Shown here: positions 1-64,000 of the stretch, one piece after another | Layout: every line of letters begins with the position of its first letter | Position numbering within the stretch: position 1 is the stretch's first letter | DNA from: Hyalangium minutum | GTDB taxonomy: Bacteria > Myxococcota > Myxococcia > Myxococcales > Myxococcaceae | Direction of reading: 5' to 3' | Length of the DNA stretch: 64,000 nucleotides | Assembly (NCBI RefSeq): GCF_000737315.1 | Contig: NZ_JMCB01000001.1 | Span: forward strand, 310,001-374,000 | The notes under the pieces: generated by a model | The model's database searches: none | Seen by the model: only the letters and a program-made list of their open reading frames with translations | Told to the model about the DNA's origin: nothing | Made by a program: the position numbers and the translations under genes

Positions 1-177
1 GTGCCCATGGCGCTCGTCATCATCGGCGGCCTCATCACCTCCACCGTGCTGACGCTGGTGGTGGTGCCGGTGGTGTACTCGCTGCTGGACGGCCTCGCCT
101 CGCGCAAGCGCCACGCCAAGGCCGAGCAGCCCGCCGAGATGCAGCCGGATCCGAGCCCTGTGCCGGGCACCGTCTAG
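1..177 (+). CDS. RND efflux transporter permease (AcrB/AcrD/AcrF family), C-terminal end only; gene starts left of the window
   Basis: Frame 1 reads VPMALVIIGGLITSTVLTLVVVPVVYSLLD...TV*, the conserved last TM helix of AcrB-family proteins. Stop TAG at 175-177; TolC follows. Confidence 0.9.
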   Translation: MPMALVIIGGLITSTVLTLVVVPVVYSLLDGLASRKRHAKAEQPAEMQPDPSPVPGTV

Positions 178-288
178 CCGCCCTCACCTCTCCCGGGGCC
201 CCCACCCCGGTCCGCGCCCGGCGTGCCGCAGCCTCTCGCCGGGCGCTCCGTTCCTCTCTCATTCCCCACACCTCAGGACTTCCCCATT

Positions 289-1791
289 ATGAGCACCCTC
301 TCCCTCATCGCCGGGCTGCTGCTCTCGCAGGCCCCGGCCCAGCTCCCTCCGCGTCCTCCCACCGACGCACCCGTTGCCACCCCCGCTCCGGCCTCGGATC
401 CCGCACCTCGGCTCCCCGTCCTCACCCTGGAGCAGGCGCTGCAGCAGGCAGACCGCCAGAGCCCCGATCTCGAGGTGGCGCGCGCGCGGCTGGCCCAGGC
501 TGACACGTTGTCAGCTCAGGCCTGGTCCGCGTATCTGCCGCAGCTCACCGCCCAGGGCGGCTACACCCGTAACTCGGCCGAAGCGAACCTGACGCTGCCC
601 ACGAGCTACATCGTGCGAGACGTGGGCGCGCCCACGGGCCCCGCGAATGACCCGAGCCGTCCGGTAGGCCCGGACAACCCACCCGGCAGCGCCACCCACT
701 TCGTGGCCGTCGGGGCCGACTACCAGTCCGTCCCCATCCAGAAGAAGGATCAGCTGGGCGGCAGCCTCTCGCTGCGCCAGGGCCTCTTCATCCCCGAGGG
801 TTACGTCGCCATCCGCAACGCCTATCTCGGGGAAAAGCAGGCCGAGCTCAGCGTGAAGGACGCGCGGCGCGCTATCCTCTTCGGCGTGACGCGCGCCTAT
901 CTCGGAGCCGCCTCGCTGCGCGAGGTGCTGGCTGTGCAGGAGCAACTGCTGGAGGTGCGGCGGGGCTTCGAGCGCGATGCCCAGACGCGCTTCTCCGTGG
1001 GCGATGTGCCGAAGCTCGCGGTGCTGCGCGCCACGCTCGACCGCGCGCAAGCCGAGCAGGAGCTCGTGCGCAGCCGCAACGCGTACGCCAACGCGAAGAG
1101 CGCGCTCGCGGCGCTCCTGGCCCGGCCCGTGGACTTCGACGTGCAGACGCCCGAGGAACAGAAAGCAGCGGAGCAGCAGGCCACGGAGGATGCCGCTCGC
1201 GCCGAGGCGCATGCCCTGGAGGCACGGCTGGACGTGGCCGCCGCGCGCGTAGGGGTGGACCTCGCACGGGGGCAGCGCCGCTCCGTCGCCGCGCGCTACC
1301 TGCCGAACCTTGCCGCCACGGGCAACTACAACCTGAGCAACGCGGGCGGCTTCACCGGCCAGACGAGCAGCTGGAACGTGGGCCTGGGCCTGTCGTGGAC
1401 GCTCTTCGACGGCGGCCTGCGCGAGGCGCAGCTGCGTGAGGCCTCCGGGCGCATCGCCGAGGCAAATGGCTCGCTGCGCGCCGCAGAGGAGAAGGCGCGC
1501 GACGAGGTGCGCCGCGCTCGCAACGGCCTGGAGACGGCGGAGAAAAACCTCTCCACGGCCCAGGAGCAGGTGGCCGTGGCACGCGAGGGTGCGCAGCAGG
1601 TGAAGCGCAGCTTCGAGCTGGGCGCCGCGACCTACCTCGAGGTGTCGGATACCAACTCGGCCCTCTCGCAGGCAGAGCTGGCGGCCGTCGCCGAGTCACT
1701 CAACTTGCGCCTGGCCCGGCTCGAGCTGGAGCGCTCGGTGGGCGATTTCGACCCCGCCCCGGCCGCCCCTGAGACAGAATCGGTGCGCTGA
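289..1791 (+). CDS. TolC-family outer membrane efflux protein
   Basis: Signal peptide MSTLSLIAGLLLSQA, LTLEQALQQA start motif, two outer-membrane-efflux repeats, YLPNL and LSWTLFDGG motifs. ATG 289 preferred over 223. Confidence 0.9.
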   Translation: MSTLSLIAGLLLSQAPAQLPPRPPTDAPVATPAPASDPAPRLPVLTLEQALQQADRQSPDLEVARARLAQADTLSAQAWSAYLPQLTAQGGYTRNSAEANLTLPTSYIVRDVGAPTGPANDPSRPVGPDNPPGSATHFVAVGADYQSVPIQKKDQLGGSLSLRQGLFIPEGYVAIRNAYLGEKQAELSVKDARRAILFGVTRAYLGAASLREVLAVQEQLLEVRRGFERDAQTRFSVGDVPKLAVLRATLDRAQAEQELVRSRNAYANAKSALAALLARPVDFDVQTPEEQKAAEQQATEDAARAEAHALEARLDVAAARVGVDLARGQRRSVAARYLPNLAATGNYNLSNAGGFTGQTSSWNVGLGLSWTLFDGGLREAQLREASGRIAEANGSLRAAEEKARDEVRRARNGLETAEKNLSTAQEQVAVAREGAQQVKRSFELGAATYLEVSDTNSALSQAELAAVAESLNLRLARLELERSVGDFDPAPAAPETESVR

Positions 1792-3149
1792 TGCGTACGG
1801 CGAACGTCAAGAACACGCACGGTTTCGTTCGCCCCACGGAGGGTACGCTCCTCGCGCTCTTCATCGCCTCCCTCCTCTTCATGCCCCGGTCCTCCCGCGC
1901 CGAGACGCCGGAGGAGGAGACGCCAGCGGCGGAGACGAATGCGGAGGAGACACCGGCAGAGGAAACACCGGTGGCTGCAGCGCCCGCGACGCAGTCCCTC
2001 GAGCGCATCGAGGTGACGGGCAACACGCGCACACACCCGGACGTCATCCTGCGCGCGCTGGGCGTGAAGGAAGGCGATCCCGTCTCGCTCGAGGATGTGC
2101 CCGAGCTGCAGCGCCGCCTCCTCAACCTGCGCCTCTTCTCGGAGGCCAACGTGGCGCTGCAGCCGGGCGCCTCCGGCGTGGTGCTGCAGGTGGGGGTGGA
2201 AGAGCGATGGACCCTCCTGCCCGTGCCCTTCTTCACCAGCTCCCAGGGCCGCACGCAGGCGGGCCTCTTCCTGGTGGAGACCAACTTGTTCGGCCGCCAG
2301 AAGATGCTGGTCGCGGGCGGCACCTACTCCAACCGTGGCAGCAACGGTTTCGCGCTCTACCGTGACCCAGGCGTCGGAGACAGCAACTGGACGCTGTCCT
2401 TCTCCACCTTCCTCGGTGCGACGGATCGGGAGAGAGTGCCCGAGGAAACCGTGCTCGACAGCTACCGGGACAATCGCTACGAGGCGAACGCGCTGCTGGG
2501 CTACCAGCTGACGCGCGAACTGAACGTGTCCGGTGGCCTCTTCGGCCGGATCCTGCGCCCCAAGGCTCGGGACGGCTTCGCCACGGAGCCGCCGCCCGCC
2601 CGCGAGGCGTACGGCGTCACGGCGGTGGCCGACTACCAGGGCCAGACGTTCCGCTTCTTCTTCAACGAGGGACTGGCCGCGCGGCTGCAGGTGGACATGG
2701 GGCTGGACTTCACAGGCTCCGCGCCATACCGGCGGGTGCAGGCGATGGCCACCTATACGCACGCGGTGATGAGTGACCACACCCTGAGCCTCACGGGTCA
2801 ATTCGAGCTCTCCCATGGCCACACGCTCCTCGACGCCATCCTTCTCGGCGGGCGCACGGGGAGCCGAGGCTTCGTGCAGGGAGGGCTGTGGGCCGAGGAA
2901 GCCGCCACCGTCACGGCCGAGTACCAGCTTCCCTTCTGGAAGCTGAGCTGGGGCGTCCTCACCGCCAACGCCTTCGTGGATGCGGGTGTGGTGGGCTGGC
3001 AGGGAGACTCGCTGACGTACGCGACCCCGGGCGTGGGCATGCGCCTCTACCTGCGCAACGTCGCCCTCCCCGCCCTGGGCATCGACGTGACACGCGGGCC
3101 CACCACCCATGACGTGACGGTCAGCGTCGCGGCCGGAGCCCGCCTGTGA
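1791..3149 (+). CDS. Omp85/BamA-superfamily protein with one POTRA domain and a beta-barrel
   Basis: Signal peptide ending SRA, acidic ETP repeats, POTRA motif IEVTGNTRT...ILR.L...G......E..RRL.NLRLFSE.NV, then amphipathic beta-strands. TGATG overlap with tolC. Confidence 0.75.
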   Translation: MRTANVKNTHGFVRPTEGTLLALFIASLLFMPRSSRAETPEEETPAAETNAEETPAEETPVAAAPATQSLERIEVTGNTRTHPDVILRALGVKEGDPVSLEDVPELQRRLLNLRLFSEANVALQPGASGVVLQVGVEERWTLLPVPFFTSSQGRTQAGLFLVETNLFGRQKMLVAGGTYSNRGSNGFALYRDPGVGDSNWTLSFSTFLGATDRERVPEETVLDSYRDNRYEANALLGYQLTRELNVSGGLFGRILRPKARDGFATEPPPAREAYGVTAVADYQGQTFRFFFNEGLAARLQVDMGLDFTGSAPYRRVQAMATYTHAVMSDHTLSLTGQFELSHGHTLLDAILLGGRTGSRGFVQGGLWAEEAATVTAEYQLPFWKLSWGVLTANAFVDAGVVGWQGDSLTYATPGVGMRLYLRNVALPALGIDVTRGPTTHDVTVSVAAGARL

Positions 3150-5449
3150 AGCGCCTGGGCCTGAAGAGGCGGAAGCCGCACGGTGGTGGGCACCGCCGCG
3201 CCGTGCTCGCAGCGGTCCTCCTCGTCACGGGCGTGGCTCAGGCCGGTGCCGCCGGGCCGTCGACGCCTACGGCGAGTCCCCATGCGTCCACCCACGCCCT
3301 CACCGTCAGCGGAGGGGTGTCGCTGGGCGCCTACGAGGCGGGCTTCCTCGCGTACGCCACCGCCGCCGCGCGCGTACACGGAGTGGAGCACGTCGGGCTG
3401 CTGACGGGCACCTCGGCCGGCAGCCTCAATGTGCTGCTGGCCGTGCTCTCCGCGTGCGGCGAGGCGGCGCCTGGGCCCACCCAGTCGATCTTCTGGGAGA
3501 CGTGGATTCCCGTCGGCTTCGACCGCCTCTTCGTCCCCGAGGACGTGACGCCCTTGGGCGCCTTCTCTCGCGGCTGGCTCAAGGCCCAAGCGAGCCGCAT
3601 CGAGGAGGCGTGGAACCACGGCCTCACCCCAAGCTGCGACGTGGTGCTGGGCGTGTCCGCCACCCGCGTGGAGCCGCGCCTCATGCACGCGGCGGGCGGG
3701 CGTCTGGCGCTGCCGCGCATCGAGGAGAAGTTCGCCCTGCGCATCCAGGGCCGCGGGTGGGGGCGGCCGCCGCGCGTGACGAACTACACGGCCCTGGGCA
3801 GTGCGCGCCGCGAACCGTTGCTCGTCACAGACGGACAGGGAGAGGTGGCCTTCGCGCAGGTGCGCGATCTCATCTTCGCGTCGATGGCCTTCCCGGTGGC
3901 CTTCGCCCCCCAGCCGCTCGCCACGTGCGAGGCAGGCGCGACAGCCCGCCCCGGCGTGTGCCTGCCCACCGAGGCGAGCTTGGCGAACTACGTCGACGGC
4001 GGCATCTTCGACAACACGCCCCTCCGGCTCGCCGTGGGGCTGGCGCGCGACGGGCTGGCGCCTGCGCTGGACGGCGGCCCCTCGCGCTGGCGCGACGTGC
4101 CCGAGCCTGGAGCGCGGCGCTCCCCGACGGATGTCGCCTTCACCTTCGTGGACCCCTACGCCACCGAGTACCCATCCTCGCCCAGCCCCCAGCTCCCCAG
4201 CGAGGTGGGCCCGCTGACGCAGCTGCTCGGCGGAGTGGTGTCGGCCTTCGTGAACACAGCGCGCGCCAAGGAGCTTGCCCTCCTCCTCGAGGAAGAACCG
4301 GAGATTGCACAGCACCTGGCCCTGCAGCGCCGGCACTTCCCCGCCGCGAGCGCCCCTCTGGCCGCCTTCTTCGGCTTCTTCGAGACGGGCTTTCGCAGCT
4401 TCGACTTCTACCTGGGCATGTACGACGCGCGGCGCATGCTGGAGGAGGCGGACGCGGCGGGGCTCTGGCGTTTCGAGGTGCCCGCGGAGGTTGGCGCGGG
4501 CTGGGAGCCCTTCGCCTGCATGCGTGCGGTGTATGACGGACAGCCGGGAGCCGAGGCGGCCTGCGCGGGAGAGAGCTTGGCGGACTTCCGCGTGCTGCTC
4601 CAGGTGTCGCTCGACCGGCTCTACACTGTGTGCAGCGCTGCGGGTGCCACACCCGGCCCGCGAGACTGGCGCAACGCGCGCTGCGAGCGTGCGGCGTCAG
4701 GCGAGGTTCCGCCACGCGTGCCCGGGCTTGCGCCAGGTCGATGGCCGGACTGGCGGCAGGGAGCGCACGAGACGGAGCTGGAGCACGTGATGCGGCTGCT
4801 GGGCGCCTATGGCTTCCACTTCCGCGATCTCGGGGCGCCACCGAGGCGTGCGGACCTGGCGCTCCTGCGCATTCGGCAGGCGCTTGGGCGCGCCGTGCAG
4901 CGGCTCGCCGAGGCGCAGCCAGGAGAGAGCGCCGGAGCCGTGCAGTTCGCCGGAAAGCTCGCCGCCGATAGCGTGGCGTATGCGCCCCCGCTCACCGTGG
5001 TGCACCTAACGATGGGCCCCACCCTCACCGAGGTGGGCTTGAGCTCCGGGAGCGAATCCTCGGAGATTCCCCAGGGGCTTCGGCTCACCGGCGCGCTTGG
5101 CCTGCGCGGGCTGCAGCGGGTGTTCTCCTCGGGCGGTGGCGAGCCCTTCGCGGTGGCCGCGGTCGCGGGCCCCGAGTTCCGTCCCCTGGCACTTCAGAGT
5201 CCGCTCGCACAGGCGCGCTTCGCACTGCGCGGCGGCTGGCAGTTCAGCACGAGGGGCTCCGCGAGCGCCGAGGACTGCGCCTCCGAGGGCGTGAGTGCGT
5301 GCTCACGGACGGTAGTCCAGGGGCTCCTCGGGGTGACGCTCTTGGAGCGCCTCCGCGTGCAGCTCGTGGGCGAGTGGTACCCGCCTTTCGAGGGGCACAA
5401 GGGACTGTGGTCCATCGCTCCGGGCATCGGCGTGGAGTTCAGCCCATGA
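3146..5449 (+). CDS. Patatin-like phospholipase, exported, with a long C-terminal extension
   Basis: GGVSLGAYEAG oxyanion motif, GTSAG nucleophile motif, FASMAFP, DGG catalytic Asp motif, signal peptide ending AQA. GTGA overlap with the upstream gene. Confidence 0.85.
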   Translation: MKRLGLKRRKPHGGGHRRAVLAAVLLVTGVAQAGAAGPSTPTASPHASTHALTVSGGVSLGAYEAGFLAYATAAARVHGVEHVGLLTGTSAGSLNVLLAVLSACGEAAPGPTQSIFWETWIPVGFDRLFVPEDVTPLGAFSRGWLKAQASRIEEAWNHGLTPSCDVVLGVSATRVEPRLMHAAGGRLALPRIEEKFALRIQGRGWGRPPRVTNYTALGSARREPLLVTDGQGEVAFAQVRDLIFASMAFPVAFAPQPLATCEAGATARPGVCLPTEASLANYVDGGIFDNTPLRLAVGLARDGLAPALDGGPSRWRDVPEPGARRSPTDVAFTFVDPYATEYPSSPSPQLPSEVGPLTQLLGGVVSAFVNTARAKELALLLEEEPEIAQHLALQRRHFPAASAPLAAFFGFFETGFRSFDFYLGMYDARRMLEEADAAGLWRFEVPAEVGAGWEPFACMRAVYDGQPGAEAACAGESLADFRVLLQVSLDRLYTVCSAAGATPGPRDWRNARCERAASGEVPPRVPGLAPGRWPDWRQGAHETELEHVMRLLGAYGFHFRDLGAPPRRADLALLRIRQALGRAVQRLAEAQPGESAGAVQFAGKLAADSVAYAPPLTVVHLTMGPTLTEVGLSSGSESSEIPQGLRLTGALGLRGLQRVFSSGGGEPFAVAAVAGPEFRPLALQSPLAQARFALRGGWQFSTRGSASAEDCASEGVSACSRTVVQGLLGVTLLERLRVQLVGEWYPPFEGHKGLWSIAPGIGVEFSP

Positions 5450-5460
5450 GCCCTTGTCCT

Positions 5461-6162
5461 TCAGTCCAACCCCACCTTCCCCGGCGCCCAGTACGCCTTG
5501 GCTTTGACGGCCGCGAACTCCACCTTCCGGGCCTTGAGCCCCTGTCGCACGCCCTGGATGGCGGCCGCGCGGCCTGAGAGAACAAGGGGAGCCCCGGGGT
5601 GTGCCTGGAGTGCCTGGACGACCGCGTCGACCAGCGCCTCGCGGTGGGCATCGTTCGACTGCCGGGCGACCAGCGTCACGCCGCTGAAGCTCAGGGCGTC
5701 GAGTGCCGCTTGAGTCTCGCCGGGGCTGGTGACTTCGAGGACGGTCCGTCCGGGCACGCCATTGGCCCGGGCCAGCGCCAGGCTCGTCTCGTCACCGAAG
5801 ACCACGGCCGGGGGAGTACCACCGACGACCAGCGAGCCTCGAGGCCCGAAGACCTGGATCGCCGCTCCGGCGCTGACCGTCTTCGCCCACTGCGTGCCGG
5901 GCCCATCGCCGTGCAGATACGCGAGCAGCTCGGTCTCGCCCGTGCTCGAGTCCCAACGCAACGGCGTGTAGGTCCTCGAGCCAATCCCTGGCAGGAAGAT
6001 CTGAAGCTTGTCTCCAGGGGTCCAGCTCACTTCACGCAAAGCAGGCCCCGAGAGCACCAGCCGGCGGAAGCTACGGCCAATATCTTCTACGCGAGTGACC
6101 GTGGCGTCTCGGAAGAAAAGGCGGCCGATGAGGCCCTGAATGGCGGCAGTGGCGGAAGGCAT
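5461..6162 (-). CDS. Siderophore-interacting protein (FAD-binding, ViuB/FNR-like)
   Basis: RTYT FAD motif, GPGTQWA, GPRGS, FGDETSLA, and the C-terminal KAYWAPG motif. Confidence 0.85.
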   Translation of the reverse strand: MPSATAAIQGLIGRLFFRDATVTRVEDIGRSFRRLVLSGPALREVSWTPGDKLQIFLPGIGSRTYTPLRWDSSTGETELLAYLHGDGPGTQWAKTVSAGAAIQVFGPRGSLVVGGTPPAVVFGDETSLALARANGVPGRTVLEVTSPGETQAALDALSFSGVTLVARQSNDAHREALVDAVVQALQAHPGAPLVLSGRAAAIQGVRQGLKARKVEFAAVKAKAYWAPGKVGLD

Positions 6163-6211
6163 GGCAGTCCATGCTAGCGGGAGAGGCCCTGGCGCGAACG
6201 TGAAGAAACGT

Positions 6212-6251
6212 AAAAGGCCCCGCGCCCCCTTCTTCAGGAACGCGGGGCTCT
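6212..6251 (-). repeat. 40-bp terminator-like hairpin element, copy 1
   Basis: aaaaggccccgcgcccccttcttcaggaacgcggggctct. Stem GCCCCGCG/CGCGGGGC with TTTT after it on the minus strand; 38/40 identical to 16206-16245. Confidence 0.9.
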
Positions 6252-6291
6252 CCTCAAATGGATTGGGCCTTCTCGCCGCATGGCGTCATTG

Positions 6292-6327
6292 TGGAAACGT
6301 TTACACCAGGCGGAGAAAACGTTTACA
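6292..6327. promoter_or_regulatory. Two LacI-family operator-like sites upstream of lacI
   Basis: TGGAAACGTTTACA (6292-6305) and AGAAAACGTTTACA (6314-6327) have the AAACGTTT core typical of LacI/GalR operators; centres are 22 bp apart. Confidence 0.75.
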
Positions 6328-6342
6328 TGCTGGCGGAAGATC

Positions 6343-7410
6343 ATGACCGGAATCTCGCGAGATGGCTCGGAGGCCAGCATCAAGGACGTGGCTCGCAAGG
6401 CCCGCGTCTCCATCGCGTCGGTGTCACGCGTCATGAATGGCCACGCCAACGTGAGCGCAGAGACGCGTGAGCGCGTGCTGGCGGCGGTGCGTTCCCTTCA
6501 CTACGTGCCGCACAGCGGGGCGCGCAGTCTGATCACCCAGCGGACGAACGTCGTCGGCGTCCTGTTCCCCGATCTGCACGGCGAGTTCTTCTCCGAGCTC
6601 ATTCGTGGCATCGATGCCGTGGCGCGCCGGCGGCGCCTGCAGCTCTTGCTGTCGAGCACGCACGGTGATGCGGCGGAGCTCGCCGTCGCGATCCGCACCA
6701 TGCGAGGCAGGGTGGACGGGCTCCTCGTCATGTCGCCGCACGTCGATGCCGCGCTCCTGGACAAGAACCTGCCCAGCGCCCTGCCGATAGTGCTCATCAA
6801 CAGCCCGCTGAATGACGCCCGGCGCTCGACGCTGACCATCGACAGCTACCGCGGGGCACGCGCCATGGTCAGTCATCTGGTCGGGCGCGGTCACCGGCGG
6901 ATAGCGCACGTGGCGGGGCCCACGCTCAACTTCGACGCCCAGGAGCGTCTGCGCGGCTATCTCGATGAGATGGCGTCCTCTCTGCAGCGGGTAGCACCGC
7001 AGGTCCTGCCGGGAGACTTCAGCGAGAAGTCAGGCTACCTCGCCGGGCGACGCCTGGCCGCTCAACCCGACCGCCCCGACGCGGTCTTTGCCGCCAACGA
7101 CGTGATCGCGGTCGGCTGCATGGTCGCCCTCCGAGAGGCGGGCTTGCGCGTCCCCGACCACATCGCCGTGGCTGGGTTCGATGACATCCCGCTCGCCTCG
7201 CTGGTCAGCCCCGCGCTGACCACGGTGCGCGTGCAAATCGCGGAGCTCGGCCGAGCCGCGCTGGAGCAGCTCCTGCTCAGCATCGAGAGCCCGGCGCGAA
7301 CGCGGCCGGTGTCACGCGCTCTGTTGCCCGAGGTTGTGGTTCGCGAGTCCTGCGGCTCCGAGAAGCCGCCCAAACGACGCTCCCGGCGTCAAGCAGCGAG
7401 GTCTCCATGA
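6343..7410 (+). CDS. LacI-family transcriptional regulator
   Basis: SIKDVARKARVSIASVSRVMN helix-turn-helix, YVPHSGARSL hinge, AVFAAND, GFDDI, LTTV. ATG 6343. Confidence 0.95.
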   Translation: MTGISRDGSEASIKDVARKARVSIASVSRVMNGHANVSAETRERVLAAVRSLHYVPHSGARSLITQRTNVVGVLFPDLHGEFFSELIRGIDAVARRRRLQLLLSSTHGDAAELAVAIRTMRGRVDGLLVMSPHVDAALLDKNLPSALPIVLINSPLNDARRSTLTIDSYRGARAMVSHLVGRGHRRIAHVAGPTLNFDAQERLRGYLDEMASSLQRVAPQVLPGDFSEKSGYLAGRRLAAQPDRPDAVFAANDVIAVGCMVALREAGLRVPDHIAVAGFDDIPLASLVSPALTTVRVQIAELGRAALEQLLLSIESPARTRPVSRALLPEVVVRESCGSEKPPKRRSRRQAARSP

Positions 7411-10325
7411 AATCGTCAAGGAAGCTGAGCAGCATCACCAGCCGTATGTGGAGCGTGCTGGGAGTCATCCTGTGGCTCACGGCCGCGCCGGCGCTCGCGC
7501 AGAAAACGACGGCGACCATCCGGGTCGACCTCAGCTCGGCCAGCGGGACGACCCGCGGGACGACGGTGCTCGCGGTGAACAGAAACAGCGGCTTCGCAGC
7601 GAAAGGGGTCGCGCGCGCGGACGGCTCTCATCTCCTGACCGGCCTGGAGCCCGGCGAGTACGTGATCACCGTGACCCAGCCCGACGGCAAGGAGGTGTAC
7701 CGGATGGTCACCCTGCAGGTCGGCCAGACCGTGGACCTGGACATCAACCTCGCGGAGGAGGTGGCGCTCGATCTGGGTCAGAGCGAGACCATCGTCGTCC
7801 AAGGGAAGACCCGCGAGAGCTCGACGGCCGAGGTCGCCACCAACGTCAGCCGCGAAGAGATCGAGAACCTGCCCCAGAACAACCGCAACTTCCTCAACTT
7901 CGCGACGCTGGCGCCCGGCGTTCGCGTCTCCAACGACGAGTTCAAAAAGAACTTCTCGTCAGGCGCTCTCGAGGCGAACAACACCAACGTGTTCGTGGAT
8001 GGCGTGAGCCTCAAGAACAACGTCGGTGAAGGCGGGTTGGTCGGTCAGGACTCGAGCCGCGGAAACCCCTTCCCTCAGCTCGCGGTCAGCGGGTTCCGCG
8101 TGGTCAGCCAGAACTACAAGGCCGAGTACGAGCAGGCCGGCGGCGCGATCATCTCCGCGATCACGCGCTCGGGTGGTAACGACTTCCACGGCGATGTCTT
8201 CCTCTCCTTTCAGAACGAGGCCCTGGTGGCCCGGGATTACTTCGCCGTGCAGCGCGGCGAGCTGGAGCGGCCCGAGCTGTTGCGCTCTCAGTTCGGGGCG
8301 GCACTCGGTGGCCCCATCCTGAAGGACAAGCTGCACTTCTTCGCGACCTATGAAGGCAACGTGCAGAATCGTGCGAACCAGGTGACGATAGGGAATCCGA
8401 CGGAGGAGAACCTGAGCCGGTTCGGCGAGTTCCAGGGCAGCTTCAAGAGCCCCTTCCGCGAACACCTCGGCTTCGCGAAGCTGACCTGGAGGCCGGCTGA
8501 CAACCAGACCGTGGATCTCAGCGCCAGCCTCAGGACGGAGACCGACATCCGCAGCTTCGGCGGCATCGTGAGTGTCGAGAGCGCCGAGAACGTGCGAAAC
8601 AACGTGCTCACCGCCGCTGCCAGGCATCAGCTGAGGTTGGGCTCGCTGACGAACGAGGCCACGTTCCAGTTCCTCCATTCGCGGTTCAACCCGATCGCCG
8701 CGAACCCCGGCGTGGTGGGGCAGGACTACGAGGGCGTCATTCGGCTCGGCGGCCGCGACACCAGCCAGGACATCGGCCAGCAGGCGTTCACGCTGCGCGA
8801 TGATGTGACGTTCGCGAACTTCGAGTGGGCCGGCCAGCATGTGGTGAAGACTGGCGCCCAGGTCTCCCTCCAACAGTACCAAATCGAGCGCACGCTCTAT
8901 GGGAACCCCCTGTTCCGCTTCAGGAATGACGCAGCCAACGGCCTCAGCTATGACTTTCCGGCTGAAGCCTCCTATGGCATCGGCGACCCGAGGGTGACCT
9001 CCAACAATACGCAGTTGGGCGTGTACCTCCAGGACGACTGGGAGATCGCAAAGAGGCTGACCCTGAACGTGGGCGTCCGGTGGGATGTCGAGAGCAACCC
9101 GCTGAACAACCACTACGTGACTCCCGAAGATGTCCGTGCGGCGGTCGAGGAGCTCGCTGGCATCGTCGCAGAGACGAATGGGCCTGACTTCTTTCCGGTC
9201 GAGAACTACCTGACCAACGGTAAGCAGCGCCCCGTCTTTCTGGGCGCGGTGCAGCCGCGGCTCGGCGTGGCCTTCGACGTGATGAACAACGGGCGCACGG
9301 TTCTCTTCGCCGGCGCTGGGCGCTACTACGATCGCACGCTGTTCAACACCGGAGTGGACGAGCGGCTTCGTCTTCAATACCAGGTCCGCACGTTCCGGTT
9401 CTCGGCGGACGGCTCACCCCGCAATGGTCAGCCGACCATCGCCTGGCGGCCCGAGTACCAGAGCCGGGAGGGGCTTGATTCGCTGATCGAGAGCGGCGTG
9501 GCACCCGCCCCGGAGATCTTCCTGCTGGAGAACGACACCAAGCCGCAGTTCAGCGACCAGTTCAGCGCCGGCGTCCGGCAACAGATAGGACCGGCCAACA
9601 CCTCGTTGACGCTCACGCACATTCGCAGCAAGAACGGCATCGGCTTCTACCCCGCCAACCGCAGGTCGACGGGCAACCGCGACTTCATCCCCACGCCGGG
9701 CGGCTTCGGCAACGTCCTCATCTCGGTCGACGATCGAACCTCCGTCTACAGCAGTGTGCAGGTCTCGGCGGAGAAGTCCTACTCGAGCGAGCTCTCGAAG
9801 TGGGGCATTGAGTGGGGCGCGTCCCTGACCTACACCTTTGGCATTGCCCGGGAGCGCGGGACGAACTTCAACTTCGACTACCCGACCGTCAAAGACAGCC
9901 CTGTCACGCCCACCACTACCGATGAACGCCACCGCCTCGTTCTCTCCGGCATCGTGGGGCTGCCGCTGCAGTTCAAGCTGTCCACGCTGATCACGCTCGG
10001 CTCCGGCCTGCCCTACACCATCTCCGATGCATCCAAGGGCTTCGGGCCCACCGAGTTCGTGCTCAGCCGCAATGGAGGCCGGGCGGAGGACTTCATCCAG
10101 TTCAGCCAGGTGGATGTCCGGCTGGCGAAGGACTTCACGATCGCCGAGGGCCGTCGGATCAACGTCTTCGCCGAGAGCTTCAACCTCTTCAACTCCAAGA
10201 ACTTCGGTGGATACGATGGATTCATTCCGCCAGAGGCAGAGCCTGCGAACCCGAAGTTCGGTCAGCCCTCGTCCCTGGTCGGTCCGCCGCGCAGCTTCCA
10301 GTTCGGGATGGGCTACAGCTTCTAA
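7407..10325 (+). CDS. TonB-dependent receptor with N-terminal carboxypeptidase-regulatory-like domain (Oar/SusC-like)
   Basis: Signal peptide ending ALA, LEPGEYVITV domain, plug motifs IENLPQNNRNF.NFA.LAPG and AEYEQAGGAIISAITRSG, YLQDDW, C-terminal GMGYSF. ATGA overlap with lacI. Confidence 0.92.
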   Translation: MKSSRKLSSITSRMWSVLGVILWLTAAPALAQKTTATIRVDLSSASGTTRGTTVLAVNRNSGFAAKGVARADGSHLLTGLEPGEYVITVTQPDGKEVYRMVTLQVGQTVDLDINLAEEVALDLGQSETIVVQGKTRESSTAEVATNVSREEIENLPQNNRNFLNFATLAPGVRVSNDEFKKNFSSGALEANNTNVFVDGVSLKNNVGEGGLVGQDSSRGNPFPQLAVSGFRVVSQNYKAEYEQAGGAIISAITRSGGNDFHGDVFLSFQNEALVARDYFAVQRGELERPELLRSQFGAALGGPILKDKLHFFATYEGNVQNRANQVTIGNPTEENLSRFGEFQGSFKSPFREHLGFAKLTWRPADNQTVDLSASLRTETDIRSFGGIVSVESAENVRNNVLTAAARHQLRLGSLTNEATFQFLHSRFNPIAANPGVVGQDYEGVIRLGGRDTSQDIGQQAFTLRDDVTFANFEWAGQHVVKTGAQVSLQQYQIERTLYGNPLFRFRNDAANGLSYDFPAEASYGIGDPRVTSNNTQLGVYLQDDWEIAKRLTLNVGVRWDVESNPLNNHYVTPEDVRAAVEELAGIVAETNGPDFFPVENYLTNGKQRPVFLGAVQPRLGVAFDVMNNGRTVLFAGAGRYYDRTLFNTGVDERLRLQYQVRTFRFSADGSPRNGQPTIAWRPEYQSREGLDSLIESGVAPAPEIFLLENDTKPQFSDQFSAGVRQQIGPANTSLTLTHIRSKNGIGFYPANRRSTGNRDFIPTPGGFGNVLISVDDRTSVYSSVQVSAEKSYSSELSKWGIEWGASLTYTFGIARERGTNFNFDYPTVKDSPVTPTTTDERHRLVLSGIVGLPLQFKLSTLITLGSGLPYTISDASKGFGPTEFVLSRNGGRAEDFIQFSQVDVRLAKDFTIAEGRRINVFAESFNLFNSKNFGGYDGFIPPEAEPANPKFGQPSSLVGPPRSFQFGMGYSF

Positions 10326-10339
10326 AGAGGAGTCTCCAC

Positions 10340-11788
10340 TTGAGAGCACGCCCAGGGAGCCAACAGCTTCTCTCCGTCATGATGGCTGCGTCACTCCTCG
10401 CGAGTGGGCCCGTGGGCTGCGCCGACAGCCTCTCGAGCCTGCGTCCACCTTCGAGCGCCCCGCCAAGCTCATCGGAAGAGGTGCTGGAAGACCTGGAGCA
10501 GCGGACCTTCCGCTACTTCTGGGAGACGGCCAACCTGGAGAACGGCCTGGTCCCGGATCGGTATCCGAGCCCATCGTTCAGCAGCATCGCCGCCGTCGGT
10601 TTTGGCCTGACGGCGTACGGCATTGGCGTCGAGCGGGGCTATGTGAGCCGCGAAGCCGCCCGCGAGCGGGTGCTGGCCACGCTGCGCTTCTTCCGCACCG
10701 CTCCGCAGGGCCCTGAGGCCAGCGGCACGAGCGGACACCAGGGGTTCTTCTACCACTTCCTGGACATGAAGTCGGGGCACCGCTTCGAGACAACCGAGCT
10801 CTCCACCGTCGACACTGCCCTGCTTCTCGGGGGGGTGTTGTTCGTGCAGTCGTACTTCGATGGTGCCGATCCTCAGGAAGTGGAGATCCGGAGACTGGCC
10901 GACGAGATCTATCGCCGGGTCGACTGGCGCTGGGCGCAGGCGAGGCCGCCTGCCATCTCACACGGCTGGTCGCCGGAGGCCGGCTTCATCCCTTATGACT
11001 GGATTGGCTACAACGAGGCGATGTTGCTGGTGATTCTCGCGCTGGGCTCGCCGACGTTTCCCGTCGAGCCTGCGGCCTGGCAGACATGGACCTCTGGCTA
11101 CAAAGAGCAGTGGGGCACCTTCTTCGGCCAGGAGCATCTGAGCTTTCCTCCGCTCTTCGGCCACCAGTACAGCCATGTGTGGGTGGACTTTCGTGGCATC
11201 CAGGACAGCTCCATGCGTGCCCGAGGGATCGACTACTTCGAGAACAGCCGCCGAGCCACGTATGCGCAGCGCGCGTATGCGATGGCCAATCCCAAGGGCT
11301 GGAAGGGGTACGGCCAGGACATCTGGGGATTGACCGCCTGCGACGGGCCGGCCGACATGGAGCTCGAGTACCGGGGGGAGCGCCGGAGGTTTCACAGCTA
11401 TTCTGCTCGCGGCCCGGGTCTCAATGACGACGGCACGCTGGCGCCCACCGCGGCCGCCGCGTCCATCCCGTTCGCGCCAGAGATCGCGATCCCGGCGGTC
11501 ATGGAGCTGCGCCGCCGCTACGGCGAGCACATCTATTCCACCTACGGCTTTCGGGACTCCTTCAATCCCAGCTTCGAGTACGACGTTCCGCTCAAGGATG
11601 GCCGCCGGGTGCCGGGCCTCGGCTGGGTGGCTGGCGACTATCTCGGCATCGACCAGGGGCCCATCATCGCCATGATCGAAAACCACCGGAGCCAGCTCGT
11701 GTGGCGGGTGATGCGCAAGAACCCCTATATCCGCGCGGGCCTCGAGCGTGCGGGGTTCCAGGGCGGCTGGCTCGAGGAGAAGCCGTGA
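10340..11788 (+). CDS. Glucoamylase-family / GH144 (endo-beta-1,2-glucanase-like) protein
   Basis: TFRYFWETAN..NGLVPDR, SIAAVGFGL, GFFYHFLD, ELSTVDTALL, WIGYNEAM, PLFGHQYSH, YGFRDSFN, YLGIDQGPI, typical of the Glycoamylase/GH144 family. TTG start after GAGGAG. Confidence 0.82.
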   Translation: MRARPGSQQLLSVMMAASLLASGPVGCADSLSSLRPPSSAPPSSSEEVLEDLEQRTFRYFWETANLENGLVPDRYPSPSFSSIAAVGFGLTAYGIGVERGYVSREAARERVLATLRFFRTAPQGPEASGTSGHQGFFYHFLDMKSGHRFETTELSTVDTALLLGGVLFVQSYFDGADPQEVEIRRLADEIYRRVDWRWAQARPPAISHGWSPEAGFIPYDWIGYNEAMLLVILALGSPTFPVEPAAWQTWTSGYKEQWGTFFGQEHLSFPPLFGHQYSHVWVDFRGIQDSSMRARGIDYFENSRRATYAQRAYAMANPKGWKGYGQDIWGLTACDGPADMELEYRGERRRFHSYSARGPGLNDDGTLAPTAAAASIPFAPEIAIPAVMELRRRYGEHIYSTYGFRDSFNPSFEYDVPLKDGRRVPGLGWVAGDYLGIDQGPIIAMIENHRSQLVWRVMRKNPYIRAGLERAGFQGGWLEEKP

Positions 11789-13083
11789 CGGTGACTGGCG
11801 CGCGGTCAACGTGGCCGAGAGCCCGCCGGCTCGCCGTCGCCGCGCTCGTCTGCTGCCTGGCCGCCTGCACCGAGTCCGCGTCGGGCGAGCTCGTGCTTCA
11901 GTTCTGGGCGATGGGACGGGAAGGTGAGGTGGTGGCCGAGCTGACCCGCGACTTCGAGGCCAGCCATCCCGGGATCCGCGTCAAGGTGCAGCAGCTTCCC
12001 TGGCAAGGGGCGCACGAGAAGCTCTTGACCGCGTTCGTGGGCGACGCGACGCCCGACCTGGCGCAGATGGGGAACACCTGGATCCCGGAGTTCGCTGCGC
12101 TCGGAGCACTTTCCGCGCTGGATTCGGCAACCGCGGCGTCGCCCCTCGTCGAAAAGGAGGACTACTTCCCCGGCATCTGGGACACCAATGTCGTCGATGG
12201 CCGCCTCTTCGGCGTGCCCTGGTACGTCGACACGCGCCTGCTCTTCTATCGGCGCGACCTCCTGGCCCAGGCCGGCTTTGCTCACCCGCCCAAGAGCTGG
12301 GACGAATGGAGGGAGATGCTCGTCGCCATCAAGCGACTGCCTGGCGCGGAGCACTATTCGATCCTGTTGCCTCTCAACGAGTTCGAGCCCCTGCTGCTCC
12401 TGGGGCTACAGCAGGAAGAGCCACTCCTGCGCGAGGGAGGCCGCTGGGGCAACTTTCGCAGCCAGGGCTTTCGGCGCGCCCTCGGCTTCTACCTGGAGAT
12501 GTTCGAGAAGGAGCTGGCGCCTCGCGCGACCAACACTCAGATCGCGAATGTGTGGAACGAGTTTGCCCGCGGACATTTCGCCTTCTACATCACCGGTCCC
12601 TGGAACATCGGCGAGTTCAAGCGCCGGCTGCCCCAGGAGCTCCAGGGGAGCTGGATGACGGCGCCGCTGCCCGGCCCCGAGGGCGCCGGCCTGTCGAGTG
12701 CCGGAGGCTCGAGCCTGGTGGTGTTCGCGGACTCACGGCGCCAGGAGGCGGCTTGGAAGCTCATCGAGTACCTGTCACGGCCCGACGTTCAGCGCCGCTT
12801 CTACGCGCTGTCGGGCGACCTGCCGCCCCGCCGGTCGAGCTGGGAAGCCTCGGCGCTCAGCGGCGACCTCCATGCTGCCGCGTTCCGTGAGCAGCTCGAG
12901 CGGGTCGAGCCCACGCCCAAGGTGCCGGAGTGGGAGCGCATCGCGACCGAGCTGAGAATCGTTGCCGAGCAGGCGGCGCACGGAGGCTTGAGCGTCGACG
13001 CCGCGGCCGCGGAGCTGGATGCGCGCGCCGATCGGATCCTGGAGAAGCGGCGCTGGATCCTGGAGCGGGAGGCGGGACAATGA
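11785..13083 (+). CDS. Carbohydrate ABC transporter substrate-binding lipoprotein
   Basis: Lipobox LAAC, QFWAMGREGE, TPDLAQMGNTW, VPWYVDTRLLFYRRD, ITGPWN. GTG 11785 overlaps the upstream stop. Confidence 0.92.
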   Translation: MTVTGARSTWPRARRLAVAALVCCLAACTESASGELVLQFWAMGREGEVVAELTRDFEASHPGIRVKVQQLPWQGAHEKLLTAFVGDATPDLAQMGNTWIPEFAALGALSALDSATAASPLVEKEDYFPGIWDTNVVDGRLFGVPWYVDTRLLFYRRDLLAQAGFAHPPKSWDEWREMLVAIKRLPGAEHYSILLPLNEFEPLLLLGLQQEEPLLREGGRWGNFRSQGFRRALGFYLEMFEKELAPRATNTQIANVWNEFARGHFAFYITGPWNIGEFKRRLPQELQGSWMTAPLPGPEGAGLSSAGGSSLVVFADSRRQEAAWKLIEYLSRPDVQRRFYALSGDLPPRRSSWEASALSGDLHAAAFREQLERVEPTPKVPEWERIATELRIVAEQAAHGGLSVDAAAAELDARADRILEKRRWILEREAGQ

Positions 13084-13958
13084 AGGCCGCACGCGCCGGG
13101 TGGTTGTTCGTGCTGCCCGCCCTGCTCATGATCGCCGTCTTCTTCTTTCTGCCCGTCCTGGCCGCGCTGGGCCTCAGCCTGACGGACTTCGACATCTACG
13201 CCCTGGTCCGGCTCGACAACCTTCGTTTCGTCGGGGGCGGCAACTATCTGCGCTTGCTCCAGACTCCCTTGTTCTGGAAGGCGCTCGGAAACACGCTCTT
13301 CTTCGTCATCGCCGGAGTTCCACTCTCGATCACGGTCTCGCTCGCCTCCGCGCTGCTCCTCCACTCGGCGGTGGCGCGCGGCAAGGCGATCTTCCGCACC
13401 GCACTCTTCGCGCCGGTGGTGACCACCCTGGTCGCGGTCGCGGTGATCTGGAACTACCTGCTCCACACCCGCTATGGCCTGATCAACTCCCTCCTCGGAC
13501 TGGCCGGCATCCATCCGGTTGACTGGCTCGGAGATCCCAACTGGGCGATGCCGGCGATCATCCTGTTCGCGGTGTGGAAGAACTTTGGCTTCAACATGGT
13601 GATCTTCCTGGCCGCGTTGCAGAGCATTCCGGAGGAGCTGTACGAGGCCTCGCGCATCGAAGGCGCCACCGGCCCCCAGCAGCTGCGCTTCGTCACCCTG
13701 CCTGCGCTCGCGCCTACGCTGGTCCTGGTCAGCACTCTGACCATGGCCGGCTACTTCCAGCTCTTCGCGGAGCCATACGTCCTGACCCAGGGCGGCCCAC
13801 TTCAAAGCACGACCAGCGTCCTCTATTTCATGTACGAGGAGGGCTTCAAGTGGTGGAACCTCGGCTCCGCCTCGGCGGTTGCCTTCCTTCTCTTTCTGCT
13901 GGTCCTCGCGGTGACAATGGCGCAGTCCTTCGTCTTTCGCCGTTGGAGTGAGCCATGA
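13080..13958 (+). CDS. Carbohydrate ABC transporter permease (CUT1, MalF-like)
   Basis: Multiple TM helices and the EAA loop LQSIPEELYEASRIEGA. ATG 13080. Confidence 0.93.
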   Translation: MKAARAGWLFVLPALLMIAVFFFLPVLAALGLSLTDFDIYALVRLDNLRFVGGGNYLRLLQTPLFWKALGNTLFFVIAGVPLSITVSLASALLLHSAVARGKAIFRTALFAPVVTTLVAVAVIWNYLLHTRYGLINSLLGLAGIHPVDWLGDPNWAMPAIILFAVWKNFGFNMVIFLAALQSIPEELYEASRIEGATGPQQLRFVTLPALAPTLVLVSTLTMAGYFQLFAEPYVLTQGGPLQSTTSVLYFMYEEGFKWWNLGSASAVAFLLFLLVLAVTMAQSFVFRRWSEP

Positions 13959-14776
13959 TGCCGCGGTCGCGGGCCCTCCTGGTGAATGTCGCATTGTTCG
14001 CGGCTGCGGCGCTCAGCCTGGGTCCCCTCTTGTGGATGGTGTCGGTGTCCTTCATGGCCCCGGGGGAAGCGAGCAGTTCTCCACCGCCGTTGTTCCCTCA
14101 CCAGGCCACGCTCGAGAACTACCGCCAGCTCTTCGCCCAGACCCGCATGGGTCGCGGCTTCGCCAACAGCCTGTTCTTGGCCACAGCGGCCACCCTGCTG
14201 GCGCTCCTCTTCAACGTCAGCGCGGGCTATGCGTTCGCCAAGCTGCGCTTCGCCGGCCGCGAGCGCATCTTCCGGATCCTGCTGGGCGCCCTCATCATCC
14301 CGGCGCAGGTCGCCATGATTCCCCTGTTCCTGCTGCTCAAGAGCATGGGGCTCGTCAACACGTACCTGGGCGTGCTGCTCCCGTCGGTGGCGAACGTCTT
14401 CGGCATCTTCCTCGTGCGCCAGTACGCGCTCTCCATTCCAGACGAGCTGCTCGAGGCGGCTCGCATCGACGGGGCGGGCGAGCTCCGCCTCTTCTGGTCG
14501 ATCGTGCTTCCGGCGCTGGGGCCGATCCTGGTGACCCTGGCGATCTTCACCTTCCTGGGTTCGTGGAATGACTTTCTCTGGCCGCTCATCGTGCTCACCG
14601 ACGACGACCGCCACACACTGCCCGTCGCACTGGCTTCGCTGACGCGAGAGCACGTGCAGGACAGCGAGCTGATGATGGCCGGTGGCGTCATCACGGTGCT
14701 GCCAGTCCTGGCGCTGTTCCTGGTGCTGCAGCGCTATTACATCCAGGGCCTCCTGGCAGGGAGCGTCAAGGGATGA
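13955..14776 (+). CDS. Carbohydrate ABC transporter permease (CUT1, MalG-like)
   Basis: EAA loop SIPDELLEAARIDGAG, WNDFLWPL, FLVLQRYYIQGL.AGSVKG. Confidence 0.93.
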   Translation: MMPRSRALLVNVALFAAAALSLGPLLWMVSVSFMAPGEASSSPPPLFPHQATLENYRQLFAQTRMGRGFANSLFLATAATLLALLFNVSAGYAFAKLRFAGRERIFRILLGALIIPAQVAMIPLFLLLKSMGLVNTYLGVLLPSVANVFGIFLVRQYALSIPDELLEAARIDGAGELRLFWSIVLPALGPILVTLAIFTFLGSWNDFLWPLIVLTDDDRHTLPVALASLTREHVQDSELMMAGGVITVLPVLALFLVLQRYYIQGLLAGSVKG

Positions 14777-14818
14777 AGACAACCCACCCTGAGTTCAACC
14801 TCTCACCTTGAATCACAC

Positions 14819-16189
14819 ATGACAAAGACCATCGAGTTTCCGCGGAACTTCCTCTGGGGTTGCGCCACCTCGGCCTATCAGATCGAGGGCTCGCCGCTCG
14901 CCGACGGAGCCGGCCCTAGCATCTGGCAACGCTTCATGCACACGCCCGGCCTGGTGCCCAGCGGCGATACCGGCGATGTGGCCTGCGATCACTACCGGCG
15001 CTACGTGAGCGATGTGGCGCTCATGCGCGAACTGGGCATGCAGGCCTATCGCTTCAGCGTCTCCTGGAGCCGCATCCTGCCCAACGGCAAGGGCGCCGTG
15101 AACCAGGCCGGCCTCGACTTCTACGACCGGCTCGTCGACGAGCTGCTGAAGAGCGGCATCGAGCCGCTCGTGACGCTGTTTCACTGGGACCTGCCAGCCG
15201 CGCTCGACGATCTGGGCGGCTGGCTCAATCCAGATATCGCGAGCTGGTTCGCCGACTACGGGGACACGCTGTTCCGCCGGCTCGACGACCGGGTGAAGAA
15301 GTGGGTGACGCTGAACGAGCCGTGGGTGGTGTCCGACGGCGGCTATCTGCACGGCGCACTGGCCCCCGGTCACAAGAATCTGTTCGAGGCGCCGATCGCC
15401 TCGCGAAACCTCATGCGGGCGCACGGCGCTGCGGTCCAGGCCTATCGCGCCACGGGCAAGCACCAGATGGGCCTGGTGGTGAACCTCGAGCCCAAGTATC
15501 CCGCCTCTGACAGCGCGGCGGACCAGGCGGCGACCGCGCGCGCGGACGCGTACATGAACCGGCAGTACCTGGATCCCGCAATGCTCGGAACGTGTCCGGA
15601 TGAGGAGCTGACCGAGGTCTTCGGCGAGGCCTGGCAGCCCTGGTCGGCAGAGGCGCTGAAGCTGACGCGGCAGCCGCTCGATTTTCTTGGCATCAACTAC
15701 TACACGCGGAGTGTGACGCGCTTTGACGAGCGCTCCTGGCCGCAACGGGCCGCGCCGGTACGGCAGAAGCAGGCCACGTACACCGAGACCTCATGGGAGG
15801 TATTTGCGCAGGGGCTCCTCGACACGCTCGTTTGGGTGAAGAAGCGCTACGGAGATATCCCGCTCTACATCACCGAGAACGGTGCTGCCTTCTTCGATCC
15901 TCCGGTGGCTGAGGGCGGCCGTGTCCGAGATCCGCTGCGAGTCGACTACCTGCGCAAGCACCTCACCGCCGTCCACACGGCCATCCAGCAGGGCATCGAT
16001 GTCCGCGGCTACATGGTCTGGTCCCTGCTCGACAACCTCGAGTGGTCGCTCGGCTTCTCCAAGCGGTTCGGCATCGTCCACGTCGACTTCGAGAGCCAGA
16101 AGCGAACCCCCAAAGACAGCGCGCGCTTCTACTCGCGCGTGATCGCCACTCACGGTGCTGCCGTGAGCGAGCCGCCAGACGAGAGGTAA
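14819..16189 (+). CDS. GH1 beta-glucosidase
   Basis: FLWGCATSAYQIEG, ACDHYRRY, TLFHWDLP, acid/base TLNEP, nucleophile YITENG, WSLLDNLEW, RFGIVHVDF. Confidence 0.96.
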   Translation: MTKTIEFPRNFLWGCATSAYQIEGSPLADGAGPSIWQRFMHTPGLVPSGDTGDVACDHYRRYVSDVALMRELGMQAYRFSVSWSRILPNGKGAVNQAGLDFYDRLVDELLKSGIEPLVTLFHWDLPAALDDLGGWLNPDIASWFADYGDTLFRRLDDRVKKWVTLNEPWVVSDGGYLHGALAPGHKNLFEAPIASRNLMRAHGAAVQAYRATGKHQMGLVVNLEPKYPASDSAADQAATARADAYMNRQYLDPAMLGTCPDEELTEVFGEAWQPWSAEALKLTRQPLDFLGINYYTRSVTRFDERSWPQRAAPVRQKQATYTETSWEVFAQGLLDTLVWVKKRYGDIPLYITENGAAFFDPPVAEGGRVRDPLRVDYLRKHLTAVHTAIQQGIDVRGYMVWSLLDNLEWSLGFSKRFGIVHVDFESQKRTPKDSARFYSRVIATHGAAVSEPPDER

Positions 16190-16205
16190 TTCAAAGTCGA
16201 TCCAC

Positions 16206-16245
16206 AAAAGGCCCCGCGTCCCCTCCTTCAGGAACGCGGGGCTCT
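16206..16245 (-). terminator. 40-bp hairpin element, copy 2; terminator between convergent GH1 gene and small ORF
   Basis: aaaaggccccgcgtcccctccttcaggaacgcggggctct, with an 8-bp GC stem and TTTT on the minus strand. Confidence 0.8.
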
Positions 16246-16261
16246 GACTCACAGACGGGGG

Positions 16262-16591
16262 TTAGGACGGCTGAACCGGCAGCGGCAGCTGCGGCCCCTG
16301 GGCCTCCAAGGCCGGGGACACCTCCGCAGTGAGCGCCTCGACCAGTTGGAGCACCTGCTCCAGTGGGATGCCTTGGATGTCAAGCACCGCCTTGCCCTTC
16401 TGGTTGCGCAGCTTCACCTGCACCAGCGTTCCCTTGCCCTTGGGGAAGCGCCGCGCCACCGCCGCGGAGTACTGCTCGGCCAGCTCCACCTTCTCCGGCG
16501 GCAGCGGCTTGCTGGAGGTGGGGCGGCGCTTGCGCTGCAGCGCCCGGCGCATCTGGCCCACGCTGCACGCGCCGAACGGCTTCACCGCCAC
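16262..16591 (-). CDS. Small basic hypothetical protein (about 95-110 aa; start uncertain: GTG 16591, GTG 16585 or ATG 16552)
   Basis: Protein-like run RRALQRKRRP...KGTLVQVKLRNQKGKAVLDIQGIPLEQVLQLVEAL with GC-rich third codon positions, a terminator directly downstream and a palindrome upstream. Confidence 0.55.
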   Translation of the reverse strand: MAVKPFGACSVGQMRRALQRKRRPTSSKPLPPEKVELAEQYSAAVARRFPKGKGTLVQVKLRNQKGKAVLDIQGIPLEQVLQLVEALTAEVSPALEAQGPQLPLPVQPS

Positions 16592-16655
16592 GACAAGGAT
16601 AGTCCGCGATCGCGGCCTGTGCCTGTCGCGAGTCCCCCCAGCAACCGCCGTCTGA

Positions 16656-16675
16656 AAGTCTAACCAGTTAGACTT
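16656..16675. promoter_or_regulatory. Perfect 9-bp inverted repeat (operator-like)
   Basis: AAGTCTAAC-CA-GTTAGACTT in an AT-rich patch upstream of the small ORF. Confidence 0.6.
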
Positions 16676-16832
16676 GGCCGCAGAGGAGCCATGAGCTCCC
16701 GCGCGGGAAACCCTGGTCCTGGGTTCATAGGGGACCGTCCTCTTCCAGGACACTGCGCCCGGCCCGGCCAGCTCGAATCCCTTCACCCTCTTCCCGGTGG
16801 AAGGGTGGCTGCGCGCCCAGAAGTTCCAAGCG

Positions 16833-16857
16833 GCGGGTTCGATTGCCGCCGCCTCCA
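16833..16857 (+). mobile_element. Degenerate tmRNA/tRNA-Ala-like 3' end (att-site-like relic)
   Basis: GCGGG-TTCGATT-GCCGC-CGCCTCC-A is a T-arm (one mismatch) plus acceptor strand CGCCTCC and discriminator A. No 5' half of an RNA gene is recognisable. Confidence 0.55.
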
Positions 16858-17240
16858 ATGCCTCAGGCGTCAGTCTTGCTCAAGACGCACCTTGAGTGAG
16901 CGCCCATACCCACTCCTGGCTTTCCTTGCCATCGCGCAGCAGTCGGCTCCCCCAAGCAGGAGAGGAGGAGGCGAGAGTGGCGACCCAGGCAGCGGCCAGC
17001 AAGGAGCCGATGAGGGAAAGGACGCCGCGTGTGGACTTGGGCACCATTCCTTCCCATTACGGCGAGTCGAACTACGCCGCCGTGGACGCGGTCGACATCG
17101 CCATGCTCGCCGCGTTCAGCTCGCGTTGAGTCCTGCCAGACCTCATGCTCTGTCGCATAGGCTGAAAAAGCGTCGCAGGTTCGGGCCCTGCGCCCGCTGC
17201 GGGAGGCACCGTAGCCGCCCATGCCCCGGAGGGAACACTC

Positions 17241-17846
17241 ATGACAGGCACCCCGGCCACCCGGCCACCTCCTCGCGTCCTGGCCGATGCCTTCGTCCGC
17301 ACGCGTGCCCACGAGGGGGCGCTCGTACTCGGCGCGGCGCTCTTCACCGCGCTGCTCGCGCAGGTCTCCCTCCCGGTACCCGGCTCCCCGGTGCCCATCA
17401 CGGGACAGACGCTCGCGGTCGTCCTCACCGCTGCCGTGCTCGGGCCCGTGCGGGGCATGGCCGGGCAGCTCGCCTACGTCCTGCTCGGGGCGGTGGGACT
17501 GCCGTTCTATGCGAAGGCTGCCAGTGGCTTCGGGCACGTGCTGGGGCCCACTGGCGGCTACCTCGTGGGCTTCCTTCCCGCGGCCTTCCTCGTGGGCCTG
17601 GCGGCGCGGCACGGCTTTGACAGGCAGCCGTGGAAGGCGCTGCCCCTCTTCCTCGTCGGCCAGCTTGTCATCCTCGCCCTTGGCGCGTCCTGGCTCTCCG
17701 TGGTGGCCCCGCTCCCCTTCACCACGGCCCTTCAAAAGGGCTTCCTACCCTTCCTCGCTGGCATGCTGCTCAAGGCCACCATCGCCGGCCTGGGGGTGCC
17801 CCTCGCCTGGCGAAGGCTTGGCGCACCTTCCAGAACCAGCGGGTGA
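17241..17846 (+). CDS. bioY: Biotin transporter substrate component BioY
   Basis: PVPITGQTLAV, YVLLGAVGLPFYA, LGPTGGYLVGF, GFLPFLAG.LLK are BioY signatures. Confidence 0.93.
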   Translation: MTGTPATRPPPRVLADAFVRTRAHEGALVLGAALFTALLAQVSLPVPGSPVPITGQTLAVVLTAAVLGPVRGMAGQLAYVLLGAVGLPFYAKAASGFGHVLGPTGGYLVGFLPAAFLVGLAARHGFDRQPWKALPLFLVGQLVILALGASWLSVVAPLPFTTALQKGFLPFLAGMLLKATIAGLGVPLAWRRLGAPSRTSG

Positions 17847-17888
17847 GCGCCCAGGAGGCACCGAGGCAGCAGCCGAGTTGGAGGAAGG

Positions 17889-18088
17889 CCTCATGGCGAG
17901 GTGACTGCCGGAGGTGTGCCGCAGGTCGTGCCAGCCGATGCGCCCTTGCTCGCGGCTGATTCCCGCCGCCCGCAGCACACGCTGGAGCGGCAGCTTCATC
18001 GGGCCATCGCTGAGCGGCTGGCCGTCCTGCTGTCAGAACACATAAGGGTTCGCAGGTGGCGGTGTCCCTTGAGTGCGTCCACCGCCGA
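17889..18088 (-). pseudogene. Tyrosine recombinase/phage integrase C-terminal fragment
   Basis: Reads SAVDALKGHRHLR / frameshift / PYVF*QQDGQPLSDGPMKLPLQRVLRAAGISREQGRIGWHDLRHTSGSHLAMR. HDLRHT at 17913-17930, in-frame TGA at 18033-18035, truncated before the catalytic Tyr. Confidence 0.88.
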
Positions 18089-18187
18089 GGTTGGCGGGTC
18101 CACCCTGATTCAGTCTGACTTCAAACTCAGACACCGCTGAGTGATGCAGCCAAGGCGCCTTCCTCCCCCGTACCCCCTCCGGACCAA

Positions 18188-19069
18188 CTACAGCAGAGCC
18201 TGGAATAGCGCCTTGCCGCTCCTGGCAAGCCACTCATCGAACGTCAGCAAGCCCGGGTGCAGCTTGCGGAGCGCGGCGATGTCGGCCTTGCCGCCGTCTT
18301 CACTCGCGAACACGGCGAGGCGCTCGAGGCTGGGGTTCTGACGAAGGATCTCCCCCGGAATCTGGGCGTACGGAATGGACCGGTTCGTCGCGCGACTGAT
18401 GGCCTCCGCGAGCTGCACTCCCGACAGCGAATCGCCCGCGAGCTCGATCGACTTGCCCACGTACGTCTCCGGATCGCTGAAGGCGAGGGCGACGAACCGA
18501 CCAATGTCATCCACGGCAATGAGCTGGAGGCGGCTCTGCGGTGCGCTGAAGAAGGAGAGGACGCCCCGAGGGATTCCGAAGTCCGGCCACGTGAGGATCT
18601 CCATGAACGCGTTAGGGCGGATGATCGTCGCGGGCACCCCGAGCGAGCGGATGTACTGCTCGATCTTCCACTTGCTCTCGAAGTGGCCGATGCCCGTGTT
18701 CCGCTCCGCGCCGCCGACAGAGGTGTAGATGAGGTGCTTGACTCCCGCTGCCTTGGCTGCGTCCGCGACGTTCCTTCCAAGGCGAGCCTCGTCCTCCCAC
18801 ATGACGCCCGAGCCCGCCGGGCCTGCGCTTGGCTGAACGCTGAAGACGCCGTAGGCGCCGCGCATCGCCGCCTCAAGCGACGCGCGATCACCCATGTCCC
18901 CGGGAGCCAGCTCCACGCCCGCATCCGCGAGCACTCGGGCCTTCGCACTCTGCAGGCCGCGAACCAGTGCGCGCACGCGCCATCCGCTTGCCGCCAAGTG
19001 CTTCGCCGTCGCTCCGCCTTGCTGCCCTGTTGGTCCGATCACGACAACGACCTTGTCTGCGTTGCTCAT
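18188..19069 (-). CDS. NmrA/HSCARG-family NAD(P)-binding protein
   Basis: VVVIGPTGQQGG Rossmann motif, GAYGVFSVQ, HLIYTSVGGA, HFESKWKIE, IIRPNAFME. ATG 19069 with RBS GAGGAG. Confidence 0.92.
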   Translation of the reverse strand: MSNADKVVVVIGPTGQQGGATAKHLAASGWRVRALVRGLQSAKARVLADAGVELAPGDMGDRASLEAAMRGAYGVFSVQPSAGPAGSGVMWEDEARLGRNVADAAKAAGVKHLIYTSVGGAERNTGIGHFESKWKIEQYIRSLGVPATIIRPNAFMEILTWPDFGIPRGVLSFFSAPQSRLQLIAVDDIGRFVALAFSDPETYVGKSIELAGDSLSGVQLAEAISRATNRSIPYAQIPGEILRQNPSLERLAVFASEDGGKADIAALRKLHPGLLTFDEWLARSGKALFQALL

Positions 19070-19128
19070 GGTGCTCCTCTCAAGTGTCCCCTTGCTCGCT
19101 CTGTAGGCGAGCCGCGCCATGAGAGTCA

Positions 19129-19214
19129 AGACGACCGGTCATATTTATATGAAAGACTAGTTAGTACAGATAGTTGAGTGGATTCGTTGACAGGCTCAGA
19201 CGACCGGTCATATT
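19129..19214. promoter_or_regulatory. Duplicated 17-bp TetR operator and divergent promoter region
   Basis: AGACGACCGGTCATATT at 19129-19145 and 19198-19214 (palindromic core GACCGGTC). TTGACA at 19187-19192. Confidence 0.75.
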
Positions 19215-19220
19215 CGCGCT

Positions 19221-19799
19221 ATGGCACGAGCGAGCGTCCGTGAACAGATCGTCGTCGCAGGGATGAAGACCCTGCTCCAGCAGGGCTTCAACGGGTGCGG
19301 CGTTCAAGACATCACCTCGGCCGCCGGGGTCCCGAAGGGCTCGTTCTACAACCACTTCGAGAGCAAAGAGGCTCTCGGTGTCGAAGTCGTCGAGCGCTAC
19401 TGGCGGAGTTCCAACTCTCGGCTCTCCCTTCTGCGGGACTCATCGATCGCTCCCCTGGAGCGGCTGCGCCGCTGTTTCACCTCGCAGGTGGAGGCGCTCA
19501 TCGAGTGGAACTACGAGCGTGGCTGTCTTCTAGGGAATCTTGCCGCGGAGATGTCGGATCACAGCCAGCTCATCCGCGAGCGCGTGGCAGTGGCTTTCGC
19601 CGAGTGGTCACGCGAGCTTGAGAAGGTGATTCAGCAGGCGCAGGCCGCGGGTGAGATCTCCGCGTCCATGGCTCCCGCCGCCCTGGCTGTCTTCCTCATC
19701 AACGCCTGGGAGGGCGCGGTGCTGCGCAGCAGGGTCGACAGGAGCCGGGCGGCCCTTGATGCCTTCATGAGCATCACCTTCGACAAGGTCCTGACCTGA
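19221..19799 (+). CDS. TetR/AcrR-family regulator (NemR-like)
   Basis: QQGFNGCGVQDITSAAGVPKGSFYNHFESKE helix-turn-helix, GCLLGNL..E, NAWEGAVLR. Confidence 0.93.
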   Translation: MARASVREQIVVAGMKTLLQQGFNGCGVQDITSAAGVPKGSFYNHFESKEALGVEVVERYWRSSNSRLSLLRDSSIAPLERLRRCFTSQVEALIEWNYERGCLLGNLAAEMSDHSQLIRERVAVAFAEWSRELEKVIQQAQAAGEISASMAPAALAVFLINAWEGAVLRSRVDRSRAALDAFMSITFDKVLT

Positions 19800-19889
19800 G
19801 CGCGGCCTAGCCTGGCCCTTGGTTGGCGGTGCCCCTGTGCAAGTGGGTGGCGCGCTCACGGTCAGAGCGCTTTCAGACGGCCGGAGAAG

Positions 19890-20522
19890 GGGCGGATGCT
19901 CTGCGGGGCTGGCTCGGGTCTTCGTTCGGAGCACGGGAAGCGGCGGACGAACTGGCGAAGGTTGCAGAGGAGGGGGCAGACAGGCTGGTGGAATTCGACG
20001 TGCCACGGCGCAAGACTGCACGGAGCGCGCAAGCTGTCCCGAGGGGGGCAGCGTGTCCGACGCAGGCGCGCTCTCCTGCCGCTTCCATGTGTCGGCGCGC
20101 CCGACGGTGAAGAGCGGAGCAACGGGTTCTTCACCGAGGACGATTGGGTCCTCTCGATTCACAGCATGATGAACGGGACCCCGGCGGATCACTTCCTGGT
20201 CTGCGCGGAGGACACCACGGTGGTGGTGGGCACCGAGCAACGCGAGCAGGACCTGTATCGACGCTTCCCGCGCTTCGAGAGCATCTCCCGGAGGGTGATG
20301 CAGAAGGTCCTGGCGGAACAGCAGGAGCGGTTCGCCTCCTATCTCACCGATGGCCCGGAGCAGCGCTACCTCAAGCTCTCGAAGACGCGGCCGGAGATCT
20401 TCCAGCGGATTCCCCAGTACCAGCTGGCCAGCTACATCGACGTGAAGCCCGAGTCGCTGAGCCGGATCCGAAAGCGCATCGCCACGCGCGGCAAGCCGGT
20501 TACGCCGCGATGGAAGGCGTGA
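19890..20522 (+). pseudogene. Crp/Fnr-family regulator, 5' part frameshifted/degenerate
   Basis: The C-terminal part from 20103 is intact (DGEERSNGFFTE...EQRYLKL...IPQYQLASYIDVKPESLSRIRK). Upstream cNMP-binding segments lie in different frames. 5' boundary approximate. Confidence 0.7.
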
Positions 20523-20982
20523 CCGTCCGGAACCCCTTGGCGATGAGCCAGCCGCCGAGGAACAGCTCGAACAGGCCCCCGGGCCCGGAGAAGAGGATGC
20601 CCCACGGCAGCCCGAAGAGCTCGAACACGGACCCCAGCGCCAGAAGCCCGTAGCCCACCGCGCCCACCAGCGGGAGGAACGAGGGCAGAAGCCGGGACTG
20701 GTACAGCGACAGGCAGAACGCCACGCTGCCGGCTCCCAGGATGATCATCGCGAGCTGGTACGCCCAGAAGTTGCCCTTCGAGAGAAGTTTGAACAGGAGC
20801 ACCCGCTCCGACGTCGTCTGCCCTTGCGCAGATTCTCCGAGCTGCAGGATGGACAGAAGGAACACCACCCCGACGAGGAGGAGCAGCGCCTCCATCACCC
20901 GCGTGCAGACGTACGCAACGGCGAAGAATGGAAGGAGAAAGAGAATTCCCAGGGAGCGGGAGTGAAGACGGGTGGTGTTCAT
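20500..20982 (-). pseudogene. DUF4386-like membrane protein, apparently internally deleted (160 aa)
   Basis: N-terminus ...GILFLLPFFA joins directly to AYVCTRVMEA; the C-terminus GGLFELFLGGWLIAKGF is typical of DUF4386, whose members I recall as longer (about 220-230 aa). Confidence 0.55.
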
Positions 20983-21200
20983 CGCGAGGGTTCCAGAACG
21001 TTCAGCGACGTTGTGGCCTCGAAAGTAGAGAGGGGCGCCCTCGCCCGCATTGATGAGGGTTAATAAATGCGAGCCCCCAGCTCAGAAGTTTCCCCCCCAC
21101 GCACAGGTGGAGACGCTGGAATATAACAGCAACCCTGCTGCATTACTGGCCTGTTATACTGCGAGTGAAGCCCAACCCTGCTTTGCTCCGAGGTTCAGTC

Positions 21201-21938
21201 ATGCATCTTGTGAAACGGGTTGTCCTTGCTGTGGGTCTCCTGATCATGTCCGCGTGCGGAGGGGCCATCGCTGAGAGAGAACCGGATGTGCCGCCTCTGA
21301 ATGATCTGCCTCCGGATGTGCCGCCTCTGAATGAGTTGCCTCCGGATGAACCGCCTCCGTGTCAGCCGCCTCCGCCCCCGGCCGAGGACGCAGCTCACCT
21401 CGGCGCCGTGCATGCCTATTCCCAGAGCTGCCGCTATACCCTCTCCTACTCGACGCGCGTGGTGCCAGATGAGCCACACGCCGTCACGGTCTACGACATC
21501 TCCATCGAGCGCACGCAGGAGTGCTCCTGCCTCTGGGCGTCCCAGAGCACATGGCTCATGACGTCGTACACCCTGCCTGCCCTCTCGATCGCAGCCACCG
21601 ACAAGGGAGTGGCCGTTAGCTACACCCACAAGACGTCCTGGTCCACGGTGGGGAGCAACTACATCCCTCGCTACCTCAACATCAAACACATCGCACCGGA
21701 TACGCTTACGACCGTGAGAGACGTGCAATGGGGCGCCTGGGGTTGTGAGAGCGCCTGCGCTCCGGCCCACATCTACTCGGGGCAGCTCTCCTTCCCGAAT
21801 GGGGGTGACACTCTTCGGGTCGATGGAACCAAGAGCGGAATCATCCGGGGCGAGACCGGCAGTGGCAATAGCTTCAGCGCCCTCTTGCCGTCCTTCTTCA
21901 CCAGCACGACAGAGCCCTCCATCCAAGCCTCCCCGTAA
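21201..21938 (+). CDS. Hypothetical lipoprotein with Pro-rich repeat linker
   Basis: MHLVKRVVLAVGLLIMSAC lipobox, PDVPPLN(D/E)LP repeats, then a beta-rich domain with Cys pairs. Confidence 0.75.
   Translation: MHLVKRVVLAVGLLIMSACGGAIAEREPDVPPLNDLPPDVPPLNELPPDEPPPCQPPPPPAEDAAHLGAVHAYSQSCRYTLSYSTRVVPDEPHAVTVYDISIERTQECSCLWASQSTWLMTSYTLPALSIAATDKGVAVSYTHKTSWSTVGSNYIPRYLNIKHIAPDTLTTVRDVQWGAWGCESACAPAHIYSGQLSFPNGGDTLRVDGTKSGIIRGETGSGNSFSALLPSFFTSTTEPSIQASP
21282..21357 (+). repeat. 30-bp coding tandem repeat (2.5 copies)
   Basis: ccggatgtgccgcctctgaatga(tc/gt)tgcct at 21282-21311 and 21312-21341, partial third copy. Confidence 0.9.
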
Positions 21939-22070
21939 CGGGCACCTCGGCGACTCGGAAGATCGTCTCCATCGTGGACGGCGACGCTTTGAAACTTCGT
22001 CATGCGCCCCAGCCTGGGCGGTTACAGCCGCATCAAGCGGCGCGTGGAGCGGCAGCGAGACTAGCGCCCA

Positions 22071-22148
22071 GACTCCTGCCCCTATGTGCCGGGCCTCAAG
22101 CGCGATGATTGGTCACTGGAAGATCCCTAGGACAAGCCAGTGGAGCGG
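22071..22148 (+). pseudogene. Arsenate reductase ArsC (LMW-PTPase type) C-terminal fragment
   Basis: Reads DSCPYVPGLKRDDWSLEDP*DKPVER, matching the D.CP.VPG....W.L.DP motif, with premature TAG at 22128-22130. Confidence 0.75.
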
Positions 22149-22227
22149 TCGCGGTCGTACTGCAATGAGGAGATGAGCCACGCTCCTTTCCGCTCCCCCC
22201 TCTTCACAGCAGCTTCTATCCTCAAGC

Positions 22228-24006
22228 TCAGCGCCACTTCGTAACGGCCCGGACAGCGGTCACCTTGGTGGAGATGGTGTGGCCGGGCTTCGAGCCGTCT
22301 TCCTTCTCACGGCCCACATGACCGCCTCCGTCATCGATCTCGAGGCAGACAGGAACCGTGCGTCCGTCGGAAAGGTGGGCGCGGACATAGCGGCCGTAGA
22401 TGCGGTCCCCTGTCGTCCACAGGTGCCCGTCCACCCGCATGCCCTTCGGCGCCTTTCCGGAAGGTCTCCACAGCGCCCCCGTCACGGGCCCGTCCTTGAG
22501 CACCATGACGACGTTCTCCTCGGTCCTCTCCTGGCCCACCAGGTCCGGGTGCGGCTGGGTCACGTCGATCGTGATGACGGGGGAAACGTTGCTATCGATG
22601 TGCCACCCGAACTCCTCCATCACTTTGATGGCATCGTCGGGACAGTCCCCGGGCTCCGGGCGCGTCTGAACACCAGCGCAACCCGCTTGAAACCATGCGG
22701 CAGAAGCCACGAGGAGCGCGCACCGCTCCAGCTTCGAGAGCACAGGCCGCGCTCTCGGCTTCTGGGGCTCTTGCTGAGGGGGCACGCCACGGGTGGGCGT
22801 CGGGGAATTGTCGGGCTGCTTCACTGAAGGGTGAGCCTCCTGCTGGGTAGGGAGCGACAAGGGTAACGGCGCGGGGCGGCTTGTCGGCTTTTCGGCCAGC
22901 ACGGGGGCGGGAGGCGGAGCGGGCGCAACGGGCCTGTGCAGAAGGGCGGCCCCCGCTGCCGTCAGGACACCCAGCACCAGCGTGCCGACCCAGGCGGGAC
23001 GAAGCCACGCCCGGCGTGCGGCAGGCTGCTCAGTCTCGACAGGCGCGGAAGCAACTTGGGAAGGTTCGGGCGGCAGTTGCAAGGCGATAGGGTGAACGGG
23101 CGTGCCCCGCCAGTCCTCCCCCTCGAAGCGCGCGAATTCCTCCAGTGGGCGCCGCGCGTCCTTCGCCGTCTGGGGCCGCTCCTCGGGATCGCGGTGGATG
23201 AGCGTCATCGCATAGCGGCTCAGCTCCTGCGGAACTCTTCCCTGGGTGGCCTGATGAGGGGTGGGAGGCTCCATCACCGCGTGCCCCAGCGGCGGCCTCC
23301 GCTCGCCGCGCGTGGGCAACGGGTCGGTGAGCACGTCATAGAGATCGGCTCCCAGCGCGAAAATGTCGTCCGTGGCCTTGAAGGTGTAACGAGCCTGCGG
23401 GTTGAGCTGGTGGTCCCTCCAGAAGCGCTGAGCCTCCGGGCTGCGGATGCGGGAAGTCCCCGGGGGCAGCGGTCCGTCCGTCAGCTCCTCGGCGGTGGCG
23501 TAGTCGGCCGCACCAAAGTCGATGATGACCGGCTCGCCTTCCCGGGTGACCAGGATGTTCCGCAGGCTCAAGTCGCGATGAAACATGTGGCGGGTGTGGA
23601 TGTGCTCCAGCGCGTCGAACAGCTTGAGGAACAACACCACCACTTCATGCGGCGTCGGATGGGTCCGTTCCACCCACTGCGCCAGCGTGCAACCGTCCAC
23701 GAAGTCCAGGACGATGTAGAGAACGCCCGAGCGCGAGTCGGGCCAGCGCCCATGAGCCCACATGCGGATGATGTGGCGGTGTTGGAGCTGCTGCAGGCAG
23801 GCCACCTCCCGGCGGGCGCGTGCGTCCGTCTGCCGAGGGTCCTGGCTCCGCTCGGTCTGACAGGCCACCTTCAGCGCATACCGCTGTCCGTCCTTCTCCA
23901 CCTCGTAGACAACCGCGTAGCCACCTCTGCCGATGCACCGGACGATGCGCCAGACATCCACCATCTGGCCCGGCTGGAGGTTCAAAGGATCCACTGATGC
24001 CACCAT
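22228..24006 (-). CDS. Hanks-type protein kinase with TM segment and Cys-containing C-terminal extracytoplasmic domain
   Basis: IGRGGYAVVY, YALKVA, HRDLSLRN, IIDFG, SPE, DIFALG; TM VGTLVLGVLTAAGAALL; Pro-rich linker. Confidence 0.92.
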   Translation of the reverse strand: MVASVDPLNLQPGQMVDVWRIVRCIGRGGYAVVYEVEKDGQRYALKVACQTERSQDPRQTDARARREVACLQQLQHRHIIRMWAHGRWPDSRSGVLYIVLDFVDGCTLAQWVERTHPTPHEVVVLFLKLFDALEHIHTRHMFHRDLSLRNILVTREGEPVIIDFGAADYATAEELTDGPLPPGTSRIRSPEAQRFWRDHQLNPQARYTFKATDDIFALGADLYDVLTDPLPTRGERRPPLGHAVMEPPTPHQATQGRVPQELSRYAMTLIHRDPEERPQTAKDARRPLEEFARFEGEDWRGTPVHPIALQLPPEPSQVASAPVETEQPAARRAWLRPAWVGTLVLGVLTAAGAALLHRPVAPAPPPAPVLAEKPTSRPAPLPLSLPTQQEAHPSVKQPDNSPTPTRGVPPQQEPQKPRARPVLSKLERCALLVASAAWFQAGCAGVQTRPEPGDCPDDAIKVMEEFGWHIDSNVSPVITIDVTQPHPDLVGQERTEENVVMVLKDGPVTGALWRPSGKAPKGMRVDGHLWTTGDRIYGRYVRAHLSDGRTVPVCLEIDDGGGHVGREKEDGSKPGHTISTKVTAVRAVTKWR

Positions 24007-24028
24007 GCCGCGTACCTCCCGCCTGTTG

Positions 24029-24943
24029 TTACAGCTTCACATTGGGAATGGACAGACAGCGGCTCCCGTCACCGTTGCACACCCGCAGGGTGTGCGGCTC
24101 CGTCAGCCGTGCTTCGGATTTCCTCATGGGCATCTCCAGTTCGACCGCCACACGCGTCGAGGCCCCCGAGGAAAGGATGGGTTGGCCCGAGAGCACCGCG
24201 CGAGCGCGTCGCGGAGCCCCGCCCGCCACAGGAATCACCTCCGCCCATGCAGGCGACCACGGCTCATCCGCCGTGTTGCTCACCTCGAAGACCATCAAGC
24301 TCCAGGTGGCCGCTCCCAACACCTCACACCCTTGCAGGTGAAGTGTGCCGCGCACCTTGCTGCACGCATCATTCAAGTCCTTCCCTTGAATACCGCTCCC
24401 GTCCATGCCCCCGGCGAGCATGAAGGCGGCCGGGCTCAGCGCCGCAGGCCGGGCCTTCAACGCCTCCAGTTCCTGACGCTGGGCCTCACACTGTCCTCGC
24501 AGGGCGGCCAGCTCCACGCGGCACGCCTCCCCAGACTGTTGAGGCCGAAGGACGTTCACCACCTCATCCCTCTGCCCCGGCTGCCCAGTGAGCAGGAACA
24601 CGGCGCTGGAAGGAATCCCCTCGCGATAGGTGACGCGCAGCGCGAGCCTCTCGGCGGGCCCTAACGCCACGGCGGGCGAGAGCGTGACGGTACGCTCCCC
24701 CACATCCACCACGGAAAAGCGGGCCCGGCCCTCCAGCTCGACTGCCTCACGCACCAGGGGAGCGTCGAGGAGGAGCACGGTCACGATGCCGGGAGCCAGA
24801 AAGATCAACGGCGCCTCGCCGGCCTTGCCTGTGAGCACGACGGAGCGCGGAGCAGAGTGTCCCACGGGTGCTGTCTGTGCTGTCGCGGCAAGGCCCACCA
24901 GCCACAATGCGAGCGCCAGAGACAATGTGTCGGGTCGGAACAA
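24029..24943 (-). CDS. DUF2381-family protein (myxobacterial kinase-associated)
   Basis: Signal peptide, IFLAPGIVTVLLLDAPL, LRVTYREG.P..AVFLL, coiled-coil linker, ends ..IPNVKL. Lies 22 bp upstream of the kinase. Confidence 0.75.
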   Translation of the reverse strand: MFRPDTLSLALALWLVGLAATAQTAPVGHSAPRSVVLTGKAGEAPLIFLAPGIVTVLLLDAPLVREAVELEGRARFSVVDVGERTVTLSPAVALGPAERLALRVTYREGIPSSAVFLLTGQPGQRDEVVNVLRPQQSGEACRVELAALRGQCEAQRQELEALKARPAALSPAAFMLAGGMDGSGIQGKDLNDACSKVRGTLHLQGCEVLGAATWSLMVFEVSNTADEPWSPAWAEVIPVAGGAPRRARAVLSGQPILSSGASTRVAVELEMPMRKSEARLTEPHTLRVCNGDGSRCLSIPNVKL

Positions 24944-25448
24944 TGGGGAGCCACCTCACGGGTAGGCCCCCACAGTAGCAGATGCGAGCGAACGCTCGCG
25001 GGCCGGGATTCGGAAGCACCGGCCACCCAGCGTCACCTACCGTACGCCCATCGATGCGGCTCACGCCGTCTTCACGCCGGCACGCCGGACCTGGATGGTC
25101 GTCGGCTCCTCGTCCATGCTCAAGGACTCCCAGGGCGCCAGAGGCTTTGACTCAGTGGAAGGCGGCGTCTCTGCCTCACCGCTCGGCTCCGTGAGTGGGG
25201 GAATCGTCTTCCCCATCGACGGATGCGCGCGGGATTTCATCGCGGGGGCCAGCAGCAACAGCGCCAAGGCAAGCTCAAGCGCAGCACCACTTCGTGACGG
25301 CCCGGACGGAACGCACCAAGAGCTCTCGGCAGGACTGAGCGGGTTGTGATGCCGCCTGCGCGCAGCATCGGCGTACTCCCTCTGGCTACTCAACGGCGGG
25401 GGGGCCGTCTGGATAATGCCTGTAACCACGCTGCAAGAGGAAACAGAC

Positions 25449-27056
25449 ATGAACACGATCAAGAAGGGGAGCCCGGCGCACCCAGCGAAGCTGCCGAGCC
25501 CTAGCAAGCCAACACCTGCCAAGCCGCATCAGGCGCCCAAGGGCGCGCCGCCCCCTGCTCCACCGGCCAAGGCCCGGACTCCTGTCCAGGGTGACAGATT
25601 CGAGGCCCCAGGGCCTCAAGTGCGCGCCGACAAGAAAGGGAAGACGATCGTGGATCTCGGCTCTGGCAACAACCACGCGACCGTTCGCCAGCAGAAGGAC
25701 GGCGGGTTGACGATCACCTCGGACGGCAAGACGGTGAAGCTCACCGCGCAGCAAGCTCAGAACATGGTCATCAATGGAGGCGCTGGCAACGACACCATCG
25801 TCGCGGACAAGAGCGTCAAGAAGGGGCTGCGCATCAATGGCGGCAGCGGCAATGACACGATTGTCGGTGGCAAGGGCAACGACCGGCTTTCGGGGGGCAA
25901 GGGCCATGACGTCCTGAAAGGCGGTCTGGGCAAAGACACGCTCTCCGGCGGCAGCGGCAAAGACAGGCTCTCCGGCGGCAGCGGCAATGACAAGCTCGTG
26001 GGCGGACAGGGCAAAGACACGCTCTCCGGCGGCAGCGGCCGTGACGTCCTGAACGGTGGCCAAGGCAACGATCGGCTCTCCGGCGGCAGTGGCAACGACA
26101 CGCTCATCGGAGGGAAGGGCCACGATCGGCTCTCTGGCGACAGCGGACATGACGTCCTGAGAGGCGACCGGGGCAACGACAGGCTCTCCGGCGGCAGTGG
26201 CAACGACACGCTCATCGGGGGCCAGGGTAACAGTCTGCTCTCCGGCGGCAGCGGCAACGACACACTCATCGGGGGGCAGGGCACCAATCGGCTCTTCGGC
26301 GACAGCGGCGACGACGTGCTCATCGGCGGCCAAGGCAACAACACGCTCTCTGGTGGCGACGGCAACGACGTGCTCCTTGGGGGCCAGGGTAACAATCTGC
26401 TCTCCGGCGGCAGTGGCAACGACACGCTCATCGGGGGGCAGGGCACCAATCGGCTCTTCGGCGACAGCGGCGACGACGTGCTCATCGGCGGTCAGGGCAA
26501 CAACACGCTCTCTGGTGGCGACGGCAACGACGTGCTCCTTGGAGGCCAGGGTAACAATCTGCTCTCCGGCGACAGCGGCGACGACGTGCTCCTCGGCGGC
26601 CAAGGCCACGACACACTCTCCGGCGGCGATGGCAACGACGTGCTCCTCGGCGGCCAAGGCGACGACACGCTCTCTGGCGGCAGTGGCGACGACGTGCTCC
26701 TCGGCGGCCGGGGCAACGACACGCTCTCCGGCGGCGATGGCAACGACGTGCTCCTCGGCGGCCGGGGCAACGACACGCTCTCCGGCGACAGCGGACATGA
26801 CGTACTCGTGGGTGGCCGAGGCAACGACACACTCTCCGGCGGCGATGGCAACGACGTGCTCCTGGGCGGTCGAGGCAACGACCGGCTCTCCGGCGGCAGC
26901 GGACATGACGTCCTCGCAGGCGGCCGAGGCAACGACGCACTCTCTGGCGGCGATGGCAACGACGTGCTCCTGGGCGGCCGAGGCAACGACACGCTCTCCG
27001 GCGGCAACGGCCATGACGTGCTTGTGGGTGGCCGAGGCAACGCCCGGCGCGCATAG
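25449..27056 (+). CDS. RTX/hemolysin-type Ca-binding repeat protein
   Basis: By my count 45 full GGxGxD-type nonapeptides, 44 of them contiguous, after a Pro/Lys-rich N-terminus. ATG 25449 with RBS AGAGGA. Confidence 0.92.
26217..26540 (+). repeat. 162-bp higher-order tandem duplication within the RTX array
   Basis: 26217-26378 and 26379-26540 encode near-identical 54-aa units (six nonapeptides each), including the distinctive GGQGTNRLF repeat. Confidence 0.9.
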
Positions 27057-27265
27057 AGGGATAGGGGCCCAGTTGAGGAGGAGGGAGGGCGCAGAGGAGC
27101 CGAAGAGGGCCGGCGACGGGGCCGCCCGAGTGATGCTGCCGGCCGGGGGACAGGCCGCGCAGCCCCCTTGGGGTACACGCCTGACCAGGCCGTGCTCCCA
27201 TCAGGGCCGCAAGCGCGCCCGCTTCATTGCGTCTATGCTGAGACGAGCCCCTGGAGAAACCCAAG

Positions 27266-28183
27266 ATGCAAAGTCCCAGCCCCGGCGAGACGCCTCAGCG
27301 CTCACAGGCAGACCGTCCCCCCCGCCTCCCACCGGGCATCGGCTTGTTCCGGCGCGCGTTGCGAGTGACGGAGCGGCTGTCACCTTCGCTTGCGGCAGAG
27401 TTCGCCCGGTTTCTGTTCTTCAAGCCCATGTCCTCGAGAGTCCGTGCCGAGGAACAGGCCGTGCTCACGGCCGGGCAGCGGTTCCATATCCCTGTCGAAG
27501 GAGGACGGGTGGCTGCCTGGAGCTGGGGGCAAGGCCCCGCAGTCCTGCTGTGCCATGGATGGGGCGGACACTCCGGCCAGATGGTGGCGCTCGTGCAGCC
27601 GCTCGTCTCCAGCGGTCACCGGGTGATCGCGGTGGACATGCCTGGACATGGCCAGTCCCAGGGCCAGCTCTCCAGCGTGCTCCACTTCGCGTGGGCCATC
27701 CGCGCGGCCGCGGACACGTGCGGCGGGTTTGCGGGCGTGGCTGCGCACTCTCTGGGCGCGGCCAGCACCGTCATCGCGTGCGCAGAGGGGCTCCGAGTAC
27801 CGCGTCTCGTCTTCTTCGCACCGCCGCTGGACTTTCAGGGCTTCTGGACCCGGTTTTGCGAGATGCTGGATGTAAGCCCAGCACTGTGGGCACGTATGCG
27901 CGAACTCTCCGAGCGGCGCACAGGCATCTCCTTCGATCAGCTCCTCCCGAAGACCCACGCCGCCAGGATGGAGGCGGATCTCCTCATCTTCCATGACGAG
28001 AGTGACCGGGAGATTCCGCTCGCCCAGGGAGAGGCGCTCGCACAGCTGTGGCGCGGTGCGGGGTTCGTGCGGACCCAAGGGCTGGGGCACCTGCGTCTCC
28101 TGAAGGATCCCGGCGTGGTGCAGCGCGCGGCGGACTTCCTGGCGGGAGCCGCTGCTCGCCCTGGAGGCGAGACGGCCGCGTGA
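27266..28183 (+). CDS. Alpha/beta-fold hydrolase
   Basis: VLLCHGWGG, AVDMPGHG, AHSLG nucleophile, FHDESD acid, GLGH catalytic His. Confidence 0.9.
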   Translation: MQSPSPGETPQRSQADRPPRLPPGIGLFRRALRVTERLSPSLAAEFARFLFFKPMSSRVRAEEQAVLTAGQRFHIPVEGGRVAAWSWGQGPAVLLCHGWGGHSGQMVALVQPLVSSGHRVIAVDMPGHGQSQGQLSSVLHFAWAIRAAADTCGGFAGVAAHSLGAASTVIACAEGLRVPRLVFFAPPLDFQGFWTRFCEMLDVSPALWARMRELSERRTGISFDQLLPKTHAARMEADLLIFHDESDREIPLAQGEALAQLWRGAGFVRTQGLGHLRLLKDPGVVQRAADFLAGAAARPGGETAA

Positions 28184-28283
28184 GCGTGGCAGCCTGATCA
28201 TCCGCCCAGGCCCGCAGCCTGTTGCGCTGGAGCCCCGGGCGCCCGCATCATGGGCGGTTGCCGCGTTCCGCCGAGAGGGTCCG

Positions 28284-29666
28284 ATGACACAACAGTCCGC
28301 CACCGCCAGCCTCCCGTTGCGGCCCAATCAGCGCCTGGGGCACATCCCCGGCGTGTCGGGTGTGCCCTTCCTGGGGGACACCCTCGAGTTCTTGAAGGAC
28401 CCCGTCCACTACAAGCTGCGCATGCATGAGCGCTTCGGGCCCGTGTTCCGGACCAGCATCCTCGGCGACCGCAGCCTCATCCTCGTCGGCCCCGAGCTGG
28501 CCGAGGAGGTCCTCCTGGACAAGGAGCGCAACTTCTCCAGCCAGTACGGCTGGCACCGGCTGATCGGCGACACCTTCAAGAACGGATTGATGCTGCGGGA
28601 CTTCGACGACCACCACACCCACCGCCGCATCATGAACGCCGCTTTCAAACCAGAGCCCATGCGCGCCTACGTCGAGGCGCTCAACCGTCATATCGAGCAG
28701 GGCATCGCCAGCTGGCACCGCCAGCCGGACTTCCGGTTCTACCCAGCCGTCAAGGCGCTCACCCTCACCTCGTCCGCGAAGACCTTCCTGGGGTTGGACC
28801 TGGCCTCGGAGATGGACACCCTCAACAAGGCCTTCATGGCGATGCTCGACGGCGCGACGGCGCTGCTGCGCTACCCGGTGCCGGGCACCCGGACGTGGTA
28901 CGCCCAGCGGGGCCGCCGCACGCTGGAGGACTTCTTCCGCTCGCTCATCCCCCAGCGCCGCCAGGGCAACGGGACCGACCTGTTCTCGCAGTGCTGCCGC
29001 GCCACCAGCGAAGAGGGCGAGGTCTTCAGCGATACCGACCTCGTCGACCACATGATCTTCCTCTTGATGGCGTCGCACGACACCACCACCAGCGTCCTCT
29101 CCAACGTGGCCTTCGGTCTCGCCAATCACCCGGAGTGGCAGGAGCGGATCCGCGCCCAGGTGATGGCCCTGGGCAATGAGCTCTCCTACGACGAGCTGGG
29201 GAGCCTGTCCGATGCGGATCTGGTGATGAAGGAGGTGCTGCGGCTGTATCCCCCGGTGATCGGGCTCCCGCGCCGTGTCATCCGGGAGTGCACGCTCGTG
29301 GGCCTCCAGATCCCCGCCAACACCAACATCTGGGTCAGCGTCGACGCGAACCACCGGCTCCCGAAATGGTGGAAGGATCCCGAGACCTTCGATCCAGGGC
29401 GCTTCTCGACTGAGCGTGCGGAGCATCAGCAGCACCGGTTCCTGTGGATGCCCTTCGGGGGCGGTGCCCACCGGTGCATCGGCATGAAGTTCGCCGAGCT
29501 CAACGTGAAGGCGTACCTCTTCCAGCTGCTGCGCCGGTACCGGCTGAAGCTGAGGGATGGCTACGTGCCGCTGGTGGACAAGTTCCCGTTCCCGAAGCCA
29601 GCCGAAGGGCTCCCGATGAAGCTCGAGCTCCTGGAGGGTGAGCCCCGCAGGGCCGCTTCCGCCTAG
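28284..29666 (+). CDS. Cytochrome P450
   Basis: I-helix ASHDTTT, K-helix EVLR, FDPGRF, heme motif FGGGAHRCIG. Confidence 0.96.
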   Translation: MTQQSATASLPLRPNQRLGHIPGVSGVPFLGDTLEFLKDPVHYKLRMHERFGPVFRTSILGDRSLILVGPELAEEVLLDKERNFSSQYGWHRLIGDTFKNGLMLRDFDDHHTHRRIMNAAFKPEPMRAYVEALNRHIEQGIASWHRQPDFRFYPAVKALTLTSSAKTFLGLDLASEMDTLNKAFMAMLDGATALLRYPVPGTRTWYAQRGRRTLEDFFRSLIPQRRQGNGTDLFSQCCRATSEEGEVFSDTDLVDHMIFLLMASHDTTTSVLSNVAFGLANHPEWQERIRAQVMALGNELSYDELGSLSDADLVMKEVLRLYPPVIGLPRRVIRECTLVGLQIPANTNIWVSVDANHRLPKWWKDPETFDPGRFSTERAEHQQHRFLWMPFGGGAHRCIGMKFAELNVKAYLFQLLRRYRLKLRDGYVPLVDKFPFPKPAEGLPMKLELLEGEPRRAASA

Positions 29667-29697
29667 TGGAGGAAGGGGCCCAGGCCCTGTCCGGTGG

Positions 29698-32600
29698 CTA
29701 CAGAAGCCCGAGCCGCTTCAGCTCCTGGGTGACCTGATCCTCGCTCATCCCCTCGACCTCGGCGGTGATCTTCTGCTGGCGCTCATCCACGAGCTCCTTG
29801 ATGCGCGCCGCCAGCACCGCCACCGTCGATCCCTGAAAGAACTCGGGGAGCCGCATGTCGATGTTGTAGTGCTGGTTGATGCGGTACAGGACACGGGTCG
29901 CCAAGAGGCTCTGGCCGCCCAGCTCGAAGAACTCCGCCTGCCGGTGGGTGGCCGGCACTTCCAGCACCTCACTGAACCATGCCGCGACGCGAATCTCGTC
30001 GCCGGTGCTCAGCGCCTCCTGAGGCCCCGTGGGAGCGGTGCCTGCGGAGCTCCTCTGCGCCAGCGCGGTTCGATCCACTTTGCCGTTCAAGGTCATGGGC
30101 ATCCGCTCCAGGTGCTCGATGTGCGGGATCATGTAGGAAGGCAGGTGCTTGCGCAGGTGGGCGAGGACCGTGCCCGTGGGAACCGGCTCGCCACTGGAGA
30201 CGAGGAAGGCCACGAGGCGGCTGCGCTCGGCTTCACCCTGCACGGCCACCACGGCCTCGGCGATGCCAGGCACCTCGGCCAGCCTTGCTTCCACCTCGCC
30301 GGGCTCGATGCGGTGTCCGCGCACCTTGACCTGATGGTCCTGGCGCCCGAGGAACAGCAGCTCACCGTCGTGCCGTTGCCGGACCCGATCTCCCGTTCGA
30401 TAGCACCGCTCCTGAGTGACTCCGAGCTCATCGATGCCCAGCGTCGGGAAGCGCTGCGCCGTGAGATCCTCGCGGCCGATGTAGCCTTGCGCGACGCCAT
30501 CCCCCGCGATGTAGAGCTCTCCCTCCACGCCGAGCGGAACGGGGCGCTGGTCCTCGTCCAGCACGTACAGCCGTGTGTTCTCGATGGGCTGGCCGAGCGT
30601 CACGCGCTGCTGGCCGTTGCCGAAGTACCTTCTGCTGGACCAGATGGTGGTCTCGGTAGGCCCGTACAGGTTCCACAGCGCCGCGGACTTTGGCATGAGC
30701 ACCCGGGCGAGCTCGTCGCTGAGCGCCTCGCCGCCACACAGCACCTTCAGCCCGGGGCTGCCTGTCCATCCATACTGGAGCAGCATGCGCCAGGTGGAGG
30801 GGGTGCCTTGCATCACCGTGATGCCGTCCGCCTCGAGGTAGCTCAGGAGTGCTTGTGCATCGCTCTGCTCCTCACGGGTGGCCACCCGTACCGTGGCGCC
30901 CACGGTCAGGGGCAGCAACAGCTCCAGGAGCGAGATGTCGAAGCTCAGCGAGGTGACGGCGAGCAGCCTGTCACTATGCTGCATCCCTGGGGCGCGGGCC
31001 ATGGCCCGCAGCAGGTTGACCAGGTTGTGGTGGCGCACGGCCACCCCCTTCGGCTGACCGGTAGACCCCGAGGTGAACATCACATACGCCACGTCCTCGC
31101 CGCGGTTGGGGTGGGGAGGGAAAGGCTCGGTCTGGGGGATGCCATCGTAGACGACGCGCACCGCCCCGCCAGGCACCTCCACCTCACCGGTGTCCGTCAC
31201 CACGTGGCGGGTGCCGGAGGCCTCGATCATGTAGCCGAGCCGGTTGCTGGGGAAGGCCGGGTCCAGCGGGACGAAGCCCGCGCCCGCCAGGAGGCTCCCG
31301 AGGATCGCCTCCACCATGCCCACGCTGCGCTCCATCTTGATGCCCACGAGGGAGCCCGGCCGGACACCTGCCTCGCAAAGACGGGCCGCGAAGCTCCCGG
31401 CATTCCGCAGGAGCTCGCCGTAGGTCCGGGAGTGGGGTCCGGACACCACCGCGATCTTGTCCGGCGAGCGCTGCGCCTGCCGCGCGATCAGCGCGTCCGC
31501 GCCGCCGGCCTCGTCCCACTGCTGGGCGGTGGCGTTCCACTCATTGCGGATACGTTGGACGGTGGAGGGGGCCAGCCGGGGGGCGTCCCGGAGAGGAAGG
31601 CTGGGGTGTGCAATGAGCCAGGGCACGAGCTGCAGCCACCGCTCCGAGAAGAGGCGGACGGTCTCCTCCTCGAAGAGGCGGGTGTTGTAGACGAAGAAGC
31701 TGGTGATCGCGCCCTGGCCGTCGCCGCCGGAGTAGTAATACTCCAGGTCGAACTGGCACTTCTTCGCATCGAGGTAGCGCTGCCGCAACGGCAGGCCGCG
31801 CTCCTCCACGTCAGCGGCGGGGATCTGTCCGAACAGGACCTGGAACACCGGGTTCCGGCTGGTGTCGCGCTCCAGCGCCAGGGACTCCACGATGCGATCG
31901 AAGGACAGGGAGGCATGTCCGAGCGCCTCGCGCAGCGTCCGGCCCACTTGGCTGATGAGCTGGACGAAGCTCATTCCCGGATCCGTCTCGAGCCGCAGCA
32001 CGAGGGTCGTCATCAAGCATCCGACGATGTCCTGCGCTTCCCGCGTCTCACGAGCGGCATAAGGGATGCCAGCCATGAGGTCCCGCTGCCGCGAGTGCTG
32101 ATGCAGGAACACCCCGAAGGCCGCGAGCAGGACCGTGAACACGGAGGTGCTGTTTTCCCGGGCGAAGCGCCTCAGGCCCTCCGATATCGCCTCGTCGAGG
32201 TCCGCGCGGACCTGGCCCCCGTCGTAGGTGAGGTGGCGTGGCCGCTCCTGATCGTAGGGCAGCGAGAGGACCGGCGGGTTGGCCAGCCGCTGGCGCCAGT
32301 AGCGCAGCTCCTCGGCCAGCGTCTCGGGGTTCCTCAGACGCTCCGCGCGGAGGAAGGACACGATGGACGGTGCGGTTCCAGGCAGCTCCTCCCCGGCGTA
32401 GAGCAGCCCGAGGTCGCGCATCATCTGCCGGATCGACCACCCGTCTCCGATCAGGTGATGGAGTGACAGGCCGAGTTGCTGGCTGCCGTCGGGCGCGCGG
32501 AACAGGAAGACCTTGAACAAGGGAGCCTTGTCCATGCGGAACGGCCGGACCAGGTGCGTGCGAACCATGTCCTCGCGTGCACGCGGCTCGTGCGGCAGGA

Positions 32601-33015
32601 GGACCGTCTCGACCGGGATGTTGATCCGCGCCTCGAACATCTGGATGGGGATGCCCTCCAGACTGGGGAAGCTGGCGCGCAGCGCCAGATGCCGGGAAGC
32701 CAGCGCCTCGAAGGCTTGCTGCAGCCGGTGCGGATCAGTGCCGGCGGGTACGTCGAAGAGAAAGGGAATGGTGTAAGCCGTGGACTCGGGGGCGTACTGC
32801 GAGATGAACCAGATGCGCTTCTGCACGCCGCTGAGCCACGCGGCGTGCCGATCGCCCAGCAGCTCGAGGATCCGCGCCTTGTTCGTGGAGAGGAAGGACC
32901 GCTCGCCGTCCGAGAGCTTCCCCGACACCTTCTTGAAGCCGAGACGGCCACCGTCTACCCACAGCTCGACGCCAGAGTTGATCAACTGACCGAGCGAACC
33001 CTCGAACTCAGACAT
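29698..33015 (-). CDS. Single-module NRPS: TubC_N-type docking - C - A(Gly) - PCP - C-terminal docking helix, no TE
   Basis: N-terminal GVELWVDGGRLGF..., HHLIGDG, YVMFTSGSTGQPKG, NLYGPTETT, YRTGD, QVKVRGHRIE, NGKVDR, PCP FFELGGQSL. Specificity residues read by eye as DILQLGLIWK (Gly code). Confidence 0.95.
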   Translation of the reverse strand: MSEFEGSLGQLINSGVELWVDGGRLGFKKVSGKLSDGERSFLSTNKARILELLGDRHAAWLSGVQKRIWFISQYAPESTAYTIPFLFDVPAGTDPHRLQQAFEALASRHLALRASFPSLEGIPIQMFEARINIPVETVLLPHEPRAREDMVRTHLVRPFRMDKAPLFKVFLFRAPDGSQQLGLSLHHLIGDGWSIRQMMRDLGLLYAGEELPGTAPSIVSFLRAERLRNPETLAEELRYWRQRLANPPVLSLPYDQERPRHLTYDGGQVRADLDEAISEGLRRFARENSTSVFTVLLAAFGVFLHQHSRQRDLMAGIPYAARETREAQDIVGCLMTTLVLRLETDPGMSFVQLISQVGRTLREALGHASLSFDRIVESLALERDTSRNPVFQVLFGQIPAADVEERGLPLRQRYLDAKKCQFDLEYYYSGGDGQGAITSFFVYNTRLFEEETVRLFSERWLQLVPWLIAHPSLPLRDAPRLAPSTVQRIRNEWNATAQQWDEAGGADALIARQAQRSPDKIAVVSGPHSRTYGELLRNAGSFAARLCEAGVRPGSLVGIKMERSVGMVEAILGSLLAGAGFVPLDPAFPSNRLGYMIEASGTRHVVTDTGEVEVPGGAVRVVYDGIPQTEPFPPHPNRGEDVAYVMFTSGSTGQPKGVAVRHHNLVNLLRAMARAPGMQHSDRLLAVTSLSFDISLLELLLPLTVGATVRVATREEQSDAQALLSYLEADGITVMQGTPSTWRMLLQYGWTGSPGLKVLCGGEALSDELARVLMPKSAALWNLYGPTETTIWSSRRYFGNGQQRVTLGQPIENTRLYVLDEDQRPVPLGVEGELYIAGDGVAQGYIGREDLTAQRFPTLGIDELGVTQERCYRTGDRVRQRHDGELLFLGRQDHQVKVRGHRIEPGEVEARLAEVPGIAEAVVAVQGEAERSRLVAFLVSSGEPVPTGTVLAHLRKHLPSYMIPHIEHLERMPMTLNGKVDRTALAQRSSAGTAPTGPQEALSTGDEIRVAAWFSEVLEVPATHRQAEFFELGGQSLLATRVLYRINQHYNIDMRLPEFFQGSTVAVLAARIKELVDERQQKITAEVEGMSEDQVTQELKRLGLL

Positions 33016-36000
33016 ACCCGTCCTCCCCCTCGTCAGCAGCGGCTGTCTCTGCGGGCACTCCGAGGGAGATGAGCTCCGTCAGCCGCCCGGCAGCCTGCTG
33101 GATCGTCAGCTCCTCCAGGGGAACGTCCATGGGGATCTTCACGCTGAAGCGAACCTCCAGCGCGTTTCGCAGATCGAGCGCCACGAGTGAGTCGACACCC
33201 AGCTCGTACAAAGTGTGCTGTGGCGAGATGCGCTCCCGGTCGATCCGCAGTGTCGCCGCCAGGGCCGCGCTCAGCGCCTCTTCCACCTCCGGGGTCTCCC
33301 GGGTCTCCGCGGTTCCGCCGGGGGCAGGTGCACGCACGGGGGTTGCCGTGGCTGTGGCGGTGGGCTTCGGGCTCGTCTTGGAAGCCGTACACACGCTGGT
33401 GATGACCTGCTGCCCGAGCCGGTCGGCTCCTTCTCCCGCGACCGAGCGCGCCGACTGGAACCTGCGCTGGCCGAGCATCTGGCGCCAGGAGTCGAAGGAG
33501 AGCCCCGGTGAACCCGGGATGCGGACCTCCGGATCACGGAAGCGCCACCAGCCGTCGAGGAGGCCGAAGGTCAACGTGGTGAAGGGCGACGCCGAGCAGA
33601 TCTCGTTCAGCACCAGCACGCCGCCCGCCGTCATCAGCGTTGCCACGTGCTCGAGGGTCCGGCGGATGTCCGTGGTGGCGTGAAGCACGTTGGAGGCAAT
33701 GACCACGTCGTAGTGGCTGATCGGGACCTCACGCTGGGCGGCCGGATCGCGCTCGATGTCCAGCAAGGCCCAGGACAGATAGGATGCGCGTTCGGCGAAG
33801 CGCTCGGCGAAGTTCCGGAACCCGAGGGACACGTCCGTGTAGGTATAGGAGATGCGGCCCGCGTGCGGCGCGAGGCGATCGATGATGCCCGCGGTCGTTC
33901 CGCCCGTGCCCGCTCCGATCTCGAGCAGGTGGACGGTCCCGCCGTCCGGGAGCTGAGCGAGCCTGGCAAGCACGGCTTTCTCGACAGCCTCCGCAGTGCG
34001 TGCGTTGAAGAAGTCCGCGATGGGGTTGCCGCGATAGACGTTCTCGACGAGGCTCATCGCGCCATCGGGGAACAGGACATGCGTGGCGGGGAGCTCGCCC
34101 CGCAGGACCGGGCTCAGGTGGCTGAGGCACCGTTGCAGCAGGTCGAGCGCTGCATTGGCCGGACCTGGCTGCGCAGCTGCGGGCTGCCCCACCAGCCGGA
34201 TGGCGCCGCCCGTCTCCTCGACGTGACCTGCGGCGCGCAGAATGTCCAGCACCGCCGTGAGGAGGCGCTCATACTTCGGCTGCACGCCGAGCCGTGTGGC
34301 CAGCTCGCCCGAGGAGATGGGCTCTCTGAGGCCGAGCTCCGACAATGCCAGGAAGGTCCGCTGGACGATCAGCTGACGTTGGATCCGCTCCTGCTCAGCG
34401 TACAGGGCTGTGAGGGCGGCGGTCTCGGTGGGGCGCTCAGCCAAGGTCTCGACGGGGTTCTTCCACGAGCGCGGCTGCTCGAACGCCCAGTAGCGGTGGT
34501 CCTCGAAGGGGTAGGACGGAAGGCCCATCCTCAGCGGGCGCCCATAGGGATACAGCAGAGCCCAGTCAACCTCGGTGCCCTGGACCCAACGCCGGCACCA
34601 CACCTCGGGAGCGTCCTCGAGGCGTGGAGGGGACTCTGGAGAGGCCGGTGGCGCACCCGCGTTTCCGTGCACGGCGAGCGGCCCCGGTTTGCCGGCCAAC
34701 CAGCCCGAGAGCACGTCAATGACATCCGCGATGCTCTGGACGGGGCTGGCGAGACGTGCGGGGAGCGGCTCACGGCCCACCTGCAGGGTGTAGATCAGCG
34801 ACAGAAGGCCGCCCTCATCGTGGGGAGAGAGGCCGATCGGGCGTGGTGCGCGGCCCTCGAGCAGGGACAGGAGGTCGCGGCACCGCGCGCGGAGGGTCAC
34901 ATCGTTTGCCGCCGACAGCACGAGACAGTGCGCACGGTGGCCAGTGCCAGGCGTGGCCTGCGGGCCGCTGGCCTCGGCAGGAGGATCTCCCAACACCACG
35001 TGGGCGTTCACGCCTCCGAACCCGAAAGAACTCACGCCGGCCACTCGGTCTCCAGCGGGCCACTGCACGGGCTTGCCGATCAAGAAGAGCGGCGAGCCAT
35101 CGAGCCGCAGGCGCGAGTTCGGCTTCTCGAACCCCTGCAGCCCCACCCTCTTGCCATGGCCCAGGCAGAGCAGGACCTTCACCACGCCTGCGATACCCGC
35201 CGCGGCCTCCAGGTGGCCGAGGTGCGTCTTGACCGCTCCAAGGCCTACGGAGCCAGGCGCGAGCTCTACACCGTGCTCACGCGCCAGAGCGGAGAGCGCC
35301 CTTTTCAGGCCCGCGATCTCGATCGGGTCCCCAAGCGGCGTACCTGTGCCGTGGGTCTCCACATAGGACACCCGGTCTGGTGGGATGCCGGCGTCCCGGA
35401 AGGCCTCTGCGATGACGGAAGACTGCGAATAGGGATTGGGAGAAGTCACCGTGGGGGCGGCCCCTCCGTGGTTCATCGCGGATCCGTACACGGTCCCGTA
35501 GATGCGATCCCCGTCTGCTCGCGCCTGCGCCAGCGGCTTGAGCAGGAGCATCGCAGCGCCCTCACCGCGCACGTATCCGTCGGCGCCTTCATCGAAGGTC
35601 CGGCACCGCCCCCGAGGCGACAGCATGCCGGCCCGCGAGAAGCAGATCCCCGGCGCGGGGATGAGGTTGAGGTTGACCCCGCCCACGAGCGCCTGCTCGC
35701 ACTCACCCAGGCGGATGTCCCGCACCGCTCTGTGGAGCGCCACCAGGGAGCTGGAGCACGCGGTGTCGATGGCGAGGCTCGGCCCCTTGAAGTTGAAGAA
35801 GTAGGAGATGCGGCTGGTGACGAACGAGGCGGCGGCGCCCAGCGCCGTGTAGCCCTCGGCCGGGCTGCTGGAGGCCTCCAGCAGCGGCCTCCAGTCCTGG
35901 CTGGAGGCACCGACGTAGACACCCACCGCCTTCCCGCGCAGGCTGGACGGTGTGTGGGCGGCATCCTCCAGGCACGCCCAGGCCAGCTCCAGCATGATCC

Positions 36001-36280
36001 GGTGGTGCGGATCCATCCAGCCGGCTTCGCGGCCGGTGATGTGGAAGAAGGGCGCGTCGAACCGGTCCACGTCGTCCAGATACGAGCCGGGCTGCGAACC
36101 GTTCTCGGACTCGATGCTGCGGACAGTGCTCCAGTACCAGCGCTCCGCGGGCGTGAGCCTGATGAGGTCCGTCTCGTTCAAGAGGTTGGCCCAGAACGCA
36201 TGTTGGTCCGGGGCCGACGGGAACCGGCAGGCGAGGCCCACGATGGCGATGGCGCCATCCGTGCCTCGGGGTCGCGTCAC
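33008..36280 (-). CDS. AT-less (trans-AT type) PKS module: KS - C-methyltransferase - ACP
   Basis: KS triad DTACSSS / HGTGT / HLGH, GVSSFGFGG, flanking subdomain joined directly to the LPSYPF..RYW linker with no GHSxG AT, SAM motif LLEIGAGTGG, ACP LGVDSL. Confidence 0.93.
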   Translation of the reverse strand: MTRPRGTDGAIAIVGLACRFPSAPDQHAFWANLLNETDLIRLTPAERWYWSTVRSIESENGSQPGSYLDDVDRFDAPFFHITGREAGWMDPHHRIMLELAWACLEDAAHTPSSLRGKAVGVYVGASSQDWRPLLEASSSPAEGYTALGAAASFVTSRISYFFNFKGPSLAIDTACSSSLVALHRAVRDIRLGECEQALVGGVNLNLIPAPGICFSRAGMLSPRGRCRTFDEGADGYVRGEGAAMLLLKPLAQARADGDRIYGTVYGSAMNHGGAAPTVTSPNPYSQSSVIAEAFRDAGIPPDRVSYVETHGTGTPLGDPIEIAGLKRALSALAREHGVELAPGSVGLGAVKTHLGHLEAAAGIAGVVKVLLCLGHGKRVGLQGFEKPNSRLRLDGSPLFLIGKPVQWPAGDRVAGVSSFGFGGVNAHVVLGDPPAEASGPQATPGTGHRAHCLVLSAANDVTLRARCRDLLSLLEGRAPRPIGLSPHDEGGLLSLIYTLQVGREPLPARLASPVQSIADVIDVLSGWLAGKPGPLAVHGNAGAPPASPESPPRLEDAPEVWCRRWVQGTEVDWALLYPYGRPLRMGLPSYPFEDHRYWAFEQPRSWKNPVETLAERPTETAALTALYAEQERIQRQLIVQRTFLALSELGLREPISSGELATRLGVQPKYERLLTAVLDILRAAGHVEETGGAIRLVGQPAAAQPGPANAALDLLQRCLSHLSPVLRGELPATHVLFPDGAMSLVENVYRGNPIADFFNARTAEAVEKAVLARLAQLPDGGTVHLLEIGAGTGGTTAGIIDRLAPHAGRISYTYTDVSLGFRNFAERFAERASYLSWALLDIERDPAAQREVPISHYDVVIASNVLHATTDIRRTLEHVATLMTAGGVLVLNEICSASPFTTLTFGLLDGWWRFRDPEVRIPGSPGLSFDSWRQMLGQRRFQSARSVAGEGADRLGQQVITSVCTASKTSPKPTATATATPVRAPAPGGTAETRETPEVEEALSAALAATLRIDRERISPQHTLYELGVDSLVALDLRNALEVRFSVKIPMDVPLEELTIQQAAGRLTELISLGVPAETAAADEGEDGYV

Positions 36281-37227
36281 TTGGCCACCGCGCGCGTGGT
36301 GATCTCGCGGATGAGCTCACCAATCATGCCCATCTCGGGCTGCTTGCCGGTGACGAAGACCTTGCCGGGCACATCCACGAAGTGCACCTTCCGCTGGTTC
36401 GTCTGAACGGTGCACAGGTGCGTGGCGTACGGCGAGTCCTGCTGGATCTCCTTGTGGTACTGCGCCTCCTCACCCGCGGCGATGACCTCAATGACGCCGC
36501 GGTACAGGGCCGGCTTGTACGCCAGCATGGCCTCCAGGCCCGCGTTGTACACGTTGACGCGGTGGCGGAAGAGAAGCTCCTCCTGATCCGTCTTGAGGTA
36601 GCCGTGCTTGCGCAGGAGATCCAGGAAGACGTCGATCTGGATCGAGTCGTCCTTGCTCAGGACCTCCTCGATCGGGAAGCCCTCCATGGAGTTACCGAGA
36701 AACTCGTCGAACACGAACATGAAGTCCTGGACGACGCGCTTGCGGGGGGACTCCAGGTGGGCCAGCTCCGTCCACTGGCGAGGGAAGAGCGGGAGGAAGT
36801 CGAGGCAGAGGGCAACCTGCTTGCCGCGGTCCTGCAGCTGCTTACAGATCTCGTAACAGACGAGGCCTCCGTTGCAGAAGCCGCCAATGTAGTAGGGGCC
36901 CTCTGGCTGGATCTCGAGGATCCGCTTCACGTCGAAGGCGGCGATCTCCTCGATGGTCCGGTAGGGCTGCTGCTCGCCCTCCAGGCCTGGAGTCTGGCAC
37001 CCGTACATGGACCAGTCCTCTGGGAGGTACGGCAGGTAGTTGCGGAGGTAGTTCACAGTGCCATCAGTGGCAGGGCAGAAGAACAGGATGGGCGCTCCTG
37101 GTGCTCCCTGGCGCAGCAGCACCATGGTGTCTGTCTTCTTCGGGTTCGGCTTGAACTTGAGGTAGTGCTCCAGGAGCATCGCCTTCTTCTGCTCAGTGGA
37201 CAGGCTCTGGTTCTGCTCTGCGGTCAT
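36277..37227 (-). CDS. Stand-alone thioesterase-fold protein with Cys at the nucleophile position and an N-terminal docking-like helix
   Basis: PILFFCP, YGCQTPGLEGE..PYRTIEEIAA, GPYYIGGFCNGG (GxCxG). ATG 37227 with RBS GGAGG; GTGA overlap with the PKS start. Confidence 0.82.
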   Translation of the reverse strand: MTAEQNQSLSTEQKKAMLLEHYLKFKPNPKKTDTMVLLRQGAPGAPILFFCPATDGTVNYLRNYLPYLPEDWSMYGCQTPGLEGEQQPYRTIEEIAAFDVKRILEIQPEGPYYIGGFCNGGLVCYEICKQLQDRGKQVALCLDFLPLFPRQWTELAHLESPRKRVVQDFMFVFDEFLGNSMEGFPIEEVLSKDDSIQIDVFLDLLRKHGYLKTDQEELLFRHRVNVYNAGLEAMLAYKPALYRGVIEVIAAGEEAQYHKEIQQDSPYATHLCTVQTNQRKVHFVDVPGKVFVTGKQPEMGMIGELIREITTRAVAK

Positions 37228-37504
37228 GCTTCCTCCGTTGGCCACTCTGCTGACGGCGCAAACGTCGGCCATCATACTATGGCGATGCGGATCACGCTGA
37301 TCGGCGCGGTGTGCCACGCCTGCTTTCAGAGAACCTGTGACGGCGGGTCGTTACCGACCATGCATGCGTGGCCAAGAGGCACGAGCGGGCGGATCCGTCC
37401 GCGAAGGCTTGTGCCTGATCACGACAACGGGTGAGAGACCTTCCAGGTCTGACGGCGTGCTGGAGCACGCCCTCCAAGCCGGGAGAGCGGCTACAGTCCG
37501 CGCC

Positions 37505-38281
37505 ATGGAGACGAACGGGCCGGTTCCCTGCACCGTGAAGGAGTTCCAACCGCAGCGCGGCTTCGGGACGCTCGTCCTGGAGGACGGCCGGGAGCTACCG
37601 TTCGACATCTCGGTGTCTTGGAAGCGCGAGCTCTCCGCAGGGACACGGTGCCTGGCCACGCTAGCGGCCCGGCCCACGGGGCTCCGGGTGGTGCTGCTCC
37701 AGCCCGAGCCTCCCCCCGGCATCACGCTGGAGGAAGGCATCGCGCAGTTCCACGCCTGGGGGCTTCTCACCGAGTGGGACGCACGGACGTGCCGCGAGCG
37801 ACTGCCCTCGCTGCCCCTGCGTGGCGCCACGGAGCTCACCGGCGGCAGGCCGCGGCCTCCAGGGCCTCCGCCCACGGAGCTGAGCCCCGACGACGCGGCG
37901 GTGCTACTGCTCGACTACTACGGCGAGGGCTTGTCGGCGCGAGCCCGGGCGGACCGCACCTTCTTCATACCCTCGGTGGACACCCACTCCCGCTACGCCA
38001 AGGCGCTGGGCGAGGGGCTGCTCGTCCTCATCGGCGAGCCCGGCTTCCTCACCCTCAAGCTCAAGAGCGCGCACACCGGCGTCATCGTAGACCGCTCGGG
38101 CCAGAAGCACGACGTGCGGGTGGGGCACGGCGACACCGTTGTCCTCGTCGTCAACCGGCTGCTGGAGGCCGAGGGCGCCCCAGGCCGCCTCCACCAGAAG
38201 AAGCTCTTCGGGACGCCGTGGCTCACGTTCCGCGAACAGTCACGGCGGCCCACCGGAGTCGTCGCCGCGCTCCTCACGTGA
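37505..38281 (+). CDS. Hypothetical protein with N-terminal cold-shock-like OB-fold
   Basis: TVKEFQPQRGFGTLVLEDGRELPF resembles the CSD G.VK.F....GFG.I.....D.F pattern; the remainder is unassigned. Confidence 0.55.
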   Translation: METNGPVPCTVKEFQPQRGFGTLVLEDGRELPFDISVSWKRELSAGTRCLATLAARPTGLRVVLLQPEPPPGITLEEGIAQFHAWGLLTEWDARTCRERLPSLPLRGATELTGGRPRPPGPPPTELSPDDAAVLLLDYYGEGLSARARADRTFFIPSVDTHSRYAKALGEGLLVLIGEPGFLTLKLKSAHTGVIVDRSGQKHDVRVGHGDTVVLVVNRLLEAEGAPGRLHQKKLFGTPWLTFREQSRRPTGVVAALLT

Positions 38282-38523
38282 GGTGGATCTCCTCGTAGCG
38301 ATGGGCGCGGGCATCGACCGACCCGTGGCGCTCGGCGCCGGTTGTGACCGACGCCCTAACACGTCACCGCCTCGCCTGACATGTCACTGACACGCCACAA
38401 TCCTGGCTGCCGCCCATTCCTCCGAGTGCCTTCACAGGAAAGACGGCCGCTCACAGATGGCATGTGGCCTGCAGACGCTCTCCCGCCGCACGGCAGGTGC
38501 ACACGAGAACGGGAGAAATACAT

Positions 38524-39312
38524 ATGCGCTTCATCGTTGGACTGATTGTCGCGGTAGGTCTGCTGGGTTGTGGCGGGGAGGAGCTGGACAGCTTCGACGG
38601 GCTCGAGCTCGAGAGCATTGGGAGTGTGAGCGATGAGATCGTCGGAGGTTCTATATCCCCTGCGGGGGAGGCCCCCTGGCAGGTGTCCCTGAGGAGGAGC
38701 TCTCATTTCTGTGGTGGCGCGATCCTCAACTCGAGGACGGTGCTCACAGCCGCGCACTGCGTGGCCGGGGCGTCTCCTTCAAGCATCTCGGTCCGCTATA
38801 ACAGCCTGCAGCACGCGAGCGGGGGAACGCTCGTTGCGGTCCAATCGATCGTCTCGCATCCTTCCTACAGCTCGAGCACCATCAACAACGATATCGCGAT
38901 CCTTCGCCTCGCCTCTGCTCTGACCTTGGGGCAAACCCAAGCACGGGCCATCCCACTGCCCTCTCAGGGCTCGGAGCCCTCAGCGGGTCAGCAGGCACTG
39001 GTCTCCGGTTGGGGAACGACCTCGGAAGGTGGAAGTCTGTCTGCCGCTCTGCGGAGCGTGACGGTTCCCATCGTCTCGCGCGCGGACGCGCAGGCGGCCT
39101 ACGGCAGCGCGTCCATCACGACCAACATGATCGCCGCAGGAGTGCCACAGGGAGGCAAGGATGCCTGCCAGGGAGACAGCGGGGGCCCCTTGGTAGTCAA
39201 TGGAGTGCTCGTGGGGATCACGAGCTGGGGCATCGGCTGTGCGCGGGCGGGCTATCCGGGCATCTACACCCGCGTGGGCAACTACATCACTTGGATCAAT
39301 AGCAACATGTAA
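38524..39312 (+). CDS. Trypsin-like S1 serine protease lipoprotein
   Basis: Lipobox LLGC, propeptide then IVGG, TAAHC, NDIAIL, KDACQGDSGGP (Asp189-equivalent gives trypsin specificity), SWG.GC. Confidence 0.95.
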   Translation: MRFIVGLIVAVGLLGCGGEELDSFDGLELESIGSVSDEIVGGSISPAGEAPWQVSLRRSSHFCGGAILNSRTVLTAAHCVAGASPSSISVRYNSLQHASGGTLVAVQSIVSHPSYSSSTINNDIAILRLASALTLGQTQARAIPLPSQGSEPSAGQQALVSGWGTTSEGGSLSAALRSVTVPIVSRADAQAAYGSASITTNMIAAGVPQGGKDACQGDSGGPLVVNGVLVGITSWGIGCARAGYPGIYTRVGNYITWINSNM

Positions 39313-39378
39313 AGGTGCCCACGGCCGGGGCCCCCACCCTGCCGCCGATGCCCCCTGCCGTGGTCAAATGGGGACGCC

Positions 39379-41619
39379 ATGTCCATGGTGTCCACACAGA
39401 TGGCTCCCGCCGCGCCCGCCTCCCTGCCCATGGAGGCGGATCCCAGCGGATTCACCGAGCGCGCCCCTGCTCTCGTCTCGCTGCTGCCGGACGAAGCTCT
39501 CTCTCTTGCGCTGGCCCAAGGTGACGCCTTTGCCGTCCACGCCGCGCTCACCGCCCGGCTGGCGCGCGAAGCGGCCGGCGCTGCGCGGGACACCCTTCGC
39601 GAGCTGCTCGCCCACCGGGCCCTGTTCGTCGTGGCCGAGCGGCCGCCCTCGCTCCACTCCTTTCTAGGCACGGGACTCGCACTGACCGGCCTGCCCCCGG
39701 CCCCGCAGCAGGAGACGCCGTTCATCGCCCGCCGCGCCGTCTGCCTCTTCGGAGTGCCGATCTGGCCGCTGGGGGAGCACATGGCCCGTCGTGGCCGGGA
39801 CGGACAGCTCGAGGTGCTCGGGCGCGTGGCAGGTGCGTCGGGTTCTCGGACCGCGCGCTGGAGGGGCCTCCTCGCGATAGGGAGCGTGCTCCTCGCGGGC
39901 ACGGGCCTTGCCGTGGCGCCGTTCTTCGAACGGGAGGTGCAGCTCGTCAATGGCCTCTCCCGCCCCGTGGAGGTGCGCCTGAACGAGCGGCTCATCACAC
40001 TCCAGCCAGGAGAGATCGCGAAGCAGGAGCTCTTCGGGCTGGGCTCTCCTCACCACGTGGAGGCCAGGTGGGTGGGGGCCCAGACACCCTTCGAGGTGCT
40101 CTCGCTGGAGTCGACCCAGCGCGCTGTCTACAACGTCCTGGGCGCCGCCACGCTCGAGGTCGGCCATTCGTCGGCCCCCCGCGGCACTCACCGCCTGGAG
40201 GGCCGCACCGGGAGCCTCGAGCCCCAGGACGAGATGCTCTTGCAAGGGAGCTGGGAGCGCACGGTGCGCGACCTCGCGGATGCGGGGAAGTGGCGCCAGG
40301 CCGCGGAGCTGGCGCGGGCCATCTTCCTGGCGGATCCCTCCGCGATGCAGGCCGGCGAGCAGGCCGCGCTCCTCCTGGTGAACCACAGCCCGGTCCAGGC
40401 GCTCGGGTTCGCCCGGGAGCTTCAGCGGACCTTCCAGGCGGATCCCGTCATCGGCCGCCTGGCCCAGGACATCTTCCTCGCCCTGGGCGAGCGCTCGGAA
40501 GCGTTCACGCTGTACAACACCCTGGTCCAGACGGATCCGGAGTCCGTCCAGAAGGCCCTGATGGCCGTCCGGGTGGCCCCTCCGGAGCAGCAGCGCACGC
40601 GGTACGCCCAGGTCCTGGACCGCTTCCCCGACTCCCCCGAAGCCCTGCGCGCGGTCGCCCGCGTCCGCCTCGCGGATGGCTACGCGAAGGAAGCGCTGAA
40701 CCTGCTCGAGCGTGCACAGGCCCAGGGACCCGAGTCCCTGGAGGATCTGGAGCTGCGCGTGCGCACCCTGGGCTCTGTCAAGAGGTTCAAGGATGCCTCC
40801 GCGGCAGTGCGCGAGTTCGCGAAGGATCCGAGCCGCCGCACCTGGGAGCTGCTCCTCCTCGCCGGCCGGCTCGCACGGATCGCAGGGCCCTCGCGCACGC
40901 AGTACATCTCGAGAGATCTCATCCCTCCCGCGCTCACCGGCTCTCCGGAGCACATGGTGACCTTCGTCCTCCTCACGGGGGAGAGCTCCGCGACGGAGCA
41001 GGACGTGAAGGCAGTCCAGGAGGCGGGAGCCCGCGACGCCTTGGAGCTCACCCGCACCGTCTTCAAGGACTGGGACAAGGCGGTGCAGATGGCCTCGACG
41101 CTCTCGGACAAGGCCTTGAGCCGCCTGGACCCAGAGACCGCCGCGCTGCTGGCGCTGGAGCTCTCACACAGCAAGGGGCCCTCGAGCGCGGACCCTCTCT
41201 TCAACTCGAGCCTCTCGCTCATGGCCGCCCGGAAGCCGCTCGAGGCCTACGTGCTCACAGGCGAGGTGAAGCCGGACTTCCCCTGGCTCCCACCGGGCCT
41301 GCAGGCCGCCGCGCACCTCGTCCGCGCGCGCGTCGTCCCAGACAACCGCTTCGTGGAGCAAGCCTATGCGCGATGGGCTGACGTCCTCGGCGGCATGGCC
41401 CGCCGCGCGCTCGACGCGAAGTACGAGGAGCCCTCCCCACAGCTACCCCCCAGCCCCCCTCGCTTCGACCGGCGCTTCGTCCACTTCACCCTCTTCGGGC
41501 TTGCCCAAGAGCGGGCGGCAGCGGCGAAGAAGGCGGCGGAAGAGGCGGAGCTTGCGCGCCTGCCGCAAGCGCCAAAGCCAGAGGGGGACCGCATCCCCCG
41601 GCCCTGGCCCGCGCCATAA
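39379..41619 (+). CDS. Hypothetical membrane-anchored TPR-like protein
   Basis: One TM (LLAIGSVLLAGTGLAVA), a small beta-domain, then helical repeats (ALRAVARVRLADGYAKEALNLLERA); coding-like third-position GC. Confidence 0.62.
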   Translation: MSMVSTQMAPAAPASLPMEADPSGFTERAPALVSLLPDEALSLALAQGDAFAVHAALTARLAREAAGAARDTLRELLAHRALFVVAERPPSLHSFLGTGLALTGLPPAPQQETPFIARRAVCLFGVPIWPLGEHMARRGRDGQLEVLGRVAGASGSRTARWRGLLAIGSVLLAGTGLAVAPFFEREVQLVNGLSRPVEVRLNERLITLQPGEIAKQELFGLGSPHHVEARWVGAQTPFEVLSLESTQRAVYNVLGAATLEVGHSSAPRGTHRLEGRTGSLEPQDEMLLQGSWERTVRDLADAGKWRQAAELARAIFLADPSAMQAGEQAALLLVNHSPVQALGFARELQRTFQADPVIGRLAQDIFLALGERSEAFTLYNTLVQTDPESVQKALMAVRVAPPEQQRTRYAQVLDRFPDSPEALRAVARVRLADGYAKEALNLLERAQAQGPESLEDLELRVRTLGSVKRFKDASAAVREFAKDPSRRTWELLLLAGRLARIAGPSRTQYISRDLIPPALTGSPEHMVTFVLLTGESSATEQDVKAVQEAGARDALELTRTVFKDWDKAVQMASTLSDKALSRLDPETAALLALELSHSKGPSSADPLFNSSLSLMAARKPLEAYVLTGEVKPDFPWLPPGLQAAAHLVRARVVPDNRFVEQAYARWADVLGGMARRALDAKYEEPSPQLPPSPPRFDRRFVHFTLFGLAQERAAAAKKAAEEAELARLPQAPKPEGDRIPRPWPAP

Positions 41620-41663
41620 GAGCGCAGCCCGGCTGGCAGAAAGGGTCCTCGCGCAAACAGTTT

Positions 41664-41677
41664 TGAAAGCGCTACCA
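41664..41677. promoter_or_regulatory. LacI/CcpA(cre)-type operator-like site upstream of the glucanase gene
   Basis: TGAAAGCGCTACCA fits TGWAARCGYTWNCA. TTGACT at 41686-41691 in an AT-rich patch. Confidence 0.55.
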
Positions 41678-41914
41678 TTTTATCCTTGACTCAGACCCGC
41701 AAAACATTCAAATACCGTAAATCACCATAGGGCTAGATTCCGGGGACATCTACCCAGCCATCCTGGTGCGCTGCGTCGCAGAGGGGACTGGATGGGGTGA
41801 ACGTCGGCCTGCCTCAGGTTGCACATCATTGATGCTCGCAGCCCGACGCCTGTTGCGAACGCCTCTTCAGGCGTGATGACACACTTTACCCATTGTCTCA
41901 TCCAGGCAGGATTT

Positions 41915-44900
41915 ATGCTCTATCTCAAACACTCCAGACGCATCCTCCATGCCGCATGTGCAAGTCTATTCCTCACGAGCGCGTGCAGCCCAGCAGGGGG
42001 TTCTCCTGACGGGCAAGACATTGCGCCGCCGGGAGGGAGGCTCTCCACGCAAAGCGCGTCATTGGCCTCGACCCTCCTCTCCGCGGGCAAGCCTGCCTCC
42101 GCCAGCAGCAACAACTCTCCTTACACCGCGAGCAACCTCACCGACGGCAACCAGAACTCCTATTGGGAGTCGACCAATGGGGCTTTCCCCCAGTGGGCGC
42201 AGATCGACCTGGGCTCGGCCGCGACCGTCGAGGACCTCGTCTTGCGGCTCCCGGCGGGCTGGGGTTCTCGTAACCAAACCCTCTCCGTCCAGTCCTCCAC
42301 CGACGGCTCCTCATTCACCACCCTCGTGGCGAGCGCGTCCTATGCGTTCAATCCGTCCACGAGCAACACCGTGACGATCGACGTCCCGGACACGTCCGCG
42401 CGCTACGTGCGCGTCACCATCACCGCCAACACGGGCTGGAGCGCCGGCCAGCTCTCCGAGCTCGAGGTCCGCGGCACCACCACCACCACCCCGCCGACCG
42501 ACCCGCCTCCGCCCACCGGCAGCAACCTCGCCCTCGGCAAGCCCATCACGGGCTCCTCGACGGAGTATTTGTTCGTAGCCACCAACGCCAACGACAACAG
42601 CACGGACACGTACTGGGAGGGCGCGGGAGGCCAGTACCCGAGCCACCTGACCGTCTCGCTCGGCACGAGCGTGGACCTCTCGGGCGTCGTCCTCAAGCTT
42701 CCGCCGGCCTCCGCCTGGGCGACTCGCACCCAGACCTTCGAGATCCAGGGCCGCAGCCAAGCCAGCGGCTCCTTCACCACGCTCAAGGCCTCCGCGGCGT
42801 ACACGTTCAACCCCGCGACGGGGAACACGGTCACCGTGCCCGTCACCGGCACCGCCGCCGACGTCCGCGTCGTCTTCACGGGCAACACCGGCTCCGGGAA
42901 CGGCCAGGCCGCCGAGTTCCAGATCTACGGCAGCCCCACGGCAAACCCCGACCTCACGGTCACTGCGGTCACCGCCACTCCCAGCTCGCCGATCGAGTCC
43001 GACTCGATCACGCTGACGGCCACGGTGAAGAACATCGGCACCCGGACGTCGGCGGCGACGACTGCCGCCCTCACCGTTGACGGCACACGGCTCGCCACAG
43101 CCAGCGTTGCCAGCCTCGCGGCGGGTGCGACCACGACCGTGTCGGCGTCGATCGGCAAGAAGACCGCCGGGTCCTACACCATCGGTGCCATCGCGGATCC
43201 CGACGGCACGGTCGTCGAGCAGAACGAGAGCAACAACGCGTTCAGCAACCCGACCAAGCTCACGGTGTCGGAGGCTCCCGGGCCCGACTTGCAGGTGCTG
43301 AGCATCAGCTCGAACCCCGCGAACCCGGCCGTCGGGGCACCGGTGACGTTCAGCGCGGAGGTGAAGAACCGCGGGACCACGGCGACCGGGGTGGCCACGG
43401 TCACCCGTATCGTGGTGGGCACCAGCACGCTCAACGCCAGCACCCCGGCCATCGCCGCCGGCGCGACCGTCTCCGTGACGACCAGCGGCAGCTGGACCGC
43501 CACGAGCGGGGGAGCCACGGTCACTGCCACCGCCGATGCAACCAGCGTCGTCGCCGAGACGCGCGAGGACAACAACACCTTCTCGCAGTCGATCGTGGTC
43601 GGGCGCGGGGCGGCGGTCCCCTGGGTCTCCTACGAGGCCGAGGCCGGCCGCTACCAAGGCACCCTGCTGGAGACGGACGCCCTGCGGACGTTCGGGCATA
43701 CCAACTTCGCCACCGAGTCCTCGGGCCGCAAGTCCGTGCGCCTGAACAGCACCGGCCAGTACGTCGAGTTCACCTCGACCAACTCCACGAACTCGATCGT
43801 CGTGCGCAACTCCATCCCCGACGCACCGGGCGGGGGCGGCCAGAGCGCCACGATCAGCCTGTACGCCAATGGCACCTTCGTGCAGAAGCTCACGCTCTCT
43901 TCGAAGCACAGCTGGCTGTACGGGAACACCGACGGCCCGGAGGCACTGACCAACTCGCCCCAGGCCGACGCGCGGAGGCTGTTCGACGAGTCGCAGGCGC
44001 TGCTCGCGCAGACCTACCCGGCCGGGACCGTCTTCCGCCTGCAGCGAGACGCGACGGACACGGCCACGTACTACATCATCGACGTGATCGATCTCGAGCA
44101 GGTGGCCCCGCCGCTGAGCAAGCCCTCCGAGTGCACCTCGATCACGAACTACGGCGCGGTGCCGAACGACGGCATTGAAGACACGGATGCCCTCCAGCGG
44201 GCGGTGACGGACAACCAGAACGGCGTCATCAGCTGCGTGTGGATCCCCGCGGGGCAGTGGCGGCAGGAGAAGAAGATCCTCACCGACGACCCGCTGAACC
44301 GCGGGATGTACAACCAGGTGGGCATCCGGAACGTGACGATCCGCGGCGCGGGCATGTGGCACTCCCAGCTCTACGCCACGATCGAGCCGCAGAACCAACC
44401 GACCAGCATCAACCACCCCCACGAGGGGAACTTCGGCTTCGACATCGACGACAACGTGAAGATCTCCGACATCGCGATCTTCGGCTCCGGCCGCATCCGG
44501 GGCGGCGACGGCAACGCCGAGGGAGGCGTCGCCCTGAATGGCCGGTTCGGCAGGAACACGCGGATCACCAACGTGTGGATCGAGCACGCCAACGTGGCGG
44601 TCTGGGTGGGCCGTGACTACGACAACATCCCCGATCTGTGGGGCCCGGCGGACGGGCTGCAGTTCAGTGGCATGCGCATCCGCAACACCTATGCGGACGG
44701 CATCAACTTCAGCAACGGCACGCGGAACTCGCAGGTGTTCAACTCGTCGTTCCGCACCACCGGTGACGACTCCCTGGCGGTCTGGGCCAACCCCTACGTC
44801 AAGAATCCCTCGGTGGACATCGCCCACGACAACCACTTCGTCAACAACACGGTCCAGCTGCCCTGGCGGGCGAACGGCATCGCGATCTACGGCGGCTACG

Positions 44901-45352
44901 GCAACACGATCGAGAGCAACCTCATCTACGACACGATGAACTACCCGGGCATCATGCTGGCGACCGACCACAGCCCCCTGCCCTTCTCGGGGACGACGCT
45001 GATCGCCAACAACGGGCTGTACCGGACCGGTGGCGCGTTCTGGAACGAGGACCAGGAGTTCGGGGCGATCACGCTGTTCCCGTCGACGTCGGACATCTCC
45101 GGCGTCACCATCCGGGACACGGACATCTACGACTCGACCTACGACGGCATCCAGTTCAAGAACGGCGGCGGCAACATGCCGAACGTCGTGATCAGCAACG
45201 TGCGGATCAGCAACTCGCTCAACGGTGCCGGCATCCTGGCCATGAGCGGCGCTCGCGGCAGCACGACCCTGACGAACACCACCATCACCGGCTCGGCCGA
45301 CGGCAACATCGTCAAAGAGCCGGGGTCACAGTTCGTCATCAACGGCCCGTAG
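41915..45352 (+). CDS. Multidomain GH87-like alpha-1,3-glucanase/mycodextranase lipoprotein: 2x discoidin (F5/8C), 2x CARDB, CBM-like module, beta-helix catalytic domain
   Basis: LTSAC lipobox, TDGNQNSYWES..FPQW.QIDLG and NDNSTDTYWE discoidins, E.NESNN and ETREDNN CARDB ends, YEAE module, GAGMWHS, IRNTYADGINF, FRTTGDDSLAVW, PWRANGIAIYGG. Confidence 0.8.
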   Translation: MLYLKHSRRILHAACASLFLTSACSPAGGSPDGQDIAPPGGRLSTQSASLASTLLSAGKPASASSNNSPYTASNLTDGNQNSYWESTNGAFPQWAQIDLGSAATVEDLVLRLPAGWGSRNQTLSVQSSTDGSSFTTLVASASYAFNPSTSNTVTIDVPDTSARYVRVTITANTGWSAGQLSELEVRGTTTTTPPTDPPPPTGSNLALGKPITGSSTEYLFVATNANDNSTDTYWEGAGGQYPSHLTVSLGTSVDLSGVVLKLPPASAWATRTQTFEIQGRSQASGSFTTLKASAAYTFNPATGNTVTVPVTGTAADVRVVFTGNTGSGNGQAAEFQIYGSPTANPDLTVTAVTATPSSPIESDSITLTATVKNIGTRTSAATTAALTVDGTRLATASVASLAAGATTTVSASIGKKTAGSYTIGAIADPDGTVVEQNESNNAFSNPTKLTVSEAPGPDLQVLSISSNPANPAVGAPVTFSAEVKNRGTTATGVATVTRIVVGTSTLNASTPAIAAGATVSVTTSGSWTATSGGATVTATADATSVVAETREDNNTFSQSIVVGRGAAVPWVSYEAEAGRYQGTLLETDALRTFGHTNFATESSGRKSVRLNSTGQYVEFTSTNSTNSIVVRNSIPDAPGGGGQSATISLYANGTFVQKLTLSSKHSWLYGNTDGPEALTNSPQADARRLFDESQALLAQTYPAGTVFRLQRDATDTATYYIIDVIDLEQVAPPLSKPSECTSITNYGAVPNDGIEDTDALQRAVTDNQNGVISCVWIPAGQWRQEKKILTDDPLNRGMYNQVGIRNVTIRGAGMWHSQLYATIEPQNQPTSINHPHEGNFGFDIDDNVKISDIAIFGSGRIRGGDGNAEGGVALNGRFGRNTRITNVWIEHANVAVWVGRDYDNIPDLWGPADGLQFSGMRIRNTYADGINFSNGTRNSQVFNSSFRTTGDDSLAVWANPYVKNPSVDIAHDNHFVNNTVQLPWRANGIAIYGGYGNTIESNLIYDTMNYPGIMLATDHSPLPFSGTTLIANNGLYRTGGAFWNEDQEFGAITLFPSTSDISGVTIRDTDIYDSTYDGIQFKNGGGNMPNVVISNVRISNSLNGAGILAMSGARGSTTLTNTTITGSADGNIVKEPGSQFVINGP

Positions 45353-45386
45353 TCGCACCGGGCCACTCTGCCTCCCGTAGCCCGTG

Positions 45387-45419
45387 GGCCCCAGGTTCTC
45401 CGGAACCTGGGGCCTTTTT
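45387..45419 (+). terminator. Rho-independent terminator
   Basis: GGCCCCAGGTTC-TCCG-GAACCTGGGGCC-TTTTT, perfect 12-bp stem. Confidence 0.92.
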
Positions 45420-45474
45420 CGTGCGCCCTGTGCTATCTGCGGCCGGTCCGCTTCACTCGAGGGAGCCCTGCCCC

Positions 45475-46236
45475 ATGTCACACGTCGACCCGAACCTTCG
45501 CCGCGAAATCTTCGGCTGGCACAGCCACCGCCTGGGCATGGACATGCCCGTCGTCCGCTATGGCCACTGGGGCCCGGCGCTGCTGCTCTTCCCCACCGCG
45601 GGCGGAGACTTCCTCGAGGCCGAGCGCATGGGCCTCATCCAGGCGGTGGCCCACCACCTCTTCTCGGGCCGCGTGCAGATCTTCAGCATCGACAGCATCA
45701 ACAACCACGCCTGGCTCAACCACGGCGTGCCCATCCACGAGAAGGCGCGCCGCCAGGTGCTCTACTCCGAGTACATCGCGGACGAGGTCGTCCCGCACAT
45801 TCGCGGGGTGCTGCAGAACGGCTCGGCGCGCATTGGCGCTACGGGGGCGAGCTTCGGCGCCTTCCACGCGGCCAACGCCTTCTTCCGGAGGCCGGACCTC
45901 TTCGACACGCTGCTGGCGATGGGCGGCATCTACGACTTGCAGCCGCAGTTCCTGCACGGCTTCTGGAACGACGACGTCTACTACAACAACCCCGCCTCCT
46001 ACGTGCCCAACCTGTCGGAGGGGCACGCCATGGATCTGCTGCGCCACCACAGCCGCATCCACCTGGTGTCCAGCCGAGGCCAGTGGGAGCACCCGCACCT
46101 CACCGAGCACTTCAGCCACCTGCTGCACCAGCGCGGCATCCCTCACACCCTCGACATCTGGGGGCATGACATGCCGCACGACTGGCAGACCTGGCACCGG
46201 CAGCTCGACTACTACCTCTCCGAGCGCTGGGGCTGA
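45475..46236 (+). CDS. Esterase-family alpha/beta hydrolase
   Basis: YGHWGPALLLFPT, GASFG nucleophile motif, DVYYNNP, DMPHDWQTW. Confidence 0.85.
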   Translation: MSHVDPNLRREIFGWHSHRLGMDMPVVRYGHWGPALLLFPTAGGDFLEAERMGLIQAVAHHLFSGRVQIFSIDSINNHAWLNHGVPIHEKARRQVLYSEYIADEVVPHIRGVLQNGSARIGATGASFGAFHAANAFFRRPDLFDTLLAMGGIYDLQPQFLHGFWNDDVYYNNPASYVPNLSEGHAMDLLRHHSRIHLVSSRGQWEHPHLTEHFSHLLHQRGIPHTLDIWGHDMPHDWQTWHRQLDYYLSERWG

Positions 46237-46262
46237 CCCGAGGCGCGAAGGACACGCCAGGC

Positions 46263-47186
46263 TCAGGGCACCCAGTGCGCCCGGCGGCGGAGCCAGGACT
46301 CTCCGCCGCGCCCATCGCGCACCACGGCCCAGAAGATGACGTCCTGCGCGCTGCCACCCTCCTCGGGAGGTTCCCACTCCGTGCGGTGGCGCCCCACCTG
46401 GCCGCCGAAGTCCGCGCCCCCCGTCTGCTGCACCGAGAACTCGCCGAACGTGGCGTGCCAGGACACCTTCCACGCCTCCGTGAGGGACACCGCCTGCGCA
46501 CGCAGGCCCGGCACCACATAGGGCTCCTGCAGCGCCGTCACGTCCTCGGTGGCCAGCACGAAGGGCCCACTGCCACGGAGCTCCGGCACCGCGTCCTCCG
46601 CCCACGGCGCGTCCTCGAGCTTCAGGCCGGGCAGCACCGGGTTGACGTTGGCGGCCATCCCCTCGACCACCGGGCACCAGAAGACCATCAGCTTCTGCGC
46701 GTACACCTCCTCGTCGCCCGCCCGGACATGGAGCACCAGCGGCATGCGCAGCCCGCCCAGTCCCTTGTACGGATCCTTCTCCAGCACCCGCCTCAAGAGC
46801 GGCGTGCCGTCTTCCGCCTGGGTGTCTCCGGGGCGCAGGGAGAGCGACAGCTCGCTCTCGGTCGTGGAGCCCTGCGCCAGCTGAACGCGGTTGGCGGTGT
46901 CCGAGCACGTGTAGTCCTTCGAGTCCGCGCACGCCCACACCTCGTACTGGAGGGAGCGGCCCTGGCCCTGGGGATCCGCCAGCAGGGCGCTGAAATTCAC
47001 CGGAACGCGCAGCGAGTCCAGCGCCTCGTCCGTGAGCTCGCAGATGGGCGCCACCAGCTCCGGCGGATCCGTGGCGAGCCCGAGCACGCGAAAGTCATGC
47101 ACCCGATCCGGCCTGTCCTGGGGATCCACACAGGCCACGGCACCCAGCGCGAGCACCAGGCCCCAGCACTTCACATCGGCCTTCAT
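46263..47186 (-). CDS. Hypothetical lipoprotein, TBDR partner
   Basis: Lipobox LGAVAC, RVLGL..DPPE, NP, FWAVVRDGRGG.SW; starts 1 bp after the TBDR stop. Confidence 0.8.
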   Translation of the reverse strand: MKADVKCWGLVLALGAVACVDPQDRPDRVHDFRVLGLATDPPELVAPICELTDEALDSLRVPVNFSALLADPQGQGRSLQYEVWACADSKDYTCSDTANRVQLAQGSTTESELSLSLRPGDTQAEDGTPLLRRVLEKDPYKGLGGLRMPLVLHVRAGDEEVYAQKLMVFWCPVVEGMAANVNPVLPGLKLEDAPWAEDAVPELRGSGPFVLATEDVTALQEPYVVPGLRAQAVSLTEAWKVSWHATFGEFSVQQTGGADFGGQVGRHRTEWEPPEEGGSAQDVIFWAVVRDGRGGESWLRRRAHWVP

Positions 47187-47187
47187 G

Positions 47188-49908
47188 TCAGAAGCTTCCT
47201 TTCATGCCAACGATGGGGAGCAGCGGGAGGCCCGGCAGCGCGTACTGCTCGCGGTAGCGGTAGTCGTCGAGGACGAACTCGACGTTCTCCCGGTTGTAGA
47301 GGTTCTGCACATCCAGGTACGCAGTGAGCGTCCAGCTCTGGAACTGCCAGCTCTTGTCCACGCGCACATCGAGCTGGTGGAAGCTGTCCGCGCGCGCGGA
47401 GAAGTACGGGCCCCGCGTGGGCTCGAAGGTGTTGCCGTCCGAGAGGTAGATGTCGTAGCCGTGCGAGATCGGCGTCACCGGCCGGCCACTGGTGAAGCGG
47501 AAGCGCCCGCCCAGCTCCCAGCCGTCGCCCAGCACATAGCCGGCCACCACGGTGAGGATGTGCGTCTGGTCCCACTGGCTCAGGCCGTAGGCGTTCTCGG
47601 TGGTGGACTCGCCGAAGCCGCCGCCATTGACGGCGGGCAGTGGCCCTGCGCGCCCATCCTCGGCGCGGCTGAAGGTGTACGACAGCCAGCCGTGCACCTT
47701 GTCAGAGGAGGAGGCGCGCTCCTTCTTCACCATCAGCTCCACGCCCAGGGCCTTGCCGACGCCGTCGTTGCTGTAGCGCTCCTGGATGACGCCGCCCCCG
47801 TCGAGGGAGAGGAGCTGCCCTGGCGCCACCACGTTCTTGAAGCGGCGGTTGAAGAAGCCCGTCACATCCACGCTCAGCGCGTCCGTGAGGCGGTGCTCCG
47901 CTCCGAGGCTGGTCTGGAAGGCGCGCTGGTAGAGGAGCTTCGGGTTTCCGTAGGGCAGCGTGATGAACTGGTACGTCTCCGGGGCCTGGCTGTAGAGACC
48001 CGCCGAGCCCTTGAGGGTGGTCCGCTCACTGGCCGAGTACCGGAGCCACAGCCGCGGATCCAGGGCCAGGTTTCTCGCGCCTCTCGAACGCTGGAGGTTG
48101 CCGCGCACGCCCGGGGTGAGGGTGAAGGCGCCCAGCTTGTAGTCCGCCTCCACGAACAGCCCGCCGTCGAAGCCGTTGATGCTGAGCTCCTCGCGCAGCA
48201 GCTCCGCCTCGGGCTCGGCCCCGGGGAAGGGCACGTACTCGGTGCCCCCGGGCGCGGGGACCTGCACCTCCACGAGAAAGTGCTCGAAGTACACATCCAG
48301 GCCCGTGCGCAGGGTGAGCGAGGAGGACAGCTCCATCGACAGCGTCTGGCGCGCGCCCAGGGAGTAGAGGGTGGTGTCCTGCTGGAAGCTGCCGAACTCC
48401 AGGCTGCCCTTGTCCAAGCCCACGTAGGGCGTGAAGACGGAGGTGAGGTTGCCCTTCCGGTACGTCCAGTCGCCCTTGACGCGGTGGAAATGGGAGTGCG
48501 TGCCAAGCTTCAGGTCCCGATCTTGCTCCTCGCCGGAGGACACGAGGGTGAGCTGATCGTCCGCGCCGAAGGCCATGATGTGGCCGGTGCTGCGCGCGGC
48601 TCCGGCCACGGGGGCCTCCTTGGAGCGTTCGCCGAAGTCCACACGGAACTGGTAGTCCCAGTAGCGCGGCACTACCGACAGCGTGCTCCCCTCCTCCTTG
48701 GGGAGCACGAGGGGCAACAGCGCGTCGAGGTAGGAGCGCCGGGCCGAGGCGGCCACGCTGATCCCGTCCGTGAGGGGGGCCTCAATGAAGAAGCCCGCAT
48801 CCATCGCATCCACCTTCACCGAGCCGTGCAGCGTGTCGCTGGCGCCCTTGCGCGTGGCCACGTCCACCACGCCGCCCACCGCGCGGCCATACTGGCTGCC
48901 ATAGCCGCCCGGGTAGAAATCGAGCGAGTCGATGAACTCGGCGTTGACCACCGAGGGGCCGGCCCCCAGGTGAAACAAGAGGGGGATGCGCACTCCGTCC
49001 ATCAGTGTCGCGCTCTGACCCGGGTTGGAGCCGCGCACCAGCAGCTCGCCCGAGATGAAGGGAGCGCGCGCCACGCCCGGCAGCGCCTGGATGACGCGGA
49101 TGGGATCGCCAAAGGTGCCCGGCGTCTTCTGCGCCTCCTCGCGAGACACCGTGCGGCGCACCACCTCCTTCTTGGGCCGCTCCGAGCGCACCACCGTCTC
49201 GAAGGCGCCGCCGGTGGGCACCAGGTAGAAGACGATCTCCGTCGTCTCGTTGGGCTTCAGCTGCTCCGTCGTCTGGTAGCGCTGGAAGTTCGAGGCCACC
49301 ACGCGCACCGCGCACTCGCCCGGCTCGACCTGAAGGGTGAAGTGGCCCTCCTCGTCCGAGAGCGCCTCGGGCGCCTCGGGGTCATCTCCGCAGCGCACGG
49401 TGGCCCCCGGCACACGCGAGCGGCTGCCTCGGGAGATGAGCGTTCCGGTGAGCGTCGCCAGAGGCTTCTGCACCTGCTCGGGCGCGGCGTCTGGGGCGGC
49501 CTCGGCGGTCGCGGAGAGGGTGAAGTGGTAGACGTACTCTACCTGCACCGGGGCCGGGACTCCGTCCACCTCCGCGGGAGAGAACTGGAAGGCGCGCACC
49601 GCCTCGAGCGCGGCCTCGTCGAAGCCGTGGCCCACCGGCTCGGCGAGCTGCGCGTCGGAGACGGTACCGTCTTCGGCGATGGTGATGATGAGCCGCACGT
49701 CGGCGGTGAGCCCCTGGGCGGCGGCCTCGGGCGGGTACTTCGCCTCCACGGGCTTCACCAGGACCGGAGCCTTGGTGAGCTGTGCGGCGGGCTTCGGTGT
49801 CTCCGCGGCGGAAGCCGGCGAAGGGTTCTGCTCCTGGGCGAGCGAAGACGCACCCATCAGGAGCGAGGCTGCGATGAGCGCAGCCCTCGTCTTCAGGTTC
49901 GAGGACAT
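47188..49908 (-). CDS. TonB-dependent receptor with an N-terminal TonB C-terminal domain
   Basis: KYPPEA..QG....V.L.ITI..DG.V...GFDEAALEAVRAFQFSPA (TonB-CTD), then plug PGTFGDPIRVIQALPGV...DFYPGGYGSQYG, barrel, LDVQNLYN, C-terminal GMKGSF. Confidence 0.9.
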   Translation of the reverse strand: MSSNLKTRAALIAASLLMGASSLAQEQNPSPASAAETPKPAAQLTKAPVLVKPVEAKYPPEAAAQGLTADVRLIITIAEDGTVSDAQLAEPVGHGFDEAALEAVRAFQFSPAEVDGVPAPVQVEYVYHFTLSATAEAAPDAAPEQVQKPLATLTGTLISRGSRSRVPGATVRCGDDPEAPEALSDEEGHFTLQVEPGECAVRVVASNFQRYQTTEQLKPNETTEIVFYLVPTGGAFETVVRSERPKKEVVRRTVSREEAQKTPGTFGDPIRVIQALPGVARAPFISGELLVRGSNPGQSATLMDGVRIPLLFHLGAGPSVVNAEFIDSLDFYPGGYGSQYGRAVGGVVDVATRKGASDTLHGSVKVDAMDAGFFIEAPLTDGISVAASARRSYLDALLPLVLPKEEGSTLSVVPRYWDYQFRVDFGERSKEAPVAGAARSTGHIMAFGADDQLTLVSSGEEQDRDLKLGTHSHFHRVKGDWTYRKGNLTSVFTPYVGLDKGSLEFGSFQQDTTLYSLGARQTLSMELSSSLTLRTGLDVYFEHFLVEVQVPAPGGTEYVPFPGAEPEAELLREELSINGFDGGLFVEADYKLGAFTLTPGVRGNLQRSRGARNLALDPRLWLRYSASERTTLKGSAGLYSQAPETYQFITLPYGNPKLLYQRAFQTSLGAEHRLTDALSVDVTGFFNRRFKNVVAPGQLLSLDGGGVIQERYSNDGVGKALGVELMVKKERASSSDKVHGWLSYTFSRAEDGRAGPLPAVNGGGFGESTTENAYGLSQWDQTHILTVVAGYVLGDGWELGGRFRFTSGRPVTPISHGYDIYLSDGNTFEPTRGPYFSARADSFHQLDVRVDKSWQFQSWTLTAYLDVQNLYNRENVEFVLDDYRYREQYALPGLPLLPIVGMKGSF

Positions 49909-49952
49909 AACTGGAGAGGGAGATGAACGGGTGGAACCGAGAGCCAGGGCTC

Positions 49953-50753
49953 TCAGTCGAGCAGGAATGTGTACGAGTACTTCATTTCAGTGGAGACGGC
50001 CTCGCCGCCCTTGATGGCGGGCTTGAAGCGGAAGCGCAGAATGGCGTCGCGTGCCGCCTCGTTCAGCCCGTAGCCCGGGCCCGACACCACGCGCGCGGCC
50101 ACCACGCGCCCCTCGGGGTCGATGGTGATGGACAGCGTCACCGTGCCCTCGATGCCTGCCCGCCGCGCCTCCTCCGGGTAGGGAATCTTCACCTCGTTGG
50201 CCAGCCGGGGCTCGCTGTCCACCTGGTAGATGGGCGTGTACTTCGGCGCCGAATAGGCCTTCACCTCCTTGGCCTCGAGGGCCTTGTCCGCCGTGCGCCC
50301 ATACAGCGTATTGCCTACCGGCGCCCCGAAGCCTCCCGCGCTCGTCGTGGAGGACATGGAGATTCCCACGACCAGGGGCGCCGTCTTCGTGGGCGGCGGC
50401 GCATCATTGGGCGGAGGCGGAGCGTCCACCGGAGGAGGCGGCAGCGGCCGGGGAGCCACAGCCACCTTCACGGGAGGAGGCCGGGGGACGGCGCGCGGCT
50501 TGGGCGGCTCGGGCTTGGGCTCCTCCTTCACCTCGGGAGGAGGCGGAGGCCGCTGCACCTCCACCATCACCAGCTCCACGGGCCGCTGCGGCTCGGACCG
50601 GCCCCGCGGCTGGGCGTTGAGAATCCACAGCGCCGACCCATGCAGCGCGAGCGAGCCGGCCACGAAGCCCACCAGCCACCGGGAGCCGTCCCGCCGTGGG
50701 AGGTACAGCGCGCCGCTGTCGAGGACCCTCTGACTCATGGCGGCACCGTTCAC
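49953..50753 (-). CDS. tonB: Energy transducer TonB
   Basis: TM SLALHG, Pro-rich linker, YPEEARRAGIEG.V.L.ITID..G.V...LNEAARDA...FRFKPA. Alternative start ATG 50738. Confidence 0.9.
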   Translation of the reverse strand: MNGAAMSQRVLDSGALYLPRRDGSRWLVGFVAGSLALHGSALWILNAQPRGRSEPQRPVELVMVEVQRPPPPPEVKEEPKPEPPKPRAVPRPPPVKVAVAPRPLPPPPVDAPPPPNDAPPPTKTAPLVVGISMSSTTSAGGFGAPVGNTLYGRTADKALEAKEVKAYSAPKYTPIYQVDSEPRLANEVKIPYPEEARRAGIEGTVTLSITIDPEGRVVAARVVSGPGYGLNEAARDAILRFRFKPAIKGGEAVSTEMKYSYTFLLD

Positions 50754-51178
50754 AGCCGCGTGGCCTCGGGGGCCACGTCCTTCTCGATGTTGAGGGCGAA
50801 CTTCGCGATGCCCTGGCCCTTCACCACGTCGATGAGGTGCATGACCCGGCCATAGGGCAGCGACTGGTCCGCGCTGATGATGGCGCGCGTGTCCTTGTCC
50901 TTGGACACCGCCTCGCTGATCTTCCTCGACAGCTCGTCCTCACGGACCTCGGTGCCGTCGAAGAACAGCTTGCCTTCCTTGTCGAGCACCACGTTGACGA
51001 GCCCCTGCACCGTCTCTCCGCCGTTGGCGGCGCGAGGCAGATCCACCTCGACCGTCTCGCGAACGATGAAGTTGGCCGTCACCATGAAGATGATGAGCAG
51101 CACCAGGACGACGTCCACCAACGGCGTGACGTTGATGCCGGTGATCTCGTCCTCGTTCTCCGCGGCTCCGCCGGCCAT
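50750..51178 (-). CDS. exbD: ExbD/TolR biopolymer transporter
   Basis: EITGINVTPLVDVVLVLLIIFMV, VDLP, ISAD..LPYG.V..LID. Confidence 0.93.
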   Translation of the reverse strand: MAGGAAENEDEITGINVTPLVDVVLVLLIIFMVTANFIVRETVEVDLPRAANGGETVQGLVNVVLDKEGKLFFDGTEVREDELSRKISEAVSKDKDTRAIISADQSLPYGRVMHLIDVVKGQGIAKFALNIEKDVAPEATRL

Positions 51179-51180
51179 GA

Positions 51181-51855
51181 CTAGCGAGCCTCCGAGCGCA
51201 GGCTGCCCACGAGCGCATGGCCCAGGGCGGTGGTGCGGCTGGTGAGCGTCTTGAGCTGACGGTTGAAGACGTTGAAGGCCACCACCGCGGGAATGGCCAC
51301 CGCCAAGCCTACCGCCGTGGCCACGAGCGCCTCGGAGATGCCCGCCATGACCGTCTGCTGGATGGCCGCGCCCTTGACCTGCATGGAGCCCAGATCATGG
51401 AACGCCTTGATGATGCCGAGCACCGTGCCAAACAACCCGATGAACGGGGCGTTGTTGCCCAGCGTGCCCAGAAAGGACAGGAAGCGCTCGTACTGGGGGC
51501 GCTCGCGGGCCATGGTGGAGGCAATCACCTGCTCCACGGTGTCGGCGCCCTGCCCGGCGGAGGCCAGGGCCTCACGGACAACGGCCGCCTCCATGCCGCG
51601 CTGGCCCTTCACCGCCTCGCGCACGGCGTCGAACTCGCCGCGAGCCAGCCGCACCGCCAACGCCTCCGAGTCCGGCAGCCGATGGCGCGCGAAGTACAGC
51701 GCGCGCTCCAGCATGATGGCCACGGAGATCACCGACAGGACCACCAGCACCCAGAGCACCCACTCCGCGCTGGAGAGCGTCACCCCGAGCAACTTGCCGC
51801 TGAGCCACCCCACTCCCTCAGCAGGAGCCTGGGCCATCAACCCCATGGATTGCAT
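51181..51855 (-). CDS. exbB: ExbB/TolQ/MotA proton channel
   Basis: FLGTLGNNAPFIGLFGTVLGII.AF and GISEALVATAVGLAVAIPAV. ATG 51855. Confidence 0.93.
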   Translation of the reverse strand: MQSMGLMAQAPAEGVGWLSGKLLGVTLSSAEWVLWVLVVLSVISVAIMLERALYFARHRLPDSEALAVRLARGEFDAVREAVKGQRGMEAAVVREALASAGQGADTVEQVIASTMARERPQYERFLSFLGTLGNNAPFIGLFGTVLGIIKAFHDLGSMQVKGAAIQQTVMAGISEALVATAVGLAVAIPAVVAFNVFNRQLKTLTSRTTALGHALVGSLRSEAR

Positions 51856-51948
51856 TGTGGTTTTCCTCACGTACCGCGTGGATACGAAGGGAACACCGCC
51901 CCCCGGGCGAAGTGTCACCGGGGTCATGCAGGGGAGCCCCGGAGGGGC

Positions 51949-54090
51949 TCAGATGCGCACACCGAGGAGCAGACCGGGCCAGAGACGAGCCGGAGGGGAG
52001 CCTCCTCCCACCGTCCACTGCGGCATCCAGCTCACCTCCCGATCCTCGTCGTCCTGGGGCGCGTCGTAGTAGCTCAGCGACGCCCCGGCGAAGAGGGCGA
52101 GCCGCCGCTTCAGCTCCCAGCCCACCATCACCCGGAGCCGTCCGAGGGCATTCGACGGCTTCTCCCCGAAGAGCTGCCGCCGCCACGAGCCCGCGCTCAC
52201 GTCCACGTCCAGGTAGGTCCGCGGGGCCAGAGAGAAATGGAGCCCGAGGCCCACGAACGAGAAGCTGCGGTACGTCCTCTCCCAGGGCTGGACGCCCTCG
52301 ACCACCAGCACATAGACGCGCTCGCTGCCGTACTTCAGGCCCACGTTCGCGGGAGCGACGTCATCTGCCCACAGCTCGAAGGACAGGCGCCCCTTGCGCA
52401 CGATGTTGAGAGCGCCGATGGGCACCGTCACATCCTCGGCGATATTGAGCAGCCCCAGCTGAAGGCCCCGCACCTCGTTGCCCACGTTGAGGAGGCCCAC
52501 CTGAGTGCCGGTGACGTCTCCAGCGATGTTGATGAGGCCGATCTGCACGCCCTTCACCACCTCCGCCGTGTTGACGGCGCCGCCCTGCACACCGCGCAGC
52601 TCCGCGTCCGTCCGGTTGGCGGTGCCGCTCAACTGGAATCCGGTGAAGGAGCCCTCGGCGATGTTGACCAGCCCGGCCACCTGCACGCCTCGCCCATTTC
52701 CGAACGCGAGATTTCCGCCGAGCGCCACCTGCCCTCCCCACACCTCGCCGCCCGCCACGTTGGCGAGCCCCGAGGCCTGGAGCCCCTCCATCGTCCCATC
52801 CACCCAGCTCATCCCCCCCGCCACCGCCAGCCCTCGCACTTGCTGGGAGCGTGTCCCCAGCACTCCGAACGAGACATGGTTGAGGGTGCGAGGGCCCAGC
52901 AGCATGTTGGTGGCCAGCGGTGGCACGAGGGACAGGTTCACCGCCACGACAGGCGCATCCACGGCGACGGCCGGCTCCGCGAGCACCGGGCCTCCGCCGC
53001 GCTGGGCCGTGCGCATCACCGTCATGGGCACGAAGTCCGCCGTGCCCAGCTTCGTCTCGCCCCCCTTGGCCACCGTCAGCTCGGCCTCGAAGCGCTGCGA
53101 GGAGCGCTCCAGCGTGACGTGGTATTGCCCCGGATCCAGCCGGAGCATCAACCGTCGCCCGGGCTGCTTCCGCAGCTCCGCGATGAGCTGATTGCCCCAG
53201 TTGCGCACGAAGAGGTGGCCCTCGACCGGCTCCGCCAGCGTCAGCCGGGACTGGGCGCCGCGCAGGTCCGTCATCACCAGATCGCCGCTGCCCGCGAGCT
53301 GGATGTCATAGGCCGCGTGCTGGGGCCCGCCTTGGGTGCGCTCGGTGCGCGCGAGCGTCTCGCGGTAGGCGAACTGGTACGCCTCATTCAGTGTGACGCG
53401 GCCATCTCCATCCGCGTCCGCGGCGCCGCGCAGACCGGAGATGAGAAAGTGCGTGAAGAAGGAGGCGCCAATGGAGTCCGCCTCTTGCGCCACCTCGTCC
53501 GCGGAGCTGGAGGCGAGAAACGCGTGGCCCCGCACCTGCGACGAGATGTCCGAGAGAAAGGACAACCGGCTCACGCCGCCCTTGAAGCGGGTGAGCGCGC
53601 CGGAGCCACAGGAATCGAGGATGGCGATGCGCACATCCACCGGAACCTCGGAGAGCAGCCGGCGCAGCTCGGTGTAAGCCAGGCGCTCGCCGCGAGGCAG
53701 CAGCCCCTCCGAGTCCGAGTGGCCCGAGTAGTAGAGCACCAGCTCCCGCCGGGCCTCCGTGGGGGACGTGCTGGAGATGAGCCGGCCCATCCGAGCGATG
53801 GCCGTCAACAGCGCGGCCCGATCCGCCTCCAGCAGCAACAGCCGGTCCCCGGGAGCCACCCCGCCCAGCTCCTCCATCACCTGGGAGAGAGCCAGCGCGT
53901 CCGAGCTGGCGTAGCGCAGGCGCTCGCGGCCCGCCCCGCCCTCGCTGGAGCCAATGATGAGGGCATAGCGCCGGATGGAGGCGCGCGGCTCCTCCACCGG
54001 GGACGCGGCGGCTCCAGTTGCCCCCAAGAGGATCAGCGCGCCCACCATCGCGGCCACGCGTCTCCATCCACCTGCGGCGCTCGTGTCCAT
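51949..54090 (-). CDS. Exported caspase-family (C14) peptidase with G-x-Q-x-G-x-x-N repeats and a C-terminal beta-rich domain
   Basis: Signal peptide, RYALIIG, YYSGH (His), ILDSC (Cys), SFFTHFL..GLRGAADADGDG.VTL.E, about 8 GxQxGxxN repeats. Confidence 0.85.
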   Translation of the reverse strand: MDTSAAGGWRRVAAMVGALILLGATGAAASPVEEPRASIRRYALIIGSSEGGAGRERLRYASSDALALSQVMEELGGVAPGDRLLLLEADRAALLTAIARMGRLISSTSPTEARRELVLYYSGHSDSEGLLPRGERLAYTELRRLLSEVPVDVRIAILDSCGSGALTRFKGGVSRLSFLSDISSQVRGHAFLASSSADEVAQEADSIGASFFTHFLISGLRGAADADGDGRVTLNEAYQFAYRETLARTERTQGGPQHAAYDIQLAGSGDLVMTDLRGAQSRLTLAEPVEGHLFVRNWGNQLIAELRKQPGRRLMLRLDPGQYHVTLERSSQRFEAELTVAKGGETKLGTADFVPMTVMRTAQRGGGPVLAEPAVAVDAPVVAVNLSLVPPLATNMLLGPRTLNHVSFGVLGTRSQQVRGLAVAGGMSWVDGTMEGLQASGLANVAGGEVWGGQVALGGNLAFGNGRGVQVAGLVNIAEGSFTGFQLSGTANRTDAELRGVQGGAVNTAEVVKGVQIGLINIAGDVTGTQVGLLNVGNEVRGLQLGLLNIAEDVTVPIGALNIVRKGRLSFELWADDVAPANVGLKYGSERVYVLVVEGVQPWERTYRSFSFVGLGLHFSLAPRTYLDVDVSAGSWRRQLFGEKPSNALGRLRVMVGWELKRRLALFAGASLSYYDAPQDDEDREVSWMPQWTVGGGSPPARLWPGLLLGVRI

Positions 54091-54317
54091 CGTGAATCGT
54101 GCCTGCGACCCCGGCCGGACCGCGCGTGCGGTTATTTACTTACTCCAGGCACTCGCCCCGGTGCCAGTCCCCCTTGGAGCATGCGGGCTCAACCTTTCAG
54201 CCGAAGCAGGTAGGCCTCCAGGAACGTGGACGAGCGGGCGACGACAGAGGACTTGTTCGAGGACGCGAGAGCCTTTCATGAGAAGGCTCCCGCCTCTTTC
54301 CCCCCTTTGAGAGTCCG

Positions 54318-55067
54318 TCAGATCTGCGATGCGCCGCCATCGGCGAACAGCTCCGTGCCCGTGACAAAGCTGCTGTCGTCCGAGGCGAGGAACGAGACGA
54401 CCTTGGCGATCTCGTCAGGCTGACCCAGCCGGCCCAGGGGAACGGACGCCACGAGGCTCGCCTTGAACTGCGCCTTCTGCTCTGGAGTCTTGGCCAGCCC
54501 GTCGAGTCCCGGAGTGTCGATGGGCCCCGGGCTGACGACATTGACGCGGATCTTCCGCTCCTTCAGCTCGAGGATCCAGCTGCGGGCGAAGGACCGCAGG
54601 GCGGCCTTGGTCGCGGCGTACACGCTGAAGGCCGCGGCGCCCTTGGTGGAGACGTTCGAGCCATTCAGGATGATCGAACCCCCTTCGCGGAACAGCGGCA
54701 GCGCCTTCTGCACGGTGAACACCACACCCTTCACGTTGCTGCCGAAGGTCTGGTCGAAGTGCGCCTCGGTGAGGTCACTCAGCGGGAGGAACTCACCGCC
54801 GCCCGCGTTCGCGAAGAGGATGTCGATGTGCCCGGCCTCGCGCTTCACCGTGGCGTAGAGCCGATCCAGGTCCGCGAGCTTTGAGGTGTCCCCCTGCACG
54901 CCCGTGGCGTTCTTTCCCAGCTTCTGGACTGCGGCGTCGAGCTCGGCCTGCCGCCGGCCCGTGATGAACACCTTCGCTCCCTCGTTGACCAGCCGCTGCG
55001 CCGTGGCGAAGCCAATGCCCGAGGTACCACCCGTAACGACGGCCACCTTGCCCTGATGCTTGCTCAT
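54318..55067 (-). CDS. SDR-family oxidoreductase
   Basis: [35 protein letters not shown]. Confidence 0.95.
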
Positions 55068-55089
55068 GATTTCGGTCCTTTCACGATTT

Positions 55090-55140
55090 TGATGACGACC
55101 AACATCGTTGCCGACAGGACTTTAATGACGGCCCTCATTA
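55090..55140. promoter_or_regulatory. Two TetR operator-like palindromes in the SDR/TetR divergent gap
   Basis: TAATGA-CGGCCC-TCATTA (55123-55140) and a degenerate copy TGATGA-CGACCA-ACATCG (55090-55107). Confidence 0.7.
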
Positions 55141-55188
55141 TTATTGTCAAGCGAACCGGCCGAGGGCTGGTGTGGAGGAGGAAGAACG

Positions 55189-55782
55189 ATGCGACTCACC
55201 AAGGAGCAGGCGGCCCAGAACCGGCGGGACATCCTCGAGGCAGCGGGGCGGCTCTTCCGCGAGCGCGGGTTCGAGGGGGTGGGCATCGCGGACCTGATGA
55301 AGGCGGCGGGCTTCACCCATGGGGGTTTCTACAACCACTTTCCCTCCAAGCAGGCGCTCGCGGCGGAGATGTGCTCGGAGGCCTTCCAGCGCTCGAACTC
55401 CAAGCTGGCAGAGGAGCTGGAGCAGGCTCCGGACGAAGCGCTGAGGGGCTTCGTGGAGCACTACCTGTCACCTGAGCACCGGGACGATCCCGCGCAGGGC
55501 TGCACCCTGGCCGCGCTGGCGGCCGACACTGGGCGTCAGCCCCAAGAGGTCCAGGAGAGCGTCGCCAAGGGCCTGGAGGAAGTGATCCAGCTCATCGCCG
55601 CGAACCTCACCCAGGCCCTCCCTGAGCCGCGTACCGCAGGGAAGACCTCGCCACGGGAGCGAGCCATCCAGTTGATGAGCGAGGTGGTTGGCGGGCTGAT
55701 CCTGGCGCGAGCGGTCGCGGCCGCCAACCCTGAGTTCTCCGATGAGATTCTCGAGGCCAACCTGCGCAAGCTGATCAAGTGA
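55189..55782 (+). CDS. TetR/AcrR-family regulator
   Basis: LFRERGFEGVGIADLMKAAGFTHGGFYNHFPSK, GC.LAAL.AD. Confidence 0.93.
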   Translation: MRLTKEQAAQNRRDILEAAGRLFRERGFEGVGIADLMKAAGFTHGGFYNHFPSKQALAAEMCSEAFQRSNSKLAEELEQAPDEALRGFVEHYLSPEHRDDPAQGCTLAALAADTGRQPQEVQESVAKGLEEVIQLIAANLTQALPEPRTAGKTSPRERAIQLMSEVVGGLILARAVAAANPEFSDEILEANLRKLIK

Positions 55783-55819
55783 AGCTCGCGTCATGGTGCC
55801 GCCACGGCCCGCATCGTGA

Positions 55820-56392
55820 CTAACGCAGGAAGCGCTCGTACTTGCGGAGACGCTCGGGGTCGCCCGAGCGCAGATCCTCCTCGCGGTGGGCCTCGTAGGC
55901 GTCTCGGTACTCCGCGCGCGTCATGTGGTTGGGTGAGCTGAAGCGCGCGAGCCGCTCGGGACCGTCGCTGAAGGCATCCTGCTCGCGATCGTCCTCCCAC
56001 ATGCATACCGGGCAGATGTCGTACTCGCCGCGCCAGAGGAACGTGCGGAAGCCGCAGCACGGACACGGCTCCGCGGGAGCGGGCTGGCCTTCGACGGAAT
56101 CCACCTCCACGCCGAGCACCCGCGCCTCCTCGAGCAGGGCCTCGTTGCGGACGATCCGCCGCGCATCTTCCTCGAGGAACTCGAAGAAGGCGTCATAGGT
56201 GGAGCGCCACAGCTTGGGCGGGGAGTCGGGACGCCGGAGCATCTCTTCGCGCACCGACCCGGGGAGCCGCTGCCAACCGTCGGAGTCCTCGTCCCAGTGC
56301 CAGTACGCGTCCAGCTCCGACAGCTTCTCGTGGGGAGGCCGGCGGGCGACGAACTCTCGAGCAATCAAGCGAATGAGCGCGTCGCGCTGCAT
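55820..56392 (-). CDS. CPCC-family cysteine-rich protein
   Basis: PCPCCGFRT....GEYDICPVCMWEDD...SSPNHMT. ATG 56392 with RBS GGAGG. Confidence 0.85.
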   Translation of the reverse strand: MQRDALIRLIAREFVARRPPHEKLSELDAYWHWDEDSDGWQRLPGSVREEMLRRPDSPPKLWRSTYDAFFEFLEEDARRIVRNEALLEEARVLGVEVDSVEGQPAPAEPCPCCGFRTFLWRGEYDICPVCMWEDDREQDAFSDGPERLARFSSPNHMTRAEYRDAYEAHREEDLRSGDPERLRKYERFLR

Positions 56393-56556
56393 GGAGGTCC
56401 TCCGGAGCGGTGATTGCGGCAGGAAGCGGGACACGCCAGGTCTCCTGTTCGGAGGCTTCCATCAAGCCGTTCCTATACTTGCTCCTCTCTCTCCGTCACC
56501 TAGCATGTGCACCCCGTTCCGCCTCGCGGCATGACCGCGGGGGTGAAGAGACCTCC

Positions 56557-58230
56557 GTGCTCTGCTACTTCCGGTGCAAAAAATGTGGCCAGGTGAGCGA
56601 CCTCTTGCTGGAGAGCGAGGCCAAGACACTCAAGCCCAGCTGCAACACCTGCGCGAAGACGGGAGGCAGCGAGGTCGAGACGAAGCGCACGTTCGCCTTC
56701 GCCTTCGGTTGCCGGACCTGCTGGAAGACCTGGCGCTGGTGCACGCCCTCCAACTATGCCACGGCCAAGGCGGCGCGGCCCGACTGCCCCCAGTGCAACA
56801 GCAACAAAGAGGTCTATTTCATCCCCTCTCAGGTCACCAAGAAGAAGGCTGAGAAGCGGCAGCGCCCCGGCATGCTGGATGATCCCCAGCATGACCCCAG
56901 CCGCTATGACACGCTGGATGTCGAGAAGACCCTCGTCGGTGTGAAGCGGACCAAGCGAGAGGAACTCGCGAAGAAGGAGGAGGACTTCATCTTCACGTCG
57001 CTGGAGGATCCGTCCTTCGCCACGGTGTCTCGCATGGAGGGCACCTACAAACAGCAGCGGGTGCGGCAGAAGAAGTTCCTGAAACGGTTCGGCGAGATGA
57101 AGACGGGAAGCAATCCGCAGAAGACCTCGGAGCTGAAGACAGGCCGGGTCATCCCGAGATCCGAGTACGACAAGAAGCTGAAGTACAAGGTGGATGTGAA
57201 GGGCACGACGTACCCGAAGATGAACGCCTCCGCGCCCACCGTCGTCACCGATGTCCGGATCATCCCGCGCTCATCGACGTGGGACTACCGCGAGCTGGGG
57301 CCGAACTCCTTCCTCCGCCGGCTCAGCTCCATCCTGTACATGATTCATTTCGGCGTCGATGACCGGGCCCTCTACAAGAAGGGATCGGAGGACCACAAAA
57401 AGGCCTCCAAGGCGTTCAAATCCGACGACGAGAAGTACAAGCCCGTCGAGGTCCAGGCCATGTGGGCAGGCAATTCACTCTACCTGTCCACGAACAACCA
57501 CCTCTTCTCGGAGCTGCTGCTCGAAGCGCTCCAGACGAAGACGACGGTCCAGGCGCTTGTCGCCGACATCAACCTGGGGAGTGGAGGAACCTATAAGTCG
57601 CTCCCCCGGAACTTCACCAGTGACCATGTCGACAAGGTGAAAGAGTACCAGCAGGCAATCGTCACGAACACGGAGTCGGCCTACCGCTCCTATTTCCTCT
57701 TCCAATGGACGTATGTGTTCCAGCAGCTCCGCGAGGCGGTCGAGTTCACCAACATCAGCAGCGTCACGATCAAGCGCAGCGGCACCCACTACGACTCGTG
57801 GACGATCGCCCCTGGTGACAAGGCGCTGACGGCCAACCGCGTGTTCGTCGTCCTGCCCGAGACGGACACTCCCTCGAAGGGGCTCTTCGTGAACAAGGAG
57901 GTCCACGCGGAGGAGCTCTTCTATCCCATCCTGATGGAACTCGACGCCAAGGGCCGGTTGACAGAGCAGAGCCCGGCGTTTGTCGGGGGCGTCAAGACGG
58001 CGTGCTTCACCTGCGCTCTGGTCCTCAACGCGGCGTCCACGCGGCTCCAGAAGAAGCTGATCCTCCCCACGGACGCCTACGGCCACTACTGGGAGAACTC
58101 CGGGAAGCATGTCTCCGCGCTGACGTTCACGCCCAACACGCAGACCCTCGTGTTCTCGGACAACACCACCTCTCACAATGTCTACGACACGGAGATGCCG
58201 TGGTCTCCCAAGAGCCCCGATCACAAGTGA
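56557..58230 (+). CDS. Zn-ribbon protein with C-terminal deaminase-like motif (putative nucleic-acid deaminase toxin)
   Basis: N-terminal CKKC, CNTC, CRTC, CPQC; C-terminal HAE (57904-57912) and GGVKTACFTC (Cys at 58003 and 58012). GTG 56557 preferred. Confidence 0.7.
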   Translation: MLCYFRCKKCGQVSDLLLESEAKTLKPSCNTCAKTGGSEVETKRTFAFAFGCRTCWKTWRWCTPSNYATAKAARPDCPQCNSNKEVYFIPSQVTKKKAEKRQRPGMLDDPQHDPSRYDTLDVEKTLVGVKRTKREELAKKEEDFIFTSLEDPSFATVSRMEGTYKQQRVRQKKFLKRFGEMKTGSNPQKTSELKTGRVIPRSEYDKKLKYKVDVKGTTYPKMNASAPTVVTDVRIIPRSSTWDYRELGPNSFLRRLSSILYMIHFGVDDRALYKKGSEDHKKASKAFKSDDEKYKPVEVQAMWAGNSLYLSTNNHLFSELLLEALQTKTTVQALVADINLGSGGTYKSLPRNFTSDHVDKVKEYQQAIVTNTESAYRSYFLFQWTYVFQQLREAVEFTNISSVTIKRSGTHYDSWTIAPGDKALTANRVFVVLPETDTPSKGLFVNKEVHAEELFYPILMELDAKGRLTEQSPAFVGGVKTACFTCALVLNAASTRLQKKLILPTDAYGHYWENSGKHVSALTFTPNTQTLVFSDNTTSHNVYDTEMPWSPKSPDHK

Positions 58231-58243
58231 GCAAGGAGTGAAC

Positions 58244-59068
58244 GTGGGCACAGACGACTTCGACGGCTGGATCCAGAGCCAGATCGCCTCACTGACTCAG
58301 GAGCGCGATGCATTGTGTGCCAAGCGTGATGAGGCCCGGGCGCACGCGACTCCCCGATCGCTGACGGAGGAGCGAGAGCTGGTGGGCTTGCTGGGAGAGT
58401 TCTTCCGCCGCCATCGCTGCGTGAGCGGTACGCTCGAGCACATCCGCAGGCGACGTAACACCGAGACGGTTGTCTACGGCATTCGCGAGAACGGCGACCC
58501 GGACACCTTCTTCTCCTTCAAGGGCGAACCATTCTGGGTCCGGATCGAGGAGTTCCTCGAAACTCAGGAAGGCGAGTGCCGGCTGGAGCTCCGGGTCGAT
58601 CTCGCCAAAGGCATGTCATCCGCGAGCTTCCTCGACGGCGAGAGCTACCGAAACTGGGATGAGGCGGCTGAGCTGAGCAGCGGGGTGGACCAACTCGAAC
58701 GCCGGATCAAGGGCTTCCGAGGCCTCAATGTGAGCAAGGAGCCCTTCGGTAAGCCACTGGCCCGCAAGGTGGCGCAGGCGCTGAGCCGAGGGGACCTGTG
58801 CTTCTCCCACAGGGACTACTGCGGTACGGGTCTGTTCCTGAGCCAGTCGGGCCACTACCTCTACGCCACCGTCGAAGATGGTGGCCCGGCGAACGTCCTC
58901 CGCGAGTTTCCGAGCATCGAGCCCTTCGTCGAGTGGCTTGCGCAGCAGAGCGACGCTTCGCTGTCGCGGTTCGGCGAGACCGACTTCGTCTTCCTCAACC
59001 AGACCCTCCGCCGCCAACGCCTGGAGGAGTTCATTGCCGGCCAGCACGGGTACAGGACCCTTTCATGA
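58244..59068 (+). CDS. Hypothetical protein, putative immunity/partner of the upstream deaminase-like gene
   Basis: Starts 13 bp after the upstream stop with RBS AAGGAG; coiled N-terminus; C-terminal HRDYCGTGL...F.EWLAQQSD domain. The function is inferred from position only. Confidence 0.6.
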   Translation: MGTDDFDGWIQSQIASLTQERDALCAKRDEARAHATPRSLTEERELVGLLGEFFRRHRCVSGTLEHIRRRRNTETVVYGIRENGDPDTFFSFKGEPFWVRIEEFLETQEGECRLELRVDLAKGMSSASFLDGESYRNWDEAAELSSGVDQLERRIKGFRGLNVSKEPFGKPLARKVAQALSRGDLCFSHRDYCGTGLFLSQSGHYLYATVEDGGPANVLREFPSIEPFVEWLAQQSDASLSRFGETDFVFLNQTLRRQRLEEFIAGQHGYRTLS

Positions 59069-61398
59069 CTCCAAAACCTCTCATTCTCTTCGTCGCGCTC
59101 GCCGCTGTGCTGCTTGCGCGTTGCACCTCTCCTGAGACTGGCACGGCCCAGTTCGCCGTCTCCGCGAGGCAGGCGCTTGCCTCCAACATCTCCCGCGTCA
59201 CCGTGACTTCCAGCGCGGCGGATATCCCCTCTGTCACAGTGGAGCTCGCCCAGACCCACGGCCTATGGGGCGGCATCATTGGCAACATTCCCGCCGGCTC
59301 CAACCGCGCCTTTCACGCGCAGGCTTTCGATGCTTCGGGCGCTCTGCTCTTCGAAGGTACCGCCTCCGGCGTCACCATCTCCGAAAGCCAGACCACCCTG
59401 GTGGCCATCACCCTCCAGGAGGTGAATGCTCCGCCGCCGCTCGACAACGAGGCCCCGATTATCGACTCGCTGGTGGCCACAGCCACCACGGTGGCCCCGG
59501 GCGGCAACCTGGTCCTGCAGGCCACCGCCCACGACCCCAACCCGGGTGACACCCTCACCTACGCCTGGTCTTCCACCGCGGGCACCTTCTCCGCGAGCAC
59601 CTCGGATGTCACGGGGTGGATCGCGCCTCTCACGCTTGGCGCTCAGCGGCTCACCTTGACCGTCACGGACCCAGGCGGCCTCTCCTCGAGCATTTCCCTG
59701 AACGTCAACGTGGCCACGAGCGGACCGGAGGGAGAAGCGCAGCTCTCCATCACCTTCAACAGCTCGCCTCGGCTTGCCTGGGTGTCTGCCTCCCCCACGC
59801 AGCTCTCCCCCGGGCAGACCACCTCGGTCTCTGTCGCAGGCACTGATCCGGATGAGGATGGCCTCTCCTACTCCTGGAGCGCCACGTGTGCAGGCGCTTG
59901 GGCCAATGCCTCCTCCAGCTCCGCTCAGTTCACGCCCTCGGCCCTGCCTGCCGTGGCCTGCAACAACTGCCGCCTCACGGTCTCCGTGTCGGATGGGCGT
60001 GGCGGGCAAACCACCGGCACCGTGGCCCTGTGCGTGAGCGATACCCCGCCTATCAACCACTTCCCTCCTGTCATCATCCGCTCCTACCGATCCTCGGACA
60101 CGGCCACGGCGGGCCAGGAGCTCACATATGAGGTGGAGGCCAGGGATCCCGAGAACTCCGCGCTGACCTTCTCCTGGGCCGCCAGCACTGGCTCTCTGGG
60201 AGCTCCGGCCCATGGCACTTCCCACAGCCGCATCACTTGGACCGCGCCCTCCTGCCTCGATGCCTCCACGGCCGTCACCGTCACCGTCACCAATGCCTCC
60301 CACCTGATGGCCACGAGAACCTTCACGGTGTCCGGACTGCCCGCGTGTTCCAATGCCGGCTGGTCCCCAGCTGGCTCCTTGACTCTCGGCCGTTTGTACC
60401 ACTCCGCGACCGTGCTACCCGGCGGCAGGGTGCTCACCACAGGAGGGCGGACCAACAACGGCACCCTCGATACGTCCGAGCTGTATGAGCCGGTGTCCAA
60501 CACCTGGCGCCCCACCTCCCCCATGCTGATGCCGCGAGAGCGGCACTCGGCGACGCTGCTCCTCAACGGCAAAGTGCTCGTTACCGCCGGAGAGAGCTAT
60601 GGCGAATGGGGCTACAGCGAAAACGTTACAGCCGCGGAGCTGTATGACCCGGCCTCAGGCTCCTGGAGCATGACCGGCTCCTTGGCCTCGCCCCGAGACC
60701 AACACACGGCGACGCGACTGACCGATGGCCGGGTACTCGTGACCGGGGGACGCCCTTCCAATGGCTCCATCAGTGCCGCTGCCTCGGCGGAGGTGTACGA
60801 CCCGGCTTCGGGGACCTGGAGCGCCACGGGCTCCATGATCACCCGTCGCTCGGGGCACCGAGCGACGCTGCTGTCCAATGGAAAGGTGATGGTCTCGGGT
60901 GGACAACATGAGGGCACCTCTCTCTCAACGGCGGAGGTGTACGACCCTGCTTCGGGAACCTGGAGCGCCACGGGCTCTCTCGCAGAGGCGCGTTATGATC
61001 ACACCGCGACGCTGCTGCCCAATGGCAAGGTGCTCGTCACGGGTGGGTATGGAGCGGGCGCTGCCATTGCCACCTCGGAGGTGTATGACCCAGCCACGGG
61101 CACCTGGAGCGCCACCCCGTCCATGAGCGTGCCGCGCATTTGGCACACCGCGACGCTGCTTCCCAACGGCAAGGTGCTCGTCGCAGGCGGGTTCAACTTT
61201 CTGCATTATGAGCTCGCGACAGCGGAGGTGTATGACCCAGTCACGAGCACTTGGAGCAGCACCCCGTCCATGGCCTCGCGCCGCAGATTCCACGTGGCGG
61301 CGCTCATGCCAGACGGCAAGGTGCTCGTCGTGAGTGGAAACGGCTGGGAGGGGCAGGTTCTCGGCACTCTCGCGTCCTCGGAGCTGTACACCCCCTAA
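59065..61398 (+). CDS. Kelch-repeat lipoprotein with Ig-like domains
   Basis: Lipobox-like LLARC, three AP/P.I..L-type Ig repeats (AHDPNPGD.L.Y.W), seven R..H.AT.L.(N/D)G.VLV.GG Kelch blades. ATGA overlap with the upstream gene. Confidence 0.88.
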   Translation: MTPKPLILFVALAAVLLARCTSPETGTAQFAVSARQALASNISRVTVTSSAADIPSVTVELAQTHGLWGGIIGNIPAGSNRAFHAQAFDASGALLFEGTASGVTISESQTTLVAITLQEVNAPPPLDNEAPIIDSLVATATTVAPGGNLVLQATAHDPNPGDTLTYAWSSTAGTFSASTSDVTGWIAPLTLGAQRLTLTVTDPGGLSSSISLNVNVATSGPEGEAQLSITFNSSPRLAWVSASPTQLSPGQTTSVSVAGTDPDEDGLSYSWSATCAGAWANASSSSAQFTPSALPAVACNNCRLTVSVSDGRGGQTTGTVALCVSDTPPINHFPPVIIRSYRSSDTATAGQELTYEVEARDPENSALTFSWAASTGSLGAPAHGTSHSRITWTAPSCLDASTAVTVTVTNASHLMATRTFTVSGLPACSNAGWSPAGSLTLGRLYHSATVLPGGRVLTTGGRTNNGTLDTSELYEPVSNTWRPTSPMLMPRERHSATLLLNGKVLVTAGESYGEWGYSENVTAAELYDPASGSWSMTGSLASPRDQHTATRLTDGRVLVTGGRPSNGSISAAASAEVYDPASGTWSATGSMITRRSGHRATLLSNGKVMVSGGQHEGTSLSTAEVYDPASGTWSATGSLAEARYDHTATLLPNGKVLVTGGYGAGAAIATSEVYDPATGTWSATPSMSVPRIWHTATLLPNGKVLVAGGFNFLHYELATAEVYDPVTSTWSSTPSMASRRRFHVAALMPDGKVLVVSGNGWEGQVLGTLASSELYTP

Positions 61399-61453
61399 TG
61401 CCCCTCGATCGCTCCTGGCGTTTCATCGGGATTGGCTTCCACGCGCCTGAGTC

Positions 61454-62500
61454 CTAACGGCGCGTGGCTCCACCGGCGGCGGCCTCACGTTGGGCGGAGA
61501 GCCAGGCCTGCCGGGCCTCCAGGGGCAGGAGGCTGTGCTCGAAGCCCGCGGCGGCGAGGGAGAGGATCTGCTCAGCGCTCCAAGAGAAGCGGTCCGCGCA
61601 GCGCAGGTACTCGTCGGTCAGGGTGGTGGAGAACAACGGGGGATCATCGCTCGCCAGGGTGATGGAGAGCCCAGCCTCCAACAGTCGCGGCAGAGGGTGC
61701 TGGCCGAGCTCGGAGCAGACGCCCAGCGAGACGTTGCTGCTCGGGCAAACCTCAAGGGGGATCCGCTTCTCGGCGAGGTACTGGACCAGCGAGGCATCCT
61801 CCAGACAGCGAACCCCGTGGCCCAGCCGCTCGGCGCCCAGCCACCTCAGGGCCGCCCAGATGCTCTCGGGGCCGGCATGCTCGCCGGCATGGGGCAGGCT
61901 GTGCAGGCCCTCGTCCCGAGCCCGCGTGAAGAGCGGCGCGAATGGCTGGAGCGGCCACTCCAGCGACTCGGGCCCCGAGAGCCCCAGCCCCACCACCCCG
62001 TGCTCCCGGCCACGCAGGGCCAGCTCGAGGGTGGGCTCGGCCCGGTCGGCCTGATTCCGGAGGGTGTCGAACACCCAAGCGAGCTCGACAGCATGCTCCT
62101 CCCGTGCTCGCGCTCGGCCTTCGGCCAGGCCTGACAGCAGCTCATCCCCTGAGACACCGCGCGCCACGTGCGTCATCGGCGTCACAGTGACCTCGGCATA
62201 GCGCACGTTCTGCGCGGCGAGCCCCCGTGCCAGGTCGACGGTGATGGCGGTGAAGTCCTCGGCATCCGTGAGGCAACTCGAGAGGGCGAGATAGAGACGA
62301 AGGAAATCGTCGAACGAGGTGAACCGGTAGTGCCGCCGCAGCCCCTCGACTCCCTCGTCGCTTCCCGGGAGCGAGCGGCCATGCCTGTTCGCGAGCCTCA
62401 GGGCCAGCTCGGGTTGGATGCTCCCTTCGAGATGGAGGTGGAGTTCGGCCTTGGGCAGGCGGCGGATAAGCTCATCCCTGGGCAGTGCGAGTCCTGGCAT
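61454..62500 (-). CDS. add: Adenosine deaminase family protein
   Basis: PKAELHLHLEGS, VRYAE, HAGE, ERLGHG, LEVCPSSN, SDDP. ATG 62500. Confidence 0.92.
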   Translation of the reverse strand: MPGLALPRDELIRRLPKAELHLHLEGSIQPELALRLANRHGRSLPGSDEGVEGLRRHYRFTSFDDFLRLYLALSSCLTDAEDFTAITVDLARGLAAQNVRYAEVTVTPMTHVARGVSGDELLSGLAEGRARAREEHAVELAWVFDTLRNQADRAEPTLELALRGREHGVVGLGLSGPESLEWPLQPFAPLFTRARDEGLHSLPHAGEHAGPESIWAALRWLGAERLGHGVRCLEDASLVQYLAEKRIPLEVCPSSNVSLGVCSELGQHPLPRLLEAGLSITLASDDPPLFSTTLTDEYLRCADRFSWSAEQILSLAAAGFEHSLLPLEARQAWLSAQREAAAGGATRR

Positions 62501-62504
62501 GTCC

Positions 62505-64000
62505 TCAGTCCCGAGCGCCCAGCCGCACCAGCTGGCCCGGCCGCTCGTCCGTGATGGCGCCGTGGCGCTGCACCGCGCGGCCCGCGACGAAGGTCGCCAC
62601 ATAGCCCTCGGCGGTCTGCACGAAGCGCTTGCCCCCGGCGGGCAGGTCACGCCGCAGCTCAGGCCTGCGGAGCGACAGGCGTGACGGCTCGATCACATTG
62701 AGATCGGCGCGCATCCCCGGTGCGATCACACCCCGGTCGGACAGGCCCAGGTAGCGCGCGTTGCGCGAGGTCAGCAGCTCTACCGTGCGCTCCAGGGGCA
62801 GTCGCTCCCGCTCGCGGTCGCGTGCCCACCACGTCAACAGGAAGGTCGGGAAGCTCGCGTCGCAGACCGTGCCCACGTGCGCACCCGCATCCGAGAGCCC
62901 TGCGAGCGCCCGCGGATGCTCGAGCATCCGCCGGACCACCTCGAGCGAGCCGCCGTTGTAGTTGAAGATCGGGAAGTAGATGAGGTTCGAGCCGTCCCCC
63001 TCGCAGAGGTAGTCGTACAGCGCGGCGAGGGCCGGCTGTCCACTGTGCTTCGCGCGCACCAGGAACGAGTCGGCCAGCGCGGGCTCGTAGTTCGGCCTCT
63101 CGCCGAGAGGGAACATCCGCCCACTGATGAGCTCGATGCGCTGCAACAGGAGGTCCACCAAGGGGGGGATGGGCGTGCCGTCACCCGCCAGCCGCTCGGG
63201 CTTCTCGGAGAGGATGCGCGCGCGCCGGGCGGGCTCGCGCAGGGCCGCAGCGCGCTCGGCCAGCGGCAGCGAGGAGATCTCCTTGTAGCCCGGGAAGCCG
63301 ATGAAGGGATGAAAGCTCGCGTCCAGCCCCAGCAACACGCCGATCCCGCGCGCCGCCGCCTGCAGGTACAGCGGCAACCCCCGCGCCACTGCGGCCTCGA
63401 CGCGCTCCCGAATGGCCTCGTACTGCTCGCCGCCTGGGTCGCGCTGCAGCCAGGTCATCGACAGCGGCCGGCCCGCGGCACGGGCGAGCTGCTCGACCAG
63501 ATCGAACTCGGCGTGGAACCGGCCCGGGTCGCGCAGCAGATCGAAGTCGCTCACCACTTGAAGCACGCCGTGCGAGAGCCCCTGGAAAGCCTGGGCGAGG
63601 CCCGCAAGCTCGTGGGCGCTCGCCTCCGAGGCAGGGGTCTCCCGGCCCTCCGCCGTGCGGTGGTTGTCGGTGCGGCCGGTGGTGAAGCCCGCGGCCCCCG
63701 CCTGGAGCGCGGCGTGCAGCAACTGGCGCATCGTCGAGATGTCCTCGGGCGTCGCGGCCTGGTGGGCCTCGGCGCGCTCGCCCATTACATAGATCCGCAG
63801 CGGGTCGTGAGGAACCTGGACGAGGAAGTCCAGGCTGTGAGGCACTGCCGCGAGCGCGTCCATGTACTGGGGGAAGCTCTCCCAGCCCCAGCGGATGCCC
63901 TCGGCGAGCGCGGCGCCGGGAATGTCCTCCACGCCTTCCATCAGGCTGATCAGGCGAGGGTGCTCGTTCGGGCGCACGGGCGCGAAGCCGACGCCGCAGT
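62505..64000 (-). CDS. N-acyl-D-amino-acid deacylase-family amidohydrolase, N-terminus beyond the window
   Basis: [58 protein letters not shown]. Confidence 0.9.

Follow-up and report, generated by a model that had tools for sequence, protein, structure and literature searches.

Gene content of the cassette

The locus lies in a 64-kb window, by which we mean the whole stretch of DNA that was analysed. The open reading frames and their translations revealed three translationally coupled genes on the minus strand in the order TE, PKS and NRPS, flanked by two genes on the plus strand:

27266..28183, plus strand: Ser alpha/beta-hydrolase with AHSLGA, HG, D and H motifs (Pfam Abhydrolase_1/6)
28284..29666, plus strand: cytochrome P450, convergent with the NRPS gene (PF00067, E 3e-66; heme motif FGGGAHRCIG)
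29698..33015, minus strand: NRPS, beta-hairpin docking-C-A(Gly)-PCP, 1105 aa (Pfam)
33008..36280, minus strand: PKS, KS-linker-cMT-ACP without AT, 1090 aa, GTG start (Pfam)
36277..37227, minus strand: stand-alone TE-fold protein, 316 aa, with a Cys nucleophile and without the canonical His (PF00975, E 6e-19)

A preliminary description had reported three overlapping genes, and indeed TE and PKS share 4 nt (GTGA) and PKS and NRPS 8 nt (ATGTCTGA); both overlaps are also kept in the ortholog L055. The ATG of the TE gene is preceded by GGAGGA, and the orthologs use the same 316-aa start. DNA homology to L055, the closest relative, placed the exact ends of the cassette at 27289 and 37228. Purifying selection acts on all five genes in comparison with L055 (dN/dS 0.13-0.30), including the TE (0.13), the hydrolase (0.27) and the P450 (0.30). 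The P450, likely a tailoring enzyme, adjoins the trio in L055 too, and the Ser-hydrolase is a second cassette-specific accessory gene, kept in L055 only. Both are missing from the Corallococcus orthologs, in which the conserved unit comprises three genes, compared to five in L055. The earlier term "three-protein" line therefore fits the core but not the cassette as a whole, because the closest relative shares all five genes including P450 and Ser-hydrolase. No characterised match was found in NCBIfam or in literature searches; as far as these go, the assembly line is apparently not previously characterised, as had been supposed.

The domains of the PKS and the NRPS are arranged as follows:

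29791..30003, minus strand: PCP, LGGQSL intact (Pfam PP-binding)
30061..31518, minus strand: adenylation domain, code DILQLGLIWK (Gly) (AMP-binding, E 7e-83)
31546..32841, minus strand: condensation domain, HHLIGDG intact (Pfam, E 2e-76)
33071..33301, minus strand: ACP, LGVDSL, Ser1031 (PF00550 PP-binding, E 3e-12)
33401..34420, minus strand: cMT domain, SAM motif LLEIGAGTGG, SNVLHAT (Methyltransf_12, PF08242, E 3e-16)
34421..34960, minus strand: KS-flanking linker without AT (KAsynt_C_assoc, RhiE-like linker, LPSYPFE motif; PF16197, PF22336)
34961..36253, minus strand: KS, residues about 10-440, C175/H310/H356 intact (Pfam KS N+C, E 4e-81 and 2e-31)

The Pfam matches and intact motifs confirm the proposed KS-cMT-ACP organisation of the PKS, in which no AT, KR, DH or ER was matched by Pfam, and the architecture is identical in orthologs at 78-87% and at 50-52% identity. 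In an NJ tree, the KS clusters with AT-less KSs of the trans-AT type. The label "trans-AT" thus holds for the grouping of the KS. The external AT itself would be encoded elsewhere, because neither an AT nor another PKS gene is present in the 64-kb window or beside five orthologous loci. Since a loading function was likewise found neither in these 64 kb nor next to the five orthologs, its own genes do not suffice to operate the line.

The NRPS is a C-A-PCP module without TE, as described before, and Pfam detected no TE, R, terminal C or other release domain in it. Reading the Stachelhaus positions against GrsA gave a code that equals at 10/10 positions the DILQLGLIWK printed for the Gly-incorporating kalimantacin module Bat2mod1 (PMC4831472), which substantiates the earlier assignment to Gly. 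Bat2 module 1 also inserts Gly in an AT-less PKS context, but within a 12-module line whose trans-ATs are encoded in the cluster.

Docking elements and the sister family

Four terminal elements bear on the direction of assembly:

29701..29748, minus strand: NRPS C-terminal tail MSEDQVTQELKRLGLL, putative partner of the TE N-terminal helix
32842..33015, minus strand: TubC_N beta-hairpin docking domain at the NRPS N-terminus (PF18563)
33011..33034, minus strand: acidic C-terminal SLiM DEGEDGYV of the PKS; [DE][DE]G-x-x-[VL]-COOH is kept in both clades
37159..37203, minus strand: TE N-terminal helix LSTEQKKAMLLEHYL, residues 9-23, putative docking element

The acidic tail is indeed C-terminal in the translated PKS and fits the SLiM class of PMC9113145. 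At the NRPS N-terminus, the TubC_N match reached 26.6 bits (Pfam cut-off 26), and the family docking profile matched PDB entries with E values of 5e-13 to 6e-8 (AerJ 4.7e-13, TubC 2.2e-11, Bamb_5915 2.7e-9, EpoB 6e-8). Judged by these profiles, the start previously called TubC_N-like is a genuine beta-hairpin docking domain. The string EVEGMSEDQVTQEL quoted as the NRPS terminus is present near the end, but the true terminus is QELKRLGLL; the tail motif [ML]S[ED][ED][EQ]xxxxLxxL is kept in all family NRPSs. LSTEQKKAMLL, also quoted before, occupies TE residues 9-19, and a helix is predicted at residues 11-23 in the AF2 model. The corresponding motif LSxxxK+xLLxxYL/LL occurs in all family members, regardless of gene order. 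Acidic tail, NRPS C-terminal helix and TE N-terminal helix are all kept across both family clades.

The second clade is a sister family found in more than 20 genomes (Streptomyces, Lentzea, Nannocystis, Chondromyces and others). Its genes are colinear: a SalA/LctA-like ACP-KS-AT-AT-ACP PKS is followed by bHD-C-A-PCP (Gly-type) and then by the same Cys-TE. Its gene content shows that this system has two modules and is self-contained. With colinear genes and a PKS that opens with a loading ACP, it leaves no doubt about its order PKS to NRPS to TE. Together with the conserved docking elements, this supports the same predicted flow in the window, in agreement with the preliminary description.

The cysteine thioesterase and the proposed pathway

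Two motifs of the TE are central to the question of release:

36358..36378, minus strand: VDVPGKV loop at the site of the canonical PGxH His loop, without His
36865..36885, minus strand: nucleophile elbow GGFCNGG (Cys118), invariant in 14/14 and 24/24 family members

The AF2 model of the TE (pLDDT 81.6) found its best structural matches in the TE domains of Pks13, AB3403 and human FAS, with Cys118 aligned to the nucleophile Ser of FAS. In all 24 family members examined the Cys is kept and the canonical His is missing, and the nearest out-group Cys-TEs retain PGxH. The name "Cys-thioesterase" is thus justified by the replacement of Ser by Cys in the elbow; without the canonical His, however, the protein differs from ordinary hydrolases. 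The TEs of the window clade keep Asp143, clade-conserved His residues occur, and the part of the missing His could still be played by a non-canonical one, either His157 (window clade) or His143 (some members of the sister family). The kept Cys and missing canonical His argue for a cyclising instead of a hydrolytic release, which would be of the tetramate or gamma-lactam/beta-lactone type.

We therefore favour, with a probability of about 0.6, a self-contained Myxococcaceae cassette, consisting of the three-gene core, P450 and Ser-hydrolase, that makes a small polyketide-glycine hybrid via cyclising release; external AT, starter unit, mode of release and product are what we infer here. The ACP of the lone PKS module would be malonylated by the external AT, and a short acyl unit would prime the KS without a dedicated loading module, coming from acyl-CoA, acyl-ACP or decarboxylative self-priming. 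Claisen condensation would yield a beta-ketoacyl-ACP, which the cMT would methylate at C2 without any reduction. After docking of the acidic PKS tail on the NRPS beta-hairpin domain, the C domain would condense Gly-S-PCP with the 2-methyl-3-oxoacyl chain. Recruitment of the TE would follow, through contact between the C-terminal NRPS helix and the N-terminal TE helix, and Cys118 would accept the chain as thioester. Because the TE lacks the water-activating His and an unreduced beta-keto group comes from both of the family's independent PKS front ends, we propose release by intramolecular C-C bond formation, either by a Dieckmann-type cyclisation to a tetramate or by a SalC/LctC-like aldol reaction to a gamma-lactam, possibly with a beta-lactone. 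With an alpha-methyl group, a classical enolisable 3-acyl-tetramate cannot form; C3 of the ring would be quaternary. P450 and hydrolase would finally modify the product.

It is unlikely that the same line ends in a hydrolytic or non-cyclising release to a linear N-(2-methyl-3-oxoacyl)glycine or takes a beta-keto amide route. In the latter variant, the P450 would hydroxylate the Gly alpha-carbon to give a primary beta-keto amide and glyoxylate, with Gly as a sacrificial nitrogen donor, a role it has in the MtaG module of myxothiazol. The type-I TE fold, the retained Asp143 and clade-conserved His residues and the presence of Ser-hydrolase and P450 are consistent with such an outcome, but the canonical His is missing family-wide, the Corallococcus orthologs keep the trio without these accessory genes, and the beta-keto group is retained by two unrelated PKS front ends, which suggests that it is needed in release.

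A reversed order, NRPS to PKS to TE, is improbable. Here, the C domain would act as a starter C and attach an acyl group to the nitrogen of Gly; the KS would then elongate this acyl-Gly with malonate, and after methylation by the cMT the TE would lactamise the chain to an N-acyl-3-methyl-pyrrolidine-2,4-dione or a pyrrolinone. Althiomycin and reutericyclin follow such a logic, which would account for a PKS without loading module, and the gene order TE-PKS-NRPS is non-colinear either way. However, the beta-hairpin domain calls for a preceding carrier protein that ends in a SLiM, exactly what the conserved PKS tail provides, and the KS lacks a docking region at its N-terminus. Moreover, NRPS tail and TE helix co-occur family-wide, and the colinear sister family has a PKS with its own loading ACP and AT.

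The chance is similarly small that the trio forms the last portion of a split pathway, in which PKS subunits or a loader encoded elsewhere pass a longer chain to the KS. The missing AT and loader would fit, as would the clustering of the KS with the N-terminal KSs of trans-AT PKS subunits. Against this, the trio stands isolated between unrelated flanks in no fewer than five genomes or metagenomes, none of which has a PKS gene within ±10 kb of it, and the sister family is a self-contained system of two modules. Finally, it is very improbable that the TE works as a shuttle for acyl or aminoacyl groups, in the manner of SyrC, CmaE or the WS9326A Cys-type TEII: transacylase function is known for Cys-type alpha/beta-hydrolases, according to references given in PMC10956176, and the TE lacks the canonical His, but it is the last gene in the colinear sister family with putative docking to the last carrier protein, a second carrier protein to shuttle to is absent, and no other release function is conserved.

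Relation to known assembly lines

The docking elements resemble the SLiM/beta-hairpin pairs of TubB-TubC, EpoA-EpoB, AerJ, enacyloxin Bamb_5915 and rhabdopeptide Kj12, where the upstream carrier protein also ends in a short acidic tail (<15 residues), but in the window the predicted partner, an ACP, belongs to a single PKS module without AT.

For the favoured cyclising release, three groups of enzymes are instructive. TrdC, NcmC and BpdE are discrete Cys alpha/beta-hydrolases for Dieckmann release of beta-ketoacyl-aminoacyl thioesters (PMC10956176). Together with SlgL, they share with the window TE a free-standing alpha/beta-hydrolase fold, a Cys nucleophile and a position after a terminal C-A-PCP carrying such a thioester. 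Gly is the amino acid used in tirandamycin. Nevertheless, no sequence likeness to these four was detectable, NcmC was absent from the top-50 structural matches, and the window TE differs by its PF00975 type-I TE lineage, the lack of the histidine of the Cys-Asp-His triad, the putative N-terminal docking helix and the alpha-methylated proposed substrate.

In obafluorin and sulfazecin biosynthesis, Cys-TE domains release the chain non-hydrolytically and form a strained ring (PMC6668435, PMC11298585). ObiF1 (obafluorin beta-lactone) and SulM (sulfazecin beta-lactam) also combine the type-I TE fold with Cys for Ser, but are cis domains of pure NRPSs, in contrast to the discrete window TE without a His at this site. 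Both TE domains keep the catalytic His.

In the third group, Cys-dependent cyclases turn alpha-substituted beta-keto-acyl-aminoacyl chains of the SalA/LctA type into gamma-lactams on release (PMC11730586). As proposed for the window, salinosporamide (SalA/B/C) and lactacystin (LctA/B/C/D) biosynthesis pairs a single non-reducing PKS module, which supplies an alpha-substituted beta-oxoacyl unit, with a single amino-acid module and also employs a P450 and a Cys-dependent cyclase. The sister family even shares the rare ACP-KS-AT-AT-ACP front end, and AT1 of Chondromyces has His/Gln at the Arg position like AT1 of SalA/LctA. By comparison, the window PKS is KS-cMT-ACP without AT or loading ACP, the NRPS carries the C domain after its docking domain, Gly is the amino acid, and release falls to an enzyme with a TE fold instead of a KS-like one.

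Taken together, this ~10-kb myxobacterial cassette is, by its predicted domain content, a very small two-module assembly line of one AT-less PKS module and one Gly module. As its KS falls among trans-AT KSs, the PKS front end appears to have been swapped relative to the sister family.

Organisation and extent of the cassette

Three long open reading frames on the minus strand between 29698 and 37317 show the codon-position G+C bias of coding sequence, in a window with an overall G+C content of about 68%. They encode a thioesterase (TE), a polyketide synthase (PKS) and a non-ribosomal peptide synthetase (NRPS). This trio and two genes on its downstream side form a cassette of about 10 kb:

36277-37227, minus strand: discrete TE with a cysteine nucleophile
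33008-36280, minus strand: PKS with KS, linker, C-methyltransferase (cMT) and ACP
29698-33015, minus strand: NRPS with docking domain, C, A and PCP
28284-29666, convergent with the NRPS gene and directly downstream of it: P450 with intact heme and ExxR motifs
27266-28183, downstream side of the NRPS gene, beside the P450: serine alpha/beta-hydrolase (Pfam)

The proposed TE start at 37227 has a GGAGGA ribosome-binding site upstream and is shared with the 316-aa orthologs, and all end sequences quoted in the preliminary description were found in the translations. The genes overlap at GTGA and ATGTCTGA, an arrangement that is identical in the closest relative, L055, and motif inspection found all catalytic motifs of the trio intact. 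A promoter and terminator scan of 26.9-38.5 kb yielded nothing beyond shuffled expectation. The stop codons of the convergent P450 and NRPS genes are separated by 31 bp (29667-29697), which contain a short GGGCC..GGCCC palindrome; a simple terminator scan of this spacer gave no report.

L055, a metagenome contig from the Myxococcaceae, encodes a PKS with 78% identity to the one in the window. DNA homology between this contig and the window runs from 27289 to 37228 and the flanks are unrelated, so that the conserved block comprises exactly five genes. All five are under purifying selection (dN/dS 0.13-0.30), with the strongest constraint on the TE. Corallococcus sp. ZKHCc1 1396 and C. sicarius, with a PKS of about 50% identity, have only the three core genes in common with the window, and a cytochrome-c protein comes after the core trio at their loci. 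No further PKS or NRPS gene and no AT gene was found in the rest of the 64-kb window, where the genes are those of transport, TonB/Exb, glycosidase, RTX, protease and regulator proteins. Likewise, no AT or further PKS gene lies within 10 kb on either side of the five orthologous loci (L053, L054, L055, L056 and L057). The unit is thus an autonomous cassette and no visible fragment of a bigger cluster, although it must take its acyltransferase from elsewhere.

The cassette is adjoined at 25416-27056 (plus strand) by a gene for a 546-aa protein that consists of little else than RTX calcium-binding nonapeptide repeats (20 stretches, E 6e-157) and is not kept in L055. On the other side, a 314-aa ORF with coding-like GC3 (37337-38281, plus strand) and the TE gene diverge from a common spacer of 110 bp; the ORF has no Pfam or NCBIfam match and is absent beside the orthologous clusters. 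Further away, a DUF2381 protein adjoins a 592-aa Ser/Thr kinase (22228-24943, minus strand), a pairing that is a hallmark of the Myxococcales and typical of Myxococcus-type genomes, and that backs the assignment of the DNA to this lineage. A 1177-aa alpha-1,3-glucanase (CatAgl D1/D2) with two CARDB and two F5/8-type-C domains is encoded at 41819-45352 (plus strand) with a GC3 of 0.92 and the strongest negative GC skew in the window, and may be a predation-related fungal cell-wall hydrolase. The minus-strand operon at 47188-54135 encodes a TonB_C and Plug protein, a second TonB, ExbD and ExbB; a gene for a 728-aa protein with a caspase domain (Peptidase_C14) comes before them.

Front ends, glycine module and docking

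In the PKS, Pfam identified a KS (E 4e-81 and 2e-31), a KS-flanking linker (KAsynt_C_assoc and RhiE-like), a cMT directly after this linker (E 3e-16) and an ACP, and gave no match to an AT (PF00698), KR, DH or ER. The next-best matches in a database search with this protein were AT-less multimodular PKSs.

Searching with the TE retrieved only 15 word-sharing homologs in 5.8 billion proteins, and in an exhaustive 50%-identity library the discrete TE family comprised only about six cluster representatives, lower scores belonging to generic TE domains. A scan of 185,579 species genomes yielded 48 loci. Beyond the Myxococcaceae and Corallococcus orthologs, the same NRPS and TE are present in more than 20 genomes of Chondromyces, Nannocystis, Polyangium, Hyalangium, Lentzea and Streptomyces. 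In these sister loci (L001 and L007-L028; for example L001:2180-10981, L009:1889-10831 and L019:1813-10804), the genes are colinear, and a PKS of the type ACP-KS-AT-AT-ACP lies upstream of the NRPS and a His-less Cys-TE. The same rare mixed loading and extension architecture is found in SalA and LctA, in whose AT1 His or Gln is reported in place of the malonate-binding Arg (PMC11730586); the first AT in Chondromyces likewise has one of these two residues there. The specificity motifs of AT2 in the sister family are unusual (VASH, PIHC, SHC). A P450 after the sister trio in actinomycetes is the only recurring accessory gene; conserved antisense ORFs in the sister loci have no Pfam match and are probably spurious.

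In a neighbour-joining tree of 123 KSs, which is distance-based, carries no support values and is indicative only as to grouping, the KSs of the window clade nest among AT-less KSs located at the start of trans-AT PKS subunits, while the sister-family KSs cluster with cis-AT KSs, apart from the window clade. The Gly-NRPS and Cys-TE back end is common to both clades, and the front end was apparently exchanged between a cis-AT and a trans-AT module. Since reductive domains are missing in both front ends, both would deliver an unreduced beta-ketoacyl chain.

In the NRPS, Pfam detected a TubC_N docking domain, a C domain (E 2e-76), an A domain (E 7e-83) and a PCP; after the PCP it found no TE, R or further C domain. 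Its Stachelhaus residues, D-I-L-Q-L-G-L-I-W-K, had been taken to specify glycine, and this assignment is borne out by a match at all ten positions to Bat2mod1, the glycine-incorporating module of kalimantacin with the code DILQLGLIWK (PMC4831472). The sister-family NRPSs have the same order of docking domain, C, A and PCP with an HHxxxDG motif, and their A domains read DILQLGLIWK or differ from it only slightly, as in DILALGLIWK and DILAWGLIWK.

The match of the NRPS N-terminus to TubC_N (PF18563), a docking domain of the alpha-beta-beta-alpha-alpha type, scored 26.6 bits, the cut-off being 26. A profile built from the N-termini of the NRPSs in the family matched the solved beta-hairpin docking domains of AerJ (E 4.7e-13), TubC (E 2.2e-11), Bamb_5915 (E 2.7e-9) and EpoB (E 6e-8). 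Domains of this kind bind their upstream carrier protein by its C-terminal tail, which is short and charged (PMC9113145). The window PKS ends in ...AADEGEDGYV-COOH, and the ending [DE][DE]G..[VL] is kept in 14 family PKSs; the acidic tails read ...DEGEDGYV or ...EEGHV in the window clade and ...MEEGEL or ...LEEGSL in the sister clade. At the second, putative junction, the C-terminal tail of the NRPS (MSEDQVTQELKRLGLL in the window, LSDEEAAALL in Streptomyces) and an N-terminal helix of the TE (LSTEQKKAMLLEHYL in the window, LSDTKRLALLRLL in the sister clade) are kept family-wide in any gene order, and structure prediction places TE residues 11-23 in a helix. The conserved docking elements, the loading ACP that the sister PKS carries itself and the colinearity of the sister genes support chain flow from PKS to NRPS to TE through putative docking contacts, the order claimed in the preliminary description. 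In the window clade, the TE gene has simply shifted to the head of the operon.

The cysteine thioesterase

The TE has the alpha/beta-hydrolase fold with helical lid that is typical of type-I TEs from assembly lines. It matches PF00975 in Pfam (E 6e-19) and, by profile comparison, the human FAS TE (E 1e-19). Its AF2 model has a pLDDT of 81.6, and the best Foldseek matches were Pks13, AB3403 and the FAS TE (probability 1.0, TM 0.6-0.7). The nucleophile elbow GFCNG carries Cys118 instead of Ser, and this residue is invariant in the family. At the PGxH loop, the site of the catalytic His in canonical TEs, the window TE reads VDVPGKVF, and the His is absent there in 24 of the 24 family members, whereas it is retained in the closest Cys-type TEs outside the family (GFCNG...PG[SNDT]H). 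A seemingly general lack of this His among Cys-type TEs was an HMM-alignment artefact: the out-group sequences contain PGxH and only the trio-associated family lacks it.

At the acid position after strand beta6 (window 36790-36810), the window clade has Asp143 (LCLDFLP). Among the sister clades, this residue is His in Chondromyces, Lentzea and Streptomyces, Asn in Nannocystis and Gln in Polyangium and Hyalangium. As the acid position varies and the loop His is absent, the Cys is the sole triad residue conserved throughout the family. The catalytic base may have moved; His157 is found in the window clade only. Cys77 (YGCQTPG) was discarded as a second catalytic Cys since it is not invariant, Lentzea and Hyalangium having L, I or V instead.

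Like the window TE, the Dieckmann cyclases NcmC and TrdC are discrete Cys enzymes (PMC10956176). They have a Cys-Asp-His triad and combine an alpha/beta core with a four-helix bundle, whereas the window TE has the Cys and the Asp without the canonical His. Homology to TrdC or NcmC was not detectable by sequence or Foldseek, NcmC (6E6Y) being absent from the 56 sequence matches at E<=1 and from the top 50 Foldseek matches of the TE.

Chain release and relation to known systems

In the proposed mechanism, the ACP would be malonylated by an external AT and the KS primed with a short acyl donor. Going by the domain content, condensation and C2-methylation would give a 2-methyl(or dimethyl)-3-oxoacyl-ACP, the C domain would pass the chain to Gly-S-PCP, and the docked TE would load it on Cys118. 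Here, the lack of a water-activating His, a thioester acyl-enzyme and a beta-keto group kept by two unrelated front ends speak for an intramolecular carbon nucleophile, and the TE probably releases its product by C-C bond formation. Hydrolysis to a linear acyl-glycine, possibly followed by P450-dependent chemistry, is a real alternative against which these same three features weigh.

Release by C-C bond formation could follow two routes. Dieckmann closure, the commonest fate of such beta-ketoacyl-aminoacyl intermediates, would yield a pyrrolidine-2,4-dione, in which C3 would be quaternary and non-enolisable because of the alpha-methyl group. Alternatively, a SalC/LctC-like aldol reaction of the Gly alpha-carbon onto the C3 ketone would give a gamma-lactam with optional beta-lactonisation; an alpha-branch is the rule in this type of pathway (PMC11730586). 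In the obafluorin and sulfazecin systems, Cys-TEs go together with the release of strained rings (PMC6668435, PMC11298585).

Our most far-reaching reading, to which we give roughly one chance in four, is a joint one. The Cys-TEs of the trio, with their invariant Cys, missing catalytic His and N-terminal docking helix, would form a new class of off-loading cyclases that resemble SalC/LctC or TrdC in function without being homologous to them. Their substrates would be alpha-branched beta-ketoacyl-glycyl thioesters, and their products Gly-derived gamma-lactam(-beta-lactone) or quaternary tetramate warheads. In the course of evolution, a single back end would have been joined to front ends of two types, cis-AT (SalA-like) and trans-AT (KS-cMT-ACP).

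The architecture had been described as not recognised among characterised clusters, and this holds: NCBIfam gave no equivalog above cut-off for any of the five cassette proteins, and no characterised counterpart of the trio was found in the open literature. Thiotetronate (thiolactomycin) clusters, prompted by the Lentzea loci, were rejected, as all C domains of the family are of the HHxxxDG type and not Cy domains, and its A codes are Gly-like and not Cys-like. The salinosporamide and lactacystin systems combine ACP-KS-AT-AT-ACP(-C) with the KS-like cyclase SalC/LctC, but the window PKS differs in being KS-cMT-ACP, and Pfam found no KS-like cyclase gene in the window. The myxofacycline (iso) cluster, described with nine genes, four modules and an NRPS module that has an aminotransferase and no A domain, does not fit the domain content of the trio (PMC9298251).

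AT-less KS-cMT-ACP modules, SLiM/beta-hairpin docking, Gly modules and Cys-type enzymes of the TE fold are individually known. As far as NCBIfam and the open literature show, three features appear to be new: the supply of a Gly module by a single trans-AT-type module that has no loader, a dedicated subfamily of Cys-TEs in which a putative docking helix is present and the catalytic His has been lost, and a common back end on which front ends of the cis-AT and trans-AT types have apparently been exchanged.

With about 10 kb, the cassette is among the smallest conceivable hybrid PKS/NRPS lines, which makes expression and in-vitro reconstitution easy, and it offers a tractable system for the priming of an AT-less, loader-less PKS module. 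It also holds two types of putative docking junction useful for engineering, one between an acidic SLiM and a beta-hairpin domain and one of the helix-helix type to a trans TE. No assigned product was found for the family, which spans more than 20 species of myxobacteria and actinomycetes. Its TE-fold enzymes retain the Cys alone of the triad and probably release by C-C bond formation, and the product could be a small reactive heterocycle or a signalling molecule.

Follow-up and report, generated by a model that had tools for sequence, protein, structure and literature searches.

The Hyalangium minutum window, by which we mean the whole 64,000-nucleotide stretch of DNA analyzed, encodes a free-standing thioesterase (TE) that has a cysteine nucleophile and no histidine at the canonical position (Table 1). 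The protein belongs to a rare, sharply bounded and uncharacterized family. Since these His-less Cys thioesterases always occur beside a glycine-loading module, non-hydrolytic product release is probable. The TE is probably the Cys-dependent release enzyme of this assembly line. Our leading reading, which we hold with a little less than even confidence, is that it acts in trans through an acyl-Cys118 intermediate and off-loads its substrate in a step that does not involve water, for which a Dieckmann-type C-C cyclization is the most plausible chemistry. That release is specifically of the Dieckmann type is possible, but here we lean somewhat against.

Table 1. Operon genes and TE active-site features, in window coordinates
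Feature	Coordinates	Strand	Basis or remark
Cys-type thioesterase-like gene, stand-alone, 316 aa	36277..37227	(-)	ORF and translation, PF00975, AF2, Foldseek
Shine-Dalgarno GGAGG	37232..37236	(-)	4 nt before ATG 37227
Cys118 codon TGC, nucleophile elbow GGFCNGG	36874..36876	(-)	invariant in 50/50 family members
Asp143 (LCLD), codon GAC, strand β-6, +25 from Cys	36799..36801	(-)	sequence and alignments
Loop after β-8, D285-V-P-G-K289-V290; Val290 at canonical His position	36358..36375	(-)	alignments
PKS gene: KS (~35150-36253), C-methyltransferase (~33572-33979), ACP (~33086-33277)	33008..36280	(-)	Pfam, NCBIfam
NRPS gene: TubC-type docking (~32857-32988), C (~31582-32841), A (~30079-31485), PCP (~29800-29985)	29698..33015	(-)	Pfam
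Cytochrome P450, convergent with operon	28284..29666	(+)	Pfam

The open frame of the TE spans 36277..37317 on the reverse strand. Its likely start is the ATG at 37227-37225, which we prefer because of the Shine-Dalgarno sequence just upstream, and the N-termini of homologues coincide with it. A longer form starting from GTG 37317 was rejected, as the ribosome-binding site precedes ATG 37227 instead. The protein matches PF00975 with an E-value of 6.2e-19 (69.5 bits against a Pfam gathering cut-off of 26.4). We calculated an AlphaFold2 (AF2) model (pLDDT 91.1, pTM 0.91), for which the top 50 Foldseek matches are all thioesterases from PKS, NRPS or FAS systems, with a probability of 1.00. The modeled protein can be assigned with confidence to the PF00975/type-I PKS-NRPS-FAS thioesterase fold of the α/β-hydrolases.

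The original prediction had described a non-canonical thioesterase with a Cys in the motif GFCNG (codon 36874-36876) and no His in the segment VDVPGKVF, and fold, elbow and alignments all bear this out. Cys118 is encoded by TGC in a GGFCNGG elbow, and in the AF2 model it is located between a strand (residues 112-117) and a helix (residues 119-133), as in a G-x-(Ser/Cys)-x-G nucleophile elbow. The position of the canonical His is taken by Val290 (GTC, 36358-36360) in three independent alignments. HMMER pairs 'EGDH' of the human FAS TE with 'VPGKV' of our protein, BLASTP pairs 'VPGSHF', which is retained in the canonical Cys-type outgroup P0128, with 'VPGKVF', and MAFFT places the 'PGDH' of P0013 at the Val290 site. 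P0199 reads VPGNHV at the His site, with the His one column off in hmmalign. A survey of homologs had been suggested as a check, and we performed it on a 50-sequence family alignment, from which all our conservation counts derive. Cys118 is invariant (50/50), as are Gly-116, Gly-120 and Gly-121, and the G-x-C-x-G-G frame is thus fixed; position 290 is His in none of the 50 sequences, being Ala in 35, Thr in 10, Val in 3 and Ser in one, with one gap.

The Asp after β-6, said to be kept, is indeed present as Asp143 of the LCLD motif, but its identity as the usual acid did not stand up equally well. The catalytic Asp lies at +27 from the nucleophile in EntF, AB3403 and P0128 by residue counts in the alignments, and Asp143 pairs with that of EntF but not with that of AB3403 or P0128. 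Because of the +25 offset, the discordant alignments and a column that holds His in 42/50 family members, it is only plausible from sequence that Asp143 is equivalent to the catalytic acid. Position 143 can be His, Asp or Gln (the latter in P0060), and it co-varies perfectly with position 119, giving N119/D143 versus M119/H143 proteins. Lys/Arg-289 is confined to the clade of the window protein (eight members), His298 is found in 32 members of the main clade, and position 285 is Asp in 44/50. The main clade, to which Chondromyces crocatus P0009 and Streptomyces sp. BBFR2 P0048 belong, may have a putative Cys-His143-acid287 arrangement. In a crude NJ tree, P0061, which has His143, is basal, and the window clade branches next. 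Family-specific invariants (Thr-54, Asp/Glu-55, Arg-150, Trp-152, Arg-164, Asp-168, Arg-223, Tyr-227, Tyr-267 and Asp-285) occupy, in the AF2 model, the helical lid and loops lining the C-terminal edge of the β-sheet. A relocated base had also been envisaged: most family members do offer His143, but the window clade has Asp143 there, and the four His residues invariant in its eight members (His157 in the lid, His222, His270 after β-7, and His282) are not conserved across the family.

The TE gene is followed by the PKS and NRPS genes. The TGA stop codon of the TE gene and the GTG start codon of the PKS gene share the sequence GTGA, and an overlap of 8 nt joins the end of the PKS gene to the start of the NRPS gene; the operon TE / KS-cMT-ACP / C-A(Gly)-PCP is translationally coupled, in keeping with co-expression. 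In the translated PKS, the Cys/His/His motifs of the KS can be recognized along with those of the MT and the ACP, and our Pfam/NCBIfam scan found no AT, KR, DH, ER or loading module in it. In the NRPS, Pfam detected neither a TE nor an R nor a terminal C domain, and the PCP is followed by a 33-residue tail. The A-domain specificity code reads DILQLGLIWK, which we take to be a glycine code. A β-ketoacyl-Gly substrate, as had been guessed, fits this glycine-type code and a PKS that lacks a KR. It is doubtful that the adjoining P450 is a member of the pathway.

We compared this arrangement across the family, which is found in Myxococcota and Actinomycetota. In a set of 1.84 billion representatives, the family forms ~55 clusters when grouped at 90% identity and 6-7 when grouped at 50%. 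The linkage set contains 24 loci (L001-L020, L022-L024 and the window; L021 had no flank, and L016 is cut inside the PKS gene). The TE gene adjoins a single-KS PKS and a C-A-PCP protein in 24/24 loci with flanks recovered, and no gene family other than these three is conserved in every locus. The A domains of the window and of all 23 loci with a readable code carry the glycine-type code DILQ[LWF]G[LMV][IL]W. Among the Pfam-scanned loci (window, L001, L002, L007, L019 and L023), the PKS lacks a KR and the NRPS lacks a TE. In the 21 main-clade loci (L003-L020, L022-L024), the TE gene directly follows the C-A-PCP gene, and the scanned PKSs have their own loading domains, with non-standard AT specificity motifs (YASH, VAGH, FPSH and others). 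In the window clade, the operon begins with the TE gene, and its PKS has lost the loading ACP and the two ATs that main-clade PKSs possess. A P450 as a fixed pathway member was rejected, as none follows the operon in Corallococcus sicarius (L002) and none is conserved in the examined myxobacterial main-clade loci; in actinomycete loci a P450 of an unrelated family follows the TE, and the window P450 is not its orthologue. The link between a Cys-type TE and a glycine module does not extend beyond the family: among 29 representative-search matches with an A domain upstream of the TE, a Gly-type A domain precedes 1/6 Cys-type versus 4/23 Ser-type TEs. Our literature search returned no account of the cassette or of His-less Cys thioesterases.

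From these data we infer an acyl-Cys intermediate, non-hydrolytic release and the type of product as follows. The KS-cMT-ACP protein would make a 2-methyl-3-oxoacyl chain, whose β-keto group would be retained because the PKS has no KR. The C-A(Gly)-PCP protein, which itself lacks a release domain, would join this chain to glycine, and the N-(β-ketoacyl)-glycyl group would then move from the PCP to Cys118 by an energy-neutral transthioesterification. A His would not be strictly necessary for this exchange, as helix 119-133 carries the Cys118 thiolate at its N-terminal end and the oxyanion hole would assist. Thioesters prefer carbon nucleophiles and there is no His to activate water, so that a water-free resolution appears most likely. 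An acidic carbon of the substrate itself would attack the acyl-enzyme, and a Dieckmann-type closure would yield a 3-acyl-(3-methyl)pyrrolidine-2,4-dione (tetramate); alternatively, the ring might be closed at the glycine α-carbon by related C-C chemistry. Base and enolate stabilization could come from the family-invariant Asp, Arg and Tyr residues. Unusual off-loading by cyclization or acyl transfer, as first envisaged, stays the best reading for a His-less Cys thioesterase. Several points run counter to this scheme. The C-methyltransferase should methylate the α-carbon, in which case Dieckmann closure would give an unusual quaternary C3, and gem-dimethylation would make this closure impossible. 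In addition, the characterized Dieckmann cyclases require a His, and one of them, NcmC, was not matched by our TE family in the profile and Foldseek searches described below.

The best-surviving rival, which we nevertheless judge clearly unlikely, is hydrolysis with a substitute base: Cys118 would be acylated, and a relocated residue would activate water to give free N-(2-methyl-3-oxoacyl)glycine. Hydrolysis is the default thioesterase reaction, and an α-methylated substrate would disfavor Dieckmann closure. Candidates for the base are His270, His157, Lys/Arg-289, or Asp143, Asp55 or Asp285. The clade-invariant His157, His222, His270 and His282 could serve ordinary hydrolysis in this way and, with residue 289 invariant or conservatively kept in the same eight proteins, they favor this reading, as do His143 in the main clade and His298 in its 32 members. 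However, no candidate is conserved family-wide, unlike the Cys and many other residues, position 143 itself varies, and a Cys nucleophile would bring no benefit to a hydrolase. All characterized Cys-type TEs, moreover, release their products non-hydrolytically (PMC6668435, PMC11298585, PMC10956176).

Gene order in the window clade instead allows for an acyl-shuttle or transacylase, in which the Cys would pass an acyl group to a thiol, amine or hydroxyl acceptor, as in the Pks13 TE, or would prime the KS/ACP with a starter. With the TE gene placed first and a PKS that has lost the loading domains seen in the main clade, a loading or transfer role is still conceivable; a His is dispensable for thioester exchange, and the acyltransferase Pks13 TE is among the Foldseek structural neighbors. 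The opposite gene order in the 21 main-clade loci and the loading domains of their PKSs, however, indicate a shared downstream, release-side role, and no acceptor-supplying gene is conserved across the loci. We therefore find this reading quite improbable. Very improbable, in our view, is that glycine is sacrificial. Here, its α-carbon would be hydroxylated by an oxidase and a primary amide would leave, following the terminal-amide logic known from myxothiazol MtaG and melithiazol MelG, and the TE would only clear glyoxylyl-S-PCP. The strictly glycine-type code in every locus would suit this logic, and so would the P450s adjoining the window operon and following the TE in actinomycetes. Yet neither Corallococcus L002 nor the examined myxobacterial main-clade loci conserve a P450 or any other oxidase, and the P450 of the window runs convergently to the operon and is no orthologue of that in the actinomycetes. 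That the TE lost catalysis with its His and became an NRPS docking or chaperone partner, comparable to His-less α/β-hydrolase-fold receptors and perhaps docking through its conserved N-terminal amphipathic helix (Leu-11, Lys-15, Leu-19, Leu-23), is scarcely credible given an elbow and Cys118 invariant across two phyla, the purifying selection implied by a dN/dS of 0.13-0.31 against the L001 and L002 orthologues, and an assembly line with no other release function.

Returning to non-hydrolytic release by Cys118, a more far-reaching proposal, which we regard as rather unlikely in its entirety, is that the family represents a hitherto unrecognized, independent lineage of His-less Cys off-loading enzymes for β-ketoacyl-glycyl-S-PCP. 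The lineage would descend from type-I thioesterases by a route separate from that of the TrdC/NcmC Dieckmann cyclases, would use a non-His base for C-C release of a tetramate or related pyrrolinone, and would have rebuilt its active site at least twice (M119/H143/acidic 287 in most members versus N119/D143/K289 in the window clade). To our knowledge, all Cys-type release enzymes characterized so far (ObiF, SulM and the TrdC/NcmC cyclases) use the classical His. A family with the Cys but no His at that site would demonstrate that acyl-enzyme chemistry on the thioesterase fold is possible with another base, or with no base at all, and its two active-site versions would provide a natural experiment on the residues that replace the His. 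Such a family would, moreover, indicate a so far unexplored class of small molecules made by a minimal three-gene cassette in myxobacteria and actinomycetes, for which GCQTPGL[ED]G, G-x-C-[NM]-G-G and P-x-F-x-R-x-W may serve as genome-mining motifs.

We compared the TE to release enzymes for which the chemistry or structure is known. It shares a GxCxG nucleophile with ObiF (β-lactone) and SulM (β-lactam), both of which release their products non-hydrolytically from acyl-S-Cys, and in SulM an Asn directly follows the Cys (Gln-Cys-Asn, compared with Phe-Cys-Asn in the window TE). In ObiF and SulM, however, the TE is a domain in cis that retains a complete Cys-His-Asp triad, its Asp being at position II after β-7, and it acts on residues with a β-OH or β-NH nucleophile (PMC6668435, PMC11298585). 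Glycine offers no such nucleophile, which excludes ObiF/SulM-type β-lactone or β-lactam chemistry. The strained-ring analogy drawn in the original prediction therefore does not hold, as the window TE also lacks the His and is not fused to an NRPS, and a PDB search with the family profile at E<=10 matched neither ObiF nor SulM.

The stand-alone, TE-like Dieckmann cyclases TrdC, NcmC and BpdE, which set a precedent for the proposed release, form tetramates or pyridones with a Cys nucleophile, acting on a PCP-bound chain presented by a terminal C-A-T module without a TE (PMC10956176). Our TE resembles TrdC and NcmC in being free-standing beside a TE-less terminal C-A-PCP fed by a KR-less PKS. It differs in lacking the His of their essential Cys-Asp-His triad, which is carried by an α/β-hydrolase of ~267 residues with a helical subdomain; indeed, BpdE C89S and BpdE H245N are both inactive (PMC10956176). 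Searching the PDB with the family profile (E<=10) gave 55 sequences, none of them NcmC (PDB 6E6Y), which is also missing from the 50 best Foldseek matches. This suggests a separate lineage, in which case any shared chemistry would be convergent.

Like RifR, RedJ and YbtT, the window TE is a free-standing PF00975 protein in a PKS/NRPS cluster. These type II editing TEs use a Ser-His-Asp triad for hydrolytic proofreading. The window TE, in contrast, has a Cys and no His, and its operon contains no release domain to back up. In the PDB search, RifR, RedJ and YbtT match the family profile much more weakly (E-values of 5e-8 to 0.09) than the best sequence match among solved structures, the TE of the Acinetobacter baumannii C-A-PCP-TE protein AB3403 (PDB 4ZXH/4ZXI; 2e-13 when searched with the window protein alone and 1e-21 when searched with the profile of its family), which also ranks fourth in Foldseek. 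The AB3403 TE likewise combines the type-I TE fold and a helical lid; its nucleophile is a Cys in the motif GGWCFGG, and its Asp follows β-6, in position I (PMC11298585). The A domain of AB3403 has been observed with glycine bound as a representative substrate (PMC10510592). The AB3403 TE is, however, fused in cis to its PCP and has its Asp at +27, whereas the window enzyme is free-standing, with Val290 at the His position and Asp143 at +25.

The TE-like gene is housed in a minus-strand ORF of the window, and the original prediction assumed a 316-residue product. This length is upheld, since GGAGG stands 4 nt ahead of the ATG at 37227 and the nearest homologues begin at the same methionine. 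The protein belongs to Pfam PF00975 (Thioesterase, E=6.2e-19), with a match that covers its N-terminal half only. The AlphaFold2 model, for which 50 sequences were aligned, scores high in confidence (mean pLDDT 91.1, pTM 0.91) and contains an alpha/beta sheet with a four-helix insertion of ~90 residues between strands 138-146 and 246-251. Its top Foldseek matches in the PDB are all PKS/NRPS/FAS thioesterases (probability 1.00), including Skyxy-TE (7CRN), AB3403 (4ZXH) and the human FAS, oocydin, Pks13 and NocB enzymes. The gene is under purifying selection; its dN/dS is 0.13-0.31 against the two closest loci, L001 (a Myxococcaceae MAG) and L002 (Corallococcus sicarius).

GGFCNGG occupies the nucleophile elbow of the model, between strand 112-117 and helix 119-133, and Cys118 thus takes the place of the usual serine, as had been predicted. 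Three independent alignments place Val290 at the position of the catalytic His: HMMER sets 'EGDH' of the human FAS TE opposite 'VPGKV', BLASTP sets 'VPGSHF' of the free-standing canonical Cys-type TE P0128 opposite 'VPGKVF', and in MAFFT the 'PGDH' of the NRPS TE P0013 falls at Val290. The predicted absence of a His at its usual site is thereby borne out. The Asp said to be kept in LCLD (Asp143) is present, although whether it corresponds to the catalytic acid is doubtful. It lies at +25 from Cys118, compared with +27 in EntF, AB3403 and P0128 (residues counted in alignments), and HMMER pairs it with the Asp of EntF, whereas the AB3403 and P0128 alignments give no such pairing. Asp143 is found three residues ahead of the strand end in the model.

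Features of the window discussed here, in positions counted within it
Feature	Position	Strand	Remarks
ORF housing TE-like gene	36277..37317	minus	
TE-like gene	36277-37227	minus	316 aa
Cys118 codon TGC	36874-36876	minus	nucleophile elbow GGFCNGG
Val290 codon	36358-36360	minus	catalytic-His position by three alignments
Gene 2, PKS KS-cMT-ACP	33008-36280	minus	KS, MT, ACP motifs intact
Gene 3, NRPS TubC-dock-C-A-PCP	29698-33015	minus	domain scan
Ser/Thr protein kinase	22228-24006	minus	
DUF2381 protein	24029-24943	minus	
RTX protein	25416-27056	plus	546 aa, almost wholly calcium-binding nonapeptide repeats; 20 HemolysinCabind stretches, E=6e-157
Alpha-1,3-glucanase	41819-45352	plus	1177 aa, secreted-type; two F5/8 type C, two CARDB domains
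Outer-membrane receptor-like protein	47188-49908	minus	906 aa; N-terminal TonB_C, then CarboxypepD_reg, Plug, barrel segments
MotA/ExbB gene	51181-51927		
Caspase-domain (Peptidase_C14) protein	51949-54090	minus	713 aa

We surveyed conservation, as the original prediction had proposed. Among 5.8 billion proteins, profile searching returned ~55 family clusters at 90% identity (E<1e-80), followed by a gap until E ~1e-16. HMMER, run exhaustively over 1.84 billion representatives (50% identity), yielded 6-7 family clusters only, below which scores were <=193 bits and came from ordinary cis TE domains; we found no specific NCBIfam model. The family spans two phyla, Myxococcota (Myxococcaceae, Corallococcus, Nannocystis, Polyangium, Hyalangium, Chondromyces) and Actinomycetota (Streptomyces, Lentzea, Amycolatopsis, Saccharopolyspora, Nocardia, Kitasatospora). 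In the 50-sequence family alignment Cys118 is invariant, position 290 is Ala (35), Thr (10) or Val (3) and never His (0/50), and no column holds a family-wide conserved His. Just beyond the family, the Cys-type TE P0128 retains both the Asp and VPGSHF, and the corresponding loop of P0199 reads VPGNHV. Family-specific invariants are located in the lid and in loops at the C-terminal edge of the sheet: T54-[D/E]55, where the oxyanion loop usually has Gly-Gly; R150 and W152 (P-x-F-x-R-x-W, immediately after beta-6); R164, D168, R223, Y227 and Y267; and D285 (D in 44/50).

The active site occurs in two versions. The main clade (42 sequences) reads AGNCMGG / LVLHLMP / VDA[DE][GA][GS]ALF; position 143 is His and position 287 acidic. 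The window clade (8 sequences from Myxococcaceae and Corallococcus, 70-97% identical to the window protein) reads GGFCNGG / LCLD[FLM]LP / VDVPG[KR][VT]FV. The switch between N119/D143 (8/8) and M119/H143 (42/42) is perfect, suggesting from covariation that residues 119 and 143 are in contact; the outlier P0060 has Gln143. On a crude NJ tree, Asp143 may be either ancestral or a reversal. Six cysteines accompany Cys118, of which C51, C128, C141 and C272 are invariant in the window clade but correspond to F/Y, A, V and R, respectively, in the main clade; position 77 is Cys in 41/50 members, and the sixth is C124. His157, His222, His270, His282 and a basic residue at 289 are likewise invariant in the window clade, and hydrolysis via a clade-specific relocated base remains an alternative; none of these residues is conserved in the main clade.

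Outside the family, P0014, P0015 and P0057-P0059 (Chloroflexota and related) form a separate TE group with an identical GGFCNG elbow. P0014 has Gln at the canonical His site of P0015 (PGTQ vs AGTH), and the His may thus have been lost beside a Cys nucleophile more than once. Five large NRPS/PKS proteins just beyond the family (P0063, P0064, P0143, P0149, P0162; 50%-representative search) each carry two Cys-type TE domains, both GxCxG; in P0143 and P0162 these are not in tandem but separated by ~2,000 residues.

The TE-like gene heads a set of three translationally coupled genes: its stop overlaps the start of gene 2 as GTGA, and genes 2 and 3 overlap by 8 nt. By Pfam domains and motifs, gene 2 contains no AT, KR, DH, ER or loading module, and the window ORFs that were scanned include no trans-AT. 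Primary metabolism would have to supply the starter acyl and malonyl units. Gene 3 has no release domain, and its A-domain code is DILQLGLIWK, which we take to specify glycine. A genome scan located 24 loci with full-length relatives. L001 and L002 share the identical three-gene order with different flanks, and the convergent P450 of the window has no counterpart at the Corallococcus locus. That these Myxococcaceae loci are the operon's nearest genomic relatives fits a myxobacterial origin of the window. In L003-L020 and L022-L024 a PKS and a C-A-PCP protein are directly followed by the free-standing TE-like gene (L021 is cut at the TE). In contrast to the KS-cMT-ACP of the window, the PKS of these other genera is ACP-KS-AT-AT-ACP without KR in the three such loci scanned, a mixed loading-plus-extension module reported in other myxobacterial lines. 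The A-domain code is of glycine type in every readable case (23 loci and the window), and only the PKS, NRPS and TE families are common to all loci.

Actinomycete loci carry in addition an OYE/FadH-like reductase and a P450. In L005, L007-L010, L012, L014-L016, L019 and L024 the flavoenzyme and P450 follow the cassette, at ~10.8-14.2 kb in each locus; this flavoenzyme is conserved and 2,4-dienoyl-CoA-reductase-like (Oxidored_FMN and Pyr_redox_2). A chorismate-binding enzyme is a further neighbour in Lentzea L007. P0054 (341 aa) has both PF00975 and P450 matches, pointing to a fusion or else to a frameshift in the record. Elsewhere in the window, the kinase gene adjoins that of the DUF2381 protein, and the MotA/ExbB gene lies near the receptor-like gene, whose TonB_C fusion is unusual.

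From the conserved neighbours, N-(beta-ketoacyl)-glycyl-S-PCP is well supported as the substrate, and the TE-like protein as the sole candidate release function of the line. The combination of an invariant Cys with no water-activating His fits transfer of the acyl chain to Cys118 by transthioesterification, followed by non-hydrolytic resolution of the acyl-enzyme. Carbon nucleophiles prefer thioesters as electrophiles; the acidic carbon of the substrate would lie between its two carbonyls, and invariant Asp, Arg or Tyr residue(s) could serve as base and enolate anchor. We favour release by Dieckmann-type or related C-C cyclisation, by analogy with TrdC, NcmC and BpdE, stand-alone Cys-dependent Dieckmann cyclases (PMC10956176) with the same assembly-line logic as the operon. 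However, the cMT would render C3 quaternary, double methylation would block closure entirely, and the known cyclases depend on their His. Rival readings, alongside the hydrolysis mentioned above, are acyl transfer, amide formation with a sacrificial glycine, and a role as pseudo-enzyme.

The TE-like protein has the thioesterase fold but lacks the full canonical triad. Its family is rare and uncharacterised, and consists of Cys thioesterases that all lack the canonical His and are linked to glycine-terminating PKS-NRPS cassettes. The unusual off-loading originally predicted is the inference favoured here; its analogy to ObiF and SulM does not hold: both still have the His, their Asp follows beta-7, and they depend on a beta-nucleophile (PMC6668435, PMC11298585), which glycine lacks. 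Among solved structures, the AB3403 TE domain is closest in sequence (E=1e-21, family profile). It likewise has a Cys nucleophile, and the crystallised A domain of AB3403 held glycine, a representative substrate. This TE is fused to the rest of AB3403, its Asp is at position I, and no product has been assigned to it (PMC11298585, PMC10510592). Searching with that profile at a threshold of E<=10 detected none of NcmC, ObiF1 and SulM. The TE-like protein would thus work most like the TrdC/NcmC cyclases, yet is not a member of their group.

Follow-up and report, generated by a model that had tools for sequence, protein, structure and literature searches.

The window, a 64-kb stretch of DNA, encodes a 557-amino-acid protein whose sequence and structural models indicate a zinc-dependent base deaminase not described before, which carries two zinc ribbons of its own and is a distant relative of OTT_1508-like toxin and RNA-editing deaminases. 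We give a probability of roughly one half to the reading that this protein is a self-contained, cytoplasmic, zinc-dependent nucleic-acid base deaminase that is targeted by its ribbons and linker and acts without a partner. To our knowledge, almost all bacterial deaminases beyond the housekeeping enzymes are secreted toxins that are held in check by an immunity protein. A deaminase that is carried as a lone gene would therefore need intrinsic specificity or regulation. An earlier, sequence-only reading of this locus had proposed a zinc-dependent deaminase that lacks a delivery domain and is paired with an immunity protein encoded immediately downstream; the deaminase and the missing delivery domain have held up, whereas the immunity partner has not. 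Here, we establish the gene and its motifs, assign its fold, delimit its family, and show that it is a module independent of its neighbors.

The deaminase gene and its upstream region

The open frame spans 56410..58230 on the forward strand, and within it the deaminase gene occupies 56557..58230 (+), with a GTG start and a TGA stop. The GTG at 56557 is the start that agrees with the N-termini of all 22 homologs. Initiation at the GTG at 56410, which would yield a protein of 606 amino acids, was rejected because the homologs all begin at MLxYFxC and because frame-breaking indels separate close relatives upstream of that point. The extension of the 606-amino-acid frame (FLYLLLSLRHLAC) bears a faint resemblance to a signal sequence or lipobox. 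When compared with two orthologs, the gene has a dN/dS of about 0.3 and all three regions of the protein are constrained, indicating a real gene under purifying selection. The GC content of the gene dips to 0.61 vs 0.67, and this dip had raised the possibility of recent horizontal transfer, which is ruled out by a GC3 of 0.88 that matches the adjoining genes; the dip therefore reflects amino-acid composition.

The 79 nt preceding the gene (56478..56556, +) are conserved and move together with it, as the blastn match to the homologous locus L006 begins at 56478 and the DNA further 5' is unrelated between the window and L006. Since this boundary falls inside the intergenic region, the upstream gene encoding a CPCC protein was rejected as a member of the unit. 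At its other end, the deaminase module is bounded by blastn at 58232. An alignment of the window, L006 and L015 displays, within the 79-nt region, TTGCTC ... TAGCAT and then GAAGAG ahead of the GTG, and the region probably holds the deaminase gene's own promoter and 5' untranslated region. We infer this promoter assignment, because a scan of 56300-59400 for sigma-70 and terminator consensus sequences returned nothing above shuffled expectation and no strong sigma-70 match.

Conserved motifs and domain organization

The protein possesses 12 cysteines, ten of which are arranged in five CxxC pairs (C7-C10, C29-C32, C52-C55, C77-C80 and C483-C486), and a single HxE, the HAE at residues 450-452. 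In an alignment of 23 sequences (A1; 39-92% identity to the window protein), the eight N-terminal cysteines, H450, A451, E452, G478, K480, C483 and C486 are invariant, and, as judged from this alignment, invariance of the motifs at such divergence is far beyond chance. A second alignment, of distant relatives with 17-28% identity (A2), retains H450, E452, G478, K480, C483, C486, E298 and N313 without exception.

Residues 1-92 (56557..56832, +) comprise two predicted zinc ribbons in tandem, with CxxC pairs encoded at 56575-56586, 56641-56652, 56710-56721 and 56785-56796 (+). This region gives a weak Pfam match to Zn_ribbon_8 (E 0.0023) and weak matches to Tim15 and RPB9-type ribbons among PDB sequences, and its AlphaFold model contains beta-strands at residues 2-7, 40-52, 58-63 and 86-89. 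The ribbons are followed by a partly helical, Lys/Arg-rich linker (residues 93-224; 56833..57228, +) that is 17% Lys and 25% Lys plus Arg and shows the weakest constraint of the three regions (dN/dS 0.36-0.63); its model includes a long helix at 152-178 and a stretch near residues 120-150 where the pLDDT is 46-70. In the full-length AlphaFold model (pLDDT 87), the pTM of 0.86 over 557 residues suggests a confident placement of the ribbons and linker relative to the catalytic domain. The four N-terminal CxxC pairs, the lysine-rich linker and the C-terminal HAE...GGVKTACFTC were all features of the earlier reading, and each was recovered at the positions given here. Its description of a protein with no recognizable delivery domain was likewise confirmed, as Pfam, NCBIfam and hydropathy analysis detected no signal peptide, transmembrane segment, PAAR, RHS, LXG, MIX, eCIS_core or other trafficking domain; a hydrophobic segment is absent from the 557-amino-acid protein, which has a maximum Kyte-Doolittle 19-residue mean of 1.49.

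The C-terminal domain (57229..58230, +) was modeled separately by AF2 with a pLDDT of 89.9 and a pTM of 0.90. In both AF2 models, DSSP assigns the element order alpha1-beta1-beta2-[insert]-alpha2-beta3-alpha3-beta4-loop-beta5, a succession of elements that fits the deaminase superfamily core topology alpha1-beta1-beta2-alpha2-beta3-alpha3-beta4-(alpha4)-beta5. The segment PVEVQAMWAGNSLYLSTNN (residues 296-314; 57442..57498, +) is a beta1-turn-beta2 hairpin that ends in a conserved asparagine, N313, at the end of strand 307-312. An Asn after strand 2 contacts the substrate nucleoside in TadA and APOBEC, and N313 is invariant, together with E298, throughout the family and its distant relatives. 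The HAE triplet (57904..57912, +), comprising the predicted zinc ligand H450 and the predicted catalytic glutamate, lies at the start of helix 2 (451-464) and is aligned to the HAE of APOBEC3G. The GGVKTACFTC motif (residues 477-486; 57985..58014, +) places the GxxK and then the CxxC, with its predicted zinc ligands, at the junction between the end of strand 3 (474-478) and the start of helix 3 (484-500). The domain thus shows the motif placement of the deaminase-fold superfamily (CDA/TadA/APOBEC-like zinc deaminases), in which helix 2 opens with H/C-x-E and helix 3 with (P)CxxC to form one zinc site.

Between the hairpin and the HAE lies an insert (residues from about 315 to 445) that agrees with membership in the OTT_1508-like clade; the models place six helices in it, the first at 315-328 and the last at 385-394, as well as strands at 346-348, 400-406 and 429-434. 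Strand 4 is followed by a loop of about 25 residues (505-528) with invariant G509, W512, S515, H518 and F524; this loop holds the conserved His and no clear axxP motif, the window protein having F-T-P. Finally, a TEMPWSP motif (58189..58209, +; T545, E546, P548, S550 and P551 invariant) is situated in the low-confidence tail of the AF2 model, a tail that is probably disordered.

Similarity to known deaminases

The OTT_1508-like clade of deaminases corresponds to Pfam family PF14441, and a GxxK immediately ahead of the CxxC is its characteristic motif (Iyer, Zhang, Rogozin & Aravind 2011, PMC3239186, Table 1). This arrangement is present in the window protein as G477-G-V-K480-T-x-C483-x-x-C486. 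The PF14441 profile, OTT_1508_deam, is the sole recurrent Pfam match to the family, with every score below the gathering threshold of 27 bits and only positions 1-43 of the 64 in the profile aligned. It is the top Pfam match of the window protein (16.1 bits with the whole protein, 19.5 bits with the isolated domain), of 8/10 full-length members and of 15 of the 24 domain sequences, among which the best E-value is 2.7e-5; ten other members score 13.9-19.6 bits or give no match.

When the family profile was compared with PDB sequences, APOBEC3G catalytic domains accounted for nine of ten matches, at an E-value of about 1 and with the alignment on HAE...PCxxC. Foldseek searches of the PDB were similar, as APOBEC3 chains made up most of the top 50 matches at non-significant values (E about 1-5, probability <=0.2, TM-scores 0.2-0.26), and a search of the BFVD viral library returned unrelated noise. 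An hhalign comparison of the family profile with an E. coli TadA sequence was uninformative, as it aligned only 18 columns around PCxxC with a probability of 0.6%. All of these similarities to known deaminases are sub-threshold. Several weak but concordant lines, namely the position of the motifs on the expected helices and strands of confident models, the recurrent OTT_1508_deam match, the APOBEC3 matches and the presence of eCIS_core-fused toxin-type proteins among distant relatives, support the assignment of the C-terminal domain as a zinc-dependent deaminase with OTT_1508-like affinity, and bear out the signature and the resemblance to this clade that had been noticed from the sequence.

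Distribution, genomic context and the possibility of export

The family is rare and confined to Myxococcaceae, within which its distribution is patchy and accessory and its evolution fast, congeners being 37-50% identical. Its members are annotated as hypothetical, except for one UniRef entry named 'Zinc ribbon domain-containing protein'. No homologs were found in plasmids and phages by tblastn, and when viral and metagenome contigs were scanned for the pattern, a single 1.1-kb fragment was all that emerged.

The homologs reside in about seven distinct locus types that have no common neighbor, a result that runs against the two-gene module of the sequence-only reading. Genes next to the homologs include a 323-amino-acid gene in Corallococcus, an IS200-like gene in L002 and genes for DUF5953 (L003), Endonuclease_NS (L006), GH43 (L013) and an MCP (L014); they were rejected as conserved partners because they are mutually dissimilar and also unlike the neighbors in the window. 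The latter are metabolic, transport and regulatory genes and do not form a defense island. No T6SS, eCIS, phage or defense genes occur in the 64-kb window, and PADLOC-DB v2 gave no match for the deaminase, the downstream 274-amino-acid protein or the CPCC protein. The anti-phage and mutator roles that the sequence-only reading also raised are hypothetical.

A competing explanation, which we judge rather unlikely while giving it real weight, is that the protein is exported and acts as an effector or toxin deaminase without requiring an immunity gene, entering its targets by an unrecognized route, for example as T6SS cargo or through another contact-dependent system. Its targets would be prey bacteria or eukaryotic cells such as those of amoebae, fungi or nematodes, the ribbons and basic stretch would constitute a delivery or localization module, and KKRK-like stretches could act as nuclear-localization signals. 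Distant relatives of the domain form the C-terminal modules of eCIS_core (DUF4157, 'PVC metallopeptidase') toxin-type proteins, and others, which have acidic Ser-rich C-terminal tails, stand alone in a 34.5%-GC bacterium. Delivery by PVC, T6SS and T7SS systems is described for the OTT_1508 clade, as are immunity-less versions aimed at eukaryotic hosts (PMC3239186), and the patchy distribution, the congener identities and the dN/dS of 0.3 fit a secreted weapon equally well. In L012 and L013, moreover, VgrG is encoded 2.3 kb beyond the deaminase gene and in the same orientation. However, the VgrG gene of L013 comes after the deaminase gene, with GH43 and RNase H genes between them, and secretion-system genes are missing from the window and from six of the seven locus types. 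The protein itself has neither a signal peptide nor a trafficking domain, and the pTM of the full-length model suggests that its N-terminus is packed on the enzyme and is not a free delivery module.

The downstream 274-amino-acid gene

As had been reported, a second gene follows 13 bp after the deaminase gene: the deaminase stop codon ends at 58230, and a gene for 274 amino acids begins with a GTG at 58244 (58244..59068, +). The two genes have the same orientation, and the 13 nt between them contain an AAGGAG ribosome-binding site, so that co-transcription at this locus is probable. This arrangement, which is retained in the near-identical sister locus L015, would suit a toxin-immunity or toxin-antitoxin pair in which the 274-amino-acid protein binds and neutralizes the deaminase, and the protein does belong to a small, separate family with a strongly conserved C-terminus and the motifs SHRDYCGxG and WLAQQSDASLS. 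We nevertheless consider such a pairing improbable. In L006, whose deaminase homolog is 84% identical, DNA homology ends 2 nt past the stop codon, the 274-amino-acid gene is absent, and a secreted Endonuclease_NS gene comes next. Homology to L007, conversely, covers only 58232-59041, beginning where that to L006 ends, and the 274-amino-acid copy in L007 (80% identical) follows an unrelated 452-amino-acid lipoprotein-like gene; a further copy, in L008, follows a Peptidase_M74/LysM gene. Since the two DNA homologies abut at 58232, the deaminase gene and the 274-amino-acid gene are separate modules.

Outside L015, no relative of the 274-amino-acid protein is encoded beside any deaminase homolog, and in L004 and L005 no small gene of any kind adjoins the deaminase gene. 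The protein has no match in Pfam, NCBIfam or PADLOC and belongs to no known immunity or antitoxin family, and comparison of its family profile with the PDB produced only noise from designed LRR proteins and TTC5. On sequence grounds, the 274-amino-acid gene thus appears to be an independent module and an unrelated neighbor, and the immunity function and toxin-antitoxin organization once proposed for this pair of genes are not upheld.

Proposed activity and its significance

For the preferred reading, that of a self-contained nucleic-acid deaminase acting in the cytoplasm, we infer the zinc stoichiometry, the nucleic-acid substrate, the intracellular site of action and the biological role as follows. 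The catalytic zinc would be held by H450, C483 and C486, E452 would serve as the proton shuttle, and N313, at the end of strand 2, would touch the target nucleoside. The two ribbons, whose zinc would be structural, would pack onto the catalytic domain along with the basic linker and provide nucleic-acid binding and targeting. The deaminase has no immunity or antitoxin partner and must therefore be harmless to its own cell, either through narrow substrate specificity or through regulation. Most likely, it would edit or mutate RNA or single-stranded DNA of the producing cell's interior in a restricted way, whether to counter invading genetic elements or as a form of regulated editing, much as APOBEC or the fungal OLD enzymes do. 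A more specific proposal, which is speculative and distinctly unlikely in our estimate, is that the protein is a bacterial counterpart of OLD, that is, a single-polypeptide, site-restricted editor of RNA (A-to-I or C-to-U) or single-stranded DNA whose fused ribbons read the target and which is tolerated uninhibited in its own cytoplasm.

It is also conceivable, if quite improbable, that the enzyme acts not on nucleic acid but on small molecules such as free nucleotides, nucleosides or bases or an intermediate of secondary metabolism. Many enzymes of this kind have the deaminase fold, 2/24 domain sequences give weak dCMP_cyt_deam_1 matches, a phage dCMP deaminase is among the weak Foldseek matches, and PKS/NRPS genes are present in the window. 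Those genes, however, are about 20 kb away and unlinked in the homolog loci, the gene changes locus between species and lacks a metabolic operon context, the nearest signals all come from nucleic-acid deaminase clades (OTT_1508 and APOBEC3), and the pair of zinc ribbons and the linker, with its 25% Lys/Arg, suggest that the substrate is polyanionic. A catalytically inert zinc-binding regulator or scaffold that keeps only the deaminase fold is very improbable. Inactive paralogs such as Tad3 and the Perkinsus versions are known, and the OTT_1508 clade is prone to degeneration of its C-terminal elements (PMC3239186), but here the H, E, C and C residues and the strand-2 Asn are invariant both among family members as little as 39% identical and among the distant relatives, with their identities of 17-28%.

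Should the protein prove to be a site-specific editor of RNA or DNA, TadA would no longer mark the limit of dedicated nucleic-acid editing in bacteria, a functional link would exist between the bacterial OTT_1508-like clade and the antiviral editing system of fungal OLD, and base editing would gain a new, compact scaffold; DddA and TadA derivatives have already become genome-editing tools. If it is a bacterial counterpart of OLD, bacteria would have, apart from TadA, a first dedicated editor of nucleic acids, and one with a self-contained targeting module. If, instead, it is an exported effector without immunity, myxobacteria would possess an unrecognized delivery route.

Comparison with known systems

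With the DddA-DddI, SsdA-SsdI and MafB19-type systems, the window protein shares a zinc-dependent deaminase fold and a bacterial origin. Those toxins carry PAAR, RHS, LXG or MafB N-termini and are encoded beside an immunity gene that is retained along with the toxin domain, whereas our searches found neither feature here. AID/APOBEC3 enzymes, which fall in the same Helix-4 division as the OTT_1508-like clade (PMC3239186), supply the best, though non-significant, structural and profile matches over HAE...PCxxC. They are intracellular restriction-type mutators that have no immunity protein, and in this the likeness to the window enzyme is a proposed one. APOBECs are vertebrate proteins and have neither zinc ribbons nor an insert like that of the window protein, which is about 135 residues long.

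The OTT_1508-like clade and the window protein have in common HxE on helix 2 and GxxK right before the CxxC on helix 3. The clade also has a long strand-4 loop with a conserved His, to which the modeled loop at 505-528 may correspond, and relatives of the window protein are, as in that clade, fused to a PVC/eCIS metallopeptidase-like domain. Immunity-less OTT_1508-like deaminases, like the one described here, and intracellular deaminases fused to zinc modules have both been reported (PMC3239186). The family differs from the clade in that its PF14441 scores (14-20 bits) lie under the cut-off of 27, the invariant Gly of the wider group is at position -2 and not -3 from the Lys, the axxP of the clade's strand-4 loop is not evident, and members are limited to Myxococcaceae. 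It further differs in its double zinc ribbon and basic linker, a combination that is not described for the clade.

In fungi, the OTT_1508-like enzymes termed OLD are, according to the summary in PMC12754623, site-restricted A-to-I editors of mRNA, as exemplified by the OLD-ZAO system of Neurospora crassa (Honda et al. 2025, as summarized there). Compared with that description, the window protein is likewise a stand-alone OTT_1508-type protein with HxE...CxxC and no immunity protein, and is probably intracellular as well; the summary also gives OLD a conflict-related setting and an association with a zinc-finger module that resemble those proposed here. A-to-I activity on RNA is reported in that summary as demonstrated for OLD, whereas the window enzyme is a predicted deaminase. 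In the OLD system, as summarized, the zinc fingers belong to a neighboring transcription-factor gene whose mRNA is the target of editing, whereas in the myxobacterial protein the zinc ribbons are fused to the enzyme itself.

Results

The deaminase gene occupies an open plus-strand frame that extends from 56410 to 58230 in the ORF listing of the window. Translation from the GTG at 56557 yields 557 amino acids and places the N-terminus where every one of the 22 homologs from the databases has it. DNA alignment showed that frame-breaking indels distinguish the window from the homolog loci L006 and L015 upstream of this codon; the ORF upstream of 56557 is therefore non-coding, and a longer ORF from 56410 was rejected. 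The sequence-only reading had described a 557-residue protein with CxxC pairs, a Lys-rich linker and HAE...GGVKTACFTC, followed 13 nt on by a second gene, and each of these elements is present. Ten of the 12 cysteines lie in five CxxC pairs (residues 7-10, 29-32, 52-55, 77-80 and 483-486), the last of which closes GGVKTACFTC (477-486), and the sole HxE motif is the HAE at 450-452. The linker (93-224), between the zinc ribbons and the catalytic domain, is 17% Lys and 25% Lys plus Arg. As had been claimed, there is no signal peptide, nor any membrane helix: a hydrophobicity scan yielded no candidate segment, every 19-residue window being insufficiently hydrophobic. The stop codon ends at 58230 (+), and a 13-nt spacer containing AAGGAG separates it from the 274-aa frame at 58244 (GTG) to 59068 (+).

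The surrounding 64 kb encodes sugar-utilisation and TonB/ExbBD genes, an alpha-1,3-glucanase, a caspase-domain protein, an SDR, a TetR protein, a CPCC protein, a Kelch lipoprotein, a classical adenosine deaminase, an amidohydrolase, PKS/NRPS genes, a kinase and an RTX protein, and lacks genes of any T6SS, eCIS, phage, plasmid or defence island; no deaminase homologs were found on plasmids or phages. The NRPS module (C-A-PCP with a TubC docking domain), PKS module (KS-MT-ACP) and thioesterase beside a cytochrome P450 at 29698-37317 (-) form a small hybrid biosynthetic cluster. Divergent from the deaminase gene is a 204-aa Cys_rich_CPCC protein (55820-56434, -; PF14206, E 1e-12), syntenic in L015 only and outside the DNA common to the window and L006. 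The adenosine deaminase, 2.4 kb downstream (61454-62650, -; PF00962, E 3e-84), is a TIM-barrel enzyme of unrelated fold, unlinked in homolog loci. Recent import of the deaminase gene was rejected: its GC3 (0.88) matches that of its neighbours, and its low total GC (0.61) thus reflects Lys-rich composition.

The family is small. Among 5.8 billion proteins searched, 22 were relatives; when 1.84 billion cluster representatives were searched exhaustively with a profile, only 12 strong relatives emerged, and screening one genome per GTDB species gave six loci. Every source with a name belongs to Myxococcaceae (Corallococcus, Citreicoccus, Vitiosangium and MAGs), and the proteins are annotated 'hypothetical' throughout, except for one that UniRef calls 'Zinc ribbon domain-containing protein'. 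Although the homologs share no more than 39-92% identity with the window protein, the eight N-terminal Cys, H450, A451, E452, G478, K480, C483 and C486 are invariant, as are a WDYR...FxRRL helix, PxExQ...W...SL...N (including E298 and N313) and the C-terminal TExPxSP tail. Overall dN/dS is ~0.3 against 91%- and 84%-identical orthologs; the linker (0.36-0.63) is less constrained than the catalytic domain (0.24) and the ribbons (0.22-0.36). By these sequence measures the gene is real, under selection and evolving moderately fast. The tail (T-E-x-P-x-S-P, residues 545-551, window 58189-58209) lies in a probably disordered C-terminus, and its P-x-S-P is reminiscent of the sites of proline-directed Ser/Thr kinases; the window also has a Pkinase-domain gene, at 22228-24006.

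More distant relatives from the exhaustive search (P0040 and P0044-P0053; 17-28% identity) retain exactly E298, N313, H450, E452, G478, K480, C483 and C486, and carry acidic Ser/Asp/Glu-rich tails in place of TExPxSP. The domain forms the C-terminal part of eCIS_core (DUF4157) proteins in P0050 and P0051; others stand alone. P0049 (L019 8001-9332) is solitary on a 34.5%-GC bacterial contig, flanked by NmrA-like and YggU/DUF167 genes, with no partner or secretion gene within 8 kb upstream. P0043, a metagenomic C2H2 zinc-finger protein of 1533 aa, matched the profile segment WDYRELGPNSFLRRL 24 times with a period of 64 residues, probably a repeat artefact.

In Pfam, the window protein has two weak matches only, Zn_ribbon_8 (E 0.0023) and OTT_1508_deam (PF14441; 16 bits, cut-off 27), and it has none in NCBIfam or PADLOC. 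OTT_1508_deam is the top match in 8 of 10 other full-length members (13.9-19.6 bits), always aligning HAE-to-CxxC on profile positions 1-43 of 64, and matches 15 of 24 domain sequences (best E-value 2.7e-5), a weak but reproducible signal at the sequence level. AlphaFold2 modelled the full-length protein with pLDDT 87.3 and pTM 0.86, and residues 225-557 with 89.9 and 0.90. The predicted domain comprises a helix (248-261), a hairpin (299-304 and 307-312) ending in N313, an insert of ~135 residues, a helix with HAE at its start (451-464), a strand (474-478), a helix with CxxC at its start (484-500), a short strand, a ~25-residue loop with invariant G509, W512, S515, H518 and F524, and a strand (529-533); this modelled order is consistent with the deaminase fold. 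Foldseek of the domain against PDB found nothing significant, the top 50 being mostly APOBEC3A, B, C, G or H (E-values 1-5). APOBEC3 and dCMP deaminase were among the best, non-significant matches of the full-length model, which against viral structures gave unrelated noise at similar E-values, and 9 of 10 matches of a sequence profile to PDB chains were APOBEC3G catalytic domains (E-values 1.1-1.5), aligned at RHAE...PCFSC. Since none is significant and viral noise scores similarly, we treat these matches as concordant hints rather than proof. The deaminase class is familiar, and every assignment to it is sub-threshold.

The 274-aa protein, proposed by the sequence-only reading to be an immunity partner, belongs to its own small family (13 matches, from Archangium and metagenomes) with a strikingly conserved C-terminus, SHRDYCGxG...WLAQQSDASLS...NQT; nothing in Pfam, NCBIfam, PADLOC or PDB matches it. 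By tblastn its gene is in no deaminase-homolog locus except the sister locus L015, which is 94% identical and syntenic throughout. Copies lie behind an unrelated 452-aa lipoprotein-like gene in L007 (80% identical) and a Peptidase_M74/LysM gene in L008 (43%); counting the window, the preceding gene is a different, unrelated one in each of three loci, never more than 49 nt away. DNA homology to L006 (deaminase 84% identical) covers 56478-58232 only, including ~80 nt upstream that travel with the deaminase gene, and homology to L007 covers 58232-59041 only. Because one stops and the other starts at 58232, these alignments argue decisively for two independent modules, abutting at a single base in the window's lineage. 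A toxin-immunity pair is accordingly improbable.

Nor did a gene-neighbourhood survey uncover a conserved partner, neighbours changing from locus type to locus type: a Bmp lipoprotein, a 323-aa gene and an amidase in Corallococcus coralloides and C. exiguus; a sulfatase and a Topo-RecQ fusion, without a small gene between, in Citreicoccus; the Citreicoccus-type locus with an inserted DUF5953 gene in JPH2; an IS200-like transposase in Vitiosangium; and Endonuclease_NS in L006. All-against-all comparison of flanking ORFs found no gene common to locus types beyond close-relative synteny. In L003, from one genome, the DUF5953 gene (7718-8473) separates the homolog from a gene for a 1709-aa Toprim-Topoisomerase-DEAD-RecQ fusion; the otherwise syntenic L004 and L005 lack it. 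In L014, a Myxococcales MAG (1390-1989, 4729-6522), the homolog's stop codon and the first bases of a gene for a methyl-accepting chemotaxis protein (MCP) overlap by 4 nt, and 1.1 kb upstream is a gene for a TadA-like deaminase. In C. praedator (L013 9003-11489; also L012) the homolog is followed by same-strand GH43, RNase H and, 2.3 kb downstream, VgrG (Phage_GPD, Gp5_trimer_C); no other locus type has a secretion-system gene close by.

Discussion

The deaminase has an intact, invariant active site, two invariant Cys4 ribbons and a basic linker, and its gene has its own ~80-nt upstream region and neither export signal nor partner. Catalytic zinc would be held by H450, C483 and C486, protons would be shuttled by E452, and two more zinc ions would occupy the ribbons. 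The whole-chain pTM of 0.86 suggests that ribbons and linker pack on the catalytic domain, where they may form a built-in module that binds or selects nucleic acid. A carrier cell that lacks an inhibitor must be protected by enzyme specificity or by regulation. Intracellular OTT_1508- and APOBEC-type enzymes without immunity protein are on record (PMC3239186), and fungal OTT_1508-like (OLD) proteins are reported to make a few site-specific A-to-I edits in an antiviral response (PMC12754623). Because of these precedents and the inhibitor-less carriage, we rank first, at about even odds (0.5), a restricted action inside the cell in which RNA or ssDNA is edited or mutated, for conflict or regulation.

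The eCIS_core-bearing distant relatives, the one VgrG-adjacent locus and an accessory, fast-evolving distribution speak for an exported effector without an immunity gene, which we consider possible but distinctly less likely. A small-molecule deaminase is slightly less probable even than the toxin-immunity pair, and an inert scaffold the least probable of all.

Without a partner and with fused ribbons, this bacterial deaminase is a credible site-specific editor candidate that is simple to test. We found no description of this family in the literature searched; it joins a known fold and clade to an architecture not previously described, and its genes are strictly solitary. The proposed kinship to OTT_1508-like deaminases is borne out in part: the clade's axxP motif is not evident and the Pfam threshold is not reached, but GxxK, the insert and a loop with an invariant His are present, as is the recurrent sub-threshold Pfam match, and the eCIS_core fusion of P0050 and P0051 is the 'PVC metallopeptidase' architecture listed for this clade by Iyer et al. 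(PMC3239186).
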